Source: Escherichia coli O127:H6 str. E2348/69 (GTDB lineage: Bacteria > Pseudomonadota > Gammaproteobacteria > Enterobacterales > Enterobacteriaceae). From it: a stretch of 64,000 nt of DNA. Location: NCBI RefSeq assembly GCF_000026545.1, contig NC_011601.1, one strand, 5' to 3'. This document shows, piece by piece, positions 1 to 64,000 of the stretch. The translations under genes and the position numbers were made by a program. Numbering within the stretch: position 1 is the stretch's first letter; the number at the start of each line of letters is the position of its first letter. Below the pieces are notes generated by a model. That model saw only the letters and a list, made by a program, of their open reading frames with translations. It was not told the DNA's origin and searched no databases.

Positions 1-1170
<1,170 letters not shown>

Positions 1171-1190
<20 letters not shown>

Positions 1191-2220
1191 AATCACCTGT
1201 TGTGTTGATAAGTTCCCTGACAACGCTGGTTGCAAAACTTCCCGCCGGAAGCCAGAAACGGATTTCTACGGTGACATCATCCCACCAGTTCCAGCTTAAT
1301 TGTTGCGGATACAGCAGCATCGCTCTGCGCGCGGCTTCAACTTTTTCGCGCACCAGTAAGGTTTGTAATTCAGTTTCTTCGGCGACAGCTGCTTGTTCGA
1401 ATGCCAGCGCTTCACGCTGAGTTCCCCACTCGCCACTGCCCGGCAATGCGGCGGTTATCATCAGCTCTTTATCGTTGACGCGACGCTGTAATTCCGCCAG
1501 TTCTTCGGTGGTTGCGACAAACCAGCTACCACGTCCGGCTAATTGTAGCGCATCGCCGTCAACAACTTGATTAACGTCTGCTTTTTTGAGGCGCTCAGCA
1601 ACAATCTGATTAAAAAACGCACTGCGGGCTGCCGACAACCAAAAACTCCGTTTATTGCGATCGCGCACCGGAGTATTGGTTTGCGCCCAGCGCAGCGCAC
1701 CCTGCAAGTTGCTACCGCCAATCCCAAAACGTTGGGCACCGAAGTAGTTCGGTACACCTTTTACGCAAATATCGATCAGACGTTGTTCAACGTCATCGCG
1801 ATTGCTCACTTCGCGTAGTACCAGGGTAAAGGCGTTACCTTTCAGCGCCCCTAAACGCAGCTTGCGCTTGTGCCGCGCATACTGCAGCACCTGGCAGCCT
1901 TCCAGTTGAAAGGCGCTCAGATCGGGCATCTCTTTGCCCGGCACGCGAGCGCATAACCACTGTTCCGTAACAGCATGTTTATCTTTTTGCCCAGCGAAGC
2001 TGACTTCACGGGTATGAATTTTCAGGAATTTCGCCAGTGCATCCGCCACAAAACGGGTATTGCAGCCGTTTTTGAGGATTCTAACCAGAATATGCTCACC
2101 TTCACCATCAGGCTCAAAGCCCAAATCTTCCACCACCACAAAGTCTTCCGGATTGGCTTTCAGCAGCCCGGTGCCTTGCGGTTTACCGTGGAGGTAAGTG
2201 AGATTATCAAACTCAATCAT
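1171..2220 (-). CDS. truD: tRNA pseudouridine(13) synthase TruD
   Basis: 349-aa ORF, TruD-like sequence; overlaps surE start as in ispDF-truD-surE-pcm operon. Confidence 0.9.
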
Positions 2221-2696
2221 TTTGTTGCCTTAATGAGTAGCGCCACCGCTTCACAGGCAATCCCTTCCCCACGTCCGGTAAATCCCAGTTTTTCCGTAGT
2301 AGTGGCTTTCACGTTAACATCATCCATATGGCAGCCGAGATCTTCGGCAATAAACACGCGCATTTGTGGAATGTGCGGCAACATCTTCGGTGCCTGAGCG
2401 ATGATAGTGACATCGACGTTGCCGAGGGCATAACCTTTCGCCTGAATACGACGCCAGGCTTCGCGCAACAGCTCGCGGCTGTCGGCACCTTTAAATGCCG
2501 GATCGGTATCCGGGAACAGCTTGCCGATATCTCCCTGCGCCGCCGCGCCAAGCAATGCATCGGTCAACGCATGGAGCGCCACGTCGCCATCAGAATGCGC
2601 CAGCAATCCTTTTTCGTAAGGAATGCGTACGCCACCAATGATAATTGGGCCTTCACCGCCAAAGGCGTGTACGTCAAAACCGTGTCCAATTCGCAT
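2217..2696 (-). CDS. ispF: 2-C-methyl-D-erythritol 2,4-cyclodiphosphate synthase
   Basis: 159-aa [16 protein letters not shown]..., IspF family; 4-bp overlap with truD. Confidence 0.92.
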
Positions 2697-3406
2697 TATG
2701 TATTCTCCTGATGGATGGTTCGGGTGAGGTAAAATTCGGCCAGCGCCAAATCCTCCGGGCGCGTTACCTTGATGTTATCCGCGCGGCCTTCAACAAGTTG
2801 CGGATGAAAACCGCAATATTCCAGCGCCGAGGCCTCATCGGTAATGGTAGCGCCTTCATTTAGAGCGCGCGTCAGGCAGTCATGTAACAGCTCACGAGGG
2901 AAAAATTGCGGCGTCAGTGCGTGCCATAAGCCATTGCGATCAACGGTGTGAGCAATGGCATTTTTACCCGTCTCGGCGCGTTTCATCGTATCGCGCACCG
3001 GCGCAGCGAGGATCCCTCCCGTGCGGCTGGTTTCGCTCAACGCCAACAGGCGCGCGAGGTCATCCTGATGCAGACAAGGACGAGCGGCGTCATGCACCAA
3101 TACCCACTGCGCGTCGCCAGCGGCTTTCAGACCTGCCAGCACGGAATCGGCACGCTCTTCACCACCATCAACAACCGTGATTTGTGGATGATTCGCCAGA
3201 GGAAGTTGTGCAAAGCGGCTATCGCCAGGACTTATGGCAATGACGACACGTTTCACCCTGGGATGCGCCAGCAGCGCATGCACCGAGTGTTCAAGAATGG
3301 TTTGATTACCGATTGAGAGATATTGCTTAGGACATTCCGTTTGCATTCGGCGGCCAAATCCGGCCGCCGGAACCACGGCGCAAACATCCAAATGAGTAGT
3401 TGCCAT
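2696..3406 (-). CDS. ispD: 2-C-methyl-D-erythritol 4-phosphate cytidylyltransferase
   Basis: 236-aa ORF with [10 protein letters not shown] nucleotidyltransferase motif; adjacent to ispF. Confidence 0.92.
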
Positions 3407-3424
3407 GTTAATTCCCGGGCTGAT

Positions 3425-3736
3425 TTATCGATTGTTTTGCCCCGCAGACTGTGCGCGCTTTGACGCGTCAGGCACCAGACGATAAAACGTTTCGCCCGGC
3501 CTGGTCATGCTGAGTTCATTACGCGCACGCTCTTCGAGCGCCTCCTGGCCGCCATTGAGATCGTCAATTTCGGCAAAAAGCTGATCGTTTCGCGCTTTAA
3601 GTTTCGCGTTTGTAGCTTGCTGTGCCGCCACATCATTATTGACGCGAGTATAGTCATGTATACCGTTCTTACCGAACCACAGCGAATACTGTAGCCAGAC
3701 CAGAATAGCCAGCAACAGCAGCGTTAGTTTACCCAT
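3425..3736 (-). CDS. ftsB: cell division protein FtsB
   Basis: 103-aa ORF, N-terminal TM helix then coiled coil; position upstream of ispD. Confidence 0.9.
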
Positions 3737-3928
3737 CCTGCCCCCTGAAAAACGGCATCTTCATCCCATGCATCCGAAGACGACTCTACATCCTCTGTTG
3801 GGGATACCGCGACAACGCGGGCAAATGTACCACATTTGTCCATTGTTACGTATACCCAGGGCGTGCAGAACATAATCTCATTATTAGTTACGGATTGAAT
3901 TATGAACAGAATAGAGAGGAAAGAACAA

Positions 3929-4252
3929 TTAACCCAGTAGCCACATAAACAGCGCACCAAACATAATGCCAACCGTCGCCAGAGTGAAAACAATACTGTA
4001 GCGTAGCTTTCCGTCCATCAATGAATGCAGTGCAATCCCCACCACCACTGCGACGGGCATCAGCGCCAGAAAGAAAGGCCAGGTGTAGATAAAAAAGAGC
4101 AGCGTGTTAGAGCCATAAATCAACATCGGAATTGCCAACGCGCACAGCCACGATAAAAAACCAACCACAGCGCCTGGCAGCGACCATGTGGTGTCTTCAA
4201 CCTCAGTAAGGCTGTCGTTATTTGTTAATGTAATGTTGTGGCTGTTACGCAT
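3929..4252 (-). CDS. ygbE: small inner-membrane protein YgbE (DUF3561)
   Basis: 107-aa hydrophobic ORF between ftsB and cysC, as in K-12. Confidence 0.75.
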   Translation of the reverse strand: MRNSHNITLTNNDSLTEVEDTTWSLPGAVVGFLSWLCALAIPMLIYGSNTLLFFIYTWPFFLALMPVAVVVGIALHSLMDGKLRYSIVFTLATVGIMFGALFMWLLG

Positions 4253-4301
4253 ATCTGATCCTGTTACTTTGACGAACCGGGCATGAAAACCCGGTGGTGT
4301 C

Positions 4302-4907
4302 TCAGGATCTGATAATATCGTTCTGTCTCAACAGATCTAATAATTGCTGTACCAAATTTGTTACTAATTGTTCACCATTGAGATGAATTTCTGCCGATTC
4401 AGGCGCTTCGTAAACGGAATCTATTCCCGTAAAGTTGCGCAGTTCACCGGCACGCGCTTTCTTATATAAACCTTTTGGATCGCGGGCTTCGCAAATCGCC
4501 AGCGGCGTATCGACAAACACTTCGATAAAGCGCCCTTCTCCTACGCGTTCGCGAACCATCTGGCGTTCGGCGCGGTGTGGCGAGATAAATGCGGTCAGCA
4601 CCACCAGTCCGGCTTCAACCATCAAATTCGCCACTTCACCGACGCGACGGATATTCTCTTTACGGTCGGCATCGCTAAAACCGAGATCGCTGCATAATCC
4701 GTGGCGAACATTGTCGCCATCCAGCAGATACGTACTGACGCCAAGTTTATGTAACGCCTCCTCCAGCGCCCCCGCGACGGTTGATTTACCGGAACCAGAG
4801 AGGCCGGTAAACCACAGCACAACACCACGATGACCGTGGTGCTGTTCGCGTTGTTGCGGAGTTACTGGGTGGCTATGCCAGACGACGTTTTCGTCATGCA
4901 GCGCCAT
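4302..4907 (-). CDS. cysC: adenylyl-sulfate (APS) kinase
   Basis: 201-aa ORF with P-loop GLSGSGKST; last gene of cysDNC. Confidence 0.93.
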
Positions 4908-6334
4908 TATTTATCTCCTAGCAAATCGCGCGCGCCCCAGTGCGGAAAGTGGCGGCGAACCAGAGCATTCAATTCCAGTTCGAATACACTGAATTGAGAT
5001 GGCGCAGCAGTTGCCTGGCTAACTGGCTCGTGCACCATACCGGCACCTACGGTCACATTGCTCAGGCGATCGATTAAAATCAGCCCACCGGTCACCGGAT
5101 TTTGCTGATAACGATCTAACACCAGTGGCTCGTCAAAAGTGAGATCCACCAGGCCGATGCCGTTCAGCGGCAGGTTTTCAACTTCGCGTTGGGTAAGGTT
5201 ATTGATATCAACCTGATAACGAATGCCATCAACACGAGCACGCGTCTTCTTACCGGCAATTTTGATGTCATAACTCTGGCCCGGGGAAAGCGGCTGTTCC
5301 GCCATCCATACCACATCCACCGACGCGCTCTGCACAGCCGGTAACGTTTCGTCTGCCGCCAGCAGCAGATCGCCACGGCTAATGTCGATCTCATCCGTCA
5401 GCACCAGGGTGATCGCTTCTCCGGCAAAGGCTTCTTCGCGATCGCCATCAAAAGTCACGATCCGCGCGACGTTTGATTCCACACCAGAGGGCAGCACTTT
5501 GACACGTTGCCCGACTTCCACGCGACCGGATGCCAGCGTTCCGGCGTAGCCACGAAAATCGAGATTCGGACGGTTAACGTACTGCACCGGGAAGCGCATT
5601 GGCTGAGCATCCACCACTCGCTGGATCTCCACGGTTTCCAGCACTTCCAGCAGTGTCGGACCGCTGTACCACGGCATACTTTCACTTTGCGAAGCCACGT
5701 TGTCGCCTTCCAGTGCGGAGAGCGGCACAAAGCGGATATCCAGATTACCCGGCAGCAGCCCGGCAAAAGTCAGATAATCTTCACGAATACGGGTGAACGT
5801 CTCTTCACTGTAATCCACCAGATCCATTTTGTTGATCGCCACGACCAGATGTTTGATCCCCAACAGTGTGGAGATAAAACTGTGACGACGGGTTTGATCG
5901 AGCACGCCTTTACGGGCATCGATCAGTAAGATCGCCAGTTCACATGTCGATGCGCCAGTCGCCATATTGCGGGTGTACTGCTCGTGCCCTGGGGTGTCGG
6001 CGATAATAAATTTACGCTTCTCGGTAGAGAAATAGCGGTAGGCCACATCAATAGTGATGCCCTGTTCGCGCTCAGCTTGCAGGCCGTCCACCAGCAGTGC
6101 CAGATCCAGCTTTTCGCCCTGGGTGCCGTGACGCTTACTGTCGTTATGCAGCGATGAGAGCTGATCTTCGTAGATTTGGCGGGTATCGTGCAGCAGGCGA
6201 CCAATCAGGGTACTTTTGCCGTCATCGACGCTACCACAGGTCAGAAAACGCAGCAGGCTTTTATGTTGTTGCGCAATCATCCAGGCTTCGACGCCGCCTT
6301 CATTGGCGATTTGTTGTGCAAGTGCGGTGTTCAT
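4907..6334 (-). CDS. cysN: sulfate adenylyltransferase subunit 1 (GTPase)
   Basis: 475-aa ORF with GTPase motifs ([18 protein letters not shown]). Confidence 0.93.
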
Positions 6335-6335
6335 C

Positions 6336-7244
6336 TTAAAAATACCCCTGACGTTTTTTCAGCTCCATAGACCCCGCCTGGTCGCGGTCAATCACGCGGC
6401 CCTGACGTTCACTGGTGGTGGAAACCAGCATCTCTTCGATGATCTCCGGCAGTGTTTGTGCATTTGACTCCACCGCACCGGTCAGCGGCCAGCAGCCCAG
6501 CGTACGGAAACGCACCATCCGTTTTTTAATCACTTCGCCCGGTTGCAGGTCGATACGGTTGTCATCAATCATCATCAACATACCGTCGCGTTCCAGAACC
6601 GGACGTTCCGCAGCGAGATACAGCGGCACAATGTCGATATTTTCCAGCCAGATGTATTGCCAGATATCCTGCTCGGTCCAGTTAGAGAGCGGGAAGACGC
6701 GGATGCTTTCGCCTTTGTTAATTTGCCCGTTGTAGTTGTGCCACAGCTCCGGGCGCTGATTTTTCGGATCCCAGCGATGGAAGCGGTCACGGAAAGAGTA
6801 GATTCGCTCTTTAGCGCGGGATTTCTCTTCGTCACGGCGCGCGCCACCGAAGGCGGCATCAAAACCGTATTTGTTCAGCGCCTGTTTCAGGCCTTCGGTT
6901 TTCATAATATCGGTATGTTTCGCGCTGCCGTGTACGAATGGATTAATCCCCATCGCCACGCCTTCCGGGTTTTTATGCACCAGCAGCTCGCAGCCGTAGG
7001 CTTTCGCCGTACGATCGCGGAACTCATACATCTCGCGGAATTTCCAGCCGGTATCGACATGCAGCAACGGGAAAGGCAGCGTACCTGGATAAAACGCCTT
7101 GCGCGCCAGATGCAGCATGACGCTGGAATCTTTACCGATAGAGTAGAGCATCACCGGATTTGAGAATTCTGCAGCCACCTCGCGAATAATGTGGATGCTT
7201 TCCGCCTCCAGTTGCCGCAGGTGGGTAAGTCGTTTTTGATCCAT
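6336..7244 (-). CDS. cysD: sulfate adenylyltransferase subunit 2
   Basis: 302-aa ORF, PAPS-reductase-like fold (SIGKDSSV); upstream of cysN. Confidence 0.93.
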
Positions 7245-7495
7245 AACCGTTCCTTTGCAATACCGCTATTTTCTTGCCATCAGATGTTTCGACTATAGGG
7301 AGCGTAAGAGAACGAATGAAATTACCAATTAGAATGAGTAGTTCCTTAACGGAATAACGATTTGGCAAAGCTAATATCAAAAAGTGCTTAAGGCACCGGA
7401 TTTCGGGCGTTTAGGAAGATTTGAAATTGTTTTAGCGCAGCGGCAGTTTCATACTATGGCGGTAAAAAAATTTGCATGGTATTTAAGGACTCACT

Positions 7496-8533
7496 ATGTT
7501 TTCCGCATTGCGCCACCGTACCGCTGCCCTGGCGCTCGGCGTATGCTTTATTCTCCCCGTACACGCCTCGTCACCTAAACCTGGCGATTTTGCTAATACC
7601 CAGGCACGACATATTGCTACTTTCTTTCCGGGACGCATGACCGGAACTCCTGCAGAAATGTTATCTGCCGATTATATTCGCCAACAGTTTCAGCAAATGG
7701 GTTATCGCAGTGATATTCGGACATTTAATAGTCGGTATATTTATACCGCCCGCGATAATCGCAAGAGCTGGCATAACGTGACGGGAAGTACGGTGATTGC
7801 CGCTCATGAAGGCAAAGCGCCGCAGCAGATCATCATTATGGCGCATCTGGATACTTACGCCCCGCTGAGCGATGCTGACGCCGATGCCAATCTCGGCGGG
7901 CTAACGTTACAAGGAATGGATGATAACGCCGCAGGTTTAGGTGTCATGCTGGAACTGGCTGAACGCCTGAAAAATACGCCTACCGAGTATGGTATTCGAT
8001 TTGTGGCGACCAGCGGCGAAGAGGAAGGAAAATTAGGCGCTGAGAATTTACTCAAGCGGATGAGTGACACCGAAAAGAAAAATACGCTGCTGGTGATTAA
8101 TCTCGATAACTTAATTGTTGGCGATAAGCTGTATTTCAACAGTGGCGTAAAAACACCTGAAGCAGTAAGGAAATTAACGCGCGACCGGGCGCTGGCAATT
8201 GCCCGCAGCCATGGAATTGCCGCCACCACAAATCCAGGTTTGAATAAAAACTATCCGAAAGGCACCGGGTGTTGTAATGACGCAGAAATATTCGACAAAG
8301 CCGGTATTGCTGTACTTTCGGTGGAAGCGACTAACTGGAATCTTGGCAATAAGGATGGTTATCAGCAACGCGCAAAAACAGCCGCATTCCCTGCAGGAAA
8401 TAGCTGGCATGACGTAAGACTGGATAATCAACAGCATATTGATAAGGCACTTCCTGGAAGAATAGAACGCCGCTGCCGTGATGTTATGCGGATAATGCTA
8501 CCGCTGGTGAAGGAGCTGGCGAAGGCATCTTAA
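7496..8533 (+). CDS. iap: alkaline phosphatase isozyme conversion aminopeptidase
   Basis: 345-aa ORF with signal peptide and M28 peptidase-like sequence; divergent from cysD as in K-12. Confidence 0.88.
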   Translation: MFSALRHRTAALALGVCFILPVHASSPKPGDFANTQARHIATFFPGRMTGTPAEMLSADYIRQQFQQMGYRSDIRTFNSRYIYTARDNRKSWHNVTGSTVIAAHEGKAPQQIIIMAHLDTYAPLSDADADANLGGLTLQGMDDNAAGLGVMLELAERLKNTPTEYGIRFVATSGEEEGKLGAENLLKRMSDTEKKNTLLVINLDNLIVGDKLYFNSGVKTPEAVRKLTRDRALAIARSHGIAATTNPGLNKNYPKGTGCCNDAEIFDKAGIAVLSVEATNWNLGNKDGYQQRAKTAAFPAGNSWHDVRLDNQQHIDKALPGRIERRCRDVMRIMLPLVKELAKAS

Positions 8534-8871
8534 TGGGTTTGAAATGATTACTCCCTTGCCTGCAGGAAATCAATGCCACCAGAAACAGAGTATAAAAAAG
8601 GGTGCAGGAGACCAAACCATCACAATTCAGTACGCGGGGTTTTACCCCGCGTGGTGGCTACTTCTTCGATTCGTAAGCGAGAACTGCCTTAAACTCCATA
8701 CCACGTTCTCTGATACTCAACTCACACAACGAGTCGCCTACCATCAACGTGAATCCCAGTACTGTACAACACAGTACGATGATTGCCACAAGGGCATATT
8801 TTGTCAGCATGTCTGTGTAAGTTCACAGAGATATTGCAATTGCCTCCGGATAAGTAAGGGGAGATTGCACT

Positions 8872-10146
8872 ATGCAAATGCAGCATCTGATGGTTGGCTA
8901 TCCTAAGTACTACCAAACGGCCGATTATGCGTTGAGGCTTTCAGTGATGGCTGATATAGCAACAATGAGAATGAAGGCTCTGCACTTCTGGGATAAACAC
9001 GGTATTTCTGCAGCTTCTGAAGCCTTTGGCGTGTCCTGCCGCACGCTTTACTGGTGGCGTCAGTTACTGAACAAGGAAGGACCTGAGGGGCTAATCCCGC
9101 ACAGTAAGGCACCTCTGGTGCGACGAAAAAAACACTGGCATCCCGATGTGCTGAAAGAGATTCGACGCCTCAGGACAGAGCTGCCGAACCTCGGTAAAGA
9201 GCAGATTTTTGTTCGCCTGAAGCCCTGGTGCGAACAGCGCTATCTGGCCTGTCCGAGTGTTTCCACCATCGGCAGAATGATCGCTGCCGCACATGATAAA
9301 ATGCGGATGATACCTGTGCGTCTGGGATCGCGGGGGAAGGCACTGCTTGTCAAAAAGCGGTCTGCCAAACCCCGCAGGCCAAAGCACTACCGCCCGGTAA
9401 AGACAGGTGAGCTCATTGGGATGGACGCCATTGAGCTCAGAATGGGCGAACTGCGTCGCTATGTCATCACCATGATCGACGAATGCAGCAATTACGCGCT
9501 GGCGCTGGCTGTGCCGTCACTCAACAGTGATATCGTCAATCACTTCTTCAGCCGCGCAGCCCGGTTGTTCCCGGTCGGTATCAGCCAGATAATCACAGAT
9601 AACGGAAAAGAGTTCCTGGGAAACTTCGACAAAACGCTGCAGGAAGCCGCTATCAAACACCTCTGGACCTATCCCTACACGCCAAAAATGAACGCTATCT
9701 GTGAACGTTTTAACCGGACGTTAAGAGAGCAGTTTATTGAATTTAATGAGATTTTACTCTTTGAAGATCTGGCGCTATTTAACCAGAAGCTGGCGGAATA
9801 TCTGGTGCTGTATAACAGCAAAAGACCCCACAAGGCGCTCGCACTAATGACGCCCGTGGAATATATTTTAAAAGAGAATAAAAATTGCAATATGTGGTGG
9901 ACCCATACAATGTCTTGCCTCCTTGCAAAGAAGAGACTAACATCCGAATTGCTTAGGTTCGAACGTAGGCCTCAGGTTGATAGAAATATCGCCTGGGGCT
10001 TTTGTCCATCTGGAACCTCGCGAATGCTTAACGCCAGACAGCCTCAAGCACCCAACGCCATTCTATACCTGTTAATTTTCCCTGCGATGTTCACCTTTAA
10101 ATGCCGGAATGCTGCTCGCAAAATAAAAACGCCCCATCATTTCTGA
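8872..10146 (+). CDS. IS-like DDE transposase (integrase-core/rve fold, IS481-family-like); C-terminal ~80 codons probably read-through into flanking DNA
   Basis: N-terminal HTH-like segment (GVSCRTLYWWRQ), then integrase catalytic hallmarks (D in MDAIELR, ITDNGKEF, ICERFNRTL). ORF extends into the cysH terminator hairpin at ~10127..10157. Family assignment by motif recognition only. Confidence 0.6.
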   Translation: MQMQHLMVGYPKYYQTADYALRLSVMADIATMRMKALHFWDKHGISAASEAFGVSCRTLYWWRQLLNKEGPEGLIPHSKAPLVRRKKHWHPDVLKEIRRLRTELPNLGKEQIFVRLKPWCEQRYLACPSVSTIGRMIAAAHDKMRMIPVRLGSRGKALLVKKRSAKPRRPKHYRPVKTGELIGMDAIELRMGELRRYVITMIDECSNYALALAVPSLNSDIVNHFFSRAARLFPVGISQIITDNGKEFLGNFDKTLQEAAIKHLWTYPYTPKMNAICERFNRTLREQFIEFNEILLFEDLALFNQKLAEYLVLYNSKRPHKALALMTPVEYILKENKNCNMWWTHTMSCLLAKKRLTSELLRFERRPQVDRNIAWGFCPSGTSRMLNARQPQAPNAILYLLIFPAMFTFKCRNAARKIKTPHHF

Positions 10147-10157
10147 CAGAGGCGTTT
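10127..10157 (-). terminator. putative intrinsic terminator downstream of cysH
   Basis: Inverted repeat AAACGCC / GGCGTTT (17-nt loop) followed on the minus strand by a T-rich run, immediately 3' of cysH stop (10175). Confidence 0.4.
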
Positions 10158-10174
10158 AATTTATCCGGCAATAT

Positions 10175-10909
10175 TTACCCTTCGTGTAATCCACATTCCC
10201 TTTTTAAGCCAAAGAAACGCGTTTCTTCTTCCGCCATGCCGGGTTCCCATTTACGGGTTGTATGGGTATCGCCCACCGATAAATATCCTTCATCCCATAA
10301 TGGGTGATATTTCAGGCCATGTTTTTGCAGGTACTGATAAATAGTTCGGTTATCCCAGTCGATAATCGGCAGCACTTTAAATACGCCACGCTGAATTGCC
10401 AGCACCGGTAAATTGGCGCGACTGCCGGATTGTTCACGGCGCAGGCCAGCAAACCAGGTTTGCGCATTCAGTTCTTTCAGCGCCCGGTTCATCGGTTCGA
10501 CTTTGTTGATGTCATTGTACTTTTCAATGCCTTCAACGCCCTGCTCCCACAGTTTGCCGTAGCGTGCTTCCTGCCAGGCGGCGCTTTCGGTAGCACGATA
10601 CACTTTCAGGTTGAGCTTGAGTTTGTCCGTTAACTCGTCAATAAAGCGGTAGGTTTCCGGGAACAGATAGCCGGTATCGGTGAGGATCACTGGAATATCC
10701 GGGCGAATCTGATTCACCAGATGCAGACTCACCGCCGCCTGAATGCCAAAGCTGGAAGAAAGTACATATTCACCGGGCAGATTATCCAGCGCCCAGGCTA
10801 CGCGGCCTTCAGCGTCCAGTTTTTCCAGTTGGGCGTTAGTTTCCGCCAGCGCCAGAATCCGGTCTACCTTTGGCAGTTCGTTCAGGGCGTTTAGATCGAG
10901 TTTGGACAT
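10175..10909 (-). CDS. cysH: phosphoadenosine phosphosulfate (PAPS) reductase
   Basis: ORF 10175..11062; conserved start [14 protein letters not shown] at internal Met gives 244 aa; C-terminal ECGLH motif. Confidence 0.92.
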
Positions 10910-10919
10910 AAGTTCCTCA

Positions 10920-10962
10920 CTGTTTGCCTTGCCTGATGCAACGCTTACACGTCTTATCAGGC
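10920..10962. repeat. REP (repetitive extragenic palindromic) element
   Basis: GCCTGATGCAACGCTTACACGTCTTATCAGGCCTACAAG in the cysI-cysH intergenic gap; REP consensus-like. Confidence 0.7.
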
Positions 10963-10982
10963 CTACAAGACCAGGCTGATGG

Positions 10983-12695
10983 TTAATCCCACAAATCGCG
11001 CGCCGGATCGAGCACCGGGCGAATGATGCCCGCACGCACCGTAAAGTCGCCGAAGCCTTCACCCACTTCGCGCTCTTTCGCCCAGCGCCCTATCAGTTCA
11101 TCAAGCGACGCCAGGATTTCCGACTCGGTGATGTTTTCTTTATACATCCGTGGGATACGTGTCCCAATGCGGTTGCCGCCAAGATGCAGGTTGTAGCGAC
11201 CCGGCGCTTTCCCCACCAGACCCACTTCCGCCAGCATCGCGCGACCACAACCGTTCGGGCAGCCTGTTACACGCATCACGATATGCTCATCGCTGACACC
11301 ATGTTTCGCCATTAAATTATCGATGTTGTCGATAAAAGACGGCAGGAAACGCTCCGCTTCCGCCATCGCCAGCGGGCAAGTCGGGAATGACACGCAGGCC
11401 ATTGAGTTTTCACGCTGCGGCGTGACGGCATTCATTAACCCGCTCTCTTTGGCGATCTTCTCGATCTTCGCTTTCTCGCTTTCCGGCACGCCGGCGATGA
11501 TCAGATTCTGGTTCGCCGTAATGCGGAAATCACCTTTGTGGATCTTCGCGATCTCCAGCAGGCCAGTTTTCAGCGGGCGCCCCGGATAATCAAGAATTCG
11601 ACCATTTTCGATAAACAGCGTCAGGTGCCAGTTATCATCAATGCCCTTAACCCAGCCAATACGATCGCCGCGTCCGGTAAACTCATACGGGCGAATCGGC
11701 TCGAATTTGATCCCCGCGCGACGCTCAACTTCCGCTTTAAACGTCTCAACCCCCACGCGCTCCAGCGTGTATTTGGTTTTGGCATTTTTACGATCGGTTC
11801 GGTTACCCCAGTCACGCTGAGTCGTCACGACGGCTTCTGCCACCGCCAGCGTATGCTCCAGCGGCAGATAACCAAACTCACTCGCCGTGCGGGCGTAGGT
11901 TTTCTTGTTGCCGTGCTCGATGGAAAGCCCACCGCCCACCAGCAGGTTAAAGCCCACCAGCTTGCCGTTTTCGGCGATCGCCACGAAGTTCATGTCGTTG
12001 GCGTGCAGATCGATATCGTTCTGCGGCGGGATCACTACCGTGGTTTTGAACTTACGCGGCAAATAAGTCTGACCGAGGATCGGTTCTTCATCGGTGGTGG
12101 CGACTTTTTCCTGATCGAGCCAGATCTCCGCATACGCGCGGGTACGCGGCAGCAGATGTTCAGAAATTTTCTTCGCCCATTCATATGCTTCCGCATGCAG
12201 CTGCGACTCGTAAGGGTTCGAGGTGCAGAGTACGTTACGGTTCATGTCGTTGGCGGTCGCCAGCGCATCAAGACCGACCGAGTGCAGCATCTGATGCACC
12301 GGTTTGACGTTCTTTTTCAGAATGCCGTGGAACTGGAATGTCTGGCGGTTGGTCAGGCGAATGCTGCCATAGATGGTGTTTTCACCGGCAAATTTGTCGA
12401 TCGCCTGCCACTGTTTAGTGGTAATCACCCCACCCGGCAGACGACAGCGAAGCAGCATCGCGTGACGTGGTTCCAGCTTCTGTTCAGCACGTTCGGCGCG
12501 GATGTCGCGGTCATCCTGCTGATACATGCCGTGGAAGCGGATCAACAGGAAGTTATCACCCTTAAAGCCGCCGGTCAGACCGTCATTTAAATCTTCCGCA
12601 ATGGTGCCGCGCAGGTAGTTGCTTTCAAGCTTCATGCGCTCGGCGTCTGTCAGTTTTCCTTCGACCACTAAAGGTCCTGGATGTTTTTCGCTCAT
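10983..12695 (-). CDS. cysI: sulfite reductase hemoprotein beta subunit
   Basis: 570-aa ORF, sulfite/nitrite reductase family with siroheme/4Fe-4S Cys motifs. Confidence 0.93.
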
Positions 12696-14494
12696 TAGTA
12701 GACATCTCGCTGATAACGGCGCTCTACGCGCAGCTCACTTAAAAATTCATCCGCCGCTTCGGTGTCCATGCCACCAAATTCGGCAATCACTTCCAGAAGT
12801 GCCTGCTCAACGTCTTTCGCCATGCGATTAGCGTCGCCGCAGACATAAATGTGGGCACCGTCATTGATCCAGCGCCACAGCTCTGCGCCCTGTTCGCGCA
12901 GTTTGTCTTGTACGTAAATTTTTTCTTTTTGATCGCGCGACCAGGCGAGATCGATGCGCGTCAGCACGCCTTCTTTGACGTAACGCTGCCATTCCACCTG
13001 GTAGAGGAAATCTTCCGTAAAGTGTGGGTTGCCAAAGAATAGCCAGTTTTTACCCGGCGCTTCGTCGGCAGCACGCTGCTGCATAAAGGCACGGAACGGC
13101 GCGATGCCGGTGCCAGGGCCAATCATGATCACCGGGGTTTCCGGATTGGTTGGCAGGCGGAAGTTGTCGTTATGTTCGATAAAGACGCGGACTTCACCCT
13201 CTTCTTCCACACGATCCGCGAGGAAGCTGGAGGCACCACCGGCACGGGCGCGGCCTTCCACGTCGCAACGCACCACACCAACGGTAACGTGCACTTCGTT
13301 CTCGACTTCCGCCTGCGAGGAGGCGATGGAATACAGGCGCGGGGTCAGCGGGCGCAGCAGATTAATCAGCGCTTCGGCATCCAGTTGCGCCGGAGAGAAA
13401 CGCACCATGTCGACAATCGGCGTCGTCGCGGCGTAATGCTGTAATTTCGCTTTATCGCCCACCAGCGGCAGCAGCGTTTCGCTGCGGGTAAGCGTGGCAT
13501 AGTTCTCAACAATGTTGGCGGTGTTAACGGTCAGTTCGAAGTGCCACTGTAGCGCTTCGTTCAGAGGCAACGTTTTGCCCTCGACGGTGACAGGTTCATC
13601 GCCTTTCAGCCACAGCAGTTCGACAAGTTCTTTCACCAGTGCCGGATCGTTCTGATACCAGACGCCCAGCGCGTCACCCGGCTGGTAACGCAGGCCAGAG
13701 TCACCTAAGTCAATTTCAATGTGACGAACGTCTTTTTCAGAGTTACGCCCGGTAATTTTCTGGTTAACAGAGAGGCTCGCCACCAGCGGCGCGTCTTTGC
13801 TATACGGGCTGGTGTGGATTTCATTTACCGTGCCAGTAGCGACGGATTGCGAAGGTGCCGCGACAGGCGCACGCGATTTAAGCGCATCAACCACGCGGGC
13901 GCGCCACTCGCTGGCAGCAGCCTGGTATTCAACATCGGCATCGACACGGTCGAGCAGGCGTTCACCGCCCAGTTCCGCCAGCTTACTGTCAAAATCTTTC
14001 CCGGACTGGCAGAAAAATTCATAAGAGCTATCGCCGAGGCTAAACACGGCAAACGCGGTGTTTTCCAGCTTTGACGCTTTTTTGGAGAACAGGAACTTAT
14101 GCAGCGCGACGGCTTCTTCCGGCGGTTCCCCTTCCCCTTGCGTTGACGTCACCACGATAAGCAGTTTTTCGCTGGCGATTTGTTTGAATTTATAGTCACC
14201 CGCGTTCACCAGCTTAACGTTCAGTTTTGCCGCTAATAAATCATCGCGTAATGCTTCAGCAACCCGGCGCGCATTGCCGGTTTGCGAGGCGGAGATAATA
14301 GTTATACCCGGCATTTCTGCGGCGGGCGCTGGCGTCGCTGCAAGCGCAGCAGGCTGCTGGTTGAGCACGCCCCAGAAATAGCCAGAAACCCAGGCAAGCA
14401 GGGTAGGAGTTAAATCGGTCGTGGCCGCCTGAAGGCGTGCCAGTTGCTCCGGGTTCAACGGAAGCAACGCGGAAGGTGGGACCTGTGTCGTCAT
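12695..14494 (-). CDS. cysJ: sulfite reductase flavoprotein alpha subunit
   Basis: 599-aa ORF with flavodoxin-like and FAD/NADPH reductase domains. Confidence 0.93.
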
Positions 14495-14809
14495 GCGTTG
14501 TTATGTTCCAGTAAGCAAAGCTGTTTCTGCGCCCTGTCAGCGCCCATAAAACAGAAGAGAAGGTAAGGTTAACGGGGTGAACGGTGTGGATTAAAGACGG
14601 GATAGCGATAACTAATAACCAAATCGACTAACCTGTTTTAGCAATAGTCTTTAACAACAAAATAGATTAACCAACCCAATGAAAAACAAATGAATATTGC
14701 CCATCAATAAGATAAATCAGCGATTTTGCGCAACAAAGTCGTTTTAGATAATGCGAAAAAACAGCCTTTCCGGTACTCTACGGCGGTTTTATCGTCATGT
14801 AGAGAAATT

Positions 14810-15175
14810 ATGATGTCCACCACGTTATTTAAAGATTTCACCTTCGAAGCCGCTCACCGCTTGCCGCATGTCCCACAAGGGCATAAATGTGGTCGCCTGC
14901 ACGGGCATTCCTTTATGGTGCGACTGGAAATTACCGGGGAAGTCGATCCGCATACGGGCTGGATTATCGATTTCGCTGAACTGAAAGCGGCGTTTAAACC
15001 AACTTATGAGCGCCTCGATCACCATTATCTCAATGATATTCCAGGTCTGGAAAACCCAACCAGCGAAGTTTTAGCAAAATGGATTTGGGATCAGGTTAAA
15101 CCCGTTGTGCCGCTGTTAAGTGCGGTGATGGTAAAAGAAACCTGCACCGCAGGTTGTATCTATCGCGGCGAATGA
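14810..15175 (+). CDS. queD: 6-carboxy-5,6,7,8-tetrahydropterin synthase
   Basis: ORF 14726..15175; conserved start [18 protein letters not shown] gives 121 aa; QueD/PTPS motifs. Confidence 0.88.
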
Positions 15176-15252
15176 TAAGAGTGTGTCGGCGGTCAATTTC
15201 CCTTAAGTAACGCTATGTTAGGGTGTTGTGTTCTGGATATCTGGGGCATGAC

Positions 15253-16524
15253 ATGGAAGACGACTGCGACATTATTATTATCGGTGCCGGAATTGCTGGC
15301 ACCGCTTGCGCGTTACGCTGCGCGCGAGCGGGTTTATCCGTTTTGTTACTGGAACGAGCGGAGATTCCCGGCAGCAAAAATCTTTCCGGCGGGCGGCTAT
15401 ACACTCATGCGCTCGCGGAACTCCTCCCGCAATTTCACCTGACCGCGCCTCTTGAACGACGCATCACTCACGAAAGTCTTTCTCTGTTAACGCAAGATGG
15501 CGCAACGACGTTTTCCAGCTTACAGCCCGGCGGTGAATCCTGGAGTGTATTACGTGCACGATTCGATCCGTGGCTGGTTGCCGAAGCCGAAAAAGAAGGT
15601 GTCGAATGCATCCCCGGTGCGACGGTAGATGCACTGTATGAAGAAAACGGCAGGGTGTGTGGTGTCATTTGTGGTGACGATATTCTTCGCGCCCGTTATG
15701 TGGTGCTGGCAGAAGGTGCCAACAGCGTCCTGGCGGAACGCCACGGGTTAGTGACTCGTCCTGCTGGCGAAGCGATGGCATTGGGGATCAAAGAAGCGCT
15801 GGCGCTGGAACCATCCGCTATTGAAGAACGTTTTCATCTGGAGAATAACGAAGGCGCAGCGTTGCTGTTCAGCGGCGGAATCTGTGATGACTTACCCGGC
15901 GGCGCATTTCTTTATACTAATCAACAAACGCTCTCGTTAGGGATTGTTTGCCCGCTCTCCTCCCTTACGCAAAGTCGTGTTCCGGCAAGCGAGCTGCTGG
16001 CTCGCTTTAAAACGCATCCGGCAGTGCGCCCGCTTATCAAAAACACGGAATCACTGGAGTATGGTGCGCATCTGGTGCCAGAAGGTGGCCTGCGCAGTAT
16101 GCCGGTGCAATACGCCGGTAACGGCTGGCTGCTGGTGGGCGATGCGTTGCGCAGTTGCGTCAATACCGGAATTTCCGTGCGCGGTATGGATATGGCGCTA
16201 ACTGGCGCGCAGGCGGCGGCACAAACGCTGATAAGCGCCTGCCAGCACCGCGAGCCGCAAAATCTGTTTCCGCTTTATCATCACAACGTAGAGCGCAGCC
16301 TGCTGTGGGATGTTCTACAGCGTTATCAGCATGTTCCGGCGCTTTTGCAACGCCCTGGCTGGTATCGGGTGTGGCCTGGGTTAATGCAGGATATTTCCCG
16401 TGATTTATGGGATCAGGGGAATACACCTGTTCCACCGCTGCGCCAGTTGCTCTGGCGTCATTTACGTCGTCACGGCCTGTGGCATCTGACGGGCGATGTT
16501 ATCAGGAGTCTGCGATGTCTGTAG
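15253..16524 (+). CDS. ygcN: FAD-dependent oxidoreductase, FixC/ETF-quinone-oxidoreductase-like
   Basis: ORF 15223..16524; dinucleotide-binding motif DIIIIGAGIAGTACA near N-terminus; start placed at MEDDCD (423 aa). Confidence 0.85.
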   Translation: MEDDCDIIIIGAGIAGTACALRCARAGLSVLLLERAEIPGSKNLSGGRLYTHALAELLPQFHLTAPLERRITHESLSLLTQDGATTFSSLQPGGESWSVLRARFDPWLVAEAEKEGVECIPGATVDALYEENGRVCGVICGDDILRARYVVLAEGANSVLAERHGLVTRPAGEAMALGIKEALALEPSAIEERFHLENNEGAALLFSGGICDDLPGGAFLYTNQQTLSLGIVCPLSSLTQSRVPASELLARFKTHPAVRPLIKNTESLEYGAHLVPEGGLRSMPVQYAGNGWLLVGDALRSCVNTGISVRGMDMALTGAQAAAQTLISACQHREPQNLFPLYHHNVERSLLWDVLQRYQHVPALLQRPGWYRVWPGLMQDISRDLWDQGNTPVPPLRQLLWRHLRRHGLWHLTGDVIRSLRCL

Positions 16525-16775
16525 CCCGTAATCTCTGGCGCGCTGCCGATGCGCCGCACATTGTTCCGGCTGACTCCGTTGAGCGCCAGACGGCACAACG
16601 GTTGATTAACGCCTGTCCAGCAGGTCTTTTTTCGCTCACACCTGAAGGTGGCTTACGTGTTGATTATCACGGCTGCCTGGAGTGTGGCGCCTGCCGTTTG
16701 CTGTGCGACGAATCAACACTACAACAGTGGCGCTATCCGCCTTCCGGATTCGGCATCACCTACCGCTTTGGATAA
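16515..16775 (+). CDS. ygcO: ferredoxin-like protein (FixX-like)
   Basis: 86-aa product from internal Met MSVARN; Cys-rich (CLECGACRLLC); start overlaps ygcN stop. Confidence 0.8.
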   Translation: MSVARNLWRAADAPHIVPADSVERQTAQRLINACPAGLFSLTPEGGLRVDYHGCLECGACRLLCDESTLQQWRYPPSGFGITYRFG

Positions 16776-16791
16776 ATAATAAGGATAATTT

Positions 16792-17367
16792 ATGCCCCTC
16801 TTACACCTGCTCCGCCAGAATCCGGTGATTGCTGCCGTTAAAGATAATGCCAGCCTGCAACTGGCAATCGACTCTGAATGCCAGTTTATTTCCGTGTTGT
16901 ACGGCAATATCTGCACCATTAGTAATATCGTTAAAAAGATTAAGAACGCCGGGAAATATGCTTTTATTCATGTTGATTTGCTGGAAGGCGCGTCAAATAA
17001 AGAAGTGGTGATTCAGTTTTTGAAACTGGTGACCGAGGCGGACGGAATTATCAGTACCAAAGCCTCAATGCTGAAAGCAGCAAGAGCGGAAGGTTTTTTC
17101 TGTATTCATCGACTGTTTATTGTTGATTCGATTTCGTTTCACAACATTGATAAGCAAGTTGCGCAATCGAATCCGGATTGTATTGAGATCCTGCCAGGCT
17201 GCATGCCTAAAGTGCTGGGCTGGGTGACGGACAAAATCCGCCAACCGCTGATTGCTGGCGGGCTGGTGTGCGATGAAGAAGATGCGCGTAATGCGATTAA
17301 CGCGGGTGTTGTGGCGCTTTCCACCACGAATACTGGGGTCTGGACGTTAGCGAAAAAATTGCTTTGA
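16792..17367 (+). CDS. ygcP: GlpP-family glycerol-3-phosphate-responsive antiterminator homolog
   Basis: 191-aa ORF, length and sequence consistent with the GlpP family; last gene of ygcNOP. Confidence 0.75.
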   Translation: MPLLHLLRQNPVIAAVKDNASLQLAIDSECQFISVLYGNICTISNIVKKIKNAGKYAFIHVDLLEGASNKEVVIQFLKLVTEADGIISTKASMLKAARAEGFFCIHRLFIVDSISFHNIDKQVAQSNPDCIEILPGCMPKVLGWVTDKIRQPLIAGGLVCDEEDARNAINAGVVALSTTNTGVWTLAKKLL

Positions 17368-17402
17368 CGGGATAATCGTAACAAGTTGAATTTGGTGTGA
17401 TT

Positions 17403-17473
17403 TGTAGGCTGCACGCCACATCCGACATCCAGCGCCTGATGCGACGCTTGACGCGTCTTATCAGGCCTACAAG
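17403..17473. repeat. REP/BIME element (two palindromic units)
   Basis: TGTAGGCTGCACGCCACATCCGACA ... GCCTGATGCGACGCTTGACGCGTCTTATCAGGCCTACA at the convergent ygcP/ygcQ junction. Confidence 0.7.
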
Positions 17474-17514
17474 TCCCCAGCCCAGAACCATCGGCAGGAT
17501 CATCCGGCAGCACG

Positions 17515-18375
17515 TTATTGGCAATCTGCGTGAATGTTTGTCACCAGTGCCTCCAGCACCACTTTCCAGTCATCAATCACGCCAACATCTGCCTGTGAAA
17601 ATACCGCTGCACTGGCGTCATGATTAATCGCCACCACAAACTTGCTATTGCGTACGCCCGCCATTAACGCTGCTGCGCCGGAAGCGCCAACAACAATACA
17701 CACCTCAGGTGCCAGCAGATGTCCGGAAATACCAATCACTTTTTCGGCATCAACGCCACCGTTCATCACTCGTGCCCGACTGTAGCCCACTTCGGCTCCC
17801 ATCTTTTCTGCCAGCATAGCGATTTCCTGGTTATCTGCCTCTCCGCCCTGCCCCACCACCAGCACCCGTCTGGCCTCAGCTAATGGGTCACGGGTAACAT
17901 TTTTCAGGTTTTCTATGCTGATAAGCCAGTCTGGAAGCGCGCCGGGGACAATGTTCAGTTGCTGCATCCCAGAGGGCAACGTGGCGTTTTTATCTGCTCC
18001 CGCCTGACGTGCCAGCGAAAGGCATAGCGGGCGTTTTTCTGTTTGCAGCGTCGCCGTTAGCGCATTTCCCCAGTGGGATTTGCGCACGCTTACGGTTGGA
18101 ATATCTAACGAAGTCACCTGGCAGATGCTTGCACCATGTAAACGCCAGGCCAGCCGGGTCGACAGTTCATCGCCAAACGTTCCCGGCGGAAAGAGAACAA
18201 CGTCCGCAGGCGTTCGTTGCCACTGTTCCACCAGCACATCCAGCACCTGTTCCGCAACCATCGGCTGTGGTTCTATTTGCCAATGTGCCAGGGTACAACC
18301 GCTGAAATCCTGCGCCGCCAGCCAGCTCGCTATTGCGGCATGTTCCTGATTTATTGTCACAATTGCGATATTCAT
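17515..18375 (-). CDS. ygcQ: electron-transfer flavoprotein alpha-subunit-like protein (FixB-like)
   Basis: ORF 17515..18408; ETF-alpha-like sequence; start placed at MNIAIVTINQ (286 aa). Confidence 0.82.
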   Translation of the reverse strand: MNIAIVTINQEHAAIASWLAAQDFSGCTLAHWQIEPQPMVAEQVLDVLVEQWQRTPADVVLFPPGTFGDELSTRLAWRLHGASICQVTSLDIPTVSVRKSHWGNALTATLQTEKRPLCLSLARQAGADKNATLPSGMQQLNIVPGALPDWLISIENLKNVTRDPLAEARRVLVVGQGGEADNQEIAMLAEKMGAEVGYSRARVMNGGVDAEKVIGISGHLLAPEVCIVVGASGAAALMAGVRNSKFVVAINHDASAAVFSQADVGVIDDWKVVLEALVTNIHADCQ

Positions 18376-19151
18376 GGCTGCATCCTTTGGCGTAAATAGT
18401 CCTGCCATAGCTTTTGCGCTTTTTCTGCTACCGTTTGCCCATCAATCAGCGCCGCTCTGCGTCGTTGCTCTGGCCTTGCCAGTTGCAGGCACTGTATCGC
18501 TGGCGCTTCCGCGGCAACAGTTTCGCGGGTAATCTCCGCTTTCCCCGCCGCCATTCGCTGGCGCATTCCCGGTACTGGCAAGGCCACTTCACCACACTGA
18601 CGCACGGCAATCACCGCAGGCAAGCGAACCCGGCAACAGCGTACCCCATGTTCAGTACGCTGTTCGAGGGTGATAAACGGTGCGTCGAGAGTAAAGCGCT
18701 CCACCTGGGTGAAGCAGGGCCAGACCAGCATTTCCGCCAGCAAAAATGGCGTTTGCCCATTCTGCCCTTCGCTGCTTTGGCAGCCAGTAATTATCAGATC
18801 CAGCGGATTCTGGTACTGCCATTCGGCAATATGGCGAGCGACAAATTCCGGCGCAAAGCACAGATCTGCCGCCGTCTCCAGCAATACAGCGTCCTCAAAC
18901 CCAAGAGCCATGAGATAGCGCAGCCAGTGCAACGCCCGTTCATCCCCCATGCTCAACGCGGTTAAAGACATCGGCGTACCGTTTTTTCTCTGCGCCAACA
19001 GCAGCGCGGCGGCAGCCTGTTCATCGGCACCGAGTAAACTTCGCAGAAGCGAAACATCCGGTCCGATATTACCCTGAGCCGCCGCCTGCCACTCTTTTTC
19101 CGCCAGCATTCCGGCATCCGGTTCGGCTTTAAACGCTAACAGAATGTTCAT
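18372..19151 (-). CDS. ygcR: electron-transfer flavoprotein beta-subunit-like protein (FixA-like)
   Basis: ORF 18372..19157; ETF-beta-like; 4-bp overlap with ygcQ start suggests translational coupling. Confidence 0.82.
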   Translation of the reverse strand: MNILLAFKAEPDAGMLAEKEWQAAAQGNIGPDVSLLRSLLGADEQAAAALLLAQRKNGTPMSLTALSMGDERALHWLRYLMALGFEDAVLLETAADLCFAPEFVARHIAEWQYQNPLDLIITGCQSSEGQNGQTPFLLAEMLVWPCFTQVERFTLDAPFITLEQRTEHGVRCCRVRLPAVIAVRQCGEVALPVPGMRQRMAAGKAEITRETVAAEAPAIQCLQLARPEQRRRAALIDGQTVAEKAQKLWQDYLRQRMQP

Positions 19152-20466
19152 TCGCACCTCCTACATTTCCCGCCGCCACCAGCGGGAGTGCTTTGGTTTC
19201 TGGTGCCCATAGCCAGGTCACAACAAAACCAACCAACAACACTGCCGCCAGGAGCAATAAGGTGACTTGCATTCCCCACTGCGCCAGCACCCACGGCAGC
19301 AGGCCCGTACTTACTGCCGCGCCCAACCGACTCATGGCGGTGGCAAAACCGACGCCCAGCGAGCGAATGTCAGTAGGAAAACTTTCCGCAGGCAAAATGC
19401 CCACCAGATTACTGACTGCCGAAATGGTGGTGCTGAAGAGAACAAAAAGCAGCAGCGTTAATGAACTGCCGGAAGGCAAACAGGCCATCACTACCAGCGT
19501 TGCCGCCAGCAGCAAAAAACTTCCCAGTAAAAATCTGCGATGTGCCAGCAGGTGCGTCAGAACTAATCCCAGCAGCGCGCCCACAATTAACAACGCATTA
19601 AGCATCAGGCTGGCAGTCAGCGCATCTTCCAGACCAATAGTTTGGGCGATGGTCGGCAGCCAGGTATAAATCACAAACCATGGGATTACGAGGCAGACAA
19701 AGAAGACGCTGTTAAACGCCGTGCGCCGCCAGTAGCGCGAAGAGAACAAGGTTTTGATGTGTTTATGGGTCGCCGTTGCCACTTCATCGCCCAGTAAAAC
19801 ATGCGGGCCAAAATAGCGATGAACGATAGCGTGAGCTTCTGCAAAACGCCCCTGGCGCAGTAGCCAGCGTGGCGATTCCGGCGTGCCCCAACGTAGCAGC
19901 GTAATCAGCAAAGCTGGTAACGCCGCTGATGCCAGCAGCCAGCGCCAGGCCTCCGGGCTTTCGGAAATAAAGTGATGTCCGGCAATACTTGCCAGCACAT
20001 AGCCTACGGTCCACACCACACTGAATGCGCCCAGCAAAATACCGCGATGGCGGCGCGGGGAAAATTCAGCCAGCAAGGTGTGACCGACTGAGTAATCGCC
20101 TCCCAGACCAATGCCGATCAAAATGCGCAATCCAATAAGATGCTCTGGCGTGGTGGCAAAAAATTGCAAGAACGAAGCGAGCGTAATCAGCATAAAACTG
20201 AAGGTGAAGATTTTTTGCCGCCCGATATGGTCGGAGATCCACCCCAAAACCAGGCTGCCAAGAAACAAACCAAGTAACGCCGAGCCGCCGATCATTCCCG
20301 CCATAAACGGCGTCAGTTGCATGGCGGGCGTAAGCTGAATAATGGCGTAACCAATGACGCCGAGAACATAACCGTCGGTCAGGTGTGCGCCGAAAGTGAG
20401 CGCAGCAATGCGGCAGTGAAAACGGTTAAGTGGTAAATCATCCATTCGCACCGGTGAAGTGTTCAT
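19129..20466 (-). CDS. ygcS: MFS transporter
   Basis: ORF 19129..20556; multi-TM hydrophobic sequence; start placed at MNTSPV (445 aa). Confidence 0.8.
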   Translation of the reverse strand: MNTSPVRMDDLPLNRFHCRIAALTFGAHLTDGYVLGVIGYAIIQLTPAMQLTPFMAGMIGGSALLGLFLGSLVLGWISDHIGRQKIFTFSFMLITLASFLQFFATTPEHLIGLRILIGIGLGGDYSVGHTLLAEFSPRRHRGILLGAFSVVWTVGYVLASIAGHHFISESPEAWRWLLASAALPALLITLLRWGTPESPRWLLRQGRFAEAHAIVHRYFGPHVLLGDEVATATHKHIKTLFSSRYWRRTAFNSVFFVCLVIPWFVIYTWLPTIAQTIGLEDALTASLMLNALLIVGALLGLVLTHLLAHRRFLLGSFLLLAATLVVMACLPSGSSLTLLLFVLFSTTISAVSNLVGILPAESFPTDIRSLGVGFATAMSRLGAAVSTGLLPWVLAQWGMQVTLLLLAAVLLVGFVVTWLWAPETKALPLVAAGNVGGANEHSVSV

Positions 20467-20559
20467 CTTTACCCCTTCATTGTCCGGTAATAAGAACGGC
20501 TTCTCGCCTGAGAAGCCGAAAAGGCAACGCCCTGTCATCGAGGAACGCTGCCTCACACA

Positions 20560-22014
20560 TTATTTTTCAATCGGATAGATAGTACCCGTATTCATAATGC
20601 CGTTAGGATCGAACTGTTTTTTCAGACCTTCCAGCAACGTCCACGCGCTGCCGTGTTCCAGTTTGCTCCAGTGAACGCGATGTTTACCGATACCGTGGTG
20701 GTGCACCATCGAACCGCCGAGACGAATGGTTTCTTCGCAGATGATTTTGTTGAGCGGATTGTGGTACTTGTCGATTTCCTCTTCCGGCTTACAGTCAACG
20801 ACGTTGTAGTCGTAGACGAAGTACATGTTGGTGCCGTTCTGATAGCTATGAGAGGAGTGACCGCCCAGCATGGTGATGTCGTCGGCGTGCGGGAACTCGG
20901 TACGAATACGGTTAATAACGCTTTCGTAGATTTCGTGAATGCAGCTCCAGCAGCCGGACACTTCAGTGGTAAAGCCCATGTTGCCGGTTTTGAGGATCTG
21001 CACACGTTCGGCAGCCACTTTATCCGGTCCCCAGTTCAGGTTGTTAAACCAGGTTTCGATCAGCTTGCTGTCCACGCGCTGGCACTGCGGGTAGCACGCC
21101 ACGATTTCAGCAATCCCTTCACCCGTCGCCTTCGCAATGCGAGGGTTACCTTCAGCCATAAAGATCAGCACGCATTTGCCGTCGGCAAAATGGGTGAAGT
21201 GTTGGGTGCCATCTTCAGCATCATACAAACGAGCAATCGACGGACGATACCCTTCCACCATGATTTCACGCAGGATGTTGAAGCCGGTTTTCATGTCTTC
21301 CAGCACATAGCCATAGAAGAGATTGTTTTCCGGCGTAAATTTGAAGATTTTCACTGTGACTTCAGTGATATAGCACAGTGCACCTTCGTTGCCGATGATG
21401 ATATGACGAATGTCCGGGCCAGCCGCGCGACGTGGCACGTTTTTAATGCGTGTGACGGTGCCATCTGCCAGCACCGCTTCCAGACCAACGACCATATCCT
21501 CGATTGCGCCGTAGAGTGTGGAAAACTGCCCGATACTGCGGGTCGCCACCAGGCCGCCCATCTGCGCCAGCGGCTTTGACTGCGGAGAATGCCCCGTGGT
21601 GTAACCTTTTTCACGCAGCGCGTTTTCCAGCACCTCCAGCGGAACGCCACATTGCGCCGTGGCCTGCATATTCTCAATATCAATATTAATGATTTGATTC
21701 ATGGCGGAGCCGTCGAGCACCACCGAGTTTTCCACAACGGTTTCCAGCCCACCTTCGGTGGCGGAAGCACCGGTACGTGGCACACCGTTAATTTTGTGCG
21801 CATTCATAAAATTCAGCACACGGGATACTTGTTCTGTGGAACCGAGTTTTACGACCGCTGCCGGAATTGGCAAAGTATAAATGCCATGAATATCCGGAAA
21901 TTTACGAAAACGGTCAATACTGTTCTTCTTTAATACTGTTTCATCGGTAATTACGCGATCTGCACCAACAATTTCCTTTAGCTGGTCGACAATCGCTACG
22001 CGAGATAAAGACAT
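20560..22014 (-). CDS. ygcU: FAD-linked oxidase (alkyl-DHAP-synthase / GlcD-like)
   Basis: 484-aa ORF with FAD-binding PCMH-type features. Confidence 0.82.
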   Translation of the reverse strand: MSLSRVAIVDQLKEIVGADRVITDETVLKKNSIDRFRKFPDIHGIYTLPIPAAVVKLGSTEQVSRVLNFMNAHKINGVPRTGASATEGGLETVVENSVVLDGSAMNQIINIDIENMQATAQCGVPLEVLENALREKGYTTGHSPQSKPLAQMGGLVATRSIGQFSTLYGAIEDMVVGLEAVLADGTVTRIKNVPRRAAGPDIRHIIIGNEGALCYITEVTVKIFKFTPENNLFYGYVLEDMKTGFNILREIMVEGYRPSIARLYDAEDGTQHFTHFADGKCVLIFMAEGNPRIAKATGEGIAEIVACYPQCQRVDSKLIETWFNNLNWGPDKVAAERVQILKTGNMGFTTEVSGCWSCIHEIYESVINRIRTEFPHADDITMLGGHSSHSYQNGTNMYFVYDYNVVDCKPEEEIDKYHNPLNKIICEETIRLGGSMVHHHGIGKHRVHWSKLEHGSAWTLLEGLKKQFDPNGIMNTGTIYPIEK

Positions 22015-22083
22015 AGTAATTCCTTCCTGATAATAAAAATGGAATAGTTATTAATAAGAGAAAACAGAAACCACCGTTATGAA

Positions 22084-22869
22084 TTAGCGCACTAAATAAC
22101 CGCCATCAACCACTAATAAATGTCCGTTGACATAATTCGATGCCGGACTTGCGAGGAATACGGCTGCACCCATTAAATCCTGAGTATCACCCCAACGGTT
22201 TGCCGGAATATGATCAAGAACACGCTGGTTAGTTTCTGGATTACTACGGGTCGCCAGCGTAATATCGGTTGCATAATAACCAGGAGCAATACCATTCACC
22301 TGAATATTATATTGGCCTAATTCATCGCAATAGGCTTTGGTGAATCCGGCAAGAGCATGTTTAGTGGCAGAATAAGCAGGTGACCATTGACCACCTAAGT
22401 AAGAGAACAATGAACAGATATTAATGATTTTACCGCTTTTCTGCGGGATCATAATTTTTGCCGCTTCGTAGCTTAACTCGAATGCGGCGGTCAGGTTCAC
22501 GTCAATCATCGGGTCCCAGTCGGCACGACCAAAGTCCAGCACCTTATTCAGCTTACAAATACCGGCATTGTTAACCAGAATATCTACGGTACCGAAGCGC
22601 TCACAGCAGGCAGCGATAATCTTCTGCGGCGCGCCTTCTGCGGTGATATCCACCTGCATAAAATCAACTTCGACACCCTGTTTTTCAATCATTTCCTTTG
22701 TTTCGCCGTTATCTTTGACGAAACTAGGAATAAAGACATTTGCGCCAGCTTTGGCCAACGCCATGGCAAATGCCTGGCCTAAACCGCTATTCCCGCCAGT
22801 AACAATTGCTGTTTTACCTTTCAGGGAGAAAAAATCCATTGAGAACGCATTGAGAGATTCGATTGACAT
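22084..22869 (-). CDS. ygcW: short-chain dehydrogenase/reductase (KduD / 2-deoxy-D-gluconate 3-dehydrogenase-like)
   Basis: ORF 22084..22944; Rossmann motif TGGNSGLG and catalytic YSATK; start placed at MSIESL (261 aa) because the upstream in-frame extension overlaps a leader hairpin and A/T run. Confidence 0.82.
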   Translation of the reverse strand: MSIESLNAFSMDFFSLKGKTAIVTGGNSGLGQAFAMALAKAGANVFIPSFVKDNGETKEMIEKQGVEVDFMQVDITAEGAPQKIIAACCERFGTVDILVNNAGICKLNKVLDFGRADWDPMIDVNLTAAFELSYEAAKIMIPQKSGKIINICSLFSYLGGQWSPAYSATKHALAGFTKAYCDELGQYNIQVNGIAPGYYATDITLATRSNPETNQRVLDHIPANRWGDTQDLMGAAVFLASPASNYVNGHLLVVDGGYLVR

Positions 22870-22893
22870 AGTTAGCTCCAATTTCCGTAAGGC

Positions 22894-22940
22894 AAAAAAA
22901 AAGAAAGGTAACTTCCCCCGCGAGAGGGAAGTTACCTTTC
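22894..22940 (-). terminator. intrinsic-terminator-like hairpin + U9 tract in the ygcW leader (candidate antitermination target)
   Basis: Perfect 15-bp stem GAAAGGTAACTTCCC (22903..22917) / GGGAAGTTACCTTTC (22926..22940), 8-nt loop; on the minus-strand transcript it is followed by nine U (A-run 22894..22902), ending 24 nt upstream of the ygcW ATG. Confidence 0.6.
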
Positions 22941-22990
22941 TCATTATCTCTGGTAACTGGAGATAATTTTTAGCATAAGGACATAACTGC

Positions 22991-23012
22991 TAATGTGATC
23001 GTAATCACAGTG
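22991..23012. promoter_or_regulatory. CRP binding site (consensus TGTGA-N6-TCACA) in ygcW/yqcE divergent promoter region
   Basis: TGTGATCGTAATCACA at 22994..23009 matches both CRP half-sites perfectly; a further TGTGA half-site follows immediately. Confidence 0.55.
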
Positions 23013-23115
23013 TGATGTTCGTATTGTCAAATAATTTAAAAAAGCAGAAGCGTGATTACTCTCACACAACACCTCTGCTTTCCATGTTATTTCTTATTGC
23101 AATTACTAGAGACCT

Positions 23116-23162
23116 GAGAAAAGTAATCCACCTGAAAGGGCGGCTTACTTTTCTCTTTTTTT
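23116..23162 (+). terminator. hairpin + U7 tract in the yqcE leader (terminator/attenuator-like)
   Basis: Perfect 11-bp stem GAGAAAAGTAA (23116..23126) / TTACTTTTCTC (23145..23155), 18-nt loop, then TTTTTTT (23156..23162), ending 24 nt upstream of the yqcE ATG. Confidence 0.45.
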
Positions 23163-23186
23163 GTCTATTACAAATGGGAATACGAT

Positions 23187-24464
23187 ATGCAACACAACTC
23201 ATATCGCCGTTGGATAACCCTCGCGATAATTAGTTTTAGCGGCGGCGTTAGTTTCGACCTGGCTTATTTACGTTATATTTATCAAATTCCCATGGCAAAA
23301 TTTATGGGATTCAGCAATACCGAGATAGGTTTAATAATGAGTACCTTTGGTATTGCGGCCATTATTTTCTATGCCCCTAGCGGCGTTATTGCCGATAAAT
23401 TTTCACATCGCAAAATGATTACTTCCGCGATGATCATTACCGGATTACTGGGTCTGTTAATGGCAACATATCCACCGCTGTGGGTAATGCTCTGTATTCA
23501 GGTCGCCTTTGCGATAACGACGATTTTAATGCTGTGGTCGGTGTCGATTAAAGCCGCATCGTTGCTGGGCGATCATAGCGAGCAAGGGAAAATTATGGGC
23601 TGGATGGAAGGGCTGCGCGGCGTCGGTGTAATGTCGCTGGCGGTGTTTACCATGTGGGTCTTTTCTCGCTTTGCACCGGATGACAGCGCCAGCCTGAAAA
23701 CGGTCATTATTATCTATAGTGTGGTTTACATTCTGCTGGGCATTTTGTGTTGGTTTTTTGTTAGCGATAACAACAATCTGCGCAGTGCCAATAACGAAGA
23801 AAAACAGTCATTCCAGCTTAGCGACATCCTGGCCGTTTTGCGCATCAGCACCACCTGGTATTGCAGCATGGTGATTTTTGGTGTCTTCACCATCTACGCC
23901 ATTCTGAGTTACTCCACCAACTATCTGACCGAAATGTACGGCATGTCGTTGGTGGCGGCGAGCTACATGGGGATTGTGATCAACAAAATCTTCCGCGCGC
24001 TGTGCGGCCCACTTGGCGGCATTATCACCACCTACAGTAAAGTGAAATCCCCTACCCGCGTGGTCCAAATCCTTTCCATCATCGGTTTGCTGGCGTTGAC
24101 AGCCCTGCTCGTCACGAACTCTAACCCGCAATCGGTCGCGATGGGGATTGGCCTGATTTTATTACTGGGATTCACCTGTTACGCCTCACGCGGGCTGTAC
24201 TGGGCCTGCCCTGGCGAAGCGAGAACACCGTCTTACATTATGGGCACCACGGTAGGTATTTGTTCGGTGATTGGATTTCTGCCGGATGTCTTCGTTTACC
24301 CGATTATCGGCTACTGGCAAGACACCCTGCCCGCTGCAGAAGCCTACCGCAACATGTGGCTAATGGGCATGGCGGCGCTTGGCATGGTGATCATCTTTAC
24401 CTTTTTGCTGTTCCAAAAAATTCGTACTGCTGATAGCGCCCCCGCAATGGCTAGCAGCAAGTAA
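23187..24464 (+). CDS. yqcE: MFS transporter
   Basis: 425-aa ORF, 12-TM-type hydrophobic profile. Confidence 0.82.
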   Translation: MQHNSYRRWITLAIISFSGGVSFDLAYLRYIYQIPMAKFMGFSNTEIGLIMSTFGIAAIIFYAPSGVIADKFSHRKMITSAMIITGLLGLLMATYPPLWVMLCIQVAFAITTILMLWSVSIKAASLLGDHSEQGKIMGWMEGLRGVGVMSLAVFTMWVFSRFAPDDSASLKTVIIIYSVVYILLGILCWFFVSDNNNLRSANNEEKQSFQLSDILAVLRISTTWYCSMVIFGVFTIYAILSYSTNYLTEMYGMSLVAASYMGIVINKIFRALCGPLGGIITTYSKVKSPTRVVQILSIIGLLALTALLVTNSNPQSVAMGIGLILLLGFTCYASRGLYWACPGEARTPSYIMGTTVGICSVIGFLPDVFVYPIIGYWQDTLPAAEAYRNMWLMGMAALGMVIIFTFLLFQKIRTADSAPAMASSK

Positions 24465-24490
24465 GCCAGGAAAATTACAGGAGAAAAATC

Positions 24491-25969
24491 ATGTCGAAAA
24501 AATACATCATAGGGATTGATGGCGGAAGTCAGAGCACAAAAGTGGTGATGTACGATCTGGAAGGTAATGTGGTTTGCGAAGGCAAAGGCTTATTGCAGCC
24601 GATGCACACGCCAGATGCCGATACCGCAGAACATCCTGACGACGATTTATGGGCATCACTATGTTTTGCCAGTCACGATTTGATGAGCCAGTTTGCCGGA
24701 AATAAAGAAGATATTGTCGGCATTGGCCTGGGCTCAATCCGTTGCTGCCGTGCGTTATTGAAAGCCGATGGTACGCCAGCCGCGCCGTTGATTAGCTGGC
24801 AGGATGCACGCGTTACACGCCCTTACGAACACACTAATCCTGACGTGGCCTATGTCACCTCTTTTTCGGGTTATCTGACACATCGCTTAACCGGCGAGTT
24901 TAAAGACAATATCGCCAACTATTTTGGTCAGTGGCCGGTGGATTATAAGAGCTGGGCATGGAGCGAAAATGCCGCGGTAATGGAAAAGTTTAATATCCCC
25001 CGCCAGATGCTTTTTGACGTGCAAATGCCAGGCACTGTTCTTGGGCATATCACACCACAAGCTGCGCTGGCGACACATTTCCCGGCTGGGCTGCCGGTTG
25101 TTTGTACCACCAGTGATAAACCGGTAGAAGCTCTGGGAGCCGGGTTACTGGATGATGAAACGGCGGTAATTTCTCTTGGCACCTACATCGCGTTGATGAT
25201 GAACGGCAAAGCACTGCCGAAAGATCCGGTCGCGTACTGGCCGATTATGTCTTCTATTCCGCAAACATTGCTGTATGAAGGTTACGGTATTCGCAAAGGC
25301 ATGTGGACGGTGAGCTGGCTGCGCGACATGTTAGGCGAGTCGTTAATTCAGGATGCCAAAGCACAGGATCTTTCACCGGAAGATTTGCTCAACAAAAAAG
25401 CGTCTTGCGTGCCACCTGGTTGTAATGGGCTGATGACGGTGCTGGACTGGCTGACCAATCCGTGGGAACCGTACAAACGCGGAATTATGATCGGCTTTGA
25501 TTCCAGCATGGATTACGCATGGATATATCGTTCGATACTGGAAAGCGTGGCGCTGACGCTGAAGAACAATTACGACAATATGTGTAATGAAATGAATCAC
25601 TTTGCAAAGCATGTGATCATTACTGGCGGCGGTTCGAACAGCGATCTGTTTATGCAGATTTTTGCCGACGTGTTCAACCTTCCGGCACGCCGTAACGCCA
25701 TTAATGGTTGTGCAAGTCTGGGGGCAGCGATCAATACGGCGGTAGGTCTGGGGCTATACCCGGATTACGCAACGGCTGTCGACAAAATGGTTCGCGTGAA
25801 AGATATCTTTATGCCTGTTGAGAGCAACGCCAAACGCTACGACGCGATGAATAAAGGCATTTTCAAAGACCTAACCAAACACACTGATGTGATCCTGAAA
25901 AAATCGTATGAAGTGATGCATGGGGAATTGGGGAATGCGGATTCGATCCAGAGCTGGTCGAATGCGTAA
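24491..25969 (+). CDS. ygcE: FGGY-family carbohydrate kinase
   Basis: 492-aa ORF with N-terminal IGIDGGSQSTK motif typical of FGGY sugar kinases. Confidence 0.85.
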   Translation: MSKKYIIGIDGGSQSTKVVMYDLEGNVVCEGKGLLQPMHTPDADTAEHPDDDLWASLCFASHDLMSQFAGNKEDIVGIGLGSIRCCRALLKADGTPAAPLISWQDARVTRPYEHTNPDVAYVTSFSGYLTHRLTGEFKDNIANYFGQWPVDYKSWAWSENAAVMEKFNIPRQMLFDVQMPGTVLGHITPQAALATHFPAGLPVVCTTSDKPVEALGAGLLDDETAVISLGTYIALMMNGKALPKDPVAYWPIMSSIPQTLLYEGYGIRKGMWTVSWLRDMLGESLIQDAKAQDLSPEDLLNKKASCVPPGCNGLMTVLDWLTNPWEPYKRGIMIGFDSSMDYAWIYRSILESVALTLKNNYDNMCNEMNHFAKHVIITGGGSNSDLFMQIFADVFNLPARRNAINGCASLGAAINTAVGLGLYPDYATAVDKMVRVKDIFMPVESNAKRYDAMNKGIFKDLTKHTDVILKKSYEVMHGELGNADSIQSWSNA

Positions 25970-26086
25970 GTGAGATAAACAGTGCCGGGTAGATGATTAA
26001 TCCCGGCATATTCACGTTTCCACCACAAAATACCGGGTAACCACTGCTGAATATTGTTCTCTCCTGAGTAGCGTTTATGCTTTAAT

Positions 26087-26113
26087 TGCTAAACCGATTT
26101 AATTAGTTTAGCA
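26087..26113. promoter_or_regulatory. putative ScrR operator upstream of scrK
   Basis: GCTAAACCGATTTAATTAGTTTAGC: inverted half-sites GCTAAAC / GTTTAGC ~25 bp upstream of the scrK start; shares the CTAAACC half-site with the palindromes upstream of scrY. Confidence 0.45.
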
Positions 26114-26133
26114 ATTAGTATATTGGAGCCTTT

Positions 26134-27054
26134 ATGAGCGCAAGAGTATGGGTACTCGGTGATGCGGTTGTTGATTTATTACCCGAAAGCCAGGGGAGAC
26201 TACTACAGTGTCCTGGCGGGGCGCCTGCTAATGTTGCAGTCGGTATCGCAAGGCTGGGGGGGAAAAGTGCCTTTATTGGCAAAGTTGGCGATGATCCTTT
26301 CGGTCGCTTTATGTATCAGACACTGAGTACAGAAAATGTTGATACACGTTATATGTCTCTTGATCCTCAACAACGCACCTCAATTGTGGCTGTAGGACTT
26401 GATGAGCAAGGAGAAAGAAACTTTACCTTTATGGTACGCCCAAGTGCCGATCTTTTTTTACAACCTGATGACCTTCCTACATTTGGGCCGGGTGAATGGC
26501 TCCATCTTTGTTCCATTGCGCTCAGTGCAGAACCTTCCCGAAGTACCGCATTTCTGGCTATGGAGAAAATACGTCAGGCTGGCGGAAACATCAGTTTTGA
26601 TCCCAATATCCGCAGCGATCTCTGGCAGAGTGAAGCGCTATTAAGAAAATACCTTGATCGCGCGCTTTCGCTGGCGAATATCGCTAAATTGTCCGAAGAA
26701 GAGTTGCTATTCATCAGTGGCGAAAGCCAGGTTCAGCAAGGCGCATATTCATTAGTACAACGTTATTCGTTGACTTTATTGCTTATCACACAAGGAAAAA
26801 ATGGCGTACTTGTGTATTTTCAGGGGCAGTTTATCCACTATCCCGCCAAACCTGTTTCTGTCGTCGATACGACCGGGGCAGGAGATGCTTTTGTCGCTGG
26901 ATTACTTGCAGGTCTGGCTGATTCTGGAATACCAACAAATACCAGACAGCTTGAACGAATCATTGCACAAGCTCAGATTTGTGGTGCTCTGGCGACCACG
27001 GCTAAAGGCGCGATGACCGCCTTACCCCGACAACACGATCTCCCTTCACAATAG
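26134..27054 (+). CDS. scrK: fructokinase (ROK/PfkB ribokinase-family)
   Basis: 306-aa ORF with GGAPANVA and C-terminal DTTGAGDAF motifs; first gene of a scr-type cluster. Confidence 0.85.
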   Translation: MSARVWVLGDAVVDLLPESQGRLLQCPGGAPANVAVGIARLGGKSAFIGKVGDDPFGRFMYQTLSTENVDTRYMSLDPQQRTSIVAVGLDEQGERNFTFMVRPSADLFLQPDDLPTFGPGEWLHLCSIALSAEPSRSTAFLAMEKIRQAGGNISFDPNIRSDLWQSEALLRKYLDRALSLANIAKLSEEELLFISGESQVQQGAYSLVQRYSLTLLLITQGKNGVLVYFQGQFIHYPAKPVSVVDTTGAGDAFVAGLLAGLADSGIPTNTRQLERIIAQAQICGALATTAKGAMTALPRQHDLPSQ

Positions 27055-27105
27055 TGATCCTGCTGTTGTATCTGTAACCCGATTTGTCGTGCCTGTCACA
27101 TTTAC

Positions 27106-27177
27106 TAAATCGGTTTAGCGAAAATAATTGCTCTGGCTAAAAAGTCAGCTTTATTATCAACACCTAAACCGGTTTAG
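27106..27177. promoter_or_regulatory. two putative ScrR operators in scrY promoter region
   Basis: CTAAATCGGTTTAG (27106..27119, near-palindrome) and CTAAACCGGTTTAG (27164..27177, perfect 14-bp palindrome), 45-115 bp upstream of scrY. Confidence 0.55.
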
Positions 27178-27197
27178 CATTTTAGCAATTTTTATAA

Positions 27198-28739
<1,542 letters not shown>

Positions 28740-28747
28740 TACCAGAC

Positions 28748-28770
28748 AGCCTCACGGATGTGAGGCTTTT
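28748..28770 (+). terminator. weak hairpin/partial terminator between scrY and scrA
   Basis: AGCCTCAC-GGAT-GTGAGGCT followed by only TTT; may attenuate rather than terminate. Confidence 0.3.
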
Positions 28771-28799
28771 ACTGAAATAACAATGAATTAGAGGGTTAT

Positions 28800-30170
28800 A
28801 TGGATTTCGATAAAATCGCCCAATCGTTGCTTCCTTTATTAGGTGGTAAGGAGAACATCGCCAGTGCAGCACATTGCGCCACTCGCCTACGGCTGGTACT
28901 GGTTGACGACACACTTGCCGATCAACATGCCATTGGCCAGATTGATGGAGTGAAAGGTTGTTTTCGTAATTCAGGGCAAATGCAAATCATCTTTGGCACC
29001 GGCGTGGTTAATAAAGTCTATGCTGCCTTTATTCAGGTTGCAGGTATTAGCGAATCCAGTAAAGCAGATACCGCTCGACTCGCCGCTCAAAAACTCAATC
29101 CTTTTCAGCGAATAGCACGGCTACTTTCTAATATTTTTGTCCCCATCATTCCAGCCATTGTTGCTTCTGGTTTATTAATGGGGCTCCTGGGAATGGTGAA
29201 AACATATGGCTGGGTGAATGCCGATAATGCGATTTATATCCTGCTGGATATGTGCAGTTCAGCCGCATTTATTATTCTCCCCATCCTTATTGGCTTTACT
29301 GCTGCTCGTGAATTTGGTGGAAATCCTTATCTTGGCGCGACATTAGGAGGGATTCTGACTCACCCGGCACTCACAAATGCCTGGGGCGTTGCTGCGGGAT
29401 TTCAGACAATGAACTTCTTCGGTTTTGAAATCGCCATGATTGGCTATCAGGGAACGGTTTTCCCCGTGCTTCTGGCAGTATGGTTTATGAGCATAGTGGA
29501 AAAACAGTTACGCAGGTTTATCCCTGATGCTCTGGATCTCATTCTGACGCCATTTCTGACTGTCGTCATTTCTGGCTTTATCGCTCTTTTGATTATTGGT
29601 CCGGCAGGACGAGCGTTAGGTGACGGTATCTCTTTCGTTCTCAGCACGCTGATTGCACACGCAGGCTGGTTAGCAGGGTTGTTATTCGGCGGGCTATATT
29701 CAGCGATTGTTATTACGGGTATTCATCATAGCTTCCACGCAATTGAAGCAGGACTTTTAGGTAACCCTGCAATCGGTGTTAATTTCCTGCTGCCTATTTG
29801 GGCAATGGCAAACGTTGCGCAAGGAGGTGCATGTCTGGCGGTATGGTTTAAAACCAAAGATACAAAAATTAAAGCAATCACCCTACCCTCGGCCTTTTCC
29901 GCAATGTTAGGGATTACTGAAGCCGCTATTTTTGGTATCAACCTTCGTTTTGTTAAACCTTTTATTGCGGCCTTAATTGGTGGCGCTGCCGGCGGTGCCT
30001 GGGTTGTCTCTGTTCACGTTTATATGACTGCCGTTGGTCTGACCGCAATACCCGGCATGGCAATCGTTCAGCCAACATCGTTGGTTAATTATATTATTGG
30101 AATGGTGATTGCTTTCGCTGTCGCTTTTAGCCTCTCTTTATTACTCAAATACAAAACGGACGAGGAGTAA
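28800..30170 (+). CDS. scrA: PTS sucrose-specific EIIBC component
   Basis: 456-aa ORF; N-terminal EIIB Cys motif (ASAAHCATRLR) followed by multi-TM EIIC domain. Confidence 0.88.
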   Translation: MDFDKIAQSLLPLLGGKENIASAAHCATRLRLVLVDDTLADQHAIGQIDGVKGCFRNSGQMQIIFGTGVVNKVYAAFIQVAGISESSKADTARLAAQKLNPFQRIARLLSNIFVPIIPAIVASGLLMGLLGMVKTYGWVNADNAIYILLDMCSSAAFIILPILIGFTAAREFGGNPYLGATLGGILTHPALTNAWGVAAGFQTMNFFGFEIAMIGYQGTVFPVLLAVWFMSIVEKQLRRFIPDALDLILTPFLTVVISGFIALLIIGPAGRALGDGISFVLSTLIAHAGWLAGLLFGGLYSAIVITGIHHSFHAIEAGLLGNPAIGVNFLLPIWAMANVAQGGACLAVWFKTKDTKIKAITLPSAFSAMLGITEAAIFGINLRFVKPFIAALIGGAAGGAWVVSVHVYMTAVGLTAIPGMAIVQPTSLVNYIIGMVIAFAVAFSLSLLLKYKTDEE

Positions 30171-31579
30171 TGTCGATGCCTTCACAAATGCCCGCGATTT
30201 TACAGGCAGTGATGAAAGGTCAGTCCAAAGCACTGGCAGATGCCCACTATCCTTGTTGGCATCTCGCTCCAGTCACCGGACTAATGAACGATCCAAATGG
30301 CTTTTGTTGGTCTGGAGGCCGCTATCATCTGTTTTATCAATGGAATCCACTGGCTTGTGATCATAAGTACAAATGTTGGGGGCACTGGAGTTCGACGGAT
30401 TTATTGCACTGGCAGCATGAACCATTAGCGCTAATGCCCGATAAAGAGTACGACCGTAATGGTTGTTACTCAGGAAGCGCGGTTAATAATCAGGGCGTTC
30501 TCACACTTTGCTATACCGGTAATGTTAAGTTTGATGATGGCAGCAGAACGGCATGGCAATGCCTGGCCACCGAAAATAACCAGGGCGGGTTTGATAAACT
30601 AGGCCCTGTCATACCGTTACCTGATGGTTACACCGGACATGTTCGTGATCCAAAAGTCTGGAAGCACAACAGCCAATGGTACATGGTGCTTGGCGCGCAA
30701 GATAAAGAGAAACGGGGGAAAGTGCTGCTGTATTCCTCTGTCGATCTCTATACCTGGTCTTTTCATGGAGAAATTGCTGGTAACGGTCTGAATGAAATAG
30801 ATAACGCAGGATACATGTGGGAATGTCCTGATCTTTTCGCCCTTGATGGTGAATACATTCTCCTCTGTTGCCCCCAGGGAATGGTGCGCGAACATGAGCG
30901 CTATCTGAATACTTATCCCTGCGCCTGGCTACATGGACAGTTTGATTACGAGACAGGCAAATTTACGCATGGCGCTTTCTCAGAGCTGGATGCGGGATTT
31001 GAATTCTATGCACCACAGACGATGGAAGCCCCGGACGGGCGACGATTGCTGGTCGGCTGGATGGGGGTTCCTGATGGCGAAGAGATGTTGCAGCCAACCA
31101 GAAAGCATCATTGGCAGCATCAAATGACCTGTTTTCGCGAACTCTCATTCCAGAAGGGAAAATTGTTTCAGATGCCAATCAGGGAACTCGCGCAACTGCG
31201 TGAAGCTGAACACTTCTGGCAAGGAAAAGCGGATCATGCGCCGCATGTCGAAATTGAACGCCTGGAAATGGACATCATTCCGTCGGGTGAGCTGTATCTG
31301 AATTTTGGCAATGCGCTGGCACTGCATCTTAATGACGATGGTATTCAACTACAGAGGAGAAGCCTTGCAGGGCAAGAGAAACTAACTCGTTACTGGCGAG
31401 GAAGCGTAACGTCACTGAAGATTCTCTGTGACAGTTCCAGCGTAGAGATATTCATCAATAATGGTGAAGGTGTAATGAGTAATCGTTATTTTCCCCATCA
31501 TCCAGCTTCGCTGATATTACAGGGTGAGTCTGACGTCACGTTACGCTACTGGTCGCTACGCGCCTGCATGGTAGAATGA
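30170..31579 (+). CDS. scrB: sucrose-6-phosphate hydrolase (GH32 invertase)
   Basis: 469-aa ORF with GH32 signature MNDPNG and downstream W(M)ECPD; start codon choice near 30170 uncertain. Confidence 0.88.
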
Positions 31580-31604
31580 GGGTTTTGAATTACGGATCCT
31601 CGTC

Positions 31605-32612
31605 GTGAGAAAAACCAAACGCGTTACTATTAAAGACATTGCTGAACTGGCGGGAGTGTCGAAAGCAACCGCCAGTCTGGTTCTCAATGGTCGTGGCAAA
31701 GAGTTACGTGTTGCGCAGGAAACGCGTGAGCGTGTGCTGAGTATTGCCCAACAGCAGCATTATCAGCCCAGCATTCATGCCCGCTCATTACGGGACAACC
31801 GCAGTCATACCATTGGTCTCGTCGTTCCTGAAATCACTAACTACGGATTTGCAGTATTTTCCCATGAACTGGAAACATTGTGTCGGGAAGCGGGCGTCCA
31901 GCTCCTCATATCCTGTACTGATGAAAATCCTTCACAGGAAACAATGGTGGTGAACAATATGATTGCCCGCCAGGTTGATGGGTTAATCGTCGCATCCAGT
32001 ATGCTGCATGATAATGACTATCAAAAACTTAGCGAGCAATTACCTGTTGTGTTGTTCGATCGCCACATGAACGGCAGTACATTGCCATTGGTCATTACTG
32101 ACTCTGTTTCTCCCACCGCCGCTCTGGTGGCAGATATTGCACGGAGTCACCCGGATGAATTCTATTTTCTGGGCGGACAACCCCGTTTGTCACCGACTCG
32201 CGATCGACTGGAAGGATTTACACAAGGCTTGCAGCAAGCCGGAGTAACGCTACAACCTGAATGGATTATTCACGGTAATTATCATCCGAGCTCAGGCTAT
32301 GAAATGTTTGCCGCGCTATGCGCTCGTTTAGGACGTCCCCCTAAAGCCTTATTCACTGCCGCTTGTGGATTACTGGAAGGCGTTCTGCGCTATATGAGCC
32401 AATATAATTTACTCGACAGTAAAATACACCTGGCGAGTTTTGATGATCATTACTTGTATGATTCACTTTCGGTAAGAATCGACACAATACAACAGGATAA
32501 TCGCCAACTTGCTTTTCACTGCTTTGAACTTATTTCGCAACTGATTGAAGGTGAAACGCCATCCCCATTACAGCGTTATCTTCCTGCCAGTCTACAAAAA
32601 CGCTACCGATAA
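31605..32612 (+). CDS. scrR: LacI-family transcriptional repressor of the sucrose regulon
   Basis: 335-aa ORF (GTG start) with N-terminal [26 protein letters not shown] and periplasmic-binding-protein-like effector domain. Confidence 0.85.
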
Positions 32613-32628
32613 TCCCGTCACTATCTTG

Positions 32629-32660
32629 CATCGCCCCTGTAAAACGGGGCGATTATTTTC
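32629..32660 (+). terminator. intrinsic terminator after scrR
   Basis: ATCGCCCC-TGTAAAAC-GGGGCGAT hairpin followed by TATTTTC. Confidence 0.6.
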
Positions 32661-32696
32661 ATCCTGAACGTTAAATATTAATGATGAATAATCAAA

Positions 32697-33368
32697 TCAG
32701 GCAATATTCAAATATTTATGTGTCTGCATCGACAAACGCCAGTTGCGCGCAATGCAGGTATCGATACATAAACGCGTAGCATCTTCCTTCTGGCTAATTG
32801 GCTGAAGTGCAATGACTCGCGGTTTATCATCGGTCAGCGTCGCAAGCAATTCATCCAGTGCTTCGATATCACGTACGCGTCCAACTGGGTGTTTGATTTC
32901 GTTAGCTCGCTCCAGGGCTTGCGACAATACTTCATAGCCGCCGCGCATGTTCAGCTTTGGCGATACGGTAACCCAGGTATTCGGTGTGCAGCGTACCTCA
33001 TGAGTACCACTGGTTTCGATCTGGCAGCTAAAACCGTTCTTTTCGAGCAGGTCAGTCAGTGGCAGCAAATCATGAATGCAAGGCTCACCACCCGTAATCA
33101 CCACGTGACGCGCGGTGTATCCCTGACGGCCAATGACAGCCAGCAAATCTTCACTGCTCGCCGCCCCCCACTTATCACTCTCTTTGGTCTTCGCCAGAAT
33201 GCTGAAAAGGGAGACTTCCCGATCCTCAAGCTTTTCCCAGGTGTGTTTGGTGTCGCACCAGGCACAGCCAACCGGACATCCCTGTAAACGAATAAAAATG
33301 GCGGGGACGCCGGTAAAGTAACCCTCACCTTGCAGGGTCTGGAACATCTCGTTAATCGGGTACTGCAT
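32697..33368 (-). CDS. queE: 7-carboxy-7-deazaguanine synthase (radical SAM)
   Basis: 223-aa ORF with radical-SAM Cys cluster (CPVGCAWCDTKH). Confidence 0.9.
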   Translation of the reverse strand: MQYPINEMFQTLQGEGYFTGVPAIFIRLQGCPVGCAWCDTKHTWEKLEDREVSLFSILAKTKESDKWGAASSEDLLAVIGRQGYTARHVVITGGEPCIHDLLPLTDLLEKNGFSCQIETSGTHEVRCTPNTWVTVSPKLNMRGGYEVLSQALERANEIKHPVGRVRDIEALDELLATLTDDKPRVIALQPISQKEDATRLCIDTCIARNWRLSMQTHKYLNIA

Positions 33369-33661
33369 AGCATTCTCTGTGAAGTGGATAATTGTTAATT
33401 ATTGCAGATCTCGCCGCAATATTCATGCTTTATTAACATTCTGTTACAGGCAGGTTTAAAGAAAAAAGCGAAACATATCGTTAATAATAAAAGGGAGTGA
33501 CATATTATGTCAGAAAGAAATAAAGTAAAGGGATTTTATCATGTCAAAAACATTCACCATAATTATATTTATCTTTTCTGTATTCATTTTTAATTATAAC
33601 GAATCTCAAATTACCGATACCGCCGTCAATTTATTTATCCAGCTTTAATAGGACATTTATA

Positions 33662-34534
33662 ATGCGCTATTTCATACTAATATTCACACTCGTGTGTTCC
33701 TTTGTTGCAGCCCAACCAACTATTGTCCCACAATTACAGCAACAAGTTACGGATCTTACGAGTAGCTTAAACTCACAAGAAAAGAAAGAACTGACGCACA
33801 AGTTAGAATCTATTTTCAATAATACCCAAGTACAAATTGCTGTATTAATTATTCCCACAACCAAAGACGAGACAATTGAACAATATGCTGCAAGGGTTTT
33901 TGACAATTGGCGTTTAGGAGATGCCAAACGCAATGATGGGATACTGATCATTGTTGCCTGGTCGGATCGCACTGTCCGCATCCAGGTAGGTTATGGGCTG
34001 GAAGAAAAGGTAACCGATGCTCTGGCTGGCAATATCATCCGTAGCATCATGATACCCGCATTTAAACAACAAAAATTAGCTAAGGGATTAGAGTTAGCTA
34101 TAATCGCTTTGAATAACCAACTCACTTCACAACACCAATATTCGTCTAATCCTTCAGAAAGTGAATCAGCGTCTTCCAGTGATCATTACTACTTTGCTAT
34201 TTTTTGGGTATTTGCAGTGATGTTCTTCCCTTTCTGGTTTTTTCATCAAGGCAATAATTTTTGTCGGGCATTTAAAAGCAGTGTTTGTATTTCAACAGTC
34301 TATCTTATAGATTTATTCCTGTTCTCCGATCAAACTTTTTCCATTGCTGTATTTTCCTTCTTTTTTGCTTTCACCACCATTATGGTCTTTACCTGTTTAT
34401 GTGTACTTCAGAAAAAAGCATCTGGTAGAAGTTATCATTCAGACAACAGCGGTTCCGGTGGTGGCTCAAGTGGCGGCGGATTTAGCGGCGGGGGCGGTTC
34501 TTCTGGCGGTGGCGGCGCGTCCGGTCGCTGGTAA
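33662..34534 (+). CDS. ygcG: TPM-domain membrane protein with Gly/Ser-rich C-terminal tail
   Basis: 290-aa ORF: signal peptide, TPM-like region, hydrophobic segments, tail [27 protein letters not shown]. Confidence 0.8.
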
Positions 34535-34542
34535 CTCAACCA

Positions 34543-34576
34543 TAAAAAATGCCAGCCCGAAGGCTGGCATTTTTAA
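34543..34576. terminator. bidirectional intrinsic terminator between ygcG and eno
   Basis: GCCAGCC-CGAA-GGCTGGC hairpin flanked by AAAAAAT upstream and ATTTTTAAA downstream; sits between convergent stops (34534 and 34594). Confidence 0.7.
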
Positions 34577-34593
34577 ATCAGATAAAGTCAGAC

Positions 34594-35907
<1,314 letters not shown>

Positions 35908-35979
35908 TCACTAGTTAAACTGAAACTCCAGACAAACAACGCGTACCCAGGGTACGCGTTGCCGTTCTAACTTTTTTAC

Positions 35980-37632
<1,653 letters not shown>

Positions 37633-37844
37633 TTAGGTTGAAAAGACGATGGAATAACCAGGACGGGAAAGCAGTATACCCGAACATGACCTGTGCCACA
37701 AACTTTCATTATCCCTCCTCTTCGCCAGCGCACTATTGAAATCAGGAGTGAGAAAATAGCCCCTTTGGGGTAAATGTTTTTGACGCAAATCAAGCGCTTG
37801 TCATTTAAAAAATGACACAAATCGCGCTTGACCGCGTAATTCCC

Positions 37845-38636
37845 TTAGAGATCAATTTCCTGCCGTTTTACCTGTTGCCAGACTTCTTCCATTGTTTCGA
37901 GGTCAACACCTGTCATTTCCAGTCCACGCGCGGCAACAATACGCTCCACTTCGCGAAAACGACGCTCGAATTTTTCGTTCGCTTTTTGCAATGCGATTTC
38001 CGCTTTTGTCCCTAAATGACGAGCCAGATTGACCGTGGCAAACAGCAGGTCACCCATTTCCTCCTCCAGTTTAGCCTGGTCGACAACAGCCTGCCGCGCC
38101 TCGTACATCACCTCGTCGATCTCTTCGTAGACTTTATCGACTACCGGACCAAGCGTCGTCCAGTCGAAACCAACGTTGGCGCAACGTTTCTGGATTTTTT
38201 GCGCACGCATTAAAGCCGGTAAACTACGAGGAATATCGTCCAGCGCCGAATGCTGCGCTTTCTGCGCGCGCTCTTCGGTTTTGATTTGCTCCCAACGGGC
38301 AAGCACTTCACTACTATTTTCGGCAGAACTGTCAGCAAAAACATGCGGATGGCGACGCTCTAATTTATCGCTAATAGCAGCGCAAATATCATTAAAGTCA
38401 AAGCGCCCTTCTTCCTGAGCCATTTGTGCGTAAAACACCACCTGGAACAGCAGATCGCCCAGTTCACCGCGCAGATCGTCAAAATCTTCACGGGCGATGG
38501 CGTCCAGCACCTCGTAGGTTTCTTCAAGGGTGTAAGGCGCAATGGTGGCAAATGTCTGCTCTTTATCCCACGGGCAGCCGTTTTCCGGGTCGCGCAGGCG
38601 CTGCATGATGGTGAGCAAACGGTCGATTTGATTCAT
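37845..38636 (-). CDS. mazG: nucleoside triphosphate pyrophosphohydrolase MazG
   Basis: 263-aa ORF with tandem MazG domains; downstream of mazEF. Confidence 0.9.
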   Translation of the reverse strand: MNQIDRLLTIMQRLRDPENGCPWDKEQTFATIAPYTLEETYEVLDAIAREDFDDLRGELGDLLFQVVFYAQMAQEEGRFDFNDICAAISDKLERRHPHVFADSSAENSSEVLARWEQIKTEERAQKAQHSALDDIPRSLPALMRAQKIQKRCANVGFDWTTLGPVVDKVYEEIDEVMYEARQAVVDQAKLEEEMGDLLFATVNLARHLGTKAEIALQKANEKFERRFREVERIVAARGLEMTGVDLETMEEVWQQVKRQEIDL

Positions 38637-38707
38637 TGAATTATCCTGAAAATTGCGGGTCCGTCAGGTGGAAACCTGTGACCAGAATAGAAGTGAGTTA
38701 GTAACAC

Positions 38708-39043
38708 CTACCCAATCAGCACGTTAATTTTGGCTTTAATGAGTTGTAATTCCTCTGGAGCAACTGTTCCTTTCTTCGTTGCTCCTCTTGCCCGCCAGGC
38801 GATACTTTTTACCTGATCAGCTAACGCTACGCCATCACGTTCCTGACCGGATAGAACAACTTCGAACGGATATCCTTTTGATTGCGTTGTACAAGGAACA
38901 CACAGACACATACCTGTTTTGTTGTTGTACATGAACGGACTCAGGACAACAGCCGGACGATGTCCGGCTTGCTCGCTACCTTTTGTCGGGTCAAAATCAA
39001 CCCAAATCAGATCGCCCGTATCGGGTACGTATCGGCTTACCAT
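38708..39043 (-). CDS. mazF: endoribonuclease toxin MazF
   Basis: 111-aa [22 protein letters not shown]..., PemK/MazF fold. Confidence 0.93.
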   Translation of the reverse strand: MVSRYVPDTGDLIWVDFDPTKGSEQAGHRPAVVLSPFMYNNKTGMCLCVPCTTQSKGYPFEVVLSGQERDGVALADQVKSIAWRARGATKKGTVAPEELQLIKAKINVLIG

Positions 39044-39291
39044 TACCAGACTTCCTTATCTTTCGGCTCCCCCCAGTCGATATTCTCGTGGAGGTTTTCC
39101 GGCGTGATGTCGTTGACCAGTTCAGCAAGCGTAAATACGGGCTCTTTACGCACTGGCTCAATAATTAATTTGCCATCCACCAGGTCAATCTTCACTTCAT
39201 CATCAATATTCAGATTGAGCGCCTGCATTAACGTAGCCGGGATCCGCACCGCCGGTGAATTTCCCCAACGCTTTACGCTACTGTGGATCAT
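39043..39291 (-). CDS. mazE: antitoxin MazE
   Basis: 82-aa [21 protein letters not shown]... (AbrB/SpoVT-type); overlaps mazF start. Confidence 0.93.
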
Positions 39292-39316
39292 AACCCTTTC
39301 CTCAAACCGCTATCAT

Positions 39317-39345
39317 ATGTAGATACAGTATATATCAATCTACAT
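39317..39345. promoter_or_regulatory. mazEF promoter operator (alternating palindrome)
   Basis: ATGTAGATACAGTATATATCAATCTACAT, dyad ATGTAGAT/ATCTACAT, 26-54 bp upstream of mazE start. Confidence 0.6.
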
Positions 39346-39368
39346 TGTAGATACGAACAAGTTTCGGC

Positions 39369-41603
39369 CTAACTCCCGTGCAACCGACGCGCGTCGATAA
39401 CATCCGGCACCTGGTTGAGTTTACCCAGCACGCGACCCAGCACTTGCAGGTTGTAAATCTCAATGGTCATGTCGATGGTCGCCAGTTGCTGTTTGGTGTC
39501 GCTACGGCTGGCAACGCCAAGTACGTTCACCTTCTCGTTGGCGAGAATGGTCGTGATATCACGTAACAACCCACTACGATCATTAGCCACCACGCGGACC
39601 ACCAGCGAATATCCGGCGGAGTAGCTCTCACCCCATACCGCGTCAACAATGCGTTCTGGCGCATGGGAGCGCAGTTCCGCCAATTGTTCGCAATCGGCGC
39701 GGTGTACTGAAATACCGCGCCCCTGGGTAATGAAGCCGACAATCTCATCTCCAGGAATCGGCTGGCAGCAGCGCGCGATGTGGTGCATCAGGTTACCAAC
39801 ACCTTCTACCACCACACGACCGTTATCTTTACTGCGGTTTTGCGGCGTATAGCTTTTTTGCTGAAGTTGCTTCAGCGCGGCGGCATCCTGCTCTTCGGCA
39901 CTCGGCTTATTAAATTGCGATTGCAGGAAGTTCACCATCTGATTGAGACGGATATCCCCGCCACCAATTGCCGCCAGCAACTCGTCGACATCATTGAAGT
40001 TGTAACGCGGCAGCAGATGTTTTTCTGCTTCTTTCAGGCTGATCCCCAGATGTTCCAGCTCGTCGTCAAGGATTTGCCGCCCAGCCAGAATGTTTTTGTC
40101 ACGGTCCTGTTTACGGAACCAGGCGTGAATTTTCGAACGCCCACGGCTGGTTGTGACGTAACCGAGGTTTGGGTTTAACCAGTCACGGCTGGGGTTCGGC
40201 TGTTTCTGGGTGATAATTTCAATCTGGTCGCCCATCTGCAGCTGGTAGGTGAACGGCACAATGCGCCCGCCAATTTTTGCCCCGATGCAGCGGTGTCCGA
40301 CATCACTGTGGATGTGGTAAGCGAAGTCCAGCGGTGTTGATCCCGCAGGCAAATCAACGACATCACCTTTCGGCGTAAAGACGTACACCCGGTCGTCAAA
40401 GACCTGGCTACGTACTTCGTCGAGCATTTCGCCGGAATCAGCCATCTCTTCCTGCCACGCAATCAGTTTACGCAGCCAGGCAATCCGGTCTTCATGTCCC
40501 GAACGTGCGCCGCCAGCTGCCGCGCCCTCTTTATATTTCCAGTGTGCAGCAACACCCAACTCTGCATCTTCATGCATCTGTTTGGTGCGGATTTGGATCT
40601 CAACGGTTTTGCCACCCGGCCCCAGAACCACGGTATGAATAGACTGATAACCGTTTGGTTTCGGGTTAGCGACGTAATCGTCAAACTCATCCGGCAGGTG
40701 GCGATAGTGAGTGTGCACTATCCCCAGTGCGGCATAACAATCCTGTAAACGCTCGGCGACAATACGTACCGCACGCACATCAAACAGCTCATCGAAGGCG
40801 AGGTTCTTTTTCTGCATTTTGCGCCAGATGCTGTAGATGTGTTTCGGACGACCATACACTTCAGCTTTAACGCCTTCAGCTTTCATCTCAGCGCGCAGAT
40901 GGCCGACAAACTCTTCGATATAGTGTTCGCGGTCAAGACGGCGTTCATGCAGCAGTTTTGCGATGCGTTTGTATTCGGTCGGGTGCAGATAACGGAAGCA
41001 GTAATCTTCCAGCTCCCATTTCAGTTGCCCAATCCCAAGACGGTTCGCCAACGGCGCGTAGATATTGGTGCACTCTTTTGCCGCCAGTACGCGTTCATCT
41101 TCCGGCGCATCTTTTACTTCGCGCAGGTGAGCAATACGCTCCGCCAGTTTGATGACCACGCAGCGAAAATCATCGACCATCGCCAATAACATCCGGCGAA
41201 CGTTATCGACCTGTTCGGAGGAAACAGAATCGGTATGCGTCGCTTTCAGCTGGCGGATCGCCGCCATATCACGCACGCCGTGAATAAGGTTAACGACCGA
41301 CTTACCGACGCTCTCACGCAGCACATCTTCGCTGACTACGTTGGCATCGGCCAGAGGGAACAGCAGCGCCGCCCGCAGCGTGTCAATGTCCATACTTAAT
41401 GTCGAGAGGATCTCCACCATCTCAACACCACGCCACAATAACAGACTGGCATCCGGATGCCCCTGCGTCTGTTGCAGACAATACGCCCAGGTTTCGGCTA
41501 AGCACTCACACGACTTCTGGCTGGTAATACCCAGACTTGCGATCCATTTTTCCGGATCAAATTCACCAGCCTTATTGATATGTGCACTTCTTACCGCAAC
41601 CAT
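39369..41603 (-). CDS. relA: GTP pyrophosphokinase ((p)ppGpp synthetase I)
   Basis: 744-aa ORF, RelA/SpoT family (HD-like, synthetase, TGS, ACT regions). Confidence 0.96.
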   Translation of the reverse strand: MVAVRSAHINKAGEFDPEKWIASLGITSQKSCECLAETWAYCLQQTQGHPDASLLLWRGVEMVEILSTLSMDIDTLRAALLFPLADANVVSEDVLRESVGKSVVNLIHGVRDMAAIRQLKATHTDSVSSEQVDNVRRMLLAMVDDFRCVVIKLAERIAHLREVKDAPEDERVLAAKECTNIYAPLANRLGIGQLKWELEDYCFRYLHPTEYKRIAKLLHERRLDREHYIEEFVGHLRAEMKAEGVKAEVYGRPKHIYSIWRKMQKKNLAFDELFDVRAVRIVAERLQDCYAALGIVHTHYRHLPDEFDDYVANPKPNGYQSIHTVVLGPGGKTVEIQIRTKQMHEDAELGVAAHWKYKEGAAAGGARSGHEDRIAWLRKLIAWQEEMADSGEMLDEVRSQVFDDRVYVFTPKGDVVDLPAGSTPLDFAYHIHSDVGHRCIGAKIGGRIVPFTYQLQMGDQIEIITQKQPNPSRDWLNPNLGYVTTSRGRSKIHAWFRKQDRDKNILAGRQILDDELEHLGISLKEAEKHLLPRYNFNDVDELLAAIGGGDIRLNQMVNFLQSQFNKPSAEEQDAAALKQLQQKSYTPQNRSKDNGRVVVEGVGNLMHHIARCCQPIPGDEIVGFITQGRGISVHRADCEQLAELRSHAPERIVDAVWGESYSAGYSLVVRVVANDRSGLLRDITTILANEKVNVLGVASRSDTKQQLATIDMTIEIYNLQVLGRVLGKLNQVPDVIDARRLHGS

Positions 41604-41650
41604 CGTCCTCTCCTTTAGGGACCAGACCTGCCGAAATCGGCAAATCGTAA

Positions 41651-42952
41651 CTATTTAACGCGCGAGAAAAGTACCATCGATTCCAGATGTCCCGTGTGTG
41701 GGAACATATCCAGCATCGCCAGTCGCGCAATGGTATATCCTGCTTTTAATAACGCTTCGCTATCCCGAGCCAGCGTTGCAGGGTTACAGGATACATAAAC
41801 TATACGAATAGGTTCCAGTTTTATAATTTGCTGCATAACACCTGCGGCACCTGCTCGCGCCGGGTCCAGCAACACTTTATCGAAGCCGTTTTTCGCCCAC
41901 GGCTGCTTTGTGACATCTTCTTCAAGATTTTCGTGATAAAACGTCACATTCTGTAAGCCATTAAGACGCGCATTCTGCTGGCCTTTTTCCACCAGCGCCG
42001 GAACACCTTCTACACCGACCACACTGGCAGCTTGTGTCGCCAATGGCAGTGTAAAGTTGCCCATACCGCAGAACAGATCCAGTACGCGATCTTCAGGTTG
42101 TACATCCAGCCATTCCAACGCACGCGCTACCATTTTTTGGTTCACACCCGCATTGACCTGAATAAAATCGCGCGGGCTAAAAGTTAAGCGCAACCCGTTT
42201 GAGTCATACCAGGGCATCTCACCAGAGACGGTTTCGAGTATCTCACTATCGGGGGCGAGATACAGATCCAGGCCTTCAGAATGCGAAAAGCGTTCCAGTT
42301 TTTCGCGATCAGCCGAACTTAGCGGTGCGGTATGGCGCAAAATCATCAGCGTGCCGCTGGTTGCCTGTACCAGTTCAACATGACCAAGATGGCGCATAGC
42401 TTGTAAGCTGCCCAGGCATGCCCTGACTTTGGGCAGCAATGCTTCAAGTTGGGGCACTAAAATGGGACATTGTTTAACGTCGACAATGTCACTGGAGCCC
42501 GCTTTGCGAAACCCCATCTGAAGTTGCTGTGTTTTCGGTAAGTAGTTCAGACTTAAACGCGCGCGACGGCGATAGCCCCAGGGAACATCGGCGATCACTT
42601 CAGAGACTTCGTGTTTCATTAATCGGGCGAGTGCCGCACTTTTGCTTCGCTGCTGTAAATCCACGCTGGCGTGTTGTTGCTGACAGCCGCCGCATACGCC
42701 AAAATGAGGACAGCGTGGCGTTTCGCGTTCCGGGCTATCGCTTAACCGGCGCACGACTTTAGCGCGGGCGTATTGTTTTTTATCTTCAGTAACAGTAACT
42801 TCCGCGTTTTCCTGTGGCAATAATCCAGGAATAAATAACGCTTTGCCGTTATGTCGTGCCACGCCCTGACCAAAAGAGTCGAGGTCGTTGACTGAAACAG
42901 TTATGATCTGACGCGTCGTCGTGCGTCGTTTTGCAGAGTAGAATTGCGCCAT
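41651..42952 (-). CDS. rlmD: 23S rRNA (uracil1939-C5)-methyltransferase
   Basis: 433-aa ORF with TRAM domain and 4-Cys cluster ([11 protein letters not shown]), SAM-MTase C-domain. Confidence 0.92.
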
Positions 42953-43008
42953 TGGCGAGACTTTCTCAATTTAACAGTGTGACCTTAATTGTCCCATAAC
43001 GGAACTCC

Positions 43009-45765
43009 ATGACCAACTACAGCCTGCGCGCACGCATGATGATTCTGATCCTGGCACCGACCGTCCTTATTGGTTTATTGCTGAGTATCTTTTTCGTTGT
43101 GCATCGCTATAACGACTTGCAGCGTCAACTGGAAGATGCCGGAGCCAGCATTATTGAGCCGCTTGCAGTTTCTACTGAATATGGCATGAGCCTGCAAAAC
43201 CGCGAATCTATCGGTCAGTTAATAAGCGTACTGCATCGTCGCCATTCCGATATTGTTCGCGCGATTTCGGTTTATGATGAAAATAACCGACTCTTTGTCA
43301 CCTCCAATTTTCATCTTGATCCCTCATCAATGCAGCTCGGCAGCAACGTGCCGTTTCCTCGCCAGCTCACTGTCACCCGTGACGGCGATATTATGATCCT
43401 CCGCACGCCGATTATTTCTGAGAGTTACTCCCCCGACGAATCGCCCAGTAGCGATGCCAAAAATAGTCAAAATATGCTGGGATATATTGCGCTGGAGCTG
43501 GATCTTAAATCGGTTCGCTTGCAGCAATATAAAGAGATCTTTATTTCCAGCGTGATGATGCTGTTTTGTATCGGTATTGCGCTTATTTTTGGCTGGCGCT
43601 TAATGCGCGATGTAACCGGTCCGATTCGCAATATGGTGAATACCGTCGACCGCATCCGTCGCGGGCAACTCGACAGCCGTGTGGAAGGATTTATGCTCGG
43701 CGAGCTGGATATGCTGAAAAACGGTATCAACTCGATGGCAATGTCGCTGGCTGCTTATCACGAAGAGATGCAGCACAATATCGACCAGGCGACGTCCGAT
43801 CTGCGTGAAACGCTGGAGCAGATGGAAATTCAGAACGTTGAGTTGGATCTGGCGAAAAAGCGCGCCCAGGAAGCGGCGCGTATTAAATCCGAGTTTCTTG
43901 CAAATATGTCACACGAGCTGCGTACACCACTGAATGGTGTTATTGGCTTTACCCGCCTGACGCTGAAAACAGAATTAACACCAACGCAGCGCGATCACCT
44001 GAATACGATTGAACGTTCGGCAAATAATTTGCTGGCAATTATTAATGATGTTCTCGACTTCTCGAAACTGGAAGCCGGTAAGCTGATTCTGGAAAGTATT
44101 CCATTCCCACTACGCAGCACGCTGGATGAAGTCGTTACCCTGCTGGCACATTCTTCTCACGATAAAGGGCTGGAACTGACGCTCAATATTAAAAGCGACG
44201 TGCCTGATAACGTTATCGGCGACCCACTACGATTACAGCAAATCATCACTAACCTGGTGGGGAATGCAATTAAATTCACCGAGAATGGCAACATTGATAT
44301 TCTGGTAGAAAAACGTGCGCTGAGTAATACCAAAGTGCAGATTGAAGTGCAGATTCGGGATACCGGCATTGGTATTCCTGAACGCGATCAATCGCGCTTA
44401 TTCCAGGCCTTCCGACAGGCTGATGCCAGTATTTCCCGCCGTCATGGTGGCACCGGGCTGGGGCTGGTGATTACACAAAAACTGGTTAATGAAATGGGCG
44501 GCGATATTTCGTTTCATAGCCAGCCGAATCGCGGTTCAACTTTCTGGTTCCACATTAATCTCGATCTGAATCCGAACATTATTATTGAAGGGCCATCCAC
44601 CCAGTGCCTCGCCGGTAAACGCCTGGCCTATGTCGAACCAAACTCCGCAGCAGCGCAATGCACGCTGGATATTTTAAGTGAAACGCCGCTGGAGGTGGTT
44701 TATAGCCCAACGTTCTCCGCGCTGCCTCCCGCGCATTACGACATGATGTTGTTAGGCATCGCGGTGACCTTCCGCGAGCCGCTAACAATGCAACATGAGC
44801 GATTAGCGAAAGCGGTATCGATGACCGATTTCCTGATGCTGGCACTTCCTTGCCATGCACAAGTCAATGCTGAAAAACTCAAGCAAGATGGTATCGGCGC
44901 GTGTCTGCTGAAACCATTAACACCTACGCGCCTGTTGCCTGCCCTGACGGAATTTTGTCATCACAAACAAAACACGCTTTTGCCTGTAACCGATGAAAGT
45001 AAGCTGGCAATGACAGTCATGGCGGTTGATGACAACCCCGCTAACCTGAAACTTATCGGCGCATTGCTGGAAGATATGGTGCAACATGTGGAACTTTGCG
45101 ATAGCGGGCATCAGGCGGTTGAACGGGCGAAACAGATGCCGTTCGATTTGATCTTAATGGATATTCAAATGCCGGACATGGACGGCATTCGGGCCTGCGA
45201 ACTCATCCACCAGCTCCCCCATCAGCAACAAACGCCGGTTATCGCGGTAACGGCGCATGCAATGGCCGGGCAAAAAGAGAAGCTGCTTGGCGCAGGGATG
45301 AGCGATTATCTGGCGAAACCGATTGAAGAAGAGCGATTGCATAATTTGTTGTTGCGCTACAAGCCTGGCAGCGGTATTTCCTCTCGCGTCGTGACGCCCG
45401 AAGTCAACGAAATTGTGGTGAACCCGAATGCGACCCTCGACTGGCAACTGGCACTACGCCAGGCAGCAGGAAAAACCGATTTAGCGCGCGATATGCTGCA
45501 AATGTTACTCGATTTCCTGCCTGAAGTTCGCAACAAAGTTGAGGAACAGCTGGTTGGAGAAAACCCGGAAGGCCTGGTTGATTTGATTCATAAACTGCAT
45601 GGCAGTTGCGGCTATAGCGGTGTGCCGCGTATGAAGAATATCTGCCAACTGATCGAACAACAGCTACGTAGCGGTACTAAAGAAGAAGATTTAGAGCCGG
45701 AGCTGCTGGAACTGTTGGACGAGATGGATAATGTAGCGCGCGAAGCCAGCAAAATTCTCGGGTAA
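43009..45765 (+). CDS. barA: hybrid sensor histidine kinase BarA
   Basis: 918-aa ORF: TM sensor, HAMP, HisKA (SHELRTPLN), HATPase, receiver (DIQMPDMDG), Hpt. Confidence 0.95.
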
Positions 45766-45837
45766 TGGACGTCTTGTCGAGTAGCAACCGGATTTTTATG
45801 ACGCTGGTTTCAGATTGGTGAAAAGTGCCTGTGTTTA

Positions 45838-45872
45838 TGCCGGATGCGGCGTTAACGCCTTATCCGGCCTGC
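45838..45872. repeat. REP element
   Basis: TGCCGGATGCGGCGTTAACGCCTTATCCGGCCTGC in the barA-gudD intergenic region. Confidence 0.7.
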
Positions 45873-45995
45873 AAAACCAATTAAGTTCAATGAATTAAAA
45901 AATGATGTAACCCTGATACGTAGCGCAACAGGCAATTTTGCGTTTGGCATCAGTCTCAAACCGGCTCCAGATAGAGCCGGTTTTGGTTTTCTGTC

Positions 45996-47336
45996 TTAAC
46001 GCACCATGCACGGACGCTTGTTATCGAACGTCCAGCCGGGGATCAGGTACTGCATTCCCATCGCATCGTCACGCGCGCCAAGCCCGTGTTTCTGATACAG
46101 CTCGTGCGCTTTCATCACTTGATCCATATCGATTTCTACACCCAGCCCCGGTTTTTCTGGCACCTGAACCAGACCGCCTTTGATCTCTAACGGTTCTTTG
46201 GTCAGACGCTGATTGCCTTCCTGCCAGATCCAGTGCGTATCAATAGCAGTAATTTTACCCGGTGCAGCAGCGGCTACATGGGTAAACATCGCCAGGGAAA
46301 TATCGAAGTGGTTGTTAGAGTGTGAACCCCAGGTCAGGCCAAATTCATGGCACATTTGCGCCACACGTACCGAACCTTGCATCGTCCAGAAATGCGGATC
46401 CGCCAGCGGGATATCAACGGATTGTAACGAGAGCGTATGGCCCATCTGCCGCCAGTCGGTGGCGATCATATTGGTTGCGGTCGGCAGGCCAGTCGCGCGA
46501 CGGAACTCTGCCATCACTTCACGCCCGGAGAAACCTTGCTCCGCACCACACGGATCTTCTGCATAAGCCAGCGAACCTTTCAGGTATTTACCAATTTTAA
46601 TCGCTTCGTTCAGCGACCAGGCACCGTTAGGATCGAGGGTAATACGCGCCTGTGGGAAGCGTTGCGCCAGTGCCACAATAGATTCTGCTTCTTCTTCCCC
46701 GGCCAGTACACCACCCTTCAGTTTGAAATCGTTGAAGCCATATTTTTCATATGCCGCTTCCGCCAGGCGCACCACCGCATCCGGCGTCATCGCTTCTTCG
46801 TGACGCAGGCGATACCAGTCACATTTATCATCCGGCTGGCTTTGATACGGCAGCGGTGTGGCTTTGCGATTACCGACGAAGAACAGATAACCGAGCATTT
46901 CGACTTCGCTACGCTGTTGACCATCGCCCAGCAGCGATGCCACGTTAACCCCCAGATGCTGCCCCAGCAGATCCAGCATTGCCGCTTCTATCCCGGTAAC
47001 TACATGAATAGTGGTCCGCAAATCAAATGTCTGCAAACCGCGCCCGCCGGCATCACGATCGGCAAATGTATTACGCACCAGCGTCAGAACGTTTTTGTAT
47101 TCACCCAGCGTTTTACCCACCACCAGCGGAATCGCATCTTCCAGCGTTTTACGGATTTTCTCGCCGCCGGGAATTTCCCCTACCCCAGTGTGACCAGAAT
47201 TATCTTTGATAATCACAATATTACGCGTGAAGAACGGTGCGTGTGCACCACTCAGATTCATCAGCATACTGTCATGGCCCGCCACCGGGATGACCTGCAT
47301 TTCAGTAACAACAGGCGTCGTAAATTGAGAACTCAT
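45996..47336 (-). CDS. gudD: glucarate dehydratase
   Basis: ORF 45996..47360; enolase-superfamily; start placed at [10 protein letters not shown] (446 aa); last gene of gudPXD. Confidence 0.88.
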
Positions 47337-47356
47337 ATTTATGTCCTTTTTCAAAA

Positions 47357-48697
47357 TCAATGACGGCCGAAAACGGGACGTTTACGGTCAAAGGTCCAGC
47401 CGGGGATCAGGTACTGCATCGGGCCCGCGTCGTTACGCGCACCGCCAGGCAGACGTTTATAGGCCTCATGCGCCTTTTGTACCTGCTCCCAGTCCAGTTC
47501 CACGCCCAGACCGGGCGCATCAGGAACGGCAATTTTTCCGTTTTTAATCTCCAGCGGATTTTGGGTCAGGCGACAATCGCCCTCCTGCCAAATCCAGTGG
47601 GTATCGATAGCGGTAGGATTACCCGGTGCCGCCGCACCCACATGGGTAAACATCGCCAGAGAGATATCAAAGTGGTTATTGGAATGGCAGCCCCAGGTCA
47701 GCCCCCAGTCGTCGCAAAGCTGCGCTACGCGGACTGCACCGGAAAGCGTCCAGAAGTGCGGATCGGCAAGTGGAATATCTACCGCATTGAGCATCACCGC
47801 ATGACCCATTTCGCGCCAGTTGGTGGCGATCATGTTGGTCGCGACGGGCAAGCCGGTCGCCCGTCGAAACTCCGCCATCACTTCACGACCGGAGAAACCC
47901 TGCTCAGCGCCGCACGGGTCTTCCGCATAGGTAAGAACATCATTCAGCCCTTTGCACAGAGAAATGGCTTCATCAAGCAGCCAGGCACCATTGGGATCAA
48001 CGGTAATCCGCGCATCAGGGAAGCGTTTCTTCAATGCACGAACAGTGTCGATTTCTTGCTCGCCAGGTAACACGCCACCCTTAAGTTTGAAATCTTTAAA
48101 GCCATAGCGATCCTGTGAGGCTTCCGCCAGACGCACAACGGCTTCGCTGTTCATCGCTTTCTGATGCCGCAACTGATACCACTCATGGTTGCCCGGCGTA
48201 TTTTCCAGATAAGGAAGATCGGTTTTGGTCCGATCACCGATATAAAACAGATAACCGAGAACGGTAATAGCATCACGTTGCTTGCCTGGCCCTAACAGTT
48301 CGCAGACCGGAACATTCAGCGCCTGACCTAACAGGTCAAGCAAGGCGGCTTCCAGCGCCGCCACGGCATTAACGCGCAATTCAAAAGTCCAGGCACCTTT
48401 GCCGAAGGCATCAAAATCGGCTGCCTGATTACCTTTATGCACCTGCTGAACCACTTTATTCAGGCGCGCAACTTCCTGGCCCAGCACCATCGGAATAGCC
48501 TCGACCAGTGTTTGATAAATCACCTCTCCGCCCGGCGCTTCACCAATGCCGGTATGCCCGGCATTATCGGTGAGTACCACAATATTGCGGGTGAAATATG
48601 CGTTATGTGCACCACCAATATTAAGCAACATGCTGTCATGTCCGGCGACCGGAATGACTTTCATATCAGTAATAACAGGACTGGATTGTGTCGTCAT
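47357..48697 (-). CDS. gudX: glucarate dehydratase-related protein (enolase superfamily paralog)
   Basis: 446-aa ORF, paralogous to gudD (long identical runs such as [24 protein letters not shown]). Confidence 0.88.
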
Positions 48698-48698
48698 C

Positions 48699-50051
48699 TT
48701 ATTGCCCCGCGACAGGTTTCAGCTCAATACGCTTGATATCGCCCACCAGCACCAGGTAGCTGAGTACCGCGATTAAGGCATGAACACCAACATAAATCAG
48801 CGCCCCATTAAAGGAGCCAGTCGTGCCAACGATATAACCAATTGCGATTGGCGTGACGATGCCAGAAATGTTACCAAACATGTTAAACAGGCCACCGGAA
48901 AGACCGCTGATCTCTTTTGGCGCAGTATCAGCCATTACAGCCCAACCCAGCGCACCGATCCCCTTACCGAAGAAGGCCAGCGCCATAAAGCCGATGATCA
49001 TCCACTCAACGTTGACGTAGTTGCAGAACACCATCACCATCGACAACAACATGCCCATCACGATCGGTGTTTTACGCGCAATGTTCAGTGAACCCGTGCG
49101 ACGCATCAGCCAGTCGGAAATAATCCCACCCAGCACACCGCCGATAAAACCGCAAACCGCCGGAACGGAAGCCACAAAGCCCGCTTTCAGAATCGACATC
49201 CCGCGCGCCTGCACCAGATAAACCGGGAACCAGGTAATGAAAAAGTAAGTCAGGGCGTTGATACAGTACTGACCGATATAAACGCCGATCATCATCCGTG
49301 ACCCGAGCAGCTGTTTGATCTGCCCCCACTTCACGCTAAACGGCACTTTAACTTTGGTGTTTTGCTGATCCATATTGATCAGCGCGCCACCCGCGGCGAT
49401 GTACTCCAGCTCTTTCTGATTTACGACCGGATGTTGATTTGGCTCGTGGATGACTTTCAACCAGATAAAGCTGATGACAATGCCCAGACCGCCCATAAAG
49501 AAAAAGACGTGTGACCAGCCCACTTCATGCGTCAGCCAGCCCATAATCGGCGCGAAGATAACCGTTGCGAAGTATTGAGCGGAGTTAAAAATCGACACCG
49601 CCGTTCCCCTTTCCTGCGCCGGAAACCAGGCCGCAACAATGCGACTGTTGCCGGGGAAAGAGGGCGCTTCAGCAAGCCCGACCAGGAAGCGCAGCGTAAA
49701 CAGGGCAACGATAATGCCGAATCCACTAAAGATATCGACGAAGCCTTGCAGCAAGGTAAACATCGACCAGATAAAGATCGACCAGAAGTAGACGCGTTTT
49801 GAACCAAAACGATCCAGCAACCAGCCACCAGGGATCTGCCCGATAACATACGCCCATGAGAAGGCAGAGAACACATAGCCCATTCCCACGGGATCAAGGC
49901 CGATATCTTTGGCCATTTCCGAACCGGCAATAGAAAGCGTAGCGCGGTCGCCGTAGTTGAAGGATGTGACGATAAACAACATCACCACTATCCAGTAACG
50001 AGCATTCGTGCGTTTTTCCACACTGCTCGCAGCCTGACTTAAAGAACTCAT
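48699..50051 (-). CDS. gudP: MFS glucarate/galactarate transporter
   Basis: 450-aa multi-TM ORF, anion:cation symporter-like; first gene of gud operon. Confidence 0.88.
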
Positions 50052-50484
50052 TGTTGCACTCCTGAAAATTCGCGTTAGCCACGCTCACTCTGGACTGCGA
50101 CATCGCCAGGAAATCAGAGGTGACGTAGGGTGTTTTTGCCGTTTTTATAGGTCGTTCGCCGAATACGGCGCGTGTTTATATCTGGCAATAGCAGTATAAA
50201 AAGCGCGCCATAGCGGCTCACCGTGCAACAACACAACATTAATGCGTTCAATGAGGCCCGATTTTGGCATTAGCCCTGGACGGTGGAATCCACTTCACGG
50301 AAATGAAAACAAGAACAAGAAAGGAAGGATTAAAACGAAGAAATAAAGAAGAGTATGAAATGGATCGCTTGACTCCAGGCAAACGCCAGTAAAAATCCGC
50401 GCTATGAAGCAGTTTTTACTGGCATTTGCCTGAAAAGATTCGATTCAGCACCGCTAAAACGGCATTTACCGCTCGCTGAACATA

Positions 50485-50934
50485 TCAGGACAACATCGTG
50501 CCCCAATGTTCAACCCACGGATTTGATTCCGTTTCCGGTTCCGGGTTCTCACTGGCGTCAATCAACAGCATTTCTCCCACCCGCTGAGCGCTCTGTTCCT
50601 GCAACAAGGCATCGAACTGTTTGCCGCCATTGCAGAAATTCACATAACTACTGTCGCCGAGCGCAATCACGCCATAACGCAGATTCGGCTGGAAGCCCAG
50701 ACTATCTTTGATTCCCTGAAAGAGTGGCACAATGCTATCAGGAAGGTCGCCCTGCCCGGTCGTGGACGTAACCACCAGAACATACTTATCCTGATAGGGC
50801 AGCCAGTCGCTTAATTCAGGCTCTTCAAATACCGTTGCTTTGTGGCCCTGCGCGGTCAGAATCGCTTCCGCTTCTTCGGCCACTAACAGTGAATTCCCGT
50901 ACATGGTGCCGACAAAAATACCAATTTCCGCCAT
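50485..50934 (-). CDS. yqcA: flavodoxin-like protein
   Basis: 149-aa [18 protein letters not shown]..., flavodoxin fold. Confidence 0.85.
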
Positions 50935-50951
50935 ACCGTTTTCTCCCTGGA

Positions 50952-51734
50952 TTAGGAACTTATCTCTCCATCCTGACCCGATGGCGCACTGAACTCAACC
51001 CTTTCATTTTCAGGAAGCAGACCGCGCCAGCCAAATTGTGATAACGCCTGCATCCAGGTGTCGTCCAGGCCCGCGTGAATAGTCAGCGGCTCGCCAGTAA
51101 AAGGATGCGTCAATGACAACTGACTGGCATGCAGCATTAACCGCTGAAGGCCAAAATGCTCAGCACCGCTGCGATTCTGGCGTAAATCACCATGTTTGCT
51201 GTCGCCAATAATCGGGTGCCGCAAATGGGCAAGATGGCGACGAAGCTGGTGCTTGCGTCCAGTTTTCGGCTCCAGTTCCACCAGGCCGTAGCGCGTGGTC
51301 GGGTAACGTCCGGTCGCTACCGGCATTTCTACGGTCGCCAGACCGCGATAATGCGTCACTGCTGGCTGCGGGCCTTTATCTTCGCGGGCAAATTTATCAG
51401 CGATTTTGTCCAGTTCTTCCACCAGTGGATAATCCAGCACCGCTTCTTCCATCAACCAGCCACGCACAATCGCATGGTAACGTTTCTGGATTTGGTGCTG
51501 TTCAAACTGTTGTGCCAGCAGCCGTCCGGCTTCGCTGGATAATCCCATCAACAACACACCAGAAGTTGGTCGGTCCAGACGATGAGCAGTAAAAACATGC
51601 TGGCCTATCTGGTCACGCACGGTTTGCATGACCACTACTTTCTCGTCGCGATCCAGCCAGCTGCGGTGAACCAACCAGCCGGAGGGTTTATTTACCGCAA
51701 CCAGCCATTCATCCTGATAGAGTATTTCCAGCAT
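50952..51734 (-). CDS. truC: tRNA pseudouridine(65) synthase TruC
   Basis: 260-aa ORF, RluA-family pseudouridine synthase ([12 protein letters not shown]). Confidence 0.88.
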
Positions 51735-52063
51735 TAGCTCGCATCATCCGCAAAAAGAGCATCCAGTTTTTCCAGCTCTGCCAGAATAAGCGCGCGTTGC
51801 GGGTGGTCCGTCGCCAGCGCCATTTCATAATAAGGCGCAACAGCAAAAGCGCCCGGTAACGGCTGGTTGTTATCTAACAAATCGTGCATTCGCGGGATCA
51901 GCACCCACTGCAACCACTCCAGTGGTTCCATGGTGTCCATAAAGAACGGTTGAGTACTGTTAAATTGATGCGGCAGGGGTTCATCGTTTCGCCAGTGCTG
52001 ATGTTCACGCAGTAACGCTTCAAGCGCCTGCAACTGGAGACGAACGCGGTCATGAGTGGTCAT
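51734..52063 (-). CDS. yqcC: DUF446 protein YqcC
   Basis: 109-aa ORF overlapping truC start; conserved position. Confidence 0.78.
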   Translation of the reverse strand: MTTHDRVRLQLQALEALLREHQHWRNDEPLPHQFNSTQPFFMDTMEPLEWLQWVLIPRMHDLLDNNQPLPGAFAVAPYYEMALATDHPQRALILAELEKLDALFADDAS

Positions 52064-52105
52064 AAAGCAACCTCAATAAGAAAAACTGCCGCGAAGAATA
52101 GCAGG

Positions 52106-52474
52106 AATAAAAAAAGGGAGCACTGTATTCACAGTGCTCCCGGTTCGTTTCGCAGCATTCCGGCTACTTTTATTGCTCCCTGCTCATCCTTGACAACTTT
52201 TCCTCTGGCCTTACGGCCAATCGTTCATCCTGAACTATTGCTTCCTGCTCACACCACCCCGATGTGATACTTCATCCTGAAGTGTTCCTGGCCTTCCTGA
52301 CCCACCGAATCATCCTGACCGGTTCTCATTCTCCATCCTGGAGGTGTCCTTTAACGCGTCCTGCGTCATCCTCTTCGCTTCATCCAGAAGCCTTTCCCTG
52401 AAACACCATCCTGGTGTGTCCTTCAGAAGTGTCATCATCCTGATGTTCACTTCGTTGTCTGACTCCCTGTCGAC
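52106..52474 (-). ncRNA. csrB: CsrB small regulatory RNA (CsrA-sequestering)
   Basis: ~369 nt; transcript begins GUCGACAGGGAG...; about 18 GGA-containing repeats (seen as CATCCTG/TCCTG on the given strand); ends in hairpin GGGAGCACUGUGAAUACAGUGCUCCC + U7 (A-run 52108..52114). Confidence 0.9.
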
Positions 52475-52647
52475 GAAGATAGAATCGTCTTTTTCTCGAA
52501 GTCTTACAAGGCGCTTACAGACAATGCCTTAAGGAAAATTTCATATGAAAGTTAAGAATTAACAAGCAACATGTTGTTTTTAAATGAGAATAACGATTCT
52601 TATCTTTTTAAGTATTCGCTTATTTCCTGGCGATCTCCTACAGAGTC

Positions 52648-52665
52648 TGTAAGAGATCTCTCACA
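52648..52665. promoter_or_regulatory. UvrY/SirA-type 18-bp palindrome upstream of csrB
   Basis: TGTAAGAGATCTCTCACA, near-perfect inverted repeat ~175 bp upstream of the csrB 5' end. Confidence 0.7.
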
Positions 52666-52684
52666 ACCAGATGGGGTATTTGGA

Positions 52685-53230
52685 TTACAGAAGAGGCTTA
52701 AGTTGATTAAGGAATTCCGCAAGATTTGAGGCTAAATGCGTCCGTTTACGTGTTCCCAGCGTCTCTTTGCACACTTCACCGGAGAGATTACACACCGAGA
52801 TGACCTCTAACTCTTCTTCCAGCGTCGCGATAAATAGCGTGGGCGGCAGTTTTAGCCTTTTCTGAGTCACCAGATGACCAATCAGATTTTCCTGCACCCG
52901 ACGGAAGTCGTCTTCACTCCAGGTTTGCAGCAATGTCAGTTTGATATCGCCAAACTGCGCGTGCATATCCCCGGCAAACTGAGTCGTATAAAAGGTATGA
53001 ATCGTGGGTTGTATCACAATATCAAAAGCGCGTTCAACCGCGTTTACATTTTGTTCCCCGGTAAACGGCTGGGGTTGCCAGTATACGGCATCTTCGGTAG
53101 TTGAAATAATGCACGGTGAAGGAACGCCGTACAGTTCCTCACTTAACGGCCAGCTTTTATGCTCTTCATGCCACGCATCGCAGTAGCGTGCAGTAAAATC
53201 TTTCAGGGCTTGTGCGGTCAAATCGTCCAC
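52685..53230 (-). CDS. syd: SecY-interacting protein Syd
   Basis: 181-aa [25 protein letters not shown]... Confidence 0.85.
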
Positions 53231-53297
53231 TAATTTCTCTCTTCACTTAAACCAGATACACTTGTCGTTTAGTTTATCTGGTTTATGACGGTGAAAC

Positions 53298-54146
53298 ATG
53301 TCTTCTTATGCAAACCATCAGGCACTTGCGGGCCTGACACTTGGAAAATCAACCGATTATCGGGATACCTATGACGCCAGCCTACTGCAAGGCGTACCAC
53401 GCAGCCTGAATCGCGACCCGCTGGGTCTGAAAGCGGATAACCTGCCTTTTCACGGTACGGATATCTGGACGCTGTATGAACTTTCCTGGCTGAATGCGAA
53501 AGGTTTGCCGCAGGTCGCTGTCGGTCATGTTGAACTTGATTACACCAGCGTAAATCTGATTGAGTCGAAGAGTTTTAAGCTCTATCTCAACAGTTTTAAC
53601 CAGACGCGTTTTAATAACTGGGATGAGGTGCGCCAGACGCTGGAGCGCGACTTAAGCACTTGCGCCCAGGGTAAGGTTAGCGTGGCGTTATATCGTCTTG
53701 ATGAACTGGAAGGCCAGCCGATAGGTCATTTCAATGGCACCTGCATTGATGACCAGGATATCACTATCGATAACGATGAATTCACTACTGACTATCTGGA
53801 GAATGCCACCAGTGGTGAAAAAGTAGTGGAAGAGACGCTTGTCAGCCACCTGCTGAAATCAAACTGCCTGATCACCCATCAACCAGATTGGGGTTCGATC
53901 CAAATTCAGTATCGTGGACGCCAAATTGACAGAGAAAAACTGCTGCGTTACCTGGTCTCTTTCCGTCATCACAACGAGTTCCACGAACAGTGCGTGGAAC
54001 GCATCTTTAATGACCTGTTACGCTTCTGCCAGCCAGAAAAATTGAGCGTTTACGCACGTTATACCCGTCGTGGCGGTCTGGACATTAACCCGTGGCGCAG
54101 TAATAACGATTTTGTCCCATCGACCACAAGACTGGTTCGGCAATAA
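53298..54146 (+). CDS. queF: NADPH-dependent 7-cyano-7-deazaguanine reductase
   Basis: 282-aa two-domain QueF-type ORF. Confidence 0.9.
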
Positions 54147-54257
54147 ATTTTTTCTCAATTTTGCGTGCTGGATTCACGCAGAAGGTTGTGAAAGGTCAGC
54201 AGGCAGGGCTATTGTAATCAAAGGGAATGACGATATTCGTCCCATAAGGAGTTTTTC

Positions 54258-55622
54258 TTGATTACACATATTAGCCCGCTTGGCTCCATGGATATGTTGT
54301 CGCAGCTGGAAGTGGATATGCTTAAACGCACCGCCAGCAGCGACCTCTATCAACTGTTTCGCAACTGTTCACTTGCCGTACTGAACTCCGGTAGTTTGAC
54401 CGATAACAGCAAAGAATTGCTGTCTCGTTTTGAAAATTTCGATATTAACGTCCTGCGCCGTGAACGCGGCGTAAAGCTGGAACTGATAAATCCCCCGGAA
54501 GAGGCTTTTGTCGATGGGCGAATTATTCGCGCTTTGCAGGCCAACTTGTTCGCGGTTCTGCGTGACATTCTCTTCGTTTATGGGCAAATTCATAACACCG
54601 TTCGTTTTCCCAACCTGAATCTCGACAACTCCGTCCACATCACTAACCTGGTCTTTTCCATCTTGCGTAACGCTCGCGCGCTGCATGTCGGTGAAGCGCC
54701 AAATATGGTGGTCTGCTGGGGCGGTCACTCAATTAACGAAAACGAGTATTTGTATGCCCGTCGCGTCGGGAACCAGCTGGGCCTGCGTGAGCTGAATATC
54801 TGCACCGGCTGTGGTCCGGGAGCGATGGAAGCGCCGATGAAAGGTGCTGCGGTCGGACACGCGCAGCAGCGTTACAAAGACAGTCGCTTTATTGGTATGA
54901 CAGAGCCGTCGATTATCGCCGCTGAACCGCCTAACCCGCTGGTCAACGAATTGATCATCATGCCAGATATCGAAAAACGTCTGGAAGCGTTTGTCCGTAT
55001 CGCTCACGGTATCATTATCTTCCCTGGCGGTGTGGGTACAGCAGAAGAGTTGCTGTATTTGCTGGGAATTTTAATGAACCCGGCCAACAAAGATCAGGTT
55101 TTACCATTGATCCTCACCGGCCCGAAAGAGAGCGCCGACTACTTCCGCGTACTGGACGAGTTTGTCGTGCATACGCTGGGTGAAAACGCGCGCCGCCATT
55201 ACCGCATCATCATTGATGACGCCGCTGAAGTCGCTCGTCAGATGAAAAAATCGATGCCGCTGGTGAAAGAAAATCGCCGCGACACTGGTGACGCTTACAG
55301 CTTTAACTGGTCAATGCGCATTGCGCCAGATTTGCAAATGCCGTTTGAGCCGTCTCACGAGAATATGGCTAATCTGAAGCTTTACCCGGATCAACCCGTT
55401 GAAGTGCTGGCTGCCGACCTGCGCCGTGCGTTCTCCGGTATTGTGGCGGGTAATGTAAAAGAAGTCGGTATTCGCGCCATTGAAGAGTTTGGTCCTTACA
55501 AAATCAACGGCGATAAAGAAATTATGCGTCGTATGGACGACCTGCTACAGGGTTTTGTTGCCCAGCATCGTATGAAGTTGCCAGGCTCAGCCTACATCCC
55601 TTGCTACGAAATCTGCACGTAA
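54258..55622 (+). CDS. ppnN: nucleotide 5'-monophosphate nucleosidase (LOG-family)
   Basis: 454-aa ORF with LOG/Rossmann-like core. Confidence 0.85.
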
Positions 55623-55630
55623 GCTCCCCT

Positions 55631-55667
55631 CCCCCGGTGACGTTTGTTGCCGGGTTTTCTCGTTTTT
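55631..55667 (+). terminator. putative intrinsic terminator after ppnN
   Basis: CCCGG...CCGGG hairpin followed by TTTTCTCGTTTTT. Confidence 0.4.
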
Positions 55668-56178
55668 GGTCACTTACTCATCAACTCATTTCATTTGTTA
55701 TATGAATGTTTCTTACCATCCTCACGCGATAAATATCACCACAGTTAATATGTCATACAATTTATGTTGAAACGCAAACGTTTCCCTATTTTCATAAACC
55801 ACATTTTATCGCCATAAAAAAGAAATTATCGCCATGATTAACTAAAAGTATTGATTTTTTCAGTTCAACCTACATATATTGCGCGCCCCGGAAGAAGTCA
55901 GATGTCGTTTAATGGGCAAATATTGCCCTTAAATTCTCTTTTACTTTTGATTTACAGAGTAAAGCGTTGGGATTATCTATCTTCCAAGTAGATTATTGTA
56001 TTTGGGATCAAGATCACTGATAGATACATAACTTGTGTGTATCTTTCCGCCCTCAAATTATTACGGTGGAAAATGATTAAGCCATCGCCGATAGACAGAT
56101 TTCATTTTTACGGTCAGGCACCTTCCCGGGCTGAACTGGCTAAAAGCTGAATTATTTGCATTCCTCCAGGAGAAATAG

Positions 56179-57468
56179 ATGGAAACGACTCAAACCAGCA
56201 CGATTGCGTCGAAAGACTCTCGTAGTGCCTGGCGCAAGACAGACACCATGTGGATGCTGGGCCTTTACGGCACGGCAATCGGCGCGGGCGTGCTGTTCCT
56301 GCCAATCAACGCTGGTGTTGGCGGTATGATCCCGCTGATCATCATGGCTATCCTTGCGTTCCCGATGACGTTTTTTGCTCACCGCGGCCTGACTCGCTTC
56401 GTACTGTCTGGTAAAAACCCGGGCGAAGACATCACCGAGGTTGTAGAAGAACACTTTGGTATTGGCGCAGGTAAACTGATTACCCTGCTCTACTTCTTCG
56501 CTATCTACCCGATCCTGCTGGTTTATAGCGTGGCAATCACCAATACAGTTGAAAGCTTCATGTCTCACCAGCTGGGTATGACGCCACCGCCGCGTGCGAT
56601 TCTGTCGCTGATCCTGATCGTGGGTATGATGACCATCGTTCGCTTCGGTGAGCAAATGATCGTTAAGGCGATGAGTATTCTGGTATTCCCGTTTGTTGGC
56701 GTACTGATGCTGCTGGCTCTGTACTTGATCCCGCAGTGGAACGGCGCAGCACTGGAAACGCTGTCTCTGGACACTGCATCTGCAACCGGAAACGGTCTGT
56801 GGATGACCCTGTGGCTGGCAATTCCGGTAATGGTGTTCTCGTTCAACCACTCTCCGATCATCTCTTCTTTCGCCGTTGCGAAGCGTGAAGAGTACGGCGA
56901 TATGGCAGAACAGAAATGCTCTAAGATCCTGGCATTCGCACACATCATGATGGTGCTGACCGTAATGTTCTTCGTCTTCAGCTGCGTACTGAGCCTGACT
57001 CCGGCAGACCTGGCTGCGGCTAAAGAGCAGAACATCTCGATTCTGTCTTACCTGGCTAACCACTTTAACGCGCCGATTATCGCGTGGATGGCTCCGATTA
57101 TCGCGATTATCGCTATCACCAAATCCTTCCTCGGCCACTACCTGGGCGCACGTGAAGGCTTCAACGGTATGGTGATTAAATCTCTGCGTGGTAAAGGTAA
57201 GTCTATCGAAATCAACAAGCTGAACCGTATCACTGCGCTGTTCATGCTGGTAACGACTTGGATTGTTGCCACCCTGAACCCGAGCATCCTGGGTATGATT
57301 GAAACCCTGGGCGGCCCAATCATCGCGATGATCCTGTTCCTGATGCCGATGTACGCAATTCAGAAAGTACCGGCAATGCGTAAGTACAGCGGTCACATCA
57401 GCAACGTATTCGTTGTCGTGATGGGTCTGATTGCAATCTCCGCAATCTTCTACTCTCTGTTCAGCTAA
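56179..57468 (+). CDS. sdaC: serine:H+ symporter
   Basis: 429-aa multi-[25 protein letters not shown]..., HAAAP family. Confidence 0.95.
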
Positions 57469-57525
57469 GTCCTTTCGCGCCGCTTTCGGGCGGCGCTTCC
57501 TCCGTTTTAACGCGATGTATTTCCT

Positions 57526-59759
<2,234 letters not shown>

Positions 59760-59765
59760 CGGCGT

Positions 59766-59795
59766 GCCGGATACGGCGCAAACGTCGCATCCGGC
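59766..59795. repeat. REP element
   Basis: GCCGGATACGGCGCAAACGTCGCATCCGGC between convergent xni and fucO ends. Confidence 0.65.
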
Positions 59796-59813
59796 ATTAT
59801 CACATCAGCGCAT

Positions 59814-60962
59814 TTACCAGGCGGTATGGTAAAGCTCTACAATATCCTCAAGCGTTGCTTCACGCGGGTTGCCACCGGTACAAACATCATCCAGTGCCGC
59901 CTGCGCCAGTGTCGGAATATCTTCCTTACGTACACCAACATCACGTAAATGTGGCGGAATACCGACATCACGGTTGAGAGCAAACACCGCTTCAACAGCG
60001 GCATTACGCGCCTCTTCCAGGCTCATACCTTCCACTTTCACGCCCATAACGCGTGCGATATCGCGGTACTTCTCACCGGTAAAGTCAGCGTTATAACGCA
60101 TAACATGCGGTAACAGGATGGCGTTCGCAACACCGTGTGGCGTGTTGTAAAACGCGCCCAGTGGATGCGCCATACCATGCACCAACCCTAACCCAACATT
60201 CGAGAATCCCATACCCGCAACATACTGCCCGAGCGCCATTTCTTCTCCGGCATCCTTATCACCAGCAACCGATCCTCGCAGCGCCCCAGCAATGATTTCA
60301 ATCGCTTTAATGTGCAGCGCATCGGTTAGCGCCCACGCGCCACGGGTAATATACCCCTCAATAGCATGAGTGAGCGCATCGACACCCGTCGCGGCTTTCA
60401 GCGCTGGAGGCATACCATCCATCATGTCAGCGTCAATAAACGCCACCTGCGGGATATCATGCGGATCAACGCAAACAAACTTGCGCCGTTTTTCTTCGTC
60501 AGTGATCACGTAGTTAATGGTCACTTCTGCCGCAGTACCTGCTGTGGTGGGGATTGCCAGAATCGGTACACTGGGTTTATTGGTCGGGGAAAGCCCTTCC
60601 AGGCTACGCACATCGGCAAACTCCGGGTTGTTGCTGATAATGCCAATCGCTTTACAAGTATCCTGTGGAGAACCGCCACCAATAGCGATCAGGTAATCCG
60701 CGCCGCTATTCTGGAATACACCGAGCCCTTCTTTGACGACAGTAATTGTTGGGTTCGGCACTACGCCGTCGTAAATCGCCCATGCCAGCCCTGCAGCATC
60801 CATCTTATCGGTCACTTTTGCCACCACGCCGCATTGCACCAGCGTTTTATCGGTGACGATCAGCGCCTTCTGATAACCACGGCGTTTCACCTCATCGGTT
60901 AAAGCTCCAACAGCCCCCCGACCAAACCATGCCGTTTCGTTCAGAATCATTCTGTTAGCCAT
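59814..60962 (-). CDS. fucO: L-1,2-propanediol oxidoreductase (lactaldehyde reductase)
   Basis: Iron-type alcohol dehydrogenase; ORF track gives MMANRMI (to 60965), start placed at second Met. Confidence 0.95.
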   Translation of the reverse strand: MANRMILNETAWFGRGAVGALTDEVKRRGYQKALIVTDKTLVQCGVVAKVTDKMDAAGLAWAIYDGVVPNPTITVVKEGLGVFQNSGADYLIAIGGGSPQDTCKAIGIISNNPEFADVRSLEGLSPTNKPSVPILAIPTTAGTAAEVTINYVITDEEKRRKFVCVDPHDIPQVAFIDADMMDGMPPALKAATGVDALTHAIEGYITRGAWALTDALHIKAIEIIAGALRGSVAGDKDAGEEMALGQYVAGMGFSNVGLGLVHGMAHPLGAFYNTPHGVANAILLPHVMRYNADFTGEKYRDIARVMGVKVEGMSLEEARNAAVEAVFALNRDVGIPPHLRDVGVRKEDIPTLAQAALDDVCTGGNPREATLEDIVELYHTAW

Positions 60963-60989
60963 CATCCTTCTCCTTGTTGCTTTACGAAA

Positions 60990-61637
60990 TTACTCTTCAA
61001 TCCGTAACCCGTAGGTTTTGAATTTCTCCAGCACTACGGCAATCTCTTCATCGCTCAGCACTGGCACCGGGTCCGTAATCGCCAGGGTCGTCAGGTAAAG
61101 TTGCGCCAGCACTTCAACTTCATGCGCCAGCCATAACGCTTTCTCCAGATTCACCTCACAAGCGATAAGCCCATGATGTTGTAACAAAGTTGCCTTACGA
61201 TTTTTGAGAGCCAGCGCAACATGTTCAGAAAGTTCGCGTGTTCCAAAGGTCGCATAAGGCGCGCAAGGAATAGAATTACCGCCAGCCGCCGCAATCATGT
61301 AGTGAATCGCGGGGATCGGTCGGTTAAGAATGGAAACTGCCGTACAATGAACGGCATGATTGTGAACAACCGCGTTGGCATCCGGTCTGCTTTGATAGGC
61401 CGCCATATGGAAACGCCACTCGCTTGAGGGGAGCTTTCCTTCCTCATGTTTGCCGTTGCCATCAATAAAGACAATATGCGACTCCGTCAGTTTTTCATAT
61501 GGAATGCCTGTAGGCGTAATCAGCATCCCATCCTGATAACGTACACTGACGTTACCCGCTGTCCCCTGGTTCAGTCCCAGGCGGGTCATTTCCAGGCAAG
61601 TGTCAATAATCTGACGAGCAAGTTTATTTCGTTCCAT
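60990..61637 (-). CDS. fucA: L-fuculose-phosphate aldolase
   Basis: 215-aa class II aldolase ORF MERNKLARQIIDTC... Confidence 0.95.
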   Translation of the reverse strand: MERNKLARQIIDTCLEMTRLGLNQGTAGNVSVRYQDGMLITPTGIPYEKLTESHIVFIDGNGKHEEGKLPSSEWRFHMAAYQSRPDANAVVHNHAVHCTAVSILNRPIPAIHYMIAAAGGNSIPCAPYATFGTRELSEHVALALKNRKATLLQHHGLIACEVNLEKALWLAHEVEVLAQLYLTTLAITDPVPVLSDEEIAVVLEKFKTYGLRIEE

Positions 61638-62183
61638 TAGCTACCTCTCTCTGATTCAAAACAGGGCAATAATGTTGTTCCTTTCACACTATTGAATTAG
61701 CCGTTTAATTACCCACCATCTTCTTCCTGATTAACCAGAAAGAAATTCACAAGCTTATATTTTGTGACCTGGTTCAACTAATCACAGTAAATAACTGCAA
61801 GTTCTCTTTTTATAACCCTATTAAAAATGACCGCTCTTAAAAATATTTATCAAAACGGTCATTTTTCCATTCCCCCTCGCCAGAAATGCCCGTTTTCGGC
61901 ACAAACAATTAATACGGTCATCGGGTTTGTGTTTTTTATGATTTATTTTCTGAAACGGGCATGAAATTTCGATTATTAAAGTGATGGTAGTCACATAAAG
62001 TCACCTCCCAACTAATAAGTGTGACCGCCGTCATATTACAGAGCGTTTTTTATTTGAAAATGAATCCATGAGTTCATTTCTGACAGGCAAATATTCACTG
62101 ATATGAAGCCCGAACTCGCTGGTTTTGCACTTTTGAAAACATAACCGATTACGTGCTTAAGCTTCTGAACCTAAGAGGATGCT

Positions 62184-63500
62184 ATGGGAAACACATCAAT
62201 ACAAACGCAGAGTTACCGTGCGGTAGATAAAGATGCAGGGCAAAGCAGAAGTTACATTATTCCATTCGCGCTGCTGTGCTCACTGTTTTTTCTTTGGGCG
62301 GTAGCCAATAACCTTAACGACATTTTATTACCTCAATTCCAGCAGGCTTTTACGCTGACAAATTTCCAGGCTGGCCTGATCCAATCGGCCTTTTACTTTG
62401 GTTATTTCATTATCCCAATCCCTGCTGGGATATTGATGAAAAAACTCAGTTATAAAGCAGGGATTATTACCGGATTATTTTTATATGCCTTGGGCGCTGC
62501 ATTATTCTGGCCCGCTGCAGAAATAATGAACTACACCTTATTTTTAGTTGGCCTATTTATTATTGCAGCTGGATTAGGTTGTCTGGAAACTGCCGCAAAC
62601 CCTTTTGTTACGGTATTAGGGCCGGAAAGCAGTGGTCACTTCCGCTTAAATCTTGCGCAAACATTTAACTCGTTTGGCGCAATTATCGCGGTTGTCTTTG
62701 GACAAAGTCTTATTTTGTCTAACGTGCCACATCAATCGCAAGACGTTCTCGATAAAATGTCTCCAGAGCAATTGAGTGCGTATAAACACAGCCTGGTATT
62801 ATCGGTACAGACACCTTATATGATCATCGTGGCTATCGTGTTACTGGTCGCCCTGCTGATCATGCTGACGAAATTCCCGGCATTGCAGAGTGATAATCAC
62901 AGTGACGCCAAACAAGGATCGTTCTCCGCATCGCTTTCTCGTCTGGCGCGTATTCGTCACTGGCGCTGGGCGGTATTAGCGCAATTCTGCTATGTCGGCG
63001 CGCAAACGGCCTGCTGGAGCTATTTGATTCGCTACGCTGTGGAAGAAATTCCAGGTATGACCGCAGGCTTTGCCGCTAACTATTTAACCGGAACCATGGT
63101 GTGCTTCTTTATTGGTCGTTTCACCGGTACCTGGCTCATCAGTCGCTTCGCACCACACAAAGTCCTGGCAGCCTACGCATTAATCGCTATGGCACTGTGC
63201 CTGATCTCAGCCTTCGCTGGCGGTCATGTGGGCTTAATAGCCCTGACATTATGCAGTGCCTTTATGTCGATTCAGTACCCAACAATCTTCTCGCTGGGCA
63301 TTAAGAATCTCGGCCAGGACACCAAATACGGTTCGTCCTTCATCGTTATGACCATTATTGGCGGCGGTATTGTCACTCCGGTCATGGGTTTTGTCAGTGA
63401 CGCGGCGGGCAACATCCCCACTGCTGAACTGATCCCCGCACTCTGCTTCGCGGTCATCTTTATCTTTGCCCGTTTCCGTTCTCAAACGGCAACTAACTGA
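62184..63500 (+). CDS. fucP: L-fucose:H+ symporter
   Basis: 438-aa MFS ORF; divergent from fucAO. Confidence 0.95.
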   Translation: MGNTSIQTQSYRAVDKDAGQSRSYIIPFALLCSLFFLWAVANNLNDILLPQFQQAFTLTNFQAGLIQSAFYFGYFIIPIPAGILMKKLSYKAGIITGLFLYALGAALFWPAAEIMNYTLFLVGLFIIAAGLGCLETAANPFVTVLGPESSGHFRLNLAQTFNSFGAIIAVVFGQSLILSNVPHQSQDVLDKMSPEQLSAYKHSLVLSVQTPYMIIVAIVLLVALLIMLTKFPALQSDNHSDAKQGSFSASLSRLARIRHWRWAVLAQFCYVGAQTACWSYLIRYAVEEIPGMTAGFAANYLTGTMVCFFIGRFTGTWLISRFAPHKVLAAYALIAMALCLISAFAGGHVGLIALTLCSAFMSIQYPTIFSLGIKNLGQDTKYGSSFIVMTIIGGGIVTPVMGFVSDAAGNIPTAELIPALCFAVIFIFARFRSQTATN

Positions 63501-63532
63501 ACATATTTTCCGAATAAAGTGAGGAATCTGTA

Positions 63533-64000
63533 ATGAAAAAAATCAGCTTACCGAAAATTGGTATCCGCCCGGTTATTGACGGTCGTCGCATGGGTGTTCG
63601 TGAGTCGCTTGAAGAACAAACAATGAATATGGCGAAAGCCACGGCTGCACTGCTGACCGAGAAACTGCGCCATGCCTGTGGAGCTGCCGTCGAGTGTGTC
63701 ATTTCCGATACCTGTATCGCGGGTATGGCTGAAGCCGCTGCTTGCGAAGAAAAATTCAGCAGTCAGAATGTAGGCCTCACCATTACGGTAACGCCTTGCT
63801 GGTGCTATGGCAGTGAAACCATCGACATGGATCCAACCCGCCCGAAAGCCATTTGGGGCTTTAACGGCACTGAACGTCCCGGCGCTGTTTACCTGGCTGC
63901 GGCTTTGGCAGCTCACAGCCAGAAAGGCATCCCGGCATTCTCCATTTACGGTCATGACGTTCAGGATGCCGATGACACATCGATTCCTGCTGATGTTGAA
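63533..64000 (+). CDS. fucI: L-fucose isomerase, N-terminal part (continues beyond window end)
   Basis: ATG at 63533 encodes [19 protein letters not shown]...; open to window end. Confidence 0.9.

Follow-up and report, generated by a model that had tools for sequence, protein, structure and literature searches.

Promoter-like target choice as the likely reason for an IS481-family insertion at hokX/sokX in the cas-less iap-cysH interval of Escherichia coli E2348/69

Introduction

The insertion sequence (IS) considered here has its nearest described counterpart in ISKpn28, an IS481-family element of Klebsiella pneumoniae, with which it shares a length of ~1.1 kb, the termini TGTGTAAGTTCAC...CCCATACA, the core ATATTGCAATT and a single DDE transposase gene. 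ISKpn28 has been reported in prophages "upstream of the hol gene" (PMC6908951). Both follow the same target rule: in Klebsiella phage KpF5, the ISKpn28 duplication GAGTA stands directly before TTGAAA-17-TAAATT, upstream of holin. They differ in sequence, with 75% nucleotide identity and 80% amino-acid identity (transposase) between ISKpn28 and the IS of E2348/69. The ISfinder convention treats copies as the same IS at about 95% amino-acid or 90% nucleotide identity, so by this usual convention the element is a separate IS and ISKpn28 its relative. The family prototypes IS481 and IS1002 of Bordetella likewise combine a DDE integrase-core transposase with a length of ~1 kb and a short target duplication; they choose targets by sequence, and termination of their transposase frame depends on the flanking sequence. 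Their target is a short palindrome of 6 bp, NCTAGN, whereas in the ISKpn28 group the duplicated 5 bp are nearly neutral and the information lies outside the duplication.

Type I toxin-antitoxin loci of the hok/sok kind have a record as insertion targets. Several hok loci of K-12 are reportedly interrupted by IS150 or IS186, and these cases resemble the present one in that hok appears to be disabled by an IS near, not inside, the reading frame. They involve a different IS family; here, in contrast, the IS keeps to one exact nucleotide position with respect to the sok promoter and to one orientation, and promoters unconnected with hok are used as well. Homologues of hok/sok lie near mobile-element hotspots in E. 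coli and K. pneumoniae, for which adaptive disruption has been suggested (Durrant et al., bioRxiv 10.1101/527788). A functional likeness, with no family relationship, extends to the eukaryotic LTR retroelements Ty3 and Tf1, which are tethered by transcription factors. Ty3 integrates at a fixed place relative to the transcription initiation site. The same behavior is described for the retrotransposon Tf1 (PMC3553992). The element described here is instead a bacterial DNA transposon, for which tethering is a hypothesis.

The genomic setting has also been described. A layout without cas genes is already published for phylogroup B2-type E. coli strains, in which the iap-cysH interval contains neither array nor cas operon, hok/sokX adjoins cysH, and sucrose genes lie at ygcE-queE (PMC12736100). 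The sole difference in E2348/69 is an added IS. We analyzed this interval within a 64,000-nucleotide stretch of the E2348/69 chromosome (the window; NC_011601.1), compared it with complete E. coli genomes, and surveyed the sites occupied by the IS and by ISKpn28.

Results

The interval lacks CRISPR-Cas and contains a toxin-antitoxin locus besides the IS

Between the end of iap (8533) and the end of the minus-strand cysH gene (10175) lie 1,641 bp (8534-10174; Table 1), in agreement with the ~1.64 kb of the original prediction, which had been made from the letters of the window and set this interval against the K-12 layout. That layout was given correctly: the order in strain DH1 is iap, CRISPR array, cas2-cas1-cas6e-cas5e-cas7e-casB-casA-cas3, cysH. 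The predicted lack of the type I-E array and cas operon at this canonical site was borne out as well. Throughout the 64-kb window, the I-E repeat GAGTTCCCCGCGCCAGCGGGGATAAACCG had 0 matches on both strands with as many as 3 mismatches allowed, and there were none within the interval when a script relaxed the search to 11 substitutions; neither Tandem Repeats Finder nor a direct-repeat search of 8400-10300 revealed any array, as anticipated. RefSeq lists no cas gene in window positions 1-50000, and the only notable open reading frames (ORFs) of the interval are hok and the transposase (ORF list, NCBIfam), with no cas gene among them. The second I-E array site, ygcE-queE, is repeat-free and carries sucrose-utilisation genes instead. 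CRISPR-Cas absence at iap-cysH is a known, ordinary lineage trait. A single DDE/integrase-core transposase gene had also been predicted and is present as a long plus-strand ORF with Pfam rve, rve_3 and HTH matches; its description as the sole occupant of the interval fails, since hokX/sokX is found there too.

Table 1. Features of the iap-cysH interval of E2348/69 and its flanks, in window coordinates.
Feature	Position	Strand	Description	Evidence
iap	7496..8533	+	left flank	ORF list and RefSeq annotation of E2348/69
Cas-less joint	8545..8593		~49 nt, specific to the arrangement with iap abutting hok	real breakpoint of the CRISPR-Cas absence
hok 3' untranslated region	8594..8657	-	hairpin at 8632-8652	sequence; collinear with hok loci of cas-positive strains
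hokX toxin ORF	8658..8810	-	50 codons plus stop, intact	Pfam HOK_GEF, 6.3e-10, full model
Target-site duplication, left copy	8809..8813		ATGTC, overlaps hok start codon	comparison with empty site in 82.0311
IS481-family IS, ISKpn28 group	8814..9909	+	1,096 bp, ends TGT...ACA	empty site and other copies
Transposase ORF	8872..10146	+		ORF list; Pfam rve and HTH; NCBIfam IS481 model
Target-site duplication, right copy	9910..9914		ATGTC	comparison with empty site in 82.0311
hok mRNA 5' leader	9910..10053	-	severed from hok ORF by IS	Rfam RF01794
Inferred sok promoter	9915..9943	+	-35 TTGCCT 9915-9920, 17-nt spacer, -10 TAACAT 9938-9943	read from sequence
Predicted Sok-like antisense RNA	9950..10004	+	5' single-stranded tail, long stem-loop ending GGGGCUUUU	fold
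cysH terminator-like hairpin	10132-10151			terminator scan
cysH	10175..10909	-	right flank	RefSeq annotation

The breakpoint of the cas-less arrangement lies apart from the IS

Alignment to genomes with and without cas placed the breakpoint at ~8545-8593. Similarity to cas-positive loci ends 11-12 nt past the iap stop, at the start of what in cas-positive strains is the degenerate last repeat of the array, and resumes at 8594, upstream of cas3; the intervening 49 nt gave chance-level matches only against both cas-positive reference loci (sensitive blastn). Among 5,426 complete E. coli genomes, 1,123 have this cas-less iap-hok joint, and the IS is present at the iap-cysH site in only 33 of these; the joint is situated ~220 bp to the left of the element. 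No excision footprint is visible in the IS-free cas-less genomes (n = 1,090), and the K-12 cas3-sokX spacer contains no significant match to the IS (best 14 nt, E 0.4).

These counts and distances, together with the clean insertion described below, contradict the original prediction where it took the transposase gene to mark the point of deletion or replacement. It is true that IS elements cause adjacent deletions, that this one sits in the very interval without cas, and that copies at three other sites (L038, L045, L130) lack target duplications, a sign of their involvement in rearrangements. As the cause or mark of CRISPR-Cas loss, a deletion or replacement mediated by the IS and ending at the transposase gene nevertheless appears extremely improbable: the joint is widespread among genomes in which the IS is rare, the two lie ~220 bp apart, and the IS retains an intact 5-bp duplication whose flanks are contiguous in the empty site. 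Moreover, hok/sok lies between cas3 and cysH in a cas-positive strain too, so the target pre-exists independently of cas status.

Whether the array and cas operon were lost is a separate matter. The cas-less state could be ancestral at this site, with the system inserted in other lineages rather than deleted here, as might be expected from a joint that matches nothing in either cas-positive reference locus and from the presence of two different I-E cas variants at the same site (DH1 and 2013C-3492). We consider this unlikely given that the left breakpoint falls right ahead of where the array has its degenerate terminal repeat; an I-E system is also reported from the equivalent site in Salmonella, which would argue for ancestral presence.

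The IS separates hokX from its leader and leaves the putative sok promoter intact

hokX/sokX adjoins cysH in most strains, cas-positive ones included. Besides Pfam HOK_GEF, the toxin ORF matches the NCBIfam HokA model (E 2.6e-14, score below the equivalog cut-off); RefSeq names its product "Hok/Gef family protein" (WP_000956458.1), and the same protein is encoded in the IS-free strain 82.0311. The hok leader was recognized by Rfam RF01794 (9904-10053, 104.6 bits against a threshold of 59), whose consensus starts with GGGUGCUUGAG and ends at the hok AUG; at the junction, the alignment extends into the tip of the IS. A coupled mok frame is lacking: in the uninterrupted 82.0311 locus, no upstream ORF runs across the hok start. 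Complementary to the Rfam-matched leader is the predicted Sok-like RNA, of hairpin-terminator type, and the region 9948-10018 folds at -30 kcal/mol (z -4.5, 0 of 200 shuffles equally stable). The -35 element of the putative sok promoter shares bases, on the other strand, with GGAGG, the Shine-Dalgarno sequence of hok. With 8 of 12 consensus positions, this promoter stayed uncalled in a consensus scan because the threshold is 9; the one call that the scan made in the interval lies inside hok. In the loci of hokA, hokB and hokD, and in the unnamed hok locus L051, TTGNNN-17-TAANNT occupies the equivalent position; a further unnamed hok locus (L085) has TTGCAT-17-CATACT.

The B2 strain 82.0311 has the iap-hok-sok-cysH interval without the IS and thereby provides the empty site, ...CAGC ATGTC TTGCCTCC.... 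Comparison with E2348/69 revealed a clean simple insertion, with ATGTC on both sides and no flanking sequence lost. The element entered the stretch that separates the start codon of hok from its Shine-Dalgarno sequence; the intact ORF is thereby detached from its ribosome-binding site, leader and promoter, from which we infer that hokX is silenced. The core of the putative sok promoter and the RNA sequence are left intact. We also considered hok as cargo of the IS and rejected this, as the target duplications put hok outside the element at every site.

The element is a mobile IS, probably of the IS481 family, with a stopless transposase gene

The terminal inverted repeats to be expected of a transposase element were found; they are imperfect and share the 11-nt core noted above. 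The transposase matched Pfam rve (1.3e-10), rve_3 (1.1e-13) and N-terminal HTH domains, and scored 220.8 bits (E 2.5e-65) with the NCBIfam model transpos_IS481, just missing the curated cut-off of 224; RefSeq gives identical copies the generic name "IS481 family transposase". Its frame has 346 codons within the IS and no stop codon of its own, so that it reads out through sok, here for 78 more codons. RefSeq labels this copy "missing C-terminus" and lists identical copies elsewhere as intact IS481-family transposases of 348-368 aa; such pseudogene calls arise only because the stop codon lies in target DNA.

Copies of the IS with 100% identity are spread over numerous sites in chromosomes and plasmids; a single genome may have as many as 38 places, E2348/69 has 4, and strains IAL7255 and UTME-14 have 37 and 15. 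In a one-genome-per-species collection, the transposase scan matched E. albertii and a single contaminated MAG contig; everything else was distant, unrelated transposases. The phage genome collection held a single match, KpF5, and exact matching of the right end of plasmid-type ISKpn28 yielded one locus. A plasmid-borne ISKpn28 of E. coli (L129) lies within an IS mosaic and is uninformative on targets.

Insertions share a register and orientation relative to promoter-like motifs

The survey comprised ~27 independent site classes, with one place taken per record. Selection contributes to this sample because it consists of surviving insertions in natural genomes. The right end of the IS or ISKpn28 lies 5 bp upstream of a sigma-70-type promoter-like motif, TTG-N17-TAnnnT, always in one orientation, and the right flank follows the layout duplication, TTGNNN, 17 nt, TANNNT in most independent sites. 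Information content peaks at +6 to +8 (TTG; present in 20 to 21 of 27 classes), +27 (G, corresponding to -14), +29/+30 (TA) and +34 (T). The duplicated 5 bp themselves carry nearly no sequence preference; the information resides in this bipartite motif of ~35 bp to one side. A strict version of the motif (TTG and T-A-N3-T at 16-18 nt), framed after the pattern had been seen, was present in 10 of the 13 classes with a perfect 5-bp duplication, against a background rate of 3.5e-4 (binomial P = 7e-33). Among the remaining three, L042 and L085 miss it narrowly and L050 clearly; a 14th class with a 5-bp duplication (L139) was found afterwards.

Some sites depart from this pattern. The right flanks at L104, L126 and L127, where the left flank is not known, are not promoter-like, nor are those of old degenerate copies at galF-yegH and ColV iss-iroB. 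A published report of ISKpn28 at +91 inside mgrB may also count against a promoter-edge rule (PMC6101004).

Targets fall into several functional settings. At the hok loci (hokD, hokA, hokB), the left end of the IS always points toward the hok start, and at hokD and hokB the duplication leaves hok with an adjoining Shine-Dalgarno copy. The E. albertii homologue of hokX carries the IS at the same nucleotide within a different left context, and five more Hok ORFs were found beside the IS in metagenome or viral contigs, all of them in this orientation. In prophages, the IS occupies the late-promoter position, with the Q antiterminator on one side and holin/endolysin genes on the other; ISKpn28 sits there in KpF5 as well. 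Apart from these settings, the IS was found upstream of sthA and at two promoter-like sites within genes. E2348/69 itself has another copy, inserted at TTGAAT-17-TATAAT next to a DinQ-type toxin, where the Rfam match to the AgrB antisense RNA starts 7-8 nt past the -10 element.

Discussion

We consider it likely that two unrelated events, combined with a promoter-shaped target choice by the IS, explain this interval. The first would be old, its outcome being seen in roughly every fifth complete E. coli genome, and would have produced the absence of array and cas genes, with iap joined to hokX/sokX through the 49-nt joint. The second, recent and lineage-specific, would be the entry of the 1,096-bp ISKpn28-group element into hokX/sokX with duplication of ATGTC. 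The IS group appears to select DNA shaped like a sigma-70 promoter, its right end coming to lie 5 bp upstream of the -35 TTG and its transposase gene co-directional with the promoter. The IS would be present at hokX/sokX because of this selectivity, and the promoter chosen there is probably that of the Sok antitoxin RNA. Promoter activity at the target sites, and the way in which promoter shape would be recognized, are here deduced from sequence.

The association with hok could in principle reflect selection only, with toxin-disabling insertions favoured or tolerated and the IS having no real target preference. The published hok/sok hotspots have been read as adaptive disruption (bioRxiv 10.1101/527788), in line with such an account. 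The register of the insertions speaks against it. Selection alone would accept any position and orientation, yet all hok-linked copies share the same orientation and register relative to TTG-17-TAnnnT, and the same register recurs at toxin-free sites (prophage late promoters, sthA, intragenic sites); at hokD and hokB the duplications even preserve the Shine-Dalgarno copy beside hok. The interruptions that K-12 hok loci are said to have suffered from IS150 and IS186 would fit selection too; on balance we regard selection as sole cause as quite improbable.

Within the preferred reading, target choice by promoter shape, two recognition mechanisms come into question. The transposase itself may read promoter-like DNA (~NNNNN-TTG-N18-G-N-TA-N3-T) without involvement of RNA polymerase, which we hold to be a possibility of somewhat less than even chance. 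The prevalence of TTG at +6 to +8 is compatible with it, as is the use of two intragenic sites that have no known promoter function. Moreover, ATATTGCAATT, present at both IS ends, contains TTGCAA, so the DNA-binding domain that recognizes the ends could also bind TTGC or TTGA in the target. Direct reading by the transposase sits less well with the second motif, whose base preferences, the G at -14 among them, are those of a sigma-70 -10 element. Together with a tolerance for spacings of 17 or 18 nt, the IS staying anchored to TTG, these preferences resemble promoter reading by RNA polymerase, and a transposase would be unlikely to show them by coincidence; several targets are known or clearly positioned promoters (sok, AgrB, prophage late).

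We tentatively propose, as the other mechanism, that the ISKpn28 group is guided by promoter-bound sigma-70 RNA polymerase and integrates at a fixed place (-41/-36) and in fixed orientation upstream of active promoters. Guidance could come from contact with the holoenzyme or from the bend that it imposes on DNA near -40. Two features of the element look like adaptations to such sites: the stopless transposase gene would borrow a TGA from a consensus TTGACA -35 element, and the core promoter is left intact.

The reason for the position of the IS matters more than the absence of CRISPR-Cas. A choice of the upstream edge of sigma-70 promoters that is precise to the nucleotide and of one orientation is very unusual among bacterial insertion sequences, and the literature on IS481 with hok, on IS target choice at -35 elements and on K-12 hok with IS150 or IS186 yielded no description of promoter-edge targeting. 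Published hotspots at hok/sok, interpreted as adaptive loss of the toxin, may alternatively be explained by how the IS chooses its targets. Elements of this group would be expected to land at promoters that drive antitoxin sRNAs strongly and constitutively, at housekeeping promoters, and at late promoters of prophages that precede genes for lysis or toxins; input from an upstream activator or UP element would be lost there and the core promoter kept. The target rule also corrects an annotation habit, namely "missing C-terminus" pseudogene calls on copies with their stop codon in target DNA. If RNA polymerase guides integration, the group would offer a simple model of transcription-coupled integration and possibly a promoter-tagging tool. 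It would then be a bacterial counterpart of the promoter targeting of Ty3 and Tf1, and the insertion hotspots at promoters of hok/sok and other type I antitoxins would have a mechanical cause.

Results

CRISPR-Cas absence and the hok/sokX locus

I-E CRISPR-Cas is missing from both of its canonical sites in the window, as known for strains of the E2348/69 kind. The region 8400–10300 is 100% identical to the E. coli E2348/69 chromosome (NZ_CP059840.2), and its iap–cysH spacer (1,641 bp) is exactly the interval in which the original prediction had claimed that a single transposase occupies the site of the K-12 immunity locus. The K-12 layout behind that claim is correct (iap, CRISPR array, cas2 through cas3 and cysH in strain DH1), and the absence is borne out: the I-E repeat had no match with ≤3 mismatches across the 64-kb window, a relaxed script search (≤11 substitutions) of the interval returned nothing, no tandem or direct repeat family was found in the interval, and iap downstream sequence is linked to hok by a cas-less joint (~49 nt, 8545–8593). 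The transposase open reading frame (ORF) is present as described but is not the single occupant, a type I toxin-antitoxin locus (hokX/sokX) having been overlooked. At ygcE–queE, the second I-E array site in K-12, the whole-window search found no I-E repeats, and the sucrose-utilization cluster located there matches the 'region C' variant of a 2025 survey (PMC12736100), which already described this replacement together with hok/sokX and the iap–cysH interval devoid of cas.

Features of the iap–cysH interval and other loci in the window
Feature	Position	Strand	Evidence or content
iap	end 8533
Hok/Gef toxin ORF, 50 codons	8658–8810	minus	Pfam HOK_GEF 6.3e-10; NCBIfam HokA model; RefSeq 'Hok/Gef family protein'
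IS481-family element	8814–9909		1,096 bp, between two ATGTC copies
Transposase ORF	8872–10146		integrase-core (rve, rve_3) and helix-turn-helix domains; IS481-family transposase model is best match
Rfam RF01794 'sok' match	9904–10053	minus	104.6 bits
Sok-like RNA fold	9948–10018	opposite to hok leader	5' tail and long hairpin ending GGGGCUUUU; −30 kcal/mol, z −4.5
cysH	end 10175	minus
Sucrose cluster (ygcE–queE)	26134–32612		LacI-type regulator, sucrose-6-phosphate hydrolase, PTS IIBC, porin, kinase
mazEF type II toxin-antitoxin pair	38708–39291		downstream of relA; ordinary, usual position
CsrB sRNA gene	52106–52465	minus	Rfam, 382 bits; ordinary, usual position

Comparison of the IS-free strain 82.0311 with two cas-positive strains (DH1 and 2013C-3492) placed the left breakpoint 11–12 nt past the iap stop, where the array's degenerate last repeat starts in cas-positive strains, and the right breakpoint at 8594, upstream of cas3. 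The intervening joint had no match in either cas-positive reference locus and is common to 1,123 of 5,426 complete E. coli genomes (231-nt probe spanning the joint, coverage ≥80%), whereas the IS-bearing arrangement occurs in 33. The absence of CRISPR-Cas is a state separate from the IS, older and common; these counts, together with a clean, duplication-flanked insertion, contradict the proposal that the IS marks the point of cas loss.

The hok/sokX locus adjoins cysH in 90% of surveyed strains, and K-12 retains only sokX (PMC12736100); cas-positive strain 2013C-3492 carries the same locus between cas3 and cysH. By its alignment, the RF01794 model represents the hok mRNA leader, starting at GGGUGCUUGAG and ending in the hok AUG, and the predicted fold on the opposite strand has the form of a Sok antisense RNA that carries a terminator of its own. 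Read on the hok strand, the IS separates the Shine-Dalgarno sequence GGAGG from the ATG. The encoded Hok protein is identical to that of the IS-free allele (strain 82.0311), and its ORF is now 1.1 kb from its own ribosome-binding site, leader and promoter; hok is presumably silenced at this locus. K-12-type strains lack the hok ORF, and in DH1 (locus L004, 13990–14010) hok/sok homology starts at CATGTCTTGCC, ≤1 nt from the IS insertion point (compare window 9905–9915). The preceding 5 nt (ATACA) equal the IS tip, a hint of an earlier IS-mediated event at this hotspot, although so short a match cannot prove it; no significant IS remnant was found in the K-12 cas3–sokX spacer.

The inserted element

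The empty site in strain 82.0311 reads ...GTCAGC ATGTC TTGCCTCC..., and the IS is a clean insertion into hokX/sokX. The element starts with TGTGTAAGTTCAC and ends with CCCATACA, forming imperfect inverted repeats that have ATATTGCAATT in common, which an earlier study reported as the inverted repeat of ISKpn28 (PMC6101004). With 80% transposase and 75% DNA identity, it is a relative of ISKpn28, not the same IS. Copies with 100% sequence identity are found at numerous positions across other genomes and plasmids; the element is evidently active. The number of IS places per genome reaches 38, with four in E2348/69.

The transposase frame runs for 346 codons without a stop inside the IS. Being open at the IS end, it receives an in-frame TGA two codons past the IS from any −35 element starting with TTGA, which accounts for the 348-aa length annotated for the copies at hokA and the intragenic sites (right junctions L132, L133 and L134). 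The sokX −35 element is TTGCCT, so no stop is supplied there (window 9907–9922) and the frame runs on for 78 more codons to 10146, which would give a product of 424 aa. RefSeq labels the window copy a pseudogene 'missing C-terminus' and identical copies elsewhere intact; for such copies, the label is an annotation artefact.

Promoter-shaped target sites

The first additional copies examined were immediately upstream of hokD, oriented as in the window and flanked by the duplication TCTCC. Further copies came from viral and metagenome contigs via exact end patterns, from species-representative genomes via a transposase scan, and from a sample of complete genomes. A Hok ORF starting 0–13 nt outside the IS and reading away from it adjoined 24 of 73 left ends, representing nine different hok loci; hokA and hokB sites were added from complete genomes. 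In E. albertii, the IS (100% identical) has inserted into a hokX homologue at exactly the corresponding nucleotide, with a 96% identical flank and a left-hand context that differs from the window. In E. albertii NBRC 107761 (locus L017, 144–1094), a partial transposase gene, which by its sequence looks like the IS4/IS186 type, lies ~200 nt past the stop of the IS-bearing hokX homologue.

In promoter-shaped DNA, the IS group integrates at a fixed distance of 5 bp from the TTG. It does so in a single orientation, such that transposase gene and promoter point the same way. Right flanks in most independent sites consist of the duplication (5), 6, 17 and 6 nt (TTGNNN-17-TANNNT). Targets fitting this rule include the predicted sok promoters of hokX, hokD, hokA, hokB and other hok loci, a predicted prophage promoter (TTGAAA-17-TAAATT) between the Q antiterminator gene and the holin/endolysin genes, a site 73 nt upstream of sthA (TTGGCT-17-TACCAT) and two intragenic sites. 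ISKpn28 in Klebsiella phage KpF5 occupies the same kind of site (duplication GAGTA), in agreement with its published position upstream of hol (PMC6908951). A second E2348/69 copy (L139; E2348/69 variety 2, NZ_LT827011.1 486108–488603), between ybbP and mnmH, is located next to a gene for a DinQ-type type I toxin. Its target, TTGAAT-17-TATAAT, starts 5 bp downstream of the IS, and 7–8 nt past the −10 begins an AgrB-like antisense RNA (Rfam RF02891, 53.6 bits). Another copy (L072) lies 5 bp upstream of TTGACT-17-TATCGT, with small membrane-protein ORFs downstream and, in addition, an ORF whose sequence, on reading, resembles a class II microcin precursor.

Across 27 site classes (independent insertion sites), information content was near zero within the duplicated 5 bp and peaked at +6 to +8 (TTG), +27 (G, the −14 position), +29/+30 (TA) and +34 (T), counted rightward from the IS right end. 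The strict motif definition, with a background frequency of 3.5e-4 in the window, held for 10 of 13 perfect-duplication classes (binomial P 7e-33); this test was framed after the pattern had been seen, and the effect is far beyond what post-hoc framing could produce. When only the non-hok classes are taken and the AgrB site is added, 6 of these 8 conform (P ~5e-20, our own arithmetic). Selection alone does not account for the fixed register and orientation. Misfits were the duplication-less copies L038, L045 and L130 and old degenerate copies at galF–yegH and in ColV iss–iroB, as expected for recombinant or eroded sites. The former three are full-length, near-identical copies whose flanks have no common duplication, probably products of inter-copy recombination, i.e. 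IS-mediated rearrangements; in L130 the IS lies at the join of a regulator gene and ppc, both truncated.

Discussion

From the bipartite motif, the −10-like base preferences, which include a G at −14, and a spacer that may be 17 or 18 nt long, we infer that promoters are recognized as such, most simply via promoter-bound RNA polymerase or its distortion of the DNA. Direct readout of the target by the transposase is a serious rival, given that TTGCAA is present in both IS ends. In E. coli and K. pneumoniae, hok/sok homologues have been reported to be hotspots for mobile elements, an observation interpreted as adaptive disruption (bioRxiv 10.1101/527788); our literature search, of incomplete coverage, found no paper naming the responsible IS group or promoter targeting at the −35 edge. 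Because the predicted −35 element of sok overlaps, on the other strand, the Shine-Dalgarno sequence of hok, any insertion directed at that promoter necessarily severs hok from its translation signals. All insertions surveyed here are natural ones that have survived. In the human faecal isolate IAL7255 (NZ_CM130730.1) the IS has spread to 37 places, and in pig isolates (UTME strains) to 11–15; these genomes would yield an unbiased census of target sites.

Follow-up and report, generated by a model that had tools for sequence, protein, structure and literature searches.

Both divergent operons of the ygc cluster of Escherichia coli, one beginning with ygcW and the other with yqcE, open with a conserved leader RNA. 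The regulation of the cluster is well supported and these predicted RNA targets of its antiterminator, YgcP, are the most solid new result presented here. For the system as a whole we propose, with about an even chance of being right, a single regulon for the antiterminator-controlled catabolism of a small betaine-type glycerol derivative. Its observed basis comprises the gene families, the leader RNAs with their covariation, the co-occurrence of RNA and antiterminator, the conserved core and the transporter associations; we infer what the ligand is, in which order the steps run, which bond is broken and which way the electrons flow.

Positions 15253-25969 of the window (the whole stretch of 64,000 nucleotides analysed) match E. 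coli O127:H6 E2348/69 at 100% identity and include ten intact open reading frames, none flagged as a pseudogene in RefSeq (0/10), with exactly the coordinates and strands of the original prediction. ORFs and RefSeq confirm its ten contiguous genes in three transcription units, ygcNOP, ygcWUSRQ and yqcE-ygcE, within each of which genes overlap or leave short gaps, as fits operons. The gene layout also bears out that the FixABCX-like set is split across opposite strands. Under their RefSeq names, and with the regulatory elements described below, the features are:

15253..16524, + strand: ygcN, FixC/YdiS-like flavoprotein, putative ETF:quinone oxidoreductase (ORF, RefSeq, NCBIfam)
16515..16775, + strand: ygcO, FixX-like ferredoxin (RefSeq, NCBIfam FixX)
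16792..17367, + strand: ygcP, GlpP-family RNA-binding antiterminator (Pfam PF04309)
17515..18375, - strand: ygcQ, ETF alpha / FixB-like subunit (RefSeq, NCBIfam)
18372..19151, - strand: ygcR, ETF beta / FixA-like subunit (RefSeq, NCBIfam)
19129..20538, - strand: ygcS, MFS transporter (NCBIfam matches)
20560..22014, - strand: ygcU, AGPS-like FAD enzyme (orthologs, solved structures, aligned residues)
22084..22869, - strand: ygcW, KduD-like short-chain dehydrogenase, SDR (NCBIfam KduD)
22890..22961, - strand: ygcW leader RNA (terminator scan, fold, covariation, covariance model)
22994..23009, no strand: CRP site, perfect consensus (sequence, published binding)
23051..23066, no strand: second CRP-like site, one mismatch (sequence)
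23098..23166, + strand: yqcE leader RNA (sequence, fold, covariance model)
23187..24464, + strand: yqcE, MFS transporter of the anion:cation-symporter / organophosphate-antiporter type
24491..25969, + strand: ygcE, FGGY-family kinase (NCBIfam, solved-structure match)

Of 5426 complete E. coli genomes, 5060 carry at least 80% of this stretch. As a megablast query it matches a median of 4 places per genome, probably including paralogs of the FixABCX/YdiQRST type. All the predicted family assignments are upheld by domain search (NCBIfam, Pfam) and none reaches a curated NCBIfam equivalog cutoff, so that no specific function can be transferred. Uptake, kinase, SDR, flavoenzyme, ETF/FixCX and a GlpP-family antiterminator are all present, as expected of the coherent catabolic cluster that had been predicted. 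That no substrate is established also still holds: our literature search found no paper assigning one, nor any reported growth phenotype or inducer, and in a PNAS paper of March 2026 YgcU is still just an "FAD-binding oxidoreductase".

The original prediction had recognized the antiterminator and missed its probable RNA targets, the two leaders. In each, a 7-bp hairpin (P1) with a GA-rich loop (AGAG...GAGAAA) overlaps the 5′ arm of a strong intrinsic terminator immediately upstream of ygcW or yqcE, the 3′ arm of P1 forming part of the terminator 5′ arm. In the ygcW leader, P1 is composed of a 5′ arm (22958-22952), the GA-rich loop (22951-22937) and a 3′ arm (22936-22930), and the terminator of a stem (22942-22901) and a U-tract (22900-22894), which a terminator scan reports as a 19-bp stem followed by a T run. 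The fold has an MFE of -42.4 kcal/mol (z=-5.95). The yqcE leader is a paralogous copy of this element with P1 arms at 23102-23107 and 23122-23127, a terminator stem at 23116-23155 and a U-tract at 23156-23162 (-27.1 kcal/mol, z=-3.7). P1 by itself is a weak structure, at -6.7 and -1.4 kcal/mol compared with -42 and -27 for the terminator folds, and a protein would thus be needed to favour it. Across the aligned copies of the motif, pairing reaches 95% in the P1 stem, where pair 7-37 is GC in 32 sequences, AU in 14 and broken in 0, and 99.5% in the outer terminator stem, where 4 pairs have changed on both sides. Alignment column 32 covaries with its P1 partner and also with its terminator partner, as would be expected if P1 and terminator were mutually exclusive.

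About 100 copies of this one motif occur in 80 orthologous loci, always ahead of operons of the cluster (SDR, yqcE-FGGY, ygcU, BCCT or OpuC). A covariance model (CM R2) built solely from non-Enterobacterales copies finds exactly two sites in the 64 kb, the E. coli ygcW (E=1.3e-11) and yqcE (E=2.5e-9) leaders; the next best has E=0.29. The motif and a YgcP/GlpP-like gene are found together in 60 loci and are both absent from 23, with the RNA only in 5 and the gene only in 1 (Fisher p=1.9e-15). YgcP itself matches PF04309 (G3P_antiterm) over its full length (E=2.7e-62) and aligns end-to-end with PDB 3kts and 1vkf; we propose that it senses a phosphorylated pathway intermediate.

A perfect-consensus CRP site, TGTGATCGTAATCACA, precedes the start of the ygcW leader motif by about 41.5 bp, and a CRP-like site with one mismatch precedes that of the yqcE leader motif, also by about 41.5 bp; the yqcE promoter geometry at this second site is a prediction from sequence. 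The perfect site is bound by CRP in vitro with a Kd of about 1.7 nM (PMC12871828) and in vivo, by ChIP in ETEC (PMC4287617), and yqcE-ygcE is among the Crp-activated genes (PMC8085971). Across Enterobacterales, the two leaders and the CRP site are all conserved.

The closest known system is that of Bacillus subtilis GlpP, a member of the same family (PF04309) which acts by G3P-dependent antitermination at the leader terminators of glpD, glpFK and glpTQ. The glpD 5′UTR alone gives GlpP- and glycerol-dependent control, and its leader carries GGUC, a UGAGAUGAGGAGA loop and then GACC, which runs into the terminator arm (PMC9604022). The layout is that of the ygc leaders, a promoter followed by a hairpin with a GA-rich loop whose 3′ arm starts the intrinsic terminator, and both systems are off by default and under catabolite control. 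They differ in the stem (AGUUACU/AGUAACU in ygc, GGUC/GACC in glpD) and the loop consensus, and in the genes regulated, which for ygc are SDR, AGPS-like and FGGY genes with betaine-type or MFS transporters rather than glpD, glpF or glpK. Moreover, ygc-type hosts include Proteobacteria and Actinomycetota, in E. coli there are two divergent leader copies flanking the CRP sites, and the ligand of YgcP, unlike that of GlpP, is probably not G3P. BglG/SacY-type RAT antitermination shares the logic of a protein-stabilised hairpin overlapping the terminator 5′ arm, but protein fold and RNA sequence are unrelated. BglG/SacY proteins are controlled by PTS phosphorylation, whereas control of YgcP would be by ligand binding.

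A core composed of YgcP, YgcW, YgcE and YgcU is kept across phyla. YgcU, with FAD_binding_4 and FAD-oxidase_C domains (from the precomputed Pfam of a 99%-identical homolog), is the most conserved protein of the system, 65-73% identical to orthologs from Bacillota, Desulfobacterota and Actinomycetota. Its closest solved structure is AGPS (EC 2.5.1.26; PDB 4bby, 2uuu; profile E=2e-55). YgcU R262, Y398 and H438-H440 are invariant and align with AGPS R419, Y578 and the HHH615-617 loop; PDB 4bca differs from 4bby by a Y to F change at exactly the Tyr aligned with Y398. The predicted second dehydrogenation step was an assumption: YgcU has these catalytic residues and HHHG where GlcD-type dehydrogenases carry Glu-His, and lacks the Glu metal ligand. 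On these grounds, and with a glcD score of 142 against a cutoff of 568, we rejected a GlcD-type hydroxyacid dehydrogenase. The AGPS residues could nevertheless serve a different chemistry in YgcU, which lacks the first ~150-175 residues of AGPS (the alignment begins at AGPS residue 179), is cytosolic, bacterial and, by context, catabolic, and often has ETF genes behind its own, a partner that AGPS can do without. Nor is there evidence for lipid substrates of YgcU. The AlphaFold model (pLDDT 58.8) is too poor for inspection of the active site.

YgcW, whose gene nearly always adjoins ygcU, is 63-97% identical across phyla and scores 350 bits with the NCBIfam KduD model (cutoff 369). YgcE matches XylB (8e-42), LsrK (5e-41) and GlpK (2e-29, 103 bits), none at cutoff, its closest solved structure is LsrK (5ya0), and it is kept together with the core across phyla. 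The SDR and the kinase have parallels in two ether-lipid enzymes, alkyl-DHAP reductase and alkylglycerol kinase, and the ygc core may be read as ether-lipid backbone chemistry in reverse.

The ETF and FixCX genes are, from their distribution, accessory to this core. "Dedicated electron transfer" had been predicted as part of the pathway, but many orthologous clusters lack these genes, and their sequences evolve at a much higher rate than the core. Halobacillus, Virgibacillus, Thalassobacillus, Erwinia and Pantoea-type loci have no ETF, and FixCX, including ygcN orthologs, is confined to Enterobacterales. Compared with Citrobacter or Klebsiella, the E. coli core proteins show 92-97% identity and YgcQ only 54-62%; FixC also diverges quickly among close relatives. 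YgcN scores 380 bits with PRK10015 and 363 with FixC, both under cutoff, and YgcO 81 bits with FixX (E=5.7e-23; cutoff 166); YgcQ matches ETF alpha (E=2.6e-20) and YgcR ETF beta (E=2.5e-11). The same genome carries two paralogous sets of ETF alpha/beta, FixC and FixX, namely FixABCX (by caiTABCDE) and YdiQRST (with YdiO). Each of the three is tied to one flavoenzyme-based pathway, one of which handles the quaternary amine carnitine. The ygc set differs in being spread over two strands, in falling below the curated cutoffs of the FixABCX and YdiQRST models, and in partnering a VAO/AGPS-type rather than an acyl-CoA dehydrogenase-type enzyme. In the anaerobe loci examined, ETF genes lie directly behind ygcU, in the row ygcU, ETF beta, ETF alpha and a D-lactate/glycolate-type flavoenzyme with an SEHGVG motif; some have a second ETF, with a faint ferredoxin-domain match in its alpha subunit. 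Locus L090 has a LarA lactate racemase gene nearby. The row recalls the LctBCD lactate dehydrogenase-ETF complex of Acetobacterium woodii (PDB 7qh2), where the gene of a GlcD-family flavoenzyme lies beside ETF beta and alpha. The second oxidase looks LctD-like, with its classic Glu-His motif, while the YgcU active site does not, and this oxidase is absent in E. coli. The account given here does not explain the Fae-like and AKR genes that some loci without ETF, in enterics and SAR324, carry.

The transporters point to the substrate class. YgcS matches TIGR00895 (aromatic-acid/NiaP, 1e-53), sugar-porter and TIGR00898 (cation transport, 4e-39) models, with organic-cation-transporter-like matches among them, and its overexpression increases NMN production from nicotinamide (PMC8601175). 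YqcE is similar to carriers of galactonate and phosphoglycerate; genes for its orthologs follow the RNA motif in Enterobacterales, Photobacterium and Prauserella, and a Eubacterium locus has a similar MFS gene. BCCT transporters are encoded in 14 loci and ABC systems of the OpuC type in 6 of the 80 as well as in loci L089 and L090, in both cases within the operon and sometimes behind the same leader motif. In locus L088 the SDR gene is immediately preceded by an MttB-family gene, and MttB genes occur in further Desulfobacterales loci, an association to which the many MttB paralogs of these genomes could partly contribute. In Alkalihalobacillus, aspartase-like lyase, ALDH and Zn-ADH genes adjoin the core. 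These betaine transporters and MttB neighbours argue against the plain polyol or sugar acid of the original prediction and appear to point to a betaine-type (onium or zwitterionic) glycerol derivative. The E. coli cluster itself has no BCCT or OpuC gene, so the betaine link rests on orthologs.

In the regulon we propose, cAMP-CRP would activate the two divergent promoters between ygcW and yqcE, and each leader would by default fold as a strong intrinsic terminator, leaving the genes off. YgcP loaded with a phosphorylated intermediate would bind and stabilise P1, blocking termination and switching on ygcWUSRQ and yqcE-ygcE. The three-enzyme catalytic core, common to E. coli, Bacillota, Desulfobacterota and Actinomycetota, would then act in sequence: YgcE may phosphorylate the primary hydroxyl of a glycerol-like substrate, YgcW with NAD+ may oxidise the neighbouring secondary alcohol to a DHAP-like keto-phosphate, and YgcU may apply AGPS-type flavin chemistry at the carbon adjoining the ketone, breaking an otherwise stable C1-X bond (ether or C-N+) and releasing a triose phosphate-level product and the substituent. 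The latter is most likely betaine-type, a quaternary ammonium and often zwitterionic; candidates are deacylated betaine-lipid head groups, glycerophosphocholine-like compounds and trimethylammonio-diols. As accessory components, YgcQR and the FixCX-like YgcNO would link the YgcU flavin of enterics to the quinone pool. A redox-neutral AGPS-type exchange would make a dedicated ETF unnecessary, and the ETF genes directly behind ygcU in anaerobe loci suggest a net redox step.

An ordinary polyol or sugar-acid pathway, with MFS uptake, phosphorylation by YgcE and dehydrogenation by YgcW and YgcU, the latter passing electrons via ETF/FixCX to quinone, would suit the KduD-like SDR just below cutoff, the xylulokinase- and LsrK-like kinase, the carriers akin to YqcE, the CRP-dependent promoters typical of sugar regulons and the ETF genes behind ygcU in many loci. 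We consider it unlikely given the HHHG motif, the retained AGPS triad and the low glcD score of YgcU, the dispensability of ETF in many loci, and the clusters with 63-79% identical YgcU and YgcW which use BCCT or OpuC and adjoin MttB. Electrons might instead flow from FixCX and ETF into YgcU for a reductive C-N+ or C-O cleavage beside the ketone, partly as an electron sink, drawing on the quinol/NADH pool or, in anaerobes, on the second, LctD-like flavoenzyme. The paralogous FixABCX set of E. coli is regarded as the electron donor of the carnitine-pathway reductase, and such a scheme would resemble its supply of CaiA in carnitine respiration. The equal similarity of YgcN to FixC and to the YdiS-type model speaks for it, as do the anaerobe gene row, the second ETF and the LarA gene near the L090 core. 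Aerobic halophilic bacilli, however, run the core without a dedicated ETF, and CRP activation suits carbon catabolism better than respiration, which makes this variant rather improbable.

The name of the GlpP family, from G3P responsiveness, and the glpK- and glpD-like genes adjoining one Desulfobacterales-type locus recommend a redundant glycerol/G3P module in which YgcP senses G3P, YgcE provides a second kinase for glycerol (or dihydroxyacetone) and YgcU, together with ETF, an alternative G3P dehydrogenase. Such a module would have no use for the universally linked SDR or the BCCT/OpuC transporters, the GlpK score of YgcE lies below those of XylB and LsrK and, as weak and indirect evidence, a transcriptome study including glycerol placed yqcE-ygcE under Crp/growth-rate rather than glycerol-specific control; we regard it as very improbable. 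More doubtful still is a cryptic or decaying cluster in E. coli, inherited with its pathway no longer working. It would explain the missing phenotypes and inducer, and the quick divergence of ETF and FixC would fit, but the ten ORFs are intact, the cluster is present in most of the complete genomes (5060/5426), the core proteins share 92-97% identity with those of Citrobacter and Klebsiella, and the leader RNAs and CRP site are conserved across Enterobacterales.

The cluster (positions 15253-25969 of the window) is 100% identical to E. coli O127:H6 E2348/69 over 10,717 bases, and 5060 of 5426 complete E. coli genomes contain at least 80% of it. Open reading frames and RefSeq annotation agree on ten genes: ygcN, ygcO and ygcP on the plus strand, ygcQ, ygcR, ygcS, ygcU and ygcW on the minus strand, and yqcE and ygcE on the plus strand, with no pseudogene flag among them. 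This matches the gene content, coordinates and strands of the original prediction, whose family assignments were also upheld by domain searches (NCBIfam and Pfam): FixC-like and FixX-like proteins, ETF alpha and beta, two MFS transporters, a GlcD/AGPS-superfamily flavoprotein, a KduD-like SDR, an FGGY kinase and a GlpP-family antiterminator. No cluster protein attains a curated NCBIfam equivalog cutoff, so function cannot be transferred from characterised relatives. YgcW (NCBIfam: 349.9 bits against a cutoff of 369 for KduD NF005390, 276 against 339 for TIGR01832) appears to be an SDR near, yet outside, KduD. YgcE falls below every FGGY equivalog cutoff (XylB 143 against 380 bits, LsrK 141 against 528, GlpK 103 against 590) and is, by these scores, assignable to the FGGY family only and not to the specificity of a member. 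All four FixABCX-type components are present, YgcR, YgcQ, YgcN and YgcO matching FixA-, FixB-, FixC- and FixX-type models with scores all under the curated cutoffs (380 against 466 for YgcN, 81 against 166 for YgcO, and 73 against 240 and 43 against 445 for the ETF pair). Unlike single-operon FixABCX sets they are divided between two strands, as had been predicted and as the RefSeq gene strands bear out.

Full-text literature searches gave neither a substrate nor a pathway for any ygc gene, in agreement with the earlier statement that no substrate is established. ygcR has been listed as a "death gene" after DNA damage (PMC2646832), YgcS has been described as a NiaP-like carrier whose overexpression raises the yield of NMN from nicotinamide (PMC8601175), and a 2026 paper still handles YgcU as an uncharacterised FAD oxidoreductase (PMC13012123). 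The "ygcO" of a PTS-Ntr review was discarded as a misprint of ycgO.

YgcP matches the G3P_antiterm model PF04309 over its full length (E=2.7e-62, model positions 1-173 of 173) and PDB 3kts across residues 11-184 (E=2e-27). Terminator hairpins lie before ygcW and before yqcE:

22942-22901, minus strand: ygcW leader terminator (terminator scan), whose 19-bp hairpin precedes a T run and lies immediately 5′ of the ygcW start codon
Before yqcE, plus strand: yqcE leader terminator, a similar hairpin with a 17-position stem followed by U7

Both leader hairpins start with GAGAAA(G/A)GUAA. Among 80 orthologous loci, fetched at one genome per species, a common motif was found upstream of SDR (YgcW family) genes from E. 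coli to Photobacterium, Sporomusa, Geosporobacter, Halobacillus and Virgibacillus. It reads AGUUACU-AGAG-N4-GAGAAA-AGUAACU-UUCC...GGAA...CUUUUCUC-U8. A pattern search returned about 100 copies, all upstream of cluster operons (SDR, yqcE-FGGY, ygcU, BCCT, OpuC), with only two in the 64-kb window; the copies that the regular expression missed at three loci (that of the SDR at L004, and those at L067 and L076) were all picked up by a covariance model.

Covariation was counted on an alignment of 46 sequences. The 7-bp hairpin P1 (AGUUACU/AGUAACU) is paired at 95%; one of its pairs is GC in 32 sequences, AU in 14 and broken in none, and another changes from UA to CG. The outer terminator stem is paired at 99.5%, with four pairs altered on both sides. 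A single alignment column covaries both with its P1 partner and with its terminator partner, which is the signature of two mutually exclusive folds. Folded alone, the leaders form the terminators (-42.4 kcal/mol, z=-5.95, for ygcW; -27.1 kcal/mol, z=-3.7, for yqcE) and P1 alone is weak (-6.7 and -1.4 kcal/mol, respectively), so that the default state would be "off" and P1 would require a stabilising factor.

Over 1.58 Mb of loci the covariance model gave 118 matches, including actinomycete loci outside its training set. The motif and a GlpP-like gene go together: 60 loci have both, 23 neither, five the RNA only (mostly on short contigs) and one the gene only (Fisher p=1.9e-15). Antiterminator-less loci (several Desulfobacterales, SAR324, Alkalihalobacillus) have GntR-family or sigma-54 activator genes nearby. 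A second model, built from non-enterobacterial copies only, picked out both E. coli leaders and no other site in the window (E=1.3e-11 and 2.5e-9, against E=0.29 for the next match). In a scan of the cluster against Rfam 15 at E<=1 neither leader was matched, the only returns being a REP-like naRNA4 match and a chance snoRNA hit. We conclude that YgcP probably controls ygcWUSRQ and yqcE-ygcE through antitermination at the two leaders. In Bacillus subtilis the glpD 5′UTR suffices to place foreign promoters under GlpP- and glycerol-dependent control (PMC9604022). The glpD leader shares the layout of the ygc leaders, GGUC, a UGAGAUGAGGAGA loop and GACC forming a small hairpin whose 3′ arm enters the 5′ arm of the terminator, a likeness judged by eye and not by statistical alignment.

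Some Bacillota and one gammaproteobacterial contig carry an extra, in-operon copy of the motif directly upstream of ygcU (positions 9849-9914 of locus L066, 8714-8800 of L071 and 1741-1805 of L064); read-through would there be checked twice per transcript.

Two CRP sites occupy the ygcW/yqcE intergenic region:

22994-23009: CRP site, perfect consensus
23051-23066: CRP site, one mismatch

From the centre of each site to the start of its RNA motif is about 41.5 bp, a predicted geometry that fits class II promoters with transcripts starting at the motif. A CRP site between ygcW and yqcE has been predicted (PMC1794230), is bound in vitro with a Kd of about 1.7 nM (PMC12871828) and gives a ChIP signal in ETEC (PMC4287617). 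Searches for a third leader copy upstream of ygcN/ygcNOP and between ygcW and ygcU found none. The queD-ygcN gap is of 77 nt (15176-15252, plus strand) and free of the leader motif, and folding of the hairpin upstream of ygcN gave no significant structure (z=-1.3). It is possible that ygcNOP, and hence the antiterminator, is transcribed by read-through from queD.

To compare gene content, open reading frames were called in all loci and then clustered, with a GC3 filter for the high-GC actinomycete loci. In Pseudomonadota, Bacillota and Actinomycetota, YgcU, the SDR, the FGGY kinase and the antiterminator form a recurrent set; the Desulfobacterota and SAR324 loci have the three enzymes but no antiterminator. 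Between E. coli and these distant orthologs identity is 64-73% for YgcU and 63-81% for the SDR; over loci L053-L086 (Desulfobacterota, Bacillota and Actinomycetota) YgcU identity is 64-76%. Enterics and anaerobes have the ETF genes, whose products are only about 30% identical; Halobacillus, Virgibacillus and Thalassobacillus lack them, as do loci of the Erwinia, Pantoea and Serratia proteamaculans type. FixCX is limited to Enterobacterales among the loci compared. Comparison of E. coli with Citrobacter or Klebsiella gives identities of 92-97% for YgcU, YgcW and YgcP, 73-77% for YgcN and 54-62% for YgcQ. The patchy and fast-diverging ETF and FixCX genes thus look like an accessory, weakly constrained redox link rather than the heart of the pathway: the components of the electron-transfer module originally described are all there, but its absence from many loci argues against a central role. 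That YgcU is far more conserved than the neighbouring ETF suggests either very strong constraint on YgcU or a recent horizontal spread of the core. Anaerobe loci have an additional oxidase of the classic GlcD/LctD type, and some of them a second ETF whose alpha subunit has a faint ferredoxin-domain match.

Kinases of Enterobacteriaceae and Cedecea share 78-98% identity with YgcE and those of Bacillota 51-58%, but the kinase that takes its place in Serratia, Rahnella, Erwinia and Pantoea shares only 42-49%, although YgcU identity there is 76-84%. The comparison of loci L036-L052 with L009-L035 shows an apparent paralogous displacement of the FGGY kinase within Enterobacterales. The gsiABCD, iaaA and moeAB genes beside the Erwinia and Pantoea clusters were rejected as pathway genes and are conserved flanking genes only.

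YgcU contains a VAO-type FAD-binding domain (PF01565) and an FAD-oxidase C-terminal domain (PF02913), according to precomputed Pfam of a 99%-identical homolog and its relatives. Its closest solved structure is the peroxisomal alkyl-DHAP synthase AGPS (profile E=2e-55), followed by glycolate oxidase, LctD, D-LDH and D2HGDH. AGPS itself replaces the acyl group on DHAP by a fatty alcohol. In the profile alignment three elements of AGPS, which we take to be its catalytic residues (Arg419, Tyr578 and the His615-617 loop), have counterparts that are invariant in A1, the YgcU family alignment:

R262 of YgcU: AGPS Arg419
Y398 of YgcU: AGPS Tyr578
H438-H440 of YgcU: AGPS His615-617

PDB 4bca differs from 4bby by a Tyr to Phe change at exactly the tyrosine aligned with Y398. 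The HHHG of YgcU (HHHGIG) sits where GlcD-type dehydrogenases have a Glu-His metal ligand, and the second oxidase of the anaerobe loci has SEHGVG at this position; against the glcD model YgcU scores 142 bits, with a cutoff of 568. By its predicted active site YgcU is AGPS-like. AGPS, of about 580-660 aa, has an N-terminal domain associated with its lipid substrate, a region that the 484-aa YgcU does not have; the profile alignment starts at AGPS residue 179. An AlphaFold2 model of YgcU from a 12-sequence alignment reached a pLDDT of 58.8, a value too low for the model to be of use. D-2-hydroxyacids were set aside as substrates because of their mismatch with the active-site motif.

In loci from outside Enterobacterales, the transport genes of the operon encode either a BCCT carrier (14 loci) or a betaine ABC system of the OpuC/OsmF type, and they sometimes lie directly behind the leader RNA motif. 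The best model for the BCCT carriers is glycine-betaine BCCT, then CaiT and BetT. Prauserella and the enterics have as their carrier an anion-symporter MFS of the YqcE type, which co-occurs with BCCT in Photobacterium; a similar MFS joins BCCT in a Eubacterium locus. YgcS has organic-cation-transporter-like matches. Desulfobacterales loci have MttB-superfamily methyltransferases beside or inside the operon, accompanied in one of the loci (L005) by corrinoid and pterin-binding partners. Betaine transporters, MttB proteins and the YgcS matches together argue for a zwitterionic or cationic compound, and the gene content would point to a betaine-type substrate with a phosphorylatable hydroxyl and an oxidisable secondary alcohol. 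Carnitine, which is without a primary hydroxyl for the FGGY kinase, was set aside. Of specific classes, deacylated betaine-lipid head groups are an unlikely choice, C-N-linked trimethylammonio-diols a distinctly unlikely one and glycerophosphocholine-like diesters an improbable one; chances are slightly better than even that the substrate is something other than these three.

In a single locus, that of Alkalihalobacillus, an aspartase-like lyase, an aldehyde dehydrogenase and a Zn-ADH precede the core and would be the set needed to convert an alcohol such as homoserine betaine to fumarate and trimethylamine. Five ETF-less enteric loci (L037, L042, L049, L051, L052) and the SAR324 locus (L053) encode a homolog of the formaldehyde-activating enzyme Fae (140 bits, NCBIfam cutoff 118), and these Fae-bearing ETF-less loci also carry an AKR resembling L-glyceraldehyde-3-phosphate and methylglyoxal reductases, which fits a triose-aldehyde intermediate. 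The enteric ones have a LysR regulator gene in addition. We know of no Enterobacterales that make tetrahydromethanopterin.

A route can be proposed from these elements. After uptake, the primary hydroxyl would be phosphorylated by YgcE to a G3P-like molecule sensed by YgcP, C2 would be oxidised by YgcW to a DHAP-like ketone, and the C1-X bond adjoining the ketone would be broken by flavin chemistry of YgcU at C1, either in an AGPS-type exchange with water (redox neutral) or in a net oxidation that delivers electrons to ETF, FixCX and quinone. Eukaryotic ether-lipid synthesis employs an alkylglycerol kinase, an alkyl-DHAP reductase and AGPS, and the kinase, SDR and AGPS-like core may be read as these steps in reverse, which would account for the outlay of three enzymes on a bond closed to hydrolases. 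We tentatively suggest, as a reading whose chance of being right in full is low, that the core represents an undescribed catabolic strategy in which glycerol-linked betaines (deacylated DGTS/DGTA head groups, trimethylammonio-glycerols) have their non-hydrolysable C1-X bond, an ether or C-N+ linkage, cut by reversed ether-lipid backbone chemistry to yield triose phosphate and a free quaternary amine. The amine would pass to MttB methyltransferases in anaerobes and to the ADH, ALDH and aspartase-like lyase in Alkalihalobacillus, and in gut Enterobacteriaceae a GlpP-type riboregulatory element of a new class would turn on an unrecognised route by which precursors of trimethylamine are freed.

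The original prediction of a complete pathway for an unknown polyol or sugar-acid-like compound stands as far as an uncharacterised pathway is concerned; a plain polyol or sugar acid is unlikely, since both the association with betaine transporters and the active site of YgcU oppose it. Less probable still is a reductive variant in which electrons flow into YgcU. That the cluster is a redundant glycerol/G3P module is very improbable given its universal SDR, and the listing of yqcE-ygcE as Crp-activated but not glycerol specific (PMC8085971) opposes it too, in a weak and indirect way. Decay of the cluster, against which the intact genes and their conservation speak, is the least credible of these explanations. 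Overall we rate the cluster as an uncharacterised pathway probably governed by GlpP-type antitermination.

The cluster itself and its status as being of "unknown function" were already known; what is new is the predicted YgcP-responsive leader RNA family with its two E. coli copies, together with the separation of a conserved core from accessory redox genes, an active site of the AGPS type in YgcU and the link to betaine transporters. E. coli thereby joins the hosts of GlpP-type antitermination, a form of control known from glycerol operons of Gram-positive bacteria that now spans at least four phyla. The ygc genes, present in about 93% of complete E. coli genomes and unassigned for decades, become directly testable: the two leader terminators and YgcP form a defined genetic switch usable as a reporter for inducer screening, the three-enzyme core is a minimal set for reconstitution, and candidate substrates are narrowed to glycerol derivatives with a betaine-type group. 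If the betaine link is true, the cluster would bear on the turnover of quaternary amines and trimethylamine in the gut and in marine sediments and would place AGPS-type flavin chemistry in a catabolic bacterial role; the set could reveal new flavoenzyme chemistry for quaternary-amine turnover.

Several features of the surrounding DNA were also observed. The naRNA4-like REP element lies in the convergent ygcP-ygcQ gap (17384-17467, plus strand) and scores below the Rfam gathering threshold (39.9 against 59.5 bits, E=2.5e-4). Between ygcE and queE is a block of the sucrose-utilisation type (about 26134-33300; 18882-25360 of L001, the E2348/69 locus) with genes for a fructokinase-like "aminoimidazole riboside kinase", a carbohydrate porin, a sucrose PTS IIBC, a sucrose-6-phosphate hydrolase and a LacI regulator. 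In E. coli K-12 queE presumably follows ygcE directly, so that the block looks like a strain-variable insertion. Finally, RefSeq annotates a Hok/Gef toxin gene and a truncated IS integrase pseudogene between iap and cysH (about 8650-9910; 1406-2654 of L001), a position that we take to be that of the CRISPR-Cas locus in many E. coli.

Follow-up and report, generated by a model that had tools for sequence, protein, structure and literature searches.

The gene ygcP lies in a stretch of 64,000 nt from Escherichia coli O127:H6 str. E2348/69 (NC_011601.1), which was analyzed as a whole and is referred to here as the window. It is the last of the three co-directional genes ygcN, ygcO and ygcP and is separated from ygcO by a gap of 16 nt, in agreement with the initial annotation, which had described it as the distal gene of an ygcNOP unit. 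The same annotation had ygcP facing ygcQ across a REP/BIME element. Indeed, ygcQ is encoded on the opposite strand, and the 147-nt spacer between the two genes contains REP-type inverted repeats (GCCTGATGCGACGC/GCGTCTTATCAGGC) at 17434-17466 and 17399-17409/17465-17475 and, in an Rfam scan, matched the REP-derived naRNA4 family below the threshold. This convergent layout is incidental and without evident meaning, because ygcP forms a separate convergent unit in E. coli, whereas it is placed inside the putatively regulated operon in Listeria, is divergent from that operon in Thalassobacillus, and is unlinked elsewhere.

Two further operons, ygcWUSRQ and yqcE-ygcE, diverge from an intergenic region of 317 nt (Table 1). 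The ygcNOP unit is separate from both of them, as had been claimed for the regulator and its two candidate targets. The ygc/yqc cluster belongs to the E. coli 'y-ome' and is present in 5091 of 5426 complete E. coli genomes (about 94%). NCBIfam holds no model for YgcP and no protein of the cluster attains a curated cut-off, so that the pathway stays nameless. Neither the annotation of the cluster nor the comparison of the locus across taxa points to a conserved gene for a DNA-binding regulator. The homology-based antiterminator name of ygcP is already known and found in every annotation, the RefSeq label being 'glycerol-3-phosphate responsive antiterminator'. In the literature searched, ygcP appears only in gene lists and no functional study of it was found.

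Table 1. Genes, RNA elements and protein binding sites of the ygcP locus (positions in the window; R1, covariance model described in the text)
Feature	Position	Strand	Remarks
ygcN	15253-16524	+	FixC-like; first gene of ygcNOP unit
ygcO	16515-16775	+	FixX-like; ygcNOP unit, upstream of ygcP
ygcP CDS	16792-17367	+	191 aa, ATG start; GlpP-family (PF04309) TIM-barrel protein; proposed ligand-gated RNA-binding antiterminator
REP/BIME-type palindromes	17384-17475		between convergent ygcP and ygcQ
ygcQ	17515-18375	-	convergent with ygcP
Candidate target operon 1, ygcW-ygcU-ygcS-ygcR-ygcQ	17515-22869	-	SDR, FAD-linked oxidase, MFS transporter, ETF beta/alpha
ygcW leader RNA	22888-22961	-	K-12 ecr2774, 73 nt; R1 72 bits, E 1.6e-11
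ygcW leader U-arm AGUUACC	22958-22952	-	
ygcW leader loop AGAGAUAAUGAGAAA	22951-22937	-	
ygcW leader D-arm GGUAACU	22936-22930	-	
ygcW leader terminator hairpin	22942-22903	-	followed by U9, 22902-22894
CRP site TGTGATCGTAATCACA	22994-23009		near-consensus; centre 41.5 nt from ygcW leader start
Second CRP-like site CGTGATTACTCTCACA	23051-23066		centre 41.5 nt from yqcE leader start
yqcE leader RNA	23100-23162	+	K-12 ecr2775, 63 nt, northern-validated; R1 80 bits, E 3.8e-13
yqcE leader U-arm AAUUACU	23101-23107	+	
yqcE leader loop AGAGACCUGAGAAA	23108-23121	+	
yqcE leader D-arm AGUAAUC	23122-23128	+	
yqcE leader terminator hairpin	23116-23155	+	followed by U7, 23156-23162
Candidate target operon 2, yqcE-ygcE	23187-25969	+	MFS transporter and FGGY-family kinase

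Membership of YgcP in the GlpP family, as stated in the initial annotation, was confirmed by sequence and by predicted fold. The Pfam model PF04309 (G3P_antiterm) spans the protein end to end (residues 12-184, model positions 1-173 of 173, E 2.7e-62) and is its sole match at E <= 0.001, followed by a marginal match to a beta-propeller (E 0.0043). The CAT RNA-binding domain and the two PRD domains of BglG/SacY-type proteins were not encountered in this Pfam scan. The only solved structures related to YgcP by sequence are 3KTS, which is GlpP from Listeria monocytogenes (phmmer E 2e-27), and 1VKF, the Thermotoga protein TM1436. The predicted AF2 structure of YgcP (pLDDT 93.9) matches 3KTS with TM 0.88-0.91 and an rmsd of 1.3 Å in Foldseek. 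The next-best folds after 3KTS and 1VKF are phosphate-binding TIM-barrel enzymes, namely DERA aldolases, GGGPS, NanE and TrpA. Identity between the YgcP-type and canonical GlpP subfamilies is low (26-30%), and the residues adjoining the conserved motifs differ systematically. Across both groups 20 alignment columns are invariant, and the common core comprises K55, D62, R107, D112, E132 and a GG motif at 156-157. GlpP itself is an established antiterminator.

The leader structures that had been postulated in front of ygcW and yqcE are real. Each consists of a hairpin with a U-run (19 bp and U9 for ygcW, about 16 bp and U7 for yqcE) about 25 nt 5' of the start codon, and the fold z-scores of the two structures are -6.5 and -3.5. 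The stem bases GAGAAA[G/A]GUAA[C/U] are nearly identical in both leaders. An upstream box of the sequence [A/G]UUAC[C/U]AGAGA, likewise found in both, is a copy of the terminator 3' arm and can pair with the terminator 5' arm. The resulting helix of 6-7 bp encloses a loop of 14-15 nt with two GAGA repeats, which in both leaders has the form AGAGA-N3-4-GAGAAA. The full-leader terminator folds have energies of -20.5 and -31.2 kcal/mol, as compared to -6.5 and -15.6 kcal/mol, respectively, with the antiterminator enforced, and the isolated yqcE antiterminator helix is very weak (-1.4 kcal/mol). As the terminator fold is far more stable than the antiterminator fold, termination (OFF) is the default state.

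Within the window, the sequence motif shared by the leaders occurs at these two sites only. The same holds for matches of R1, a covariance model built from 61 ygc leaders (E about 1e-11 to 1e-13), and this search of the 64-kb window found no leader motif upstream of ygcN or ygcO. Between positions 14000 and 27000, the leaders match no family of Rfam 15 at E <= 1, the only matches being the REP-like naRNA4 and a chance snoRNA. A further upstream hairpin (AUUAUCUC/GAGAUAAU) in the full-length fold of the ygcW leader was excluded from the switch, its 5' arm preceding the mapped start of the transcript. Ribosome-mediated attenuation by way of a leader peptide was rejected upon inspection, with only about 15-20 nt lying ahead of the hairpin.

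Romero et al. (2014) reported two 'previously undetected' small RNAs of E. coli K-12, ecr2775 and ecr2774 (PMC4681348). According to this work, ecr2775 (K-12 2898527-2898590, 63 nt, confirmed by northern blotting) is located upstream of yqcE and ecr2774 (K-12 2898315-2898388, 73 nt) upstream of ygcW, each on the same strand as the gene, and the authors gave no attenuator reading of either RNA (PMC4681348). K-12 positions were converted to window positions with an offset set by the yqcE start codon, an older array probe ending at 2898613, which corresponds to 23186 in the window. This probe provides an independent check of the offset. On this basis ecr2775 maps to 23100-23163 and ecr2774 to 22961-22888, and the start sites are 139 nt apart, as predicted. 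Each start site is 41.5 nt away from the centre of one of the two CRP sites, and each RNA ends at a U-run. The published 63- and 73-nt RNAs coincide exactly with the predicted leaders of ygcW and yqcE, which are therefore transcribed and prematurely terminated in vivo in K-12 growing in LB. Thus, ecr2774 and ecr2775 are the attenuated leaders of ygcW and yqcE. The CRP site on the ygcW side was predicted earlier (PMC1794230), and a CRP footprint covers it in K-12 (PMC12871828). The yqcE-ygcE operon is listed among CRP-activated genes (PMC8085971), and the second CRP-like site is, by our own assignment, a candidate for mediating this activation.

The antiterminator helix that overlaps the terminator 5' arm covaries in the leaders of both candidate targets. 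Since MAFFT misaligned a class of leaders with a 3-nt insertion after the U-arm, the arms were anchored on sequence motifs and not on complementarity, and pairs were counted by a custom script. Over 56 unique sequences, U-arm and D-arm pair in 93.4% of the cells, as compared to 87.7 +/- 0.6% in column shuffles, none of 1000 shuffles attaining the observed value; slid partners in the same sequences pair in 26-55%. Compensatory changes are seen at three of the seven helix pairs tested (GC 44/AU 11, AU 53/GC 3 and UA 42/CG 10) and amount to only a handful of independent events. The outermost pair is frequently mismatched. When the nascent RNA is folded to minimum energy, the helix is present in 67 of 89 leaders and thus missing from a quarter of them, as compared to a presence of 14% with a shuffled upstream part. 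Listeria and Bacillus leaders keep the helix with other letters (AGUUGCU/AGCGACU), and further distant variants are GUUUC/GAAAC and AAUUACU/AGUAAUU. In the leader alignment the upper stem of the terminator covaries freely. The terminator 5' arm GAGAAARGUAA is invariant, and the 3' arm drifts and makes use of G-U pairs. These two properties of the arms therefore indicate a strand-specific constraint at the RNA level, which is not expected of a DNA operator.

Scanning genomes with YgcP yielded 64 loci. In Enterobacterales, almost every locus carries two divergent copies of the strict motif, and a single copy was found in Thalassobacillus. R1 detected two leaders, no more and no fewer, at each of 50 Enterobacterales loci and had no other match in the 1.26 Mb searched. 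R1 also matched strongly in Thalassobacillus, before the ygcU or ygcW operon, and weakly but in consistent positions upstream of these same genes in a Bacillus sp. and in Listeria sensu lato, in all cases with ygcP present. From Enterobacterales to these taxa, the core of ygcU, ygcW, ygcE and ygcP (plus an MFS transporter) is conserved at 48-86% identity, YgcU being 71-73% identical across phyla, with ETF and FixCX genes as optional additions. Taking the RNA as the starting point, a metagenome scan with a pattern of 17 specified bases returned mostly chance single matches, as expected, and was usable only after filtering with R1. It contributed a non-enteric contig of the order ygcP-leader-ygcW-ygcE-ygcU-ETF, the source of arms AAUUACU/AGUAAUU, as well as short contigs in which leaders precede ygcU and an MFS gene.

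In a YgcU-based search, the full cluster was found with both leaders (80.6 and 71.2 bits) in Serratia microhaemolytica, where ygcP is located on another contig. The retention of both leaders with an unlinked ygcP fits an action in trans. As controls, three SDR-YgcU-ETF-FGGY clusters, possibly phylogenetically related, were used in which the 10 kb to either side contain no PF04309 gene. In these three clusters R1 gave no match at E <= 5, no GAGA-repeat/T-run element was found upstream, and in one of them a GntR regulator occupies this position. The leader is present together with ygcP and absent from the ygcP-less YgcU clusters, and its distribution therefore follows that of the regulator, not that of the enzymes. 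The existence of the enzymes without YgcP furthermore argues against a catalytic role of this protein.

The ygc leaders can be compared with those of the B. subtilis GlpP system. The glpD 5'UTR renders foreign promoters dependent on glycerol and GlpP, and in a glpP deletion induction is lost and the element inactive (PMC9604022). The GlpP targets in this organism are the glpD, glpFK and glpTQ leaders, according to the studies (Holmberg & Rutberg 1992; Glatz et al. 1996, 1998; Darbon et al. 2002) as they are cited in PMC9604022 and PMC10573289. In the glpD 5'UTR sequence, ...ACGGUCCUGAGAUGAGGAGAGACCACAGC...GCUGUUGUGGUCUCUUUUU, a GGUC on the upstream side is followed by a loop containing GAGA repeats and by GACC, which opens the terminator. 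The same plan is found in glpF and glpD leaders that adjoin a canonical glpP in Priestia megaterium and Lysinibacillus (e.g. UGGUU-GGAGAAUCGGAGA-GACCA), with a U-arm, a loop with two (G)GAGA repeats (GGA in one) and a D-arm starting the terminator. Furthermore, R1, which was trained only on ygc leaders, matched, on a Lachnoclostridium contig (38 bits, E 2.6e-5), a leader flanked by a glpP homologue and by a glycerol-3-phosphate oxidase-like gene, and scored 23 bits at the equivalent site of a Faecalibacterium contig. Thus, considering the common architecture and these cross-matches, the ygc leaders are a sequence variant of the GlpP-responsive leader class.

The trans action of YgcP on the ygcW and yqcE leaders that the initial annotation had put forward is strongly supported by the comparison, namely by co-occurrence, the covarying helix and the GlpP-like architecture. 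From this evidence we consider it quite probable that YgcP acts as a GlpP-type, ligand-gated RNA-binding antiterminator in trans on the two divergent leaders. In such a system, CRP-cAMP would drive two class-II-like promoters in the ygcW/yqcE intergenic region, and by default each transcript would stop after about 63-73 nt at the strong intrinsic terminator, about 25 nt ahead of the start codon. The 5' nucleotides of the leader (AGUUACY or AAUUACU) could pair with the segment AGUAACU/GGUAACU of the terminator 5' arm, giving a weak antiterminator helix of 6-7 bp around the loop with its two GAGA repeats. YgcP loaded with its effector, most likely a sugar or polyol that the YgcE kinase has phosphorylated, would bind this element on the nascent RNA, presumably contacting the GAGA loop, and stabilize it. 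The terminator would then be blocked, allowing read-through into ygcWUSRQ and yqcE-ygcE. A wider proposal, to which we assign an even chance, is that the whole GlpP family reads a common code in which a helix of 5-7 bp closes a loop with two GAGA repeats, and that YgcP reads this code tuned to a new effector, the phosphorylated YgcE product. The regulator, the RNA switch and the pathway enzymes YgcU, YgcW and YgcE would then have moved as one module between Firmicutes and Enterobacterales.

With respect to the effector, the core residues shared with GlpP and the phosphate-binding barrels among the structural neighbours fit a phosphorylated ligand. Glycerol-3-phosphate itself would be suggested by the family name and by the conserved core, and a GlpD-like gene adjoins one related cluster; YgcP would then still be the antiterminator of these leaders and the cluster a second glycerol-3-phosphate-induced regulon. 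We find this unlikely, however, in view of the low identity between the subfamilies and their systematic differences beside the conserved motifs. YgcP-type proteins are moreover always found with an FGGY kinase of their own, which is not GlpK, and the YgcE kinase scores far below the GlpK and XylB cut-offs. In addition, a canonical GlpP and a YgcP-type paralogue, each with distinct leaders, coexist in Listeria grandensis and L. booriae. This coexistence implies separate signals and argues against glycerol-3-phosphate as the ligand of YgcP. We infer that YgcP probably responds to a sugar or polyol phosphorylated by the YgcE kinase rather than to glycerol-3-phosphate.

The other explanations that have to be weighed assign no role in antitermination to YgcP. 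The RNA elements and their termination in vivo have been shown independently of any protein, and loop and helix are in principle conserved enough to form a ligand pocket. The leaders might thus be real attenuators that serve as a small metabolite riboswitch or as the target of another RNA-binding factor, with YgcP doing something else. However, the element comprises only about 29 nt including its short loop and belongs to no Rfam family at E <= 1, clusters with the same enzymes but no ygcP lack the leader, and glpD of B. subtilis, having the same architecture, needs GlpP (PMC9604022). We regard attenuation without YgcP as unlikely. The structural similarity to DERA aldolases, the NanE epimerase, GGGPS and TrpA, which directly follow 3KTS and 1VKF, could alternatively mean that YgcP is a small phosphate-binding TIM-barrel enzyme, for example an aldolase or epimerase whose substrate is the YgcE product, and that its co-occurrence with the cluster has a catalytic and not a regulatory basis. 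The invariant Lys, Asp, Arg and Glu would suit an enzyme, and the ygc cluster has no obvious C-C cleaving activity. This is quite improbable, since clusters with SDR, YgcU, ETF and FGGY kinase but no nearby PF04309 gene show that the chemistry does not need YgcP, the leader RNA follows ygcP rather than the enzymes, ygcP can be unlinked from the cluster as in S. microhaemolytica, and the homologue GlpP is an antiterminator. Finally, the position of the upstream boxes at the start of transcription, where repressors often bind, would be in line with DNA operators of some transcription factor, the hairpins being incidental. The strand asymmetry of conservation, with an invariant 5' arm and a variable 3' arm containing G-U pairs, the covariation of U-arm and D-arm as RNA pairs, the terminated RNAs seen in vivo and the lack of a conserved gene for a DNA-binding regulator in the cluster make this most unlikely.

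Antitermination by YgcP is thus the reading that we prefer. The target leaders, the structure of the switch, the linkage to ygcP across phyla and the identity of ecr2774 and ecr2775 as attenuators were not found in the literature searched or in Rfam, though automated attenuator predictions may exist in databases. The analysis names a specific switch, made up of one candidate protein and two leaders of 63-73 nt with a defined helix and loop, and it explains two 'novel sRNAs' as attenuated leaders. It also provides a first comparative definition of the RNA recognized by GlpP-family proteins, which should be useful for GlpP/terminator pairs in synthetic biology. A reporter of leader read-through would be a handle to screen for the inducer and hence for the substrate of the pathway. 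If our proposal is correct, this would be the first GlpP-type antitermination system in E. coli, would add a second protein-dependent catabolic antitermination system besides Bgl, and would give direct access to the substrate of a widely conserved orphan pathway.

The precedent for this logic in E. coli is BglG-type antitermination. Like the RAT elements bound by BglG, SacY and LicT, the proposed element is an antiterminator hairpin, stabilized by a protein, that overlaps the leader terminator of a catabolic operon. In contrast to these regulators, YgcP has no CAT or PRD domains, its RNA motif is unrelated, and control would be exerted by binding of a small molecule to the TIM barrel and not by phosphorylation through the PTS. 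The short, purine-rich GAGA repeats of the ygc leaders are reminiscent of the XAG repeats recognized by HutP, the ligand-activated RNA-binding antiterminator of the B. subtilis hut operon, as outlined in PMC2425495. HutP differs from YgcP in fold and oligomer and binds within and next to the terminator, with no stabilization of an upstream helix.

The closest resemblance is to GlpP of B. subtilis. YgcP has the same family and fold, and in both systems a terminator in the 5' leader is overlapped by a short upstream pairing whose helix encloses a loop with two GAGA-type repeats. Catabolite control acts at the promoter in both cases, by CcpA there and by CRP here, and ygcP is likewise tied genomically to an FGGY kinase and a flavin dehydrogenase. 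On the other hand, the arms are GUUAC/GUAAC in the ygc leaders and GGUY/GACC in the glp leaders. The candidate targets here are the SDR YgcW, the FAD oxidase YgcU, the kinase YgcE, MFS transporters and, optionally, ETF, and the effector is probably not glycerol-3-phosphate. The YgcP system is furthermore found in Gram-negative Enterobacterales, with two divergent leaders and the regulator gene in a third, unregulated unit.

The leader transcripts of ygcW and yqcE coincide exactly with two short RNAs of E. coli K-12, ecr2774 (73 nt) and ecr2775 (63 nt, validated by northern blotting), respectively, which were described as novel sRNAs by Romero et al. 2014 (PMC4681348). Most simply, ecr2774 and ecr2775 are attenuation products rather than trans-acting sRNAs. 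The positions of these and of the other features are compiled in the table.

Locations of the leaders and further features. L-numbers are loci retrieved from other genomes or contigs, with coordinates within the locus.
Feature	Location	Strand	Context
ygcW leader (ecr2774)	window 22888-22961	-	
yqcE leader (ecr2775)	window 23100-23163	+	
ygcU	window 20560-22014		GlcD/alkyl-DHAP-synthase-like FAD oxidase
Sucrose utilisation block	window about 26134-32612		between ygcE and queE; kinase, carbohydrate porin, sucrose PTS IIBC, sucrose-6-phosphate hydrolase, LacI-family regulator
Hok/Gef family toxin gene	window about 8658-9906		between iap and cysH; range includes the adjacent truncated integrase-core (IS) pseudogene
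Limnobaculum eriocheiris hairpin	L032 13878-13959		
Lachnoclostridium and Faecalibacterium leaders	L064 2983-3067; L065 5453-5530		
Canonical Bacillales glp leaders	L067 6560-6745, 9120-9300; L068 4075-4292		
B. subtilis glpD leader			5'UTR

Among the loci seen, linkage between regulator and targets was broken in a single case, Serratia microhaemolytica (loci L045 and L189). Here, ygcP and the ygcE-yqcE/ygcW-ygcU-ygcS-ETF-fixCX cluster are located on separate contigs, and both leaders are kept in the cluster despite the position of ygcP elsewhere. In Limnobaculum eriocheiris (L032) the two divergent leaders, which are still separate in its congener (L035), have collapsed into a single palindromic hairpin with A9 on one side and T9 on the other. 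The promoter region between the leaders is gone, as if their hairpins, which are nearly identical, had recombined. In this species the cluster is possibly silent.

YgcU proteins with 71-73% identity are present in Sporomusa, Desulfobacula, Alkalihalobacillus and Photobacterium (compare loci L190-L192), and a search of NCBIfam with YgcU returned no model at its cut-off. The neighbours of ygcU almost always include genes for an SDR and an FGGY kinase, and in many cases ETF genes are present as well. The cluster of L191 is adjoined by genes for a GlpD-like dehydrogenase, another kinase and another FAD oxidase. In the window, the sucrose block adjoining the ygc cluster looks like a strain-specific insertion. 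The Hok/Gef family toxin gene lies beside a truncated integrase-core (IS) pseudogene.

Listeria grandensis and L. booriae each encode two GlpP-family paralogues (L057, L063 versus P0129, P0130). One is a canonical GlpP with about 70% identity to that of L. monocytogenes, the other is of the YgcP type (55-57% identity to E. coli YgcP) and is encoded within a ygcU-ygcP-yqcE-ygcW-ygcE operon.

In contigs of Lachnoclostridium and Faecalibacterium, the gene for a GlpP homologue precedes a leader of ygc-like architecture (arms UUGC/GCAA and GUUUC/GAAAC). 3' of this leader lie genes for a glycerol-3-phosphate oxidase/GlpA-like protein and for a pyridine-nucleotide disulfide oxidoreductase. These leaders are canonical-type targets and were detected by the covariance model, which had been trained on leaders of the ygc type. 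A conserved AAGUUAAUA box opens four of the five canonical glp leaders seen in Bacillales, exactly at the transcript start and 5' of the U-arm, the upstream arm of the antiterminator helix; the Lysinibacillus glpF leader has AAGUUCAUA in its place. The box may belong to the GlpP site or may act as a promoter-proximal element. At the corresponding position, the ygc leaders carry AGUUAC.

Follow-up and report, generated by a model that had tools for sequence, protein, structure and literature searches.

In the 64-kb stretch of E. coli DNA analyzed here (the window), we found that the hairpin in front of ygcW is likely the terminator half of a protein-dependent, GlpP-type attenuator, one of a pair controlling the divergent ygcWUSRQ and yqcE-ygcE operons and relieved by YgcP. 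Such a circuit for the ygc operons, already suggested in the initial annotation and borne out in each part that could be checked, is strongly inferred here, not demonstrated. The initial annotation held that the cluster encodes a GlpP-family protein, and YgcP does match PF04309 (G3P_antiterm) over its full length (model positions 1 to 173 of 173, E = 2.7e-62); it also matches Listeria GlpP (PDB 3KTS) with an E value of 2e-27. The idea of a GlpP homolog in E. coli is not new, since PGAP already names YgcP by its family ("glycerol-3-phosphate responsive antiterminator"). In B. subtilis, GlpP together with glycerol-3-phosphate relieves the leader terminators of glpD, glpFK, and glpTQ (PMC9604022, PMC10573289).

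On the minus strand, the ygcW leader carries the hairpin arms GAAAGGUAACUUCCC (22940-22926) and GGGAAGUUACCUUUC (22917-22903), which enclose the loop UCUCGCGG (22925-22918) and are followed by a U9 tract; a 24-nt spacer containing GGAG (22879-22876) separates this tract from the ygcW ATG (22869-22867). The 15-bp perfect stem, 8-nt loop, U9 tract, and 24-nt distance to the ATG described in the initial annotation were all correct on rereading, in coordinates as well as in counts. Its statement that no codirectional gene lies upstream of the hairpin was also borne out, the neighboring gene yqcE being divergent. When folded with RNAfold, the hairpin comprised 19 pairs around a 4-nt loop (dG, −31.0 kcal/mol; z, −6.18), and none of 200 dinucleotide shuffles was as stable. 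Across an 11-kb scan, it was the terminator-like site with the longest stem (19 pairs, 8 of them G-C). The hairpin and its U9 tract are far beyond chance, and of 5426 complete E. coli genomes, 5067 contained the region. Read on the plus strand, with A9 ahead and CAUUAUCUCU behind, the hairpin scored weakly, and we rejected this reading as a mirror image of the first.

An open reading frame (22084-22944) that is in frame with ygcW has its AUG within the element and reads across the hairpin, an arrangement that would suit ribosome-mediated attenuation by a leader peptide. We consider this reading extremely improbable: in most orthologous leaders, AAGAG, CCGAG, or UAGGAG stands in place of the AUG (..AUGAGAAAG..); no Shine-Dalgarno sequence precedes the AUG at 22944; and no conserved peptide was found. 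As an upstream start that would add 25 codons through the hairpin to the ygcW frame, the same AUG is unconserved in other genera and most likely meaningless. Separately, we observed that CUCCA (22959-22963, minus strand), just 5′ of AGUUACC, is complementary to UGGAG in the Shine-Dalgarno region of ygcW (22876-22880), and pairing of the two would enclose the terminator. Lelliottia has a compensating pair (UCCACA/UGUGGA), and the counterpart is missing in Buttiauxella and Leminorella; this pairing may be a lineage-specific translational layer, or chance.

Table 1. Features of the ygcW-yqcE region and of the leaders compared with it. Positions are those of the window unless a K-12 position or another locus is given.
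Feature	Position	Strand	Basis or remark
ygcP, GlpP-family (PF04309) putative antiterminator	16792..17367	+	Pfam E 2.7e-62
ygcWUSRQ operon, behind the first leader: SDR, FAD oxidase, MFS transporter, ETF beta and alpha subunits	17515..22869	-	
Whole ygcW leader element (antiterminator, terminator, and U run)	22891..22966	-	Covariance-model match: R2 73.2 bits, E 7.7e-14; R1 78.1 bits
U9 tract, ygcW leader	22894..22902	-	Direct reading of the sequence
Terminator hairpin, ygcW leader	22903..22942	-	15-bp perfect core 22940-22903; 19 pairs 22942-22901 by MFE
Antiterminator 3′ strand GGUAACU, the switch segment, also part of the terminator 5′ arm	22930..22936	-	
Purine-rich antiterminator loop AGAGAUAAUGAGAAA, NGAG(A)-N4-GAGRAA	22937..22951	-	Conserved
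Antiterminator 5′ strand AGUUACC, identical to part of the terminator 3′ arm	22952..22958	-	Pairs 7/7 with GGUAACU 22936-22930
CRP site, palindrome TGTGATCGTAATCACA, midway between both leaders	22994..23009	.	Perfect palindrome
yqcE leader element, paralog of the ygcW leader	23093..23165	+	R2 69.4 bits, E 5.3e-13
yqcE leader parts	AAUUACU 23101-23107; loop 23108-23121; hairpin 23116-23155; U7 23156-23162	+	
yqcE-ygcE operon, behind the second leader: MFS transporter, FGGY kinase	23187..25969	+	
3′ end before ygcW	K-12 2900311	-	40,640 reads; 38 nt before ygcW ATG; Rho score 0.50; intrinsic-terminator score 15.8 (PMC7815308)
3′ end before yqcE	K-12 2900556	+	1,557 reads; 36 nt before yqcE ATG; Rho score 0.61; intrinsic-terminator score 11.4 (PMC7815308)
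Canonical glpF/glpD leaders	L020 10565-10737, 13128-13293; L022 6079-6285, 8559-8720		Priestia, Lysinibacillus

The initial annotation had suggested folding the leader in search of an alternative antiterminator, and a helix that overlaps the terminator and shows compensatory changes was indeed found. In the ygcW leader, this helix is the minimum free energy (MFE) structure of the nascent RNA, at −6.7 kcal/mol. The consensus of the element runs (A)GUUACY, 0 or 3 nt, NGAG(A), N3-4, GAGRAA, RGUAACU, a variable distal stem and loop, the 3′ arm, CUUUUCUC, and U7-10. Its GAG and GAG.AA loop columns were invariant in 17 and in 19 sequences, and we propose the purine-rich loop at 22937-22951 as a candidate site of protein recognition. 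When folded without the 3′ arm, as nascent RNA, 14 of 17 leaders had the antiterminator as their MFE structure (−1.4 to −7.1 kcal/mol), that of yqcE being very weak at −1.4 kcal/mol; the full leaders of this set folded into the terminator (−19.5 to −35.9 kcal/mol). A weak helix with a conserved loop that overlaps a terminator is the classic layout of a protein-stabilized antiterminator.

Both helices were supported by the alignment. For the terminator, 89% of cells were paired, compared with 54 to 67% in slid controls, and six pairs had changed on both sides. For the antiterminator, 82% of cells paired in the MAFFT alignment (slid controls, 20 to 56%) despite three out-of-register sequences, and 159 of 168 cells paired in the correct register. 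Five of its seven pairs showed compensatory changes, a count reached by 5 of 500 shuffles. The number of compensatory cells (9, versus 2.2 ± 1.2 in shuffles) and the covariation score were each reached by none of the 500. The informative variants were AGUUACC:GGUAACU, AAUUACU:AGUAAU, GGUUGCU:AGCGAAC, and one G-U wobble; this covariation is carried by few lineages (ygcW type versus yqcE type, and Fodinisporobacter), most helix positions being conserved in sequence. The same arms form an inverted repeat in the DNA, AGTTACT-N14-18-AGTAACT, at the predicted transcription start, and could be taken for the operator of a dimeric repressor acting just downstream of the promoter. This we regard as very unlikely, since the spacing varies (14, 15, or 18 nt), breaking helical phasing; Lelliottia pairs AGUUACC with GGUGACU by G-U wobble, which is asymmetric as DNA; and the 3′ half is embedded in the terminator stem. 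Moreover, no conserved DNA-binding regulator was found in the clusters, a LysR-family neighbor occurring in Pantoea only.

A second, paralogous leader ahead of the divergent yqcE-ygcE operon is what would be expected of a regulon served by one antiterminator, and its presence supports that arrangement. On the plus strand, the hairpin GAGAAAAGUAA..UUACUUUUCUC with its U7 tract lies 24 nt ahead of the ATG at 23187 (z of the fold, −3.3). Aligned over ~119 columns, the ygcW and yqcE leaders were identical in 70 of 119 and shared the blocks UUACYAGAGA, UGAGAAARGUAA, and UUACYUUUCU followed by the U run. Within the window, exact matches to both short motifs occurred in just the two leaders, and covariance model R2, built with the E. 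coli sequences left out, found exactly these two sites, with E values of 7.7e-14 and 5.3e-13. Ahead of ygcNOP, the 77-nt queD-ygcN spacer was without the motif, and neither R1 nor R2 gave a third site in the window; ygcP itself is therefore not under control of the element in E. coli. In Vibrio hannami (L009 6868-10579), we observed the ygcP ortholog downstream of the kinase-transporter leader, so that the antiterminator would control its own synthesis there.

In NCBIfam, the FGGY kinase YgcE fell below every cutoff, that for glycerol kinase included; YgcW, YgcU, and YqcE likewise had no above-cutoff assignment, and YgcP had no family at the E limit used. Two further observations concern the surroundings of the cluster. 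The spacer between the convergent genes ygcP and ygcQ (17384-17467) gave a subthreshold Rfam match to naRNA4 (39.9 bits versus a gathering score of 59.5), which we take to be REP-derived. Directly after ygcE (~26134-32500) lies a sucrose-type island encoding a sugar kinase, a carbohydrate porin, a PTS IIBC component, a sucrose-6-phosphate hydrolase, and a LacI-family regulator, genes that are presumably absent from K-12.

Across genomes, the covariance model detected 25 copies of the element (24 distinct sequences; E up to 8e-6) in 13 sources, comprising nine genera and four metagenome contigs. Outside E. coli, these were Lelliottia, Buttiauxella, Leminorella, Pantoea, Vibrio, Clostridium, Thalassobacillus, Fodinisporobacter, and the four contigs. 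Nothing comparable was found elsewhere in the ~260 kb scanned, and weaker matches (≤34 bits) were the reverse strands of the same hairpins. The closest relatives of YgcP, at 52 to 93% identity, belong to Enterobacterales and also to Vibrio, Clostridium, Thalassobacillus, and Fodinisporobacter. All copies sit in SDR/FGGY-kinase/FAD-oxidase clusters in which a YgcP ortholog of that identity range is encoded. Every locus reached through YgcP had a common core of SDR, FGGY kinase, and FAD-linked oxidase, joined in some by ETF subunits and by MFS or other transporters. Each copy precedes the first gene of an SDR, kinase, transporter, or FAD-oxidase unit by 20 to 70 nt.

Two paralogous leaders per locus were present in every genus for which both flanks were available. 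The copies were paired and divergent in Enterobacterales, Vibrio, Pantoea, and Fodinisporobacter; Clostridium had two units in tandem, and Thalassobacillus had one copy. In Clostridium sediminicola (L008 7263-7336, minus strand), we observed that the second copy has its own TATACT −10 element and lies between the kinase and the FAD oxidase/ETF genes; this internal copy splits the cluster into two separately attenuated units on one strand. A metagenome scan by motif only, with a chance expectation that we estimate to be well below one, returned four contigs, all with ygc-type genes, and YgcP (73 to 75% identity) was encoded on the three long enough to show it. The loci other than these contigs were all reached through YgcP homologs, so that the test of co-occurrence is a strong one going from protein to RNA and a light one in the reverse direction, from RNA to protein.

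This distribution also bears on a riboswitch-like attenuator, in which the GAGA-loop hairpin would bind a small metabolite directly and YgcP would be an unrelated regulator or an enzyme. In its favor are the strong conservation of the loop residues and an antiterminator/terminator arrangement that matches transcriptional riboswitches. PF04309 proteins have a TIM-barrel-like solved fold (PDB entries 3KTS and 1VKF), and to our knowledge they lack a classical RNA-binding domain. We nevertheless find this reading quite unlikely. The candidate aptamer would span only ~30 nt, with one 7-bp A-U-rich helix and no further conserved structure. No Rfam riboswitch, leader, or sRNA family matched the intergenic sequence at E values up to 1; apart from naRNA4, the only Rfam match was one to a snoRNA, due to chance. 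In addition, the element was found only in clusters with YgcP orthologs, in two phyla, and the homolog GlpP is a genetically established antiterminator.

Attenuation relieved by YgcP, the reading we favor, places the terminator within a transcribed leader, as the initial annotation had claimed, and published Term-seq 3′ ends were found at both the ygcW and the yqcE hairpins. In that study (Adams 2021; strain MG1655 in LB at an OD of 0.4; PMC7815308), neither end was Rho dependent, both were classed as "orphan," and the column for characterized regulatory elements was empty. These ends show transcription of both leaders in the orientation predicted for them, with a buildup in LB of short RNAs that stop at the hairpins when no inducer is present. 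K-12 position 2900311 corresponds to window position 22907 (minus strand) and 2900556 to ~23152 (plus strand), both inside the 3′ arms. The ends follow ..GUUACC in the ygcW leader and ..CUUACUUUU in the yqcE leader, 13 and 11 nt before the last U, whereas those of the control terminators ompF and fldA in the same table lie in or just past the U-rich tails. As a guess, this offset may reflect exonuclease trimming through the A-U-rich basal stem, or an effect of peak calling.

Transcription probably starts at AGUUACY or a few nucleotides before it, as we infer from promoter positions in other genera. In Clostridium and Thalassobacillus, consensus-like −35 and −10 elements (TTGACA with TATACT, 17 to 18 nt apart) lie just upstream of the element, which puts the start 0 to 8 nt before AGUUACU and the element at or near the RNA 5′ end. 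In E. coli, class II spacing (−41.5) from the CRP site would set the ygcW RNA start at ~22960, directly on CCAGUUACC; should the conserved YATGYT serve as the −10 element, CRP would lie at an unusual −36.5 for ygcW. The palindrome TGTGATCGTAATCACA, also conserved in Lelliottia and Buttiauxella, was bound by CRP in enterotoxigenic E. coli in chromatin immunoprecipitation sequencing (PMC4287617) and in vitro with a Kd of 1.7 nM in Footprint-seq (PMC12871828). A CRP site between the leaders had also been predicted early in the literature, and genomic SELEX detected binding of RpoD holoenzyme and H-NS to the ygcW-yqcE spacer. Beyond the binding shown, we propose that CRP, acting at the palindrome common to both operons, places initiation under catabolite control as well.

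The hairpins could instead be constitutive attenuators or the ends of independent small RNAs (for example, Hfq-binding RNAs derived from the 5′ untranslated region [UTR]), or they could damp leaky CRP-driven transcription without any antiterminator. Hfq-binding sRNAs typically have a strong hairpin and a long U tail. In LB, the terminated form of the ygcW leader was abundant, with 40,640 reads (PMC7815308). However, such schemes leave unexplained why a covarying upstream AGUUACY competes with the terminator, and likewise the strict placement of the element at 20 to 70 nt and its duplication ahead of both operons; we hold them to be unlikely.

We therefore return to a terminator/antiterminator pair relieved by YgcP, for which the following steps are proposed. 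The nascent leader would first form a weak antiterminator, in which AGUUACY pairs with RGUAACU around a GAGA-rich loop of 14 to 18 nt. Unaided, this helix (−1 to −7 kcal/mol) would lose to the terminator (−20 to −36 kcal/mol), which reuses RGUAACU. By default, RNA polymerase would stop at the U run ~24 nt ahead of the start codon, as the Term-seq ends in LB support. With inducer, YgcP would bind and stabilize the antiterminator, so that the terminator is blocked and the operon transcribed; the strict co-occurrence and the precedent of B. subtilis GlpP point to this step. By analogy with GlpK, which makes glycerol-3-phosphate, the FGGY kinase YgcE probably generates the inducer as its phosphorylated product.

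Literature searches with ygcP, ygcW, and the other cluster genes returned no paper on regulation of the cluster beyond surveys of CRP, RpoD, and H-NS binding, and no description of an RNA target of YgcP or of the paired leaders. The ygc attenuator pair is thus apparently undescribed so far. It can account for the two abundant 3′ ends classed as orphans in the published E. coli Term-seq data (PMC7815308) and offers a testable model of regulation for ten E. coli y-genes (ygcNOP, ygcQRSUW, yqcE, and ygcE), whose substrate is uncharacterized. Because a leader-reporter fusion should respond to the true inducer, it would be a direct route to the pathway. The covarying helix and GAGA loop point to RNA determinants that PF04309 proteins may read, which the GlpP studies consulted leave undefined for GlpP itself. 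If correct, the model, taken with the parallel design of canonical glp leaders, would be the first comparative account at the base-pair level of how PF04309 proteins prevent termination. It would also identify in E. coli a protein antiterminator that responds to a ligand and is not of the Bgl type, for a ten-gene cluster of uncharacterized function, and would extend GlpP-type antitermination, so far studied in Bacillus glycerol genes only, to Gram-negative bacteria and to another regulon. The compact terminator/antiterminator pair could further serve as a portable expression switch, a use to which glpD has already been put in B. subtilis.

Among known systems, the layout of the ygc leaders resembles that of E. 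coli bgl and of B. subtilis sac and lic, whose BglG/SacY/LicT antiterminators are CAT-PRD proteins under the control of PTS phosphorylation. There, the protein stabilizes a weak antiterminator (RAT) hairpin that overlaps the terminator 5′ arm, and substrate relieves default termination. The ygc leaders likewise have a weak antiterminator hairpin whose 3′ side overlaps the terminator 5′ arm. In contrast, no gene for a CAT-PRD antiterminator is present among the 17 annotated features of the region, and the RAT sequence and structure are probably unrelated to those of the ygc leaders. HutP and TRAP (B. subtilis hut and trp) are ligand-activated RNA-binding proteins that read (U/G)AG triplets, TRAP promoting termination. 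The conserved single-stranded GAG repeats (NGAG-N5-GAG) beside the terminator in the ygc leaders are reminiscent of those triplet sites; however, the protein folds and oligomeric states differ, and the ygc element has two GAG units only and requires a flanking helix.

The closest likeness is to the B. subtilis GlpP system. In both, a PF04309 regulator is encoded with its regulon, an intrinsic terminator lies in the 5′ leader, related leaders occur on several operons, and genes for an FGGY kinase and an FAD-dependent dehydrogenase belong to the regulon. We compared five canonical glp leaders, a small sample from three species, by eye and by nascent folding, namely the B. subtilis glpD 5′ UTR and the glpF and glpD leaders of Priestia megaterium and Lysinibacillus; a Listeria glpP locus (L021) was set aside as having no adjacent glp genes. 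All five start with AAGUU(A/C)AUA, followed by a segment X, a purine-rich loop of 9 to 14 nt (GAGAUGAGG, GGAGAAUCGGAGA, or UGAGUAACUGAGA), and the complementary segment X′ inside the terminator 5′ arm. The X:X′ hairpin was the nascent-RNA MFE structure in four of the five. The ygc leaders are similar in having a helix around a purine-rich loop that overlaps the terminator 5′ arm, an AGUUA start, and a GAGA..GAGA loop. An AAGUU start with a helix around a GAGA or GGAGA loop may thus be a general RNA signature of GlpP targets.

The two systems also differ. YgcP is 31% identical to Priestia GlpP, versus 52 to 63% to ygc-type orthologs in Firmicutes. The ygc model gave only 16.4 bits (E = 0.31) on the Priestia glpD leader, below the ordinary terminators of the same loci, and this failure on glp leaders indicates that the RNAs are separate sequence families. 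Instead of glycerol genes, the ygc leaders precede an SDR/FAD-oxidase/ETF/MFS/kinase cluster of uncharacterized substrate, in gammaproteobacteria and under CRP; since its genes are not those of glycerol metabolism, the inducer is probably not glycerol-3-phosphate. We regard it as an evenly balanced proposition that the two ygc leaders form an undescribed RNA family, cognate to a YgcP subfamily of Firmicutes and gammaproteobacteria that senses the product of YgcE and not glycerol-3-phosphate. Taking the likenesses and differences together, we would place the ygc system beside glp as a sister regulon, with its own protein clade, its own RNA family, and probably its own ligand.

Follow-up and report, generated by a model that had tools for sequence, protein, structure and literature searches.

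The operons ygcW-ygcU-ygcS-ygcR-ygcQ (leftward) and yqcE-ygcE (rightward) diverge from a short spacer that carries a perfect consensus CRP site. This raises the question of how one such site might serve two promoters, and of why the cluster can stay silent despite a site of nanomolar affinity. It was addressed in a window of 64,000 nucleotides from Escherichia coli O127:H6 str. E2348/69 (NC_011601.1), i.e. the whole stretch of DNA that was analysed. The original prediction for this locus described a perfect TGTGA-N6-TCACA at 22991-23012, and the site is present as TGTGATCGTAATCACA, that range adding three flanking bases on each side. The divergent control region of about 320 bp given for it corresponds to a ygcW/yqcE spacer of 317 bp (22870-23186). 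A pattern search found no other perfect TGTGA-N6-TCACA in the window, and shuffled versions of the window contained 0.05 on average, with at least one in 5 of 100 shuffles. The further suggestion of a carbon-catabolic role for the cluster is a reasonable one.

The CRP site itself has a record in the literature. PhyloScan ranked ygcW/yqcE second among the predicted E. coli CRP targets in 2007 (PMC1794230), a CRP ChIP-seq study of ETEC H10407 from 2015 entered TGTGATTACGATCACA for ygcW/yqcE (PMC4287617), and a Footprint-seq preprint from 2026 reports an in vitro Kd of about 1.7 nM, where the designation 'novel' means only that the site is absent from RegulonDB (PMC12871828). At the level of expression, a transcriptome study from 2021 contains the entry 'yqcE-ygcE Crp activation', drawn from transcriptome inference (PMC8085971), and no corresponding published entry was found for ygcW. 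The checks proposed along with the original prediction have largely been carried out in this published work by others, and the site, already predicted, ChIP-mapped and footprinted, adds nothing new on its own. CRP control of the cluster is borne out by the published binding and by the activation of yqcE-ygcE, whereas the idea of one central site for both operons gives way to two sites. Published data also concern RNA polymerase and H-NS. An RpoD SELEX peak lies in the spacer, which the same table marks as H-NS-associated (PMC3946193), so that H-NS silencing may form a further layer of control. In vitro run-off arrays gave a forward-strand signal in the spacer, ahead of yqcE, and both kinds of data indicate promoter activity there.

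What is new is the duplicated architecture of CRP site, promoter and leader together with a candidate YgcP system, neither of which was found described in the literature searched. The spacer is an inverted duplication of an entire module consisting of a CRP site, 18 nt, a TGnTA element, a leader and an RBS. Its left half, read on the minus strand, matches its right half, read on the plus strand, through the CRP site, TGnTA and the leader up to the ATG. A second CRP site, missed by the original prediction, lines up with the perfect one in this alignment, and in E2348/69 both CRP centres (23001.5 and 23058.5) lie 26.5 bp from the T of their own TGnTA. The best explanation, to which a probability of roughly 60 % is assigned, is that two divergent modules, each with a class II CRP promoter and a leader, are combined with antitermination by YgcP. 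The features on which this explanation is built are collected in Table 1.

Table 1. Features of the ygcW/yqcE control region and the candidate partner gene, in window coordinates
Feature	Position	Strand	Description
ygcP	16792-17367	+	antiterminator gene of the GlpP family (PF04309); distance to the spacer about 5.5 kb; candidate partner acting in trans on the two leaders
ygcW	ATG at 22869	-	leftward gene
ygcW intrinsic terminator	22894-22942	-	19-bp stem 22942-22901; nine U's 22902-22894; folding z = -6.0
ygcW leader P1	22930-22958	-	AGUUACC / loop AGAGAUAAUGAGAAA / GGUAACU; putative antiterminator, candidate YgcP site
Predicted ygcW promoter	22967-22975	-	extended -10-like TG-C-TAAAAA; predicted TSS ~22960-22958
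CRP site 1	22994-23009		TGTGATCGTAATCACA; centre 23001.5; perfect consensus; assigned to the leftward ygcW promoter at a predicted ~-41.5 (class II position)
CRP site 2	23051-23066		CGTGATTACTCTCACA; centre 23058.5; 1 mismatch; assigned to the rightward yqcE promoter at a predicted ~-41.5
Predicted yqcE promoter	23085-23093	+	extended -10-like TG-T-TATTTC; predicted TSS ~23100-23101
yqcE leader P1	23102-23127	+	AUUACU / loop AGAGACCUGAGAAA / AGUAAU
yqcE intrinsic terminator	23116-23162	+	stem 23116-23155; seven U's 23156-23162; folding z = -4.5
yqcE	ATG at 23187	+	rightward gene

Each leader comprises about 65-80 nt, with the motif starting at or beside the predicted +1 and the terminator placed just upstream of the RBS. 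The first element, P1, is a simple hairpin of 6-7 bp with an open loop of 14-16 nt and no complex fold. The loop follows the pattern AGAGA-N3-4-GAGAAA and contains two GAGA repeats that are conserved across phyla. The second element is an intrinsic terminator, whose stem base in the ygcW leader takes in the first two U's of the U run. Because the second GAGA repeat and the 3' strand of P1 also serve as the 5' arm of the terminator, with alignment columns 41-47 common to both helices, the two structures are mutually exclusive. Folded alone, P1 reaches -6.7 kcal/mol in the ygcW leader and -1.4 kcal/mol in the yqcE leader, the latter being no better than shuffled sequence. Such weakness is expected of a structure that needs a protein to outcompete the terminator.

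Both helices are supported in an alignment of 106 non-redundant leaders, in which 93.8 % of the terminator cells and 91.2 % of the P1 cells are paired, compared to 54-61 % (terminator) and 14-54 % (P1) in controls with the partner slid by 1-3 columns. Column 41, which has its partners in columns 21 and 75, covaries with its P1 partner (UA 72, CG 25) as well as with its terminator partner (AU 80, GC 25), and column 46 tracks its P1 partner (GC 67, AU 33), although this covariation reflects few independent events and mostly differences between paralogue copies or clades. Between the two P1 hairpins of E. coli, compensatory changes from G-C to A-U and from C-G to U-A distinguish yqcE from ygcW.

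A covariance model of the leader, applied to 1.2 Mb of loci, returned only the two copies per locus, and E. coli genomes contain a median of 2 places with the motif. A third copy, upstream of ygcN/ygcP or upstream of ygcS in clusters of the Serratia/Pantoea type, was found neither in the 1.2 Mb nor genome-wide in E. coli. The possibility that the hairpins are bidirectional terminators or repeat elements was rejected as well, as the T run is present on one strand only and each hairpin lies upstream of the gene it precedes; the matches of the covariance model on the opposite strand are weak echoes. No family of Rfam 15 came near its gathering score in this region of the window (noise, E >= 0.35), Rfam gave no match at the Vibrio, Clostridium or Priestia loci either, and the RefSeq annotation has no feature at the leader positions.

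Published Term-seq data place 3' ends in both leaders. In the data of Adams et al. 2021 for K-12 grown in LB (supplementary file 3), the ygcW leader end at K-12 position 2900311 (-), corresponding to window position 22907, is covered by 40,640 reads with a Rho score of 0.50 ('No') and an intrinsic-terminator score of 15.8, and the yqcE leader end at 2900556 (+), window position 23152, by 1,557 reads with a Rho score of 0.61 ('No') and an intrinsic-terminator score of 11.4 (PMC7815308). These data mark the ygcW leader as an abundant 'orphan' 3'-end RNA of LB cultures (PMC7815308), its end having 26 times the reads of the yqcE leader end. According to these published ends, short Rho-independent leader transcripts accumulate in vivo. 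The ends fall within the 3' arm of either terminator stem, 5 nt (ygcW) and 4 nt (yqcE) before the U tract starts and about 10-13 nt ahead of the U-tract ends, and trimming of the 3' ends is the simplest idea for this offset. Termination within the leaders in LB would explain how the cluster can be silent despite its nanomolar CRP site.

A candidate for the protein that reads the leaders is encoded within the cluster. YgcP matches the Pfam family PF04309 (G3P_antiterm) over its full length with an E-value of 2.7e-62 and the sequence of the Listeria GlpP structure (PDB 3kts) with an E-value of 2e-27 and 99 bits. The 150 best-scoring YgcP cluster representatives all reach at least 112 bits and are closer to YgcP than Listeria GlpP is. 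NCBIfam has no model for YgcP, and the literature search returned nothing on ygcP function, YgcP binding, a ygcP mutant, or a leader or antitermination system of the ygc cluster. Almost all Enterobacterales loci of sufficient length to show it have a ygcP homologue within the cluster, including those with a rearranged gene order. The genes under regulation form a cluster of SDR, FGGY kinase, GlcD-like FAD oxidase and ETF genes and are not glp genes. Since this gene context is unlike that of glp, a phosphorylated ligand other than glycerol-3-phosphate (G3P) is plausible.

The association of motif and gene set extends beyond the Enterobacterales. The closest YgcP relatives outside this order, with 55-63 % identity, were found in Clostridium sediminicola, Vibrio hannami and Thalassobacillus, next to genes for an SDR, an FGGY kinase, a GlcD-like FAD oxidase, ETF and a transporter. 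Directly upstream of such genes in these three, the covariance model trained on E. coli detected the leader motif with E-values from 5e-12 to 4.5e-9, and the motif is also located beside a YgcP homologue with 44 % identity (locus L066). The transporters in YgcP-type clusters vary, with BCCT or OpuA-type (betaine/choline-like) transporters beside or in place of the MFS transporter in loci from Clostridium, Vibrio and Bacilli (L062, L063, L064, L066), and these may offer a clue to the substrate. The cluster shows a mosaic pattern of conservation. When Escherichia is compared with Citrobacter, Klebsiella, Raoultella and relatives (L007-L015), YgcP, YgcW and YgcU share 92-97 % identity, and YgcQ, YgcR, YgcN and YgcO share only 57-78 % in the same comparison (window 15000-22900).

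The GlpP systems of the Firmicutes provide the closest precedent. In Bacillus subtilis, GlpP together with glycerol-3-phosphate activates glpD, glpFK and glpTQ, and these targets are described as having a promoter followed by a GlpP site and a 5'-UTR intrinsic terminator (PMC9604022), a layout that the ygc modules share along with the protein family. No sequence-level definition of the B. subtilis GlpP site was found in the accessible papers. The canonical locus used for comparison was glpP-glpF-glpK-glpD of Priestia megaterium, reached via the 3kts sequence. Its glpD leader reads UGGU-UGGAGAAUCGGAGAG-ACCA, where the second repeat and ACCA open the terminator arm; the pairing partner of this arm is UGGUCUCUC, and seven U's come next. 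As in the ygc leaders, a short hairpin carries two (G)GAGA repeats about 8 nt apart in its loop and overlaps the terminator 5' arm, and the model trained on E. coli scored this leader with an E-value of 0.014. In the Priestia glpFK leader, GGAGAAUAGGAGA with its two repeats lies directly ahead of the terminator arm, and the hairpin did not fold in the same way. Two further leaders beside PF04309 genes with G3P-related neighbours read GCUA-GAGAGAUGAGAGUA-UAGC (L067) and GGUAC-AGAGACGAAGAGAA-GUAC (L065). The Listeria glpP locus (L069) has no adjacent glp genes and was therefore uninformative. Across lineages, the nascent 5' leader forms a hairpin with both repeats in the loop in seven of eight, and the helix sequences are wholly different from one lineage to another. 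On account of the two-repeat loop over a terminator that they share with Priestia glpD, L065 and L067, the E. coli leaders are assigned to the class of GlpP targets.

There are also differences from the GlpP systems. The repeats are AGAGA..GAGAAA in the ygc leaders and GGAGA..GGAGA in the glp leaders, the helix sequence differs too, and the ygc ligand need not be G3P. Catabolite control is layered on top in both cases, but the ygc modules belong to a Gram-negative host and would use class II CRP promoters instead of CcpA. The glp regulon of E. coli itself is under the control of the GlpR repressor.

Taken together with the CRP sites, these features lead to the following model of dual control. 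Each operon would have its own class II promoter, to which cAMP-CRP would recruit RNA polymerase, with site 1 activating the ygcW-ygcU-ygcS-ygcR-ygcQ side and site 2 activating yqcE-ygcE. By default, the stronger terminator would win, and transcription would stop about 25-35 nt ahead of the start codon. YgcP loaded with a pathway intermediate would bind and stabilise P1, block the terminator and allow read-through. By analogy with GlpK and GlpP, the ligand would most simply be a phosphorylated product of the YgcE kinase, which may not be G3P. Expression would then require cAMP-CRP and the specific inducer together. Binding of YgcP to the leaders and the nature of its ligand are inferred in this model, as are the TSSs, the allocation of one CRP site per promoter and activation of the class II type. 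That E. coli and most Enterobacterales carry a working antitermination system of the GlpP family, with YgcP acting on the two-GAGA-repeat hairpin of the ygcW and yqcE leaders, is considered somewhat probable. As part of this reading, the RNA motif would span Firmicutes and Gammaproteobacteria, absent from Rfam and always in the company of the same orphan catabolic cluster.

Alternatively, the leaders may function without YgcP, as metabolite-sensing riboswitches, as attenuators acting constitutively or as genes whose short, stable RNA products act in trans, with YgcP having its role elsewhere. The extreme conservation of the loop sequence across phyla and the abundance of the ygcW leader RNA in LB would be compatible with this, and the contact between YgcP and the leaders is itself a deduction. 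However, the element is a simple hairpin with an open loop and lacks a complex fold, no Rfam family matches the leaders, and a PF04309 gene adjoins the leader motif in every lineage examined. Moreover, the Priestia glpD leader has the same two-repeat loop, and GlpP dependence has been described for the glp leaders of B. subtilis (PMC9604022). A function of the leaders independent of YgcP is therefore regarded as unlikely.

The assignment of one CRP site to each promoter was examined in 59 yqcE loci from Enterobacterales genomes, nearly all of which have the divergent ygcW/yqcE pair and 57 of which provided informative spacers. All 57 spacers contain two CRP-like sites. The site on the ygcW side is located 131-144 bp from the ygcW ATG, with no mismatch in 27 loci, one in 21 and two in 9. 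On the yqcE side, most loci have the site about 128-148 bp from the ATG of yqcE, and a few with leader insertions have it farther away; it shows no mismatch in 14 loci and one in 43. Since the spacing between each site and its own gene is maintained and the module as a whole is duplicated, the perfect site is assigned to the ygcW promoter and site 2 to the yqcE promoter. Vibrio hannami likewise has one CRP site per promoter. The single shared site of the original prediction would thereby be replaced by two promoter-specific ones. Its description as centered in the spacer needs a similar adjustment, as the site does lie inside the spacer, but its centre is 26.5 bp to the left of the midpoint at 23028, and it is the pair of sites, with a midpoint of 23030, that is centred. 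The adjacent TGTGA half-site exists at 23011-23015, but just 3 of the 58 orthologous spacers have it, and even within Escherichia it is not universal. It was therefore rejected as half of a composite CRP site and is probably due to chance.

For the promoters, the position of the TGnTA element relative to the CRP site is informative. Of 114 modules, 113 have a TGnTA, whose distance from the CRP centre is 26.5 bp in 68 modules, 27.5 bp in 43 and 28.5 bp in 2. Assuming a TSS 7 nt past the hexamer of this predicted -10, CRP would be positioned at -41.5 or -42.5 in 111 of the 113 modules. The leader motif begins 8-9 nt past the hexamer in 101 modules. In the hexamers following TGn, T-12 and A-11 are kept and T-7 is not, and neither predicted promoter has a good -35. 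On the geometry of CRP site and TGnTA, class II activation by CRP is predicted at both promoters. The published supplements of Cappable-seq and SMRT-Cappable-seq contain no entry for the ygcW/yqcE locus, and no experimental TSS was found.

It could still be argued that the perfect site activates both divergent operons and that site 2 is incidental. Site 1 is the stronger of the two and is flanked by both operons, and it is the only one given in the published ChIP-seq and Footprint-seq tables, no published CRP binding having been found for site 2. Against this, site 2 is kept in 57 of 57 loci with at most one mismatch and is tied to the yqcE side, and in these loci the two sites are anywhere from 36 to 246 bp apart while the distances from site to gene are held. 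The two modules also align from the CRP site to the ATG, and the arrangement in Vibrio hannami is the same. In addition, site 1 would be located at about -98.5 relative to the predicted yqcE TSS, which is off the helical phase of functional class I CRP positions. A single site shared by both operons is consequently seen as distinctly improbable. It is very unlikely that site 1 is instead the class II site of another rightward promoter, with the -10 AATAAT at 23030-23035, a TSS near 23042 and site 2 within the transcribed region, because, although the distance from 23001.5 to 23042 also amounts to about -41 and the in vitro run-off signal is on the forward strand, the stretch between the sites is conserved in neither sequence nor length (36-246 bp), AATAAT is absent from the output of the consensus promoter scan, and the conserved TGnTA elements lie outside the pair of sites and not between them.

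The proposed arrangement, two modules with one CRP site each and YgcP antitermination, can be compared with other known systems. In the bgl operon of E. coli, a CRP-dependent promoter is followed by a leader terminator that is overridden by the cluster-encoded BglG, which acts at a RAT hairpin overlapping the terminator. The same combination of CRP-dependent promoter, leader terminator and cluster-encoded antiterminator is proposed for ygc. BglG belongs to the CAT-PRD proteins and responds to PTS phosphorylation, whereas YgcP belongs to PF04309 and presumably binds a small ligand; the RAT sequence is unrelated, and the ygc module is divergently duplicated. The fucA/fucP operons in the same window are likewise divergent catabolic operons with near-consensus CRP sites in their spacer, but ygcW/yqcE has a duplicated module with a separate class II-positioned site for either promoter, and its specific regulator seems to target RNA instead of DNA. 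The two CRP sites in the fucA/fucP control region, AGTGATGGTAGTCACA at 61980-61995 and TGTGACCGCCGTCATA at 62020-62035, have one mismatch each, and the region is presumably a known target of CRP regulation. In B. subtilis, HutP and TRAP read short purine-rich leader repeats of the NAG or GAG type and so decide between terminator and antiterminator, much as is proposed here for the ygc leaders. The protein folds and stoichiometries are different, and the resemblance is not meant to imply homology.

If the YgcP reading is correct, E. coli K-12 would have two catabolic systems of protein-RNA antitermination, BglG being the other one, and the recognition element of the whole PF04309 family would be defined. 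The occurrence of the motif across phyla suggests that two GAGA repeats in a hairpin loop are a general rule of recognition in the GlpP family. For YgcP, a y-gene product of K-12, a concrete candidate target can be named, and the leaders would provide an inducible reporter with which to look for the substrate of the ygc pathway, itself uncharacterised.

Some loci of the comparison deviate from the common arrangement. In Limnobaculum eriocheiris (L034:9871-10000), the spacer of 130 bp has one leader copy and no CRP-like site, and looks degenerate. In Klebsiella spallanzanii (L007:9854-10000) and Citrobacter youngae (L009:9854-10000), about 127 bp are inserted into the 5' UTR of yqcE beyond the leader terminator, and this insertion seems similar to an ERIC repeat. 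Two contigs have unexpected labels. The 'Planctomycetota MAG' contig (L060) shows 100 % identity over residues 1-46 of YqcE from E. coli, with leaders and CRP sites matching E. coli, and the 'Chryseobacterium sp.' contig (L051) carries an enterobacterial ygc cluster; both are probably due to contamination or mislabelling. Beyond ygcE, the window of E2348/69 contains a sucrose-utilisation cluster at about 26134-32600, between ygcE and queE, a position at which it is presumably absent from K-12. It comprises genes for a sugar kinase, a carbohydrate porin, a sucrose PTS IIBC component, a sucrose-6-phosphate hydrolase and a LacI-family regulator.

Follow-up and report, generated by a model that had tools for sequence, protein, structure and literature searches.

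The hairpin and the U-run that precede yqcE in Escherichia coli are a real intrinsic terminator located within the mRNA leader of this gene. We analysed a stretch of 64,000 nucleotides from E. coli O127:H6 str. E2348/69 (NC_011601.1; hereafter, the window), in which a second element of the same type is found in the leader of the divergent ygcW operon. By analogy with the GlpP/glpD system of Bacillus, it seems likely that both act as conditional leader terminators dependent on YgcP, a protein of the GlpP family encoded in the same gene cluster, and that they operate behind class II CRP promoters. Published K-12 data already document premature termination, independent of Rho, in both leaders. 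What we add, from the comparison of sequences, is the paralogy of the two leaders, their conservation, the compensatory changes found in their stems, their linkage to ygcP and a predicted alternative helix between a short box at the 5' end of the RNA and the 5' arm of the terminator. We found neither an Rfam family nor a description of this leader element in the literature searched.

An intrinsic terminator in the leader of yqcE

Positions 23116 to 23162 of the window read GAGAAAAGTAA-tccacctgaaagggcggc-TTACTTTTCTC-TTTTTTT and are followed by 24 nt (23163 to 23186) and by the ATG of yqcE at 23187. The element is part of an intergenic region of 317 bp that separates this start codon from that of ygcW, at 22869 on the minus strand. 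The geometry given in the original prediction (an 11-bp perfect stem, seven U and 24 nt to the ATG) was exact on re-reading, with the two arms at 23116-23126 and 23145-23155. The 18-nt loop described there is correct as the number of nucleotides between the arms, but it is not open, since most of it is paired in the predicted fold (CC.CCU-GAAA-GGG.GG), which gives a stem of approximately 16 bp with a GAAA tetraloop at its tip.

The minimum free energy of the hairpin is -21.4 kcal/mol versus -10.0 +/- 2.3 kcal/mol for 200 dinucleotide shuffles (z = -4.87), and none of the shuffled sequences (0/200) was as stable. It has the hallmark of intrinsic terminators, that is, a stable stem-loop directly before a U-tract on the transcribed strand, and this tract consists of seven U in the window strain, eight in K-12 and seven to nine in other genera. 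A simple terminator scan detected the hairpin of ygcW and missed that of yqcE because the loop limit of the scanner is 8 nt, and a simple promoter scan of the region returned one promoter call that was uninformative. Searching the intergenic region against Rfam 15 with permissive E-values gave only chance-level matches (some miRNA models and, as the best one, SurA, with 23 bits for a gathering score of 100). Over 501 bp around the hairpin, the window is 100% identical to MCJCHV-1 and 98.4% identical to K-12, and this region occurs once or twice per E. coli genome.

RNAs that correspond to both hairpins have been published for K-12. Between ygcW and yqcE, Romero et al. 2014 (PMC4681348, Table S5) listed a pair of "potential novel sRNAs", namely the 73-nt ecr2774 on the minus strand (2898315-2898388) and the 63-nt ecr2775 on the plus strand (2898527-2898590 in U00096.2), the latter detected by RNA-seq and verified by Northern blotting (Fig. 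7). Both were classed as single extended stem-loops and were tentatively grouped with possible REP-like elements (PMC4681348). When aligned with K-12, ecr2775 corresponds to window positions ~23101-23163, with its 5' end 15 nt before the stem and its 3' end just past the U-tract, and ecr2774 corresponds to positions 22962-22889. A transcription start downstream of the U-tract had been named in the original prediction as the observation that would speak against it; the K-12 start, at ~23101, is located upstream, 15 nt before the stem.

In addition, Adams et al. 2021 (PMC7815308, supplementary file 3) reported dominant Term-seq 3' ends at both hairpins (coordinates of U00096.3). The first, 2900556 (+), is upstream of yqcE, at -36 from the ATG (Rho, 0.61, not significant; intrinsic-terminator score, 11.4), and the second, 2900311 (-), is upstream of ygcW, at -38 from the ATG (Rho, 0.50, not significant; intrinsic-terminator score, 15.8). 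Intrinsic termination is predicted by scores of >3, and no regulator is noted for either of the two 3' ends (PMC7815308). Checked on the K-12 sequence, these dominant ends fall 4-5 nt inside the 3' arm (positions 23152 for yqcE and 22907 for ygcW of the window), probably as a result of trimming by a 3' exonuclease through the A-U-rich lower stem. The Rho-independent Term-seq ends at both hairpins, together with the 63-nt RNA, document premature termination in both leaders. The entries in the two catalogues are the same physical RNAs, with coordinates that coincide with both hairpins, and they were listed without the mechanism, conservation analysis or regulator that are considered here.

The leader of ygcW

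The hairpin in the leader of ygcW is stronger than that of yqcE (19 bp followed by U9, -31.5 kcal/mol, z = -6.4). It is likewise located 24 nt from its ATG (22869), so that the partner with identical spacing that had been predicted on this side is real in the window strain. The two leaders can be aligned as RNAs from the transcription start through the start codon. Four blocks are common to both: the box at the 5' end (CARTTACYAGAGA), the two arms of the stem (TGAGAAARGTAA ... TTACYTTTCT), the U-tract and a portion of the spacer. Within this alignment, an A>G change in the 5' arm of ygcW is offset by a U>C change in its 3' arm. Judged by this alignment, the leaders of yqcE and ygcW are paralogues, which is a new observation, and the presence of one sequence motif in both argues for a common controller. 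The coordinated postinitiation control of the two operons proposed in the original prediction gains support from this common motif and from the Term-seq ends at both hairpins.

We found no third copy in the 64-kb window using patterns of the stem and the box, and the covariance model described below gave no match upstream of ygcN-ygcO-ygcP or ygcS. Hence, the idea of an element before every operon of the cluster was rejected, as no copy precedes ygcN, ygcS or ygcP.

Conservation and covariation of the terminator

A genome scan with YqcE recovered 59 loci of Enterobacterales, from Escherichia to Serratia, Pantoea, Budvicia and Limnobaculum, and the divergent unit formed by ygcU-ygcW and yqcE-ygcE is present throughout them. 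Both elements (hairpin, U7-9 and 5' box) were found in 57 of the 57 complete ygcW/yqcE intergenic regions, which comprise 56 public loci of Enterobacterales and the window. With 101 distinct element sequences, we prepared an alignment (A3) from which a covariance model (R1) was built. In A3, 90.8% of the cells of the terminator helix are paired, a figure that drops to 66% or less if the 3' partner is shifted by 1-3 columns, and seven pairs have changes on both sides. The same helix was predicted by RNAalifold without guidance, and the copy of Sporomusa (see below) has a compensated lower stem (GAGGAUAG/CUGUCCUC). The comparative check suggested with the original prediction thus came out in its favor, since both stems are kept with compensatory changes across the Enterobacterales and beyond.

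When 1.2 Mb of related loci were searched with R1, each locus gave exactly these two sites and no others, with ~80 bits on the sense strand versus ~36 bits on the opposite strand. The many G-U pairs, the one-sided U-tract and this difference between strands show that selection acts on the sense RNA and not on a DNA palindrome.

The distance between terminator and ATG is much less constant: across genera, yqcE leaders have spacers of 19-150 nt and ygcW leaders have spacers of 20-32 nt. An ERIC-like repeat has been inserted between terminator and start codon in Klebsiella spallanzanii and Citrobacter youngae. Given this range, and the insertion that is tolerated, a functionally fixed spacing of 24 nt was rejected. 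The equal spacing on both sides, to which the original prediction had attached meaning, is a by-product of the paralogous leaders; in Escherichia and its close relatives, it reflects common descent and not a functional rule. The coordinates of all the features are collected in Table 1.

Table 1. Features of the yqcE and ygcW leaders and associated genes (window coordinates)
Feature	Position	Strand	Evidence or remarks
Whole yqcE leader element	23101-23163	+	Equals K-12 ecr2775; R1 match at 23095-23165, 76.1 bits
5' box AUUACU, proposed 5' strand of the antiterminator	23102-23107	+	RNA +2 to +7; pairs with 23122-23127
Purine-rich 14-nt loop AGAGACCUGAGAAA, candidate protein-binding site	23108-23121	+	Conserved GAG/GAGAAA
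Terminator 5' arm GAGAAAAGUAA	23116-23126	+	Sequence, fold, covariation
AGUAAU, segment common to the putative antiterminator and the terminator 5' arm	23122-23127	+	Pairing, covariation
Upper stem and GAAA tetraloop	23128-23143	+	Sequence varies among genera; compensatory changes (columns 37-42 with 54-59)
Terminator 3' arm UUACUUUUCUC	23145-23155	+	K-12 Term-seq end 2900556 is window position 23152
U-tract (U7)	23156-23162	+	Sequence
24-nt spacer with Shine-Dalgarno-like GGGA, then yqcE start codon	23163-23189	+	Sequence
yqcE (MFS transporter) and ygcE (FGGY sugar kinase), controlled operon	23187-25969	+	Annotation, homology
CRP-like site cGTGAttactcTCACA, proposed class II CRP promoter of yqcE	23051-23066		Centre ~42.5 nt upstream of the box; distance kept in 50 of 57 yqcE-side leaders
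Perfect CRP site TGTGAtcgtaaTCACA	22996-23011		Centre ~41.5 nt upstream of the ygcW leader start
Paralogous ygcW leader element	22889-22962	-	Equals ecr2774 (73 nt); R1, 82 bits
ygcW leader box AGUUACC	22958-22952	-	Component of the paralogous element
ygcW leader common arm GGUAACU	22936-22930	-	Component of the paralogous element
ygcW terminator stem	22942-22901	-	U9 at 22902-22894
ygcP, GlpP family (G3P_antiterm), proposed trans-acting antiterminator for both leaders	16792-17367	+	PF04309, linkage

A candidate antiterminator helix

The 5' box (AGUUACU in most lineages and AUUACU in the yqcE leader of Escherichia) is complementary to the segment AGUAACU or AGUAAU, in the upper part of the terminator 5' arm, and pairing between them leaves a loop of 14-18 nt. 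Of 110 elements, 107 can form this box/arm helix with 6 or more contiguous bp, versus 6% of shuffled upstream sequences, and in A3, 85% of its cells are paired versus at most 54% when the strands are slid. Two of its columns covary in A3 (G-C in 54 sequences versus A-U in 32, and U-A in 59 versus C-G in 24), and we found at least four independent compensated variants (AUUACU/AGUAAU, AGUUACC/GGUAACU, AGUUGCC/GGCGACU and UUGCU/AGCGA). The third of these comes from an Enterobacteriaceae MAG (L024) in which the 3' arm has changed too. Among the more distant copies, Sporomusa has AAUUACU/AGUAAUU and Fodinisporobacter has UUGCU/AGCGA and CGCU/AGCG. A terminal mismatch of the helix was found in four yqcE leaders of Rahnella/Ewingella and in one further locus (L031). 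Most of the covariation between box and arm traces to a few evolutionary events, and the lower stem and the box are so conserved in sequence that pairing is inseparable there from direct sequence recognition.

One nucleotide of the yqcE leader, U23127, is unpaired in the terminator and pairs with A23102 in the alternative helix. The box/arm hairpin is the minimum free energy structure of the nascent RNA in every lineage tested, with -1.4 kcal/mol in the yqcE leader of E. coli, -6.7 kcal/mol in that of ygcW and from -4.4 to -6.7 kcal/mol elsewhere. It is far weaker than the terminator, as would be expected if a protein must stabilize it. Two motifs, GAG (columns 16-18) and GAGAAA (columns 25-30), are invariant in the 101 distinct elements of A3 and are also kept in the loops of the Vibrio and Firmicutes copies. 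From this combination of features, we infer that the box/arm helix may act as an antiterminator.

ygcP and its linkage to the element

The gene ygcP is located ~6 kb upstream of the yqcE leader element, in the same cluster, and is annotated in K-12 as a "putative anti-terminator regulatory protein." YgcP matches Pfam PF04309 (G3P_antiterm) along the full length of the model (E = 2.7e-62) and also matches PDB entry 3KTS, the glycerol uptake operon antiterminator (GlpP) of Listeria (E = 2e-27). No report on the function of YgcP, of the other ygc genes or of GlpP-like PF04309 proteins was found in the literature searched, and NCBIfam provided no model for YgcP and only sub-threshold kinase/dehydrogenase matches for YgcE, YgcW and YgcU.

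We found ygcP beside the ygcW/yqcE unit in every enterobacterial locus with enough flanking DNA, arranged either as ygcN-O-P or directly after ygcE (Serratia, Erwinia and Pantoea). The only exception is Serratia microhaemolytica (L043), in which ygcP is outside the 21-kb locus and a homologue (P0051) is found on a different contig. Outside this group, homologues that share 55-63% identity with YgcP are found in Clostridium, Thalassobacillus, Sporomusa, Fodinisporobacter, Vibrio and Photobacterium, and each homologue whose context was examined adjoins the same SDR, FGGY-kinase and FAD-oxidase genes (with or without ETF). In Vibrio, Clostridium, Sporomusa, Thalassobacillus and Fodinisporobacter, R1 matches were found in the leaders of those operons. 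Vibrio hannami and Fodinisporobacter have two divergent copies each, Clostridium sediminicola has one before the SDR operon and another between the kinase and oxidase genes, and Sporomusa has one before the SDR operon and another before a BCCT transporter gene. A promoter of sequence TTGACA-N17-TATACT is located just ahead of the box in the Clostridium copy.

The reciprocal search, in which metagenomes were scanned with the RNA pattern alone, recovered five contigs. Catabolic genes of the ygc cluster are present on four of them, and the remaining one, a fragment of 1.3 kb, has only a YgcP homologue. A homologue of YgcP was present in all (4/4) of the metagenomic contigs that extend far enough to tell. 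As in GlpP-type systems, a PF04309 protein is encoded together with the operons that it would regulate. The layout is also of this type, with transcription starting ~15 nt before the stem, two paralogous leaders and the same arrangement in other phyla. An RNA sequence that accompanies the same protein family and the same set of genes from phylum to phylum is best read as the target of that protein, and YgcP would be expected to bind the leader RNA.

Promoters and proposed mechanism

Each of the two boxes is preceded by a CRP-type site (Table 1), and the distance from the centre of the site to the box is kept in about 50 of the 57 leaders on each side. The site on the ygcW side (22996-23011) binds CRP with a Kd of 1.7 nM, as determined by Footprint-seq (PMC12871828), and had been predicted earlier by PhyloScan (PMC1794230). 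The presence of a CRP-like site at a conserved class II distance places the box at the very beginning of the RNA. The architecture that we propose combines class II CRP activation at initiation with a pathway-specific decision at the leader terminator.

According to this proposal, transcription would start ~15 nt upstream of the stem, from the class II CRP-dependent promoter. By default, the terminator would form, and the RNA polymerase would release an RNA of ~63 nt. Alternatively, the 5'-most AUUACU would pair with the AGUAAU at the top of the terminator 5' arm to give a weak hairpin, the 14-nt loop of which displays two conserved GAGA motifs. YgcP loaded with its inducer (presumably the phosphorylated product of the FGGY kinase YgcE) would bind and stabilize this antiterminator hairpin; while the hairpin is held, the terminator would be blocked, and transcription would proceed into yqcE-ygcE. 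The paralogous element in the leader of ygcW-ygcU-ygcS-ygcR-ygcQ would work alike, and both operons would answer to one protein.

Other explanations for the element

Termination was seen in standard media and strong CRP sites flank both promoters, as would also be the case if the hairpin were a constitutive damper, that is, a leaky terminator or a 5' stabilizing stem-loop that sets the basal level of yqcE-ygcE, with CRP as the sole regulator and no part for YgcP. Nevertheless, the invariant GAGA motifs and the 5' box upstream of the stem, the covarying alternative helix and the association of precisely this RNA sequence with a gene of the GlpP family in different phyla would all be left unexplained, and we consider a damper of this kind unlikely.

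The 63- and 73-nt RNAs could instead be trans-acting sRNAs that pair with other mRNAs or sponge a protein, their position in a leader being incidental. They were listed as potential novel sRNAs, ecr2775 is abundant enough to be detected in a Northern blot, each has a promoter of its own as well as a U-tailed terminator, and some 5' UTR fragments do act in trans (Adams et al., PMC7815308). However, the element is always found in sense orientation directly upstream of the same coding genes, in Proteobacteria as well as in Firmicutes, and one of the Clostridium copies sits within an operon. Trans-acting sRNAs are recognized by conservation that is independent of the downstream gene and by a single-stranded seed, and here we found neither: outside the terminator, the box and the GAGA segment, there is no conserved candidate for a seed, and the GAGA loop is the only conserved segment that is unpaired. 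A main role in trans is very unlikely; a secondary one, such as the titration of YgcP, may exist.

The boldest reading, to which we give little credence, is that the ~65-nt element constitutes a self-sufficient and very small riboswitch class, in which the box/arm hairpin with its invariant GAGA loop would bind a metabolite of the pathway, and that the proteins of the GlpP family, including GlpP of B. subtilis, are accessory factors or enzymes; as a variant, the 63- and 73-nt RNAs would be decoys that titrate YgcP and thereby create a threshold. The more limited version, a very small riboswitch in which the box/arm hairpin and its purine-rich loop bind a metabolite and YgcP is an enzyme or accessory factor, is in our opinion highly doubtful. 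It would account for the conservation of the alternative structure and for the invariant sequence of its loop, the element matches no Rfam family, and the proteins of PF04309 match only two PDB entries (3KTS and 1VKF), neither of them reported with RNA. On the other hand, just ~27 nt would be available for the aptamer, GlpP has been reported to bind the leader RNA and to be needed for read-through (PMC9604022), and the tight linkage to a protein-coding gene fits a protein-RNA pair. Finally, a DNA-level element (a palindromic operator or a REP-like repeat), for which the palindromic sequence of the DNA would speak, is scarcely credible and was rejected on copy number and strand-specific G-U pairing: REP/BIME elements have many dispersed copies, and here there are two, both in the ygcW-yqcE intergenic region (none outside it in the 64-kb window or in the 1.2 Mb of related loci), the conservation is strand specific, given the G-U pairs and the U-tract on one side only, no DNA-binding regulator is conserved in the cluster, and the 3' ends of RNAs map to the hairpin.

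Comparison with known antitermination systems

The preferred reading, a leader terminator controlled by YgcP, has its closest model in the GlpP system of B. subtilis. At glpD, glpFK and glpTQ, the promoter is followed by a 5' UTR that contains a GlpP site and an inherent terminator (PMC9604022, PMC10573289), and GlpP binds the leader RNA and is required for read-through (PMC9604022). The two systems are alike in having a regulator of the same Pfam family (PF04309) encoded with its regulon, and several operons in which the promoter is followed by an inherent terminator in a short 5' UTR, with ~25-30 nt to the start codon. In both, a global catabolite regulator acts at initiation and the pathway signal would act at termination (CcpA and GlpP at glpFK, according to a reference given in PMC9604022, would be the parallel of CRP and the proposed YgcP), and an FGGY kinase of the pathway could make a phosphorylated inducer. 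Moreover, the 5' UTR of glpD (PMC9604022, Table S4) folds into a short helix (GGUC.../...GACC) that closes a GAG-rich loop and overlaps the 5' arm of the terminator; this predicted likeness to the ygc leaders, drawn from the single sequence of the glpD 5' UTR, is no more than suggestive.

The differences lie in the Gram-negative host, in the sequence of the RNA (GAGAAAAGUAAC... rather than GAGAGACCAC...) and in the divergent mirror arrangement of the two ygc copies behind class II CRP sites. In addition, the ygc regulon is made up of SDR, FAD oxidase, ETF proteins, MFS transporters and a kinase, unlike the glycerol regulon of GlpP. We know of no GlpP-type antitermination in Proteobacteria, and none was found in the literature searched.

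The other relevant comparison is with BglG/SacY, the classic case in E. coli, in which the RAT hairpin overlaps the leader terminator. There, as we propose here, a weak 5' antiterminator hairpin overlaps the terminator 5' arm and is stabilized by an RNA-binding protein specific for a sugar pathway. Nevertheless, those regulators are PRD-containing proteins with a CAT domain and YgcP is a PF04309 protein, the ygc cluster is devoid of PTS components, and the RNA consensus is different.

Implications for the ygc/yqc cluster

Within the GlpP family, we found no sequence-level definition of the RNA recognition element in the literature searched. The motif obtained here by comparison, a short helix with a GAGA-rich loop that overlaps the terminator and spans Proteobacteria and Firmicutes, provides a concrete and mutable candidate. 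As has been done with glpD, it might also supply synthetic biology with a compact and portable terminator/antiterminator pair. The function of the ygc/yqc cluster could be approached in practice with a fusion of the leader to a reporter, which should respond to the true substrate. To our knowledge, bgl, with BglG, is the one textbook catabolic operon of E. coli K-12 that has a pathway-specific antiterminator protein. If our proposal for YgcP is right, there would be a second such system, based on an unrelated protein family and encoded in a cluster of ten y-genes, with both of its RNA targets already visible, unexplained, in published Term-seq and Northern data.

Conservation of YgcP and strain differences at the yqcE leader

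The putative antiterminator YgcP shares 95 to 97% identity between Escherichia and Citrobacter/Klebsiella, whereas YgcN, YgcO, YgcQ and YgcR, encoded around it, reach only 57 to 78% in the same comparison. Judged from these identities, the regulator is under far stronger constraint than the surrounding ETF-type genes. Closer to the leaders, the window differs from K-12 by two substitutions (C/A and G/T) just upstream of the yqcE start, presumed to fall within the -10 region of its promoter; together with the U7/U8 difference in the U-tract, they could make strains differ both in how strong the promoter is and in how efficiently transcription terminates. Downstream of ygcE, the window encodes a porin of the maltoporin family and a fructokinase (NCBIfam NF006957, 511 bits), a gene content that would fit a sucrose (scr-like) island, absent from K-12 at that position.

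Coordinates of the features discussed
Feature	Location	Strand
YgcN, YgcO, YgcQ, YgcR	window 15253-16775, 17515-19151	
YgcP	window 16792-17367	+
Dominant K-12 3' end, ygcW hairpin (K-12 2900311)	window 22907	-
Substitutions relative to K-12	window 23093, 23099	
Dominant K-12 3' end, yqcE hairpin (K-12 2900556)	window 23152	+
Fructokinase and porin	window 26134-28739	
Insertion in yqcE spacer	L008:9853-10000, L010:9853-10000	
Limnobaculum eriocheiris ygcW-yqcE intergenic region	L035:9870-10001	
Near-identical element pairs	L032, L033, L058, ~9570-9970	

Possibly rearranged and homogenised element pairs

The ygcW-yqcE intergenic region of Limnobaculum eriocheiris is only 130 nt long, leaving no space for CRP sites or promoters, and contains one hairpin with A9 at one flank and T9 at the other; therefore, a single palindrome works for both directions. 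This arrangement looks like the collapse of two inverted copies of the element. In Enterobacillus (L032), Limnobaculum allomyrinae (L033) and Budvicia (L058), the yqcE and ygcW elements are almost the same within each genome, a likeness that extends to the loop, which is variable elsewhere, and suggests that the two inverted copies have undergone gene conversion. Another type of change is found in L008 and L010, two of the public loci compared, where an insertion of ~127 bp resembling an ERIC/IRU repeat separates the start codon of yqcE from the terminator in its leader, extending this spacer to 150 nt.

Distant records and a possible substrate clue

Among the public records, one contig labelled as a Planctomycetota MAG (L061) is 100% identical to E. 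coli at the ygcW/yqcE locus and another, assigned to Chryseobacterium sp. (L052), carries a typical Enterobacteriaceae version of it; both are probably the result of contamination or mis-binning. In the Firmicutes and Vibrio modules (L062, L064, L066, L067 and L068), the enterobacterial MFS transporters are replaced by BCCT or OpuA-type transporters, which belong to betaine/choline/carnitine families, and in Sporomusa a BCCT gene is located immediately 3' of one RNA element. These transporters may be a clue to the substrate of the pathway.
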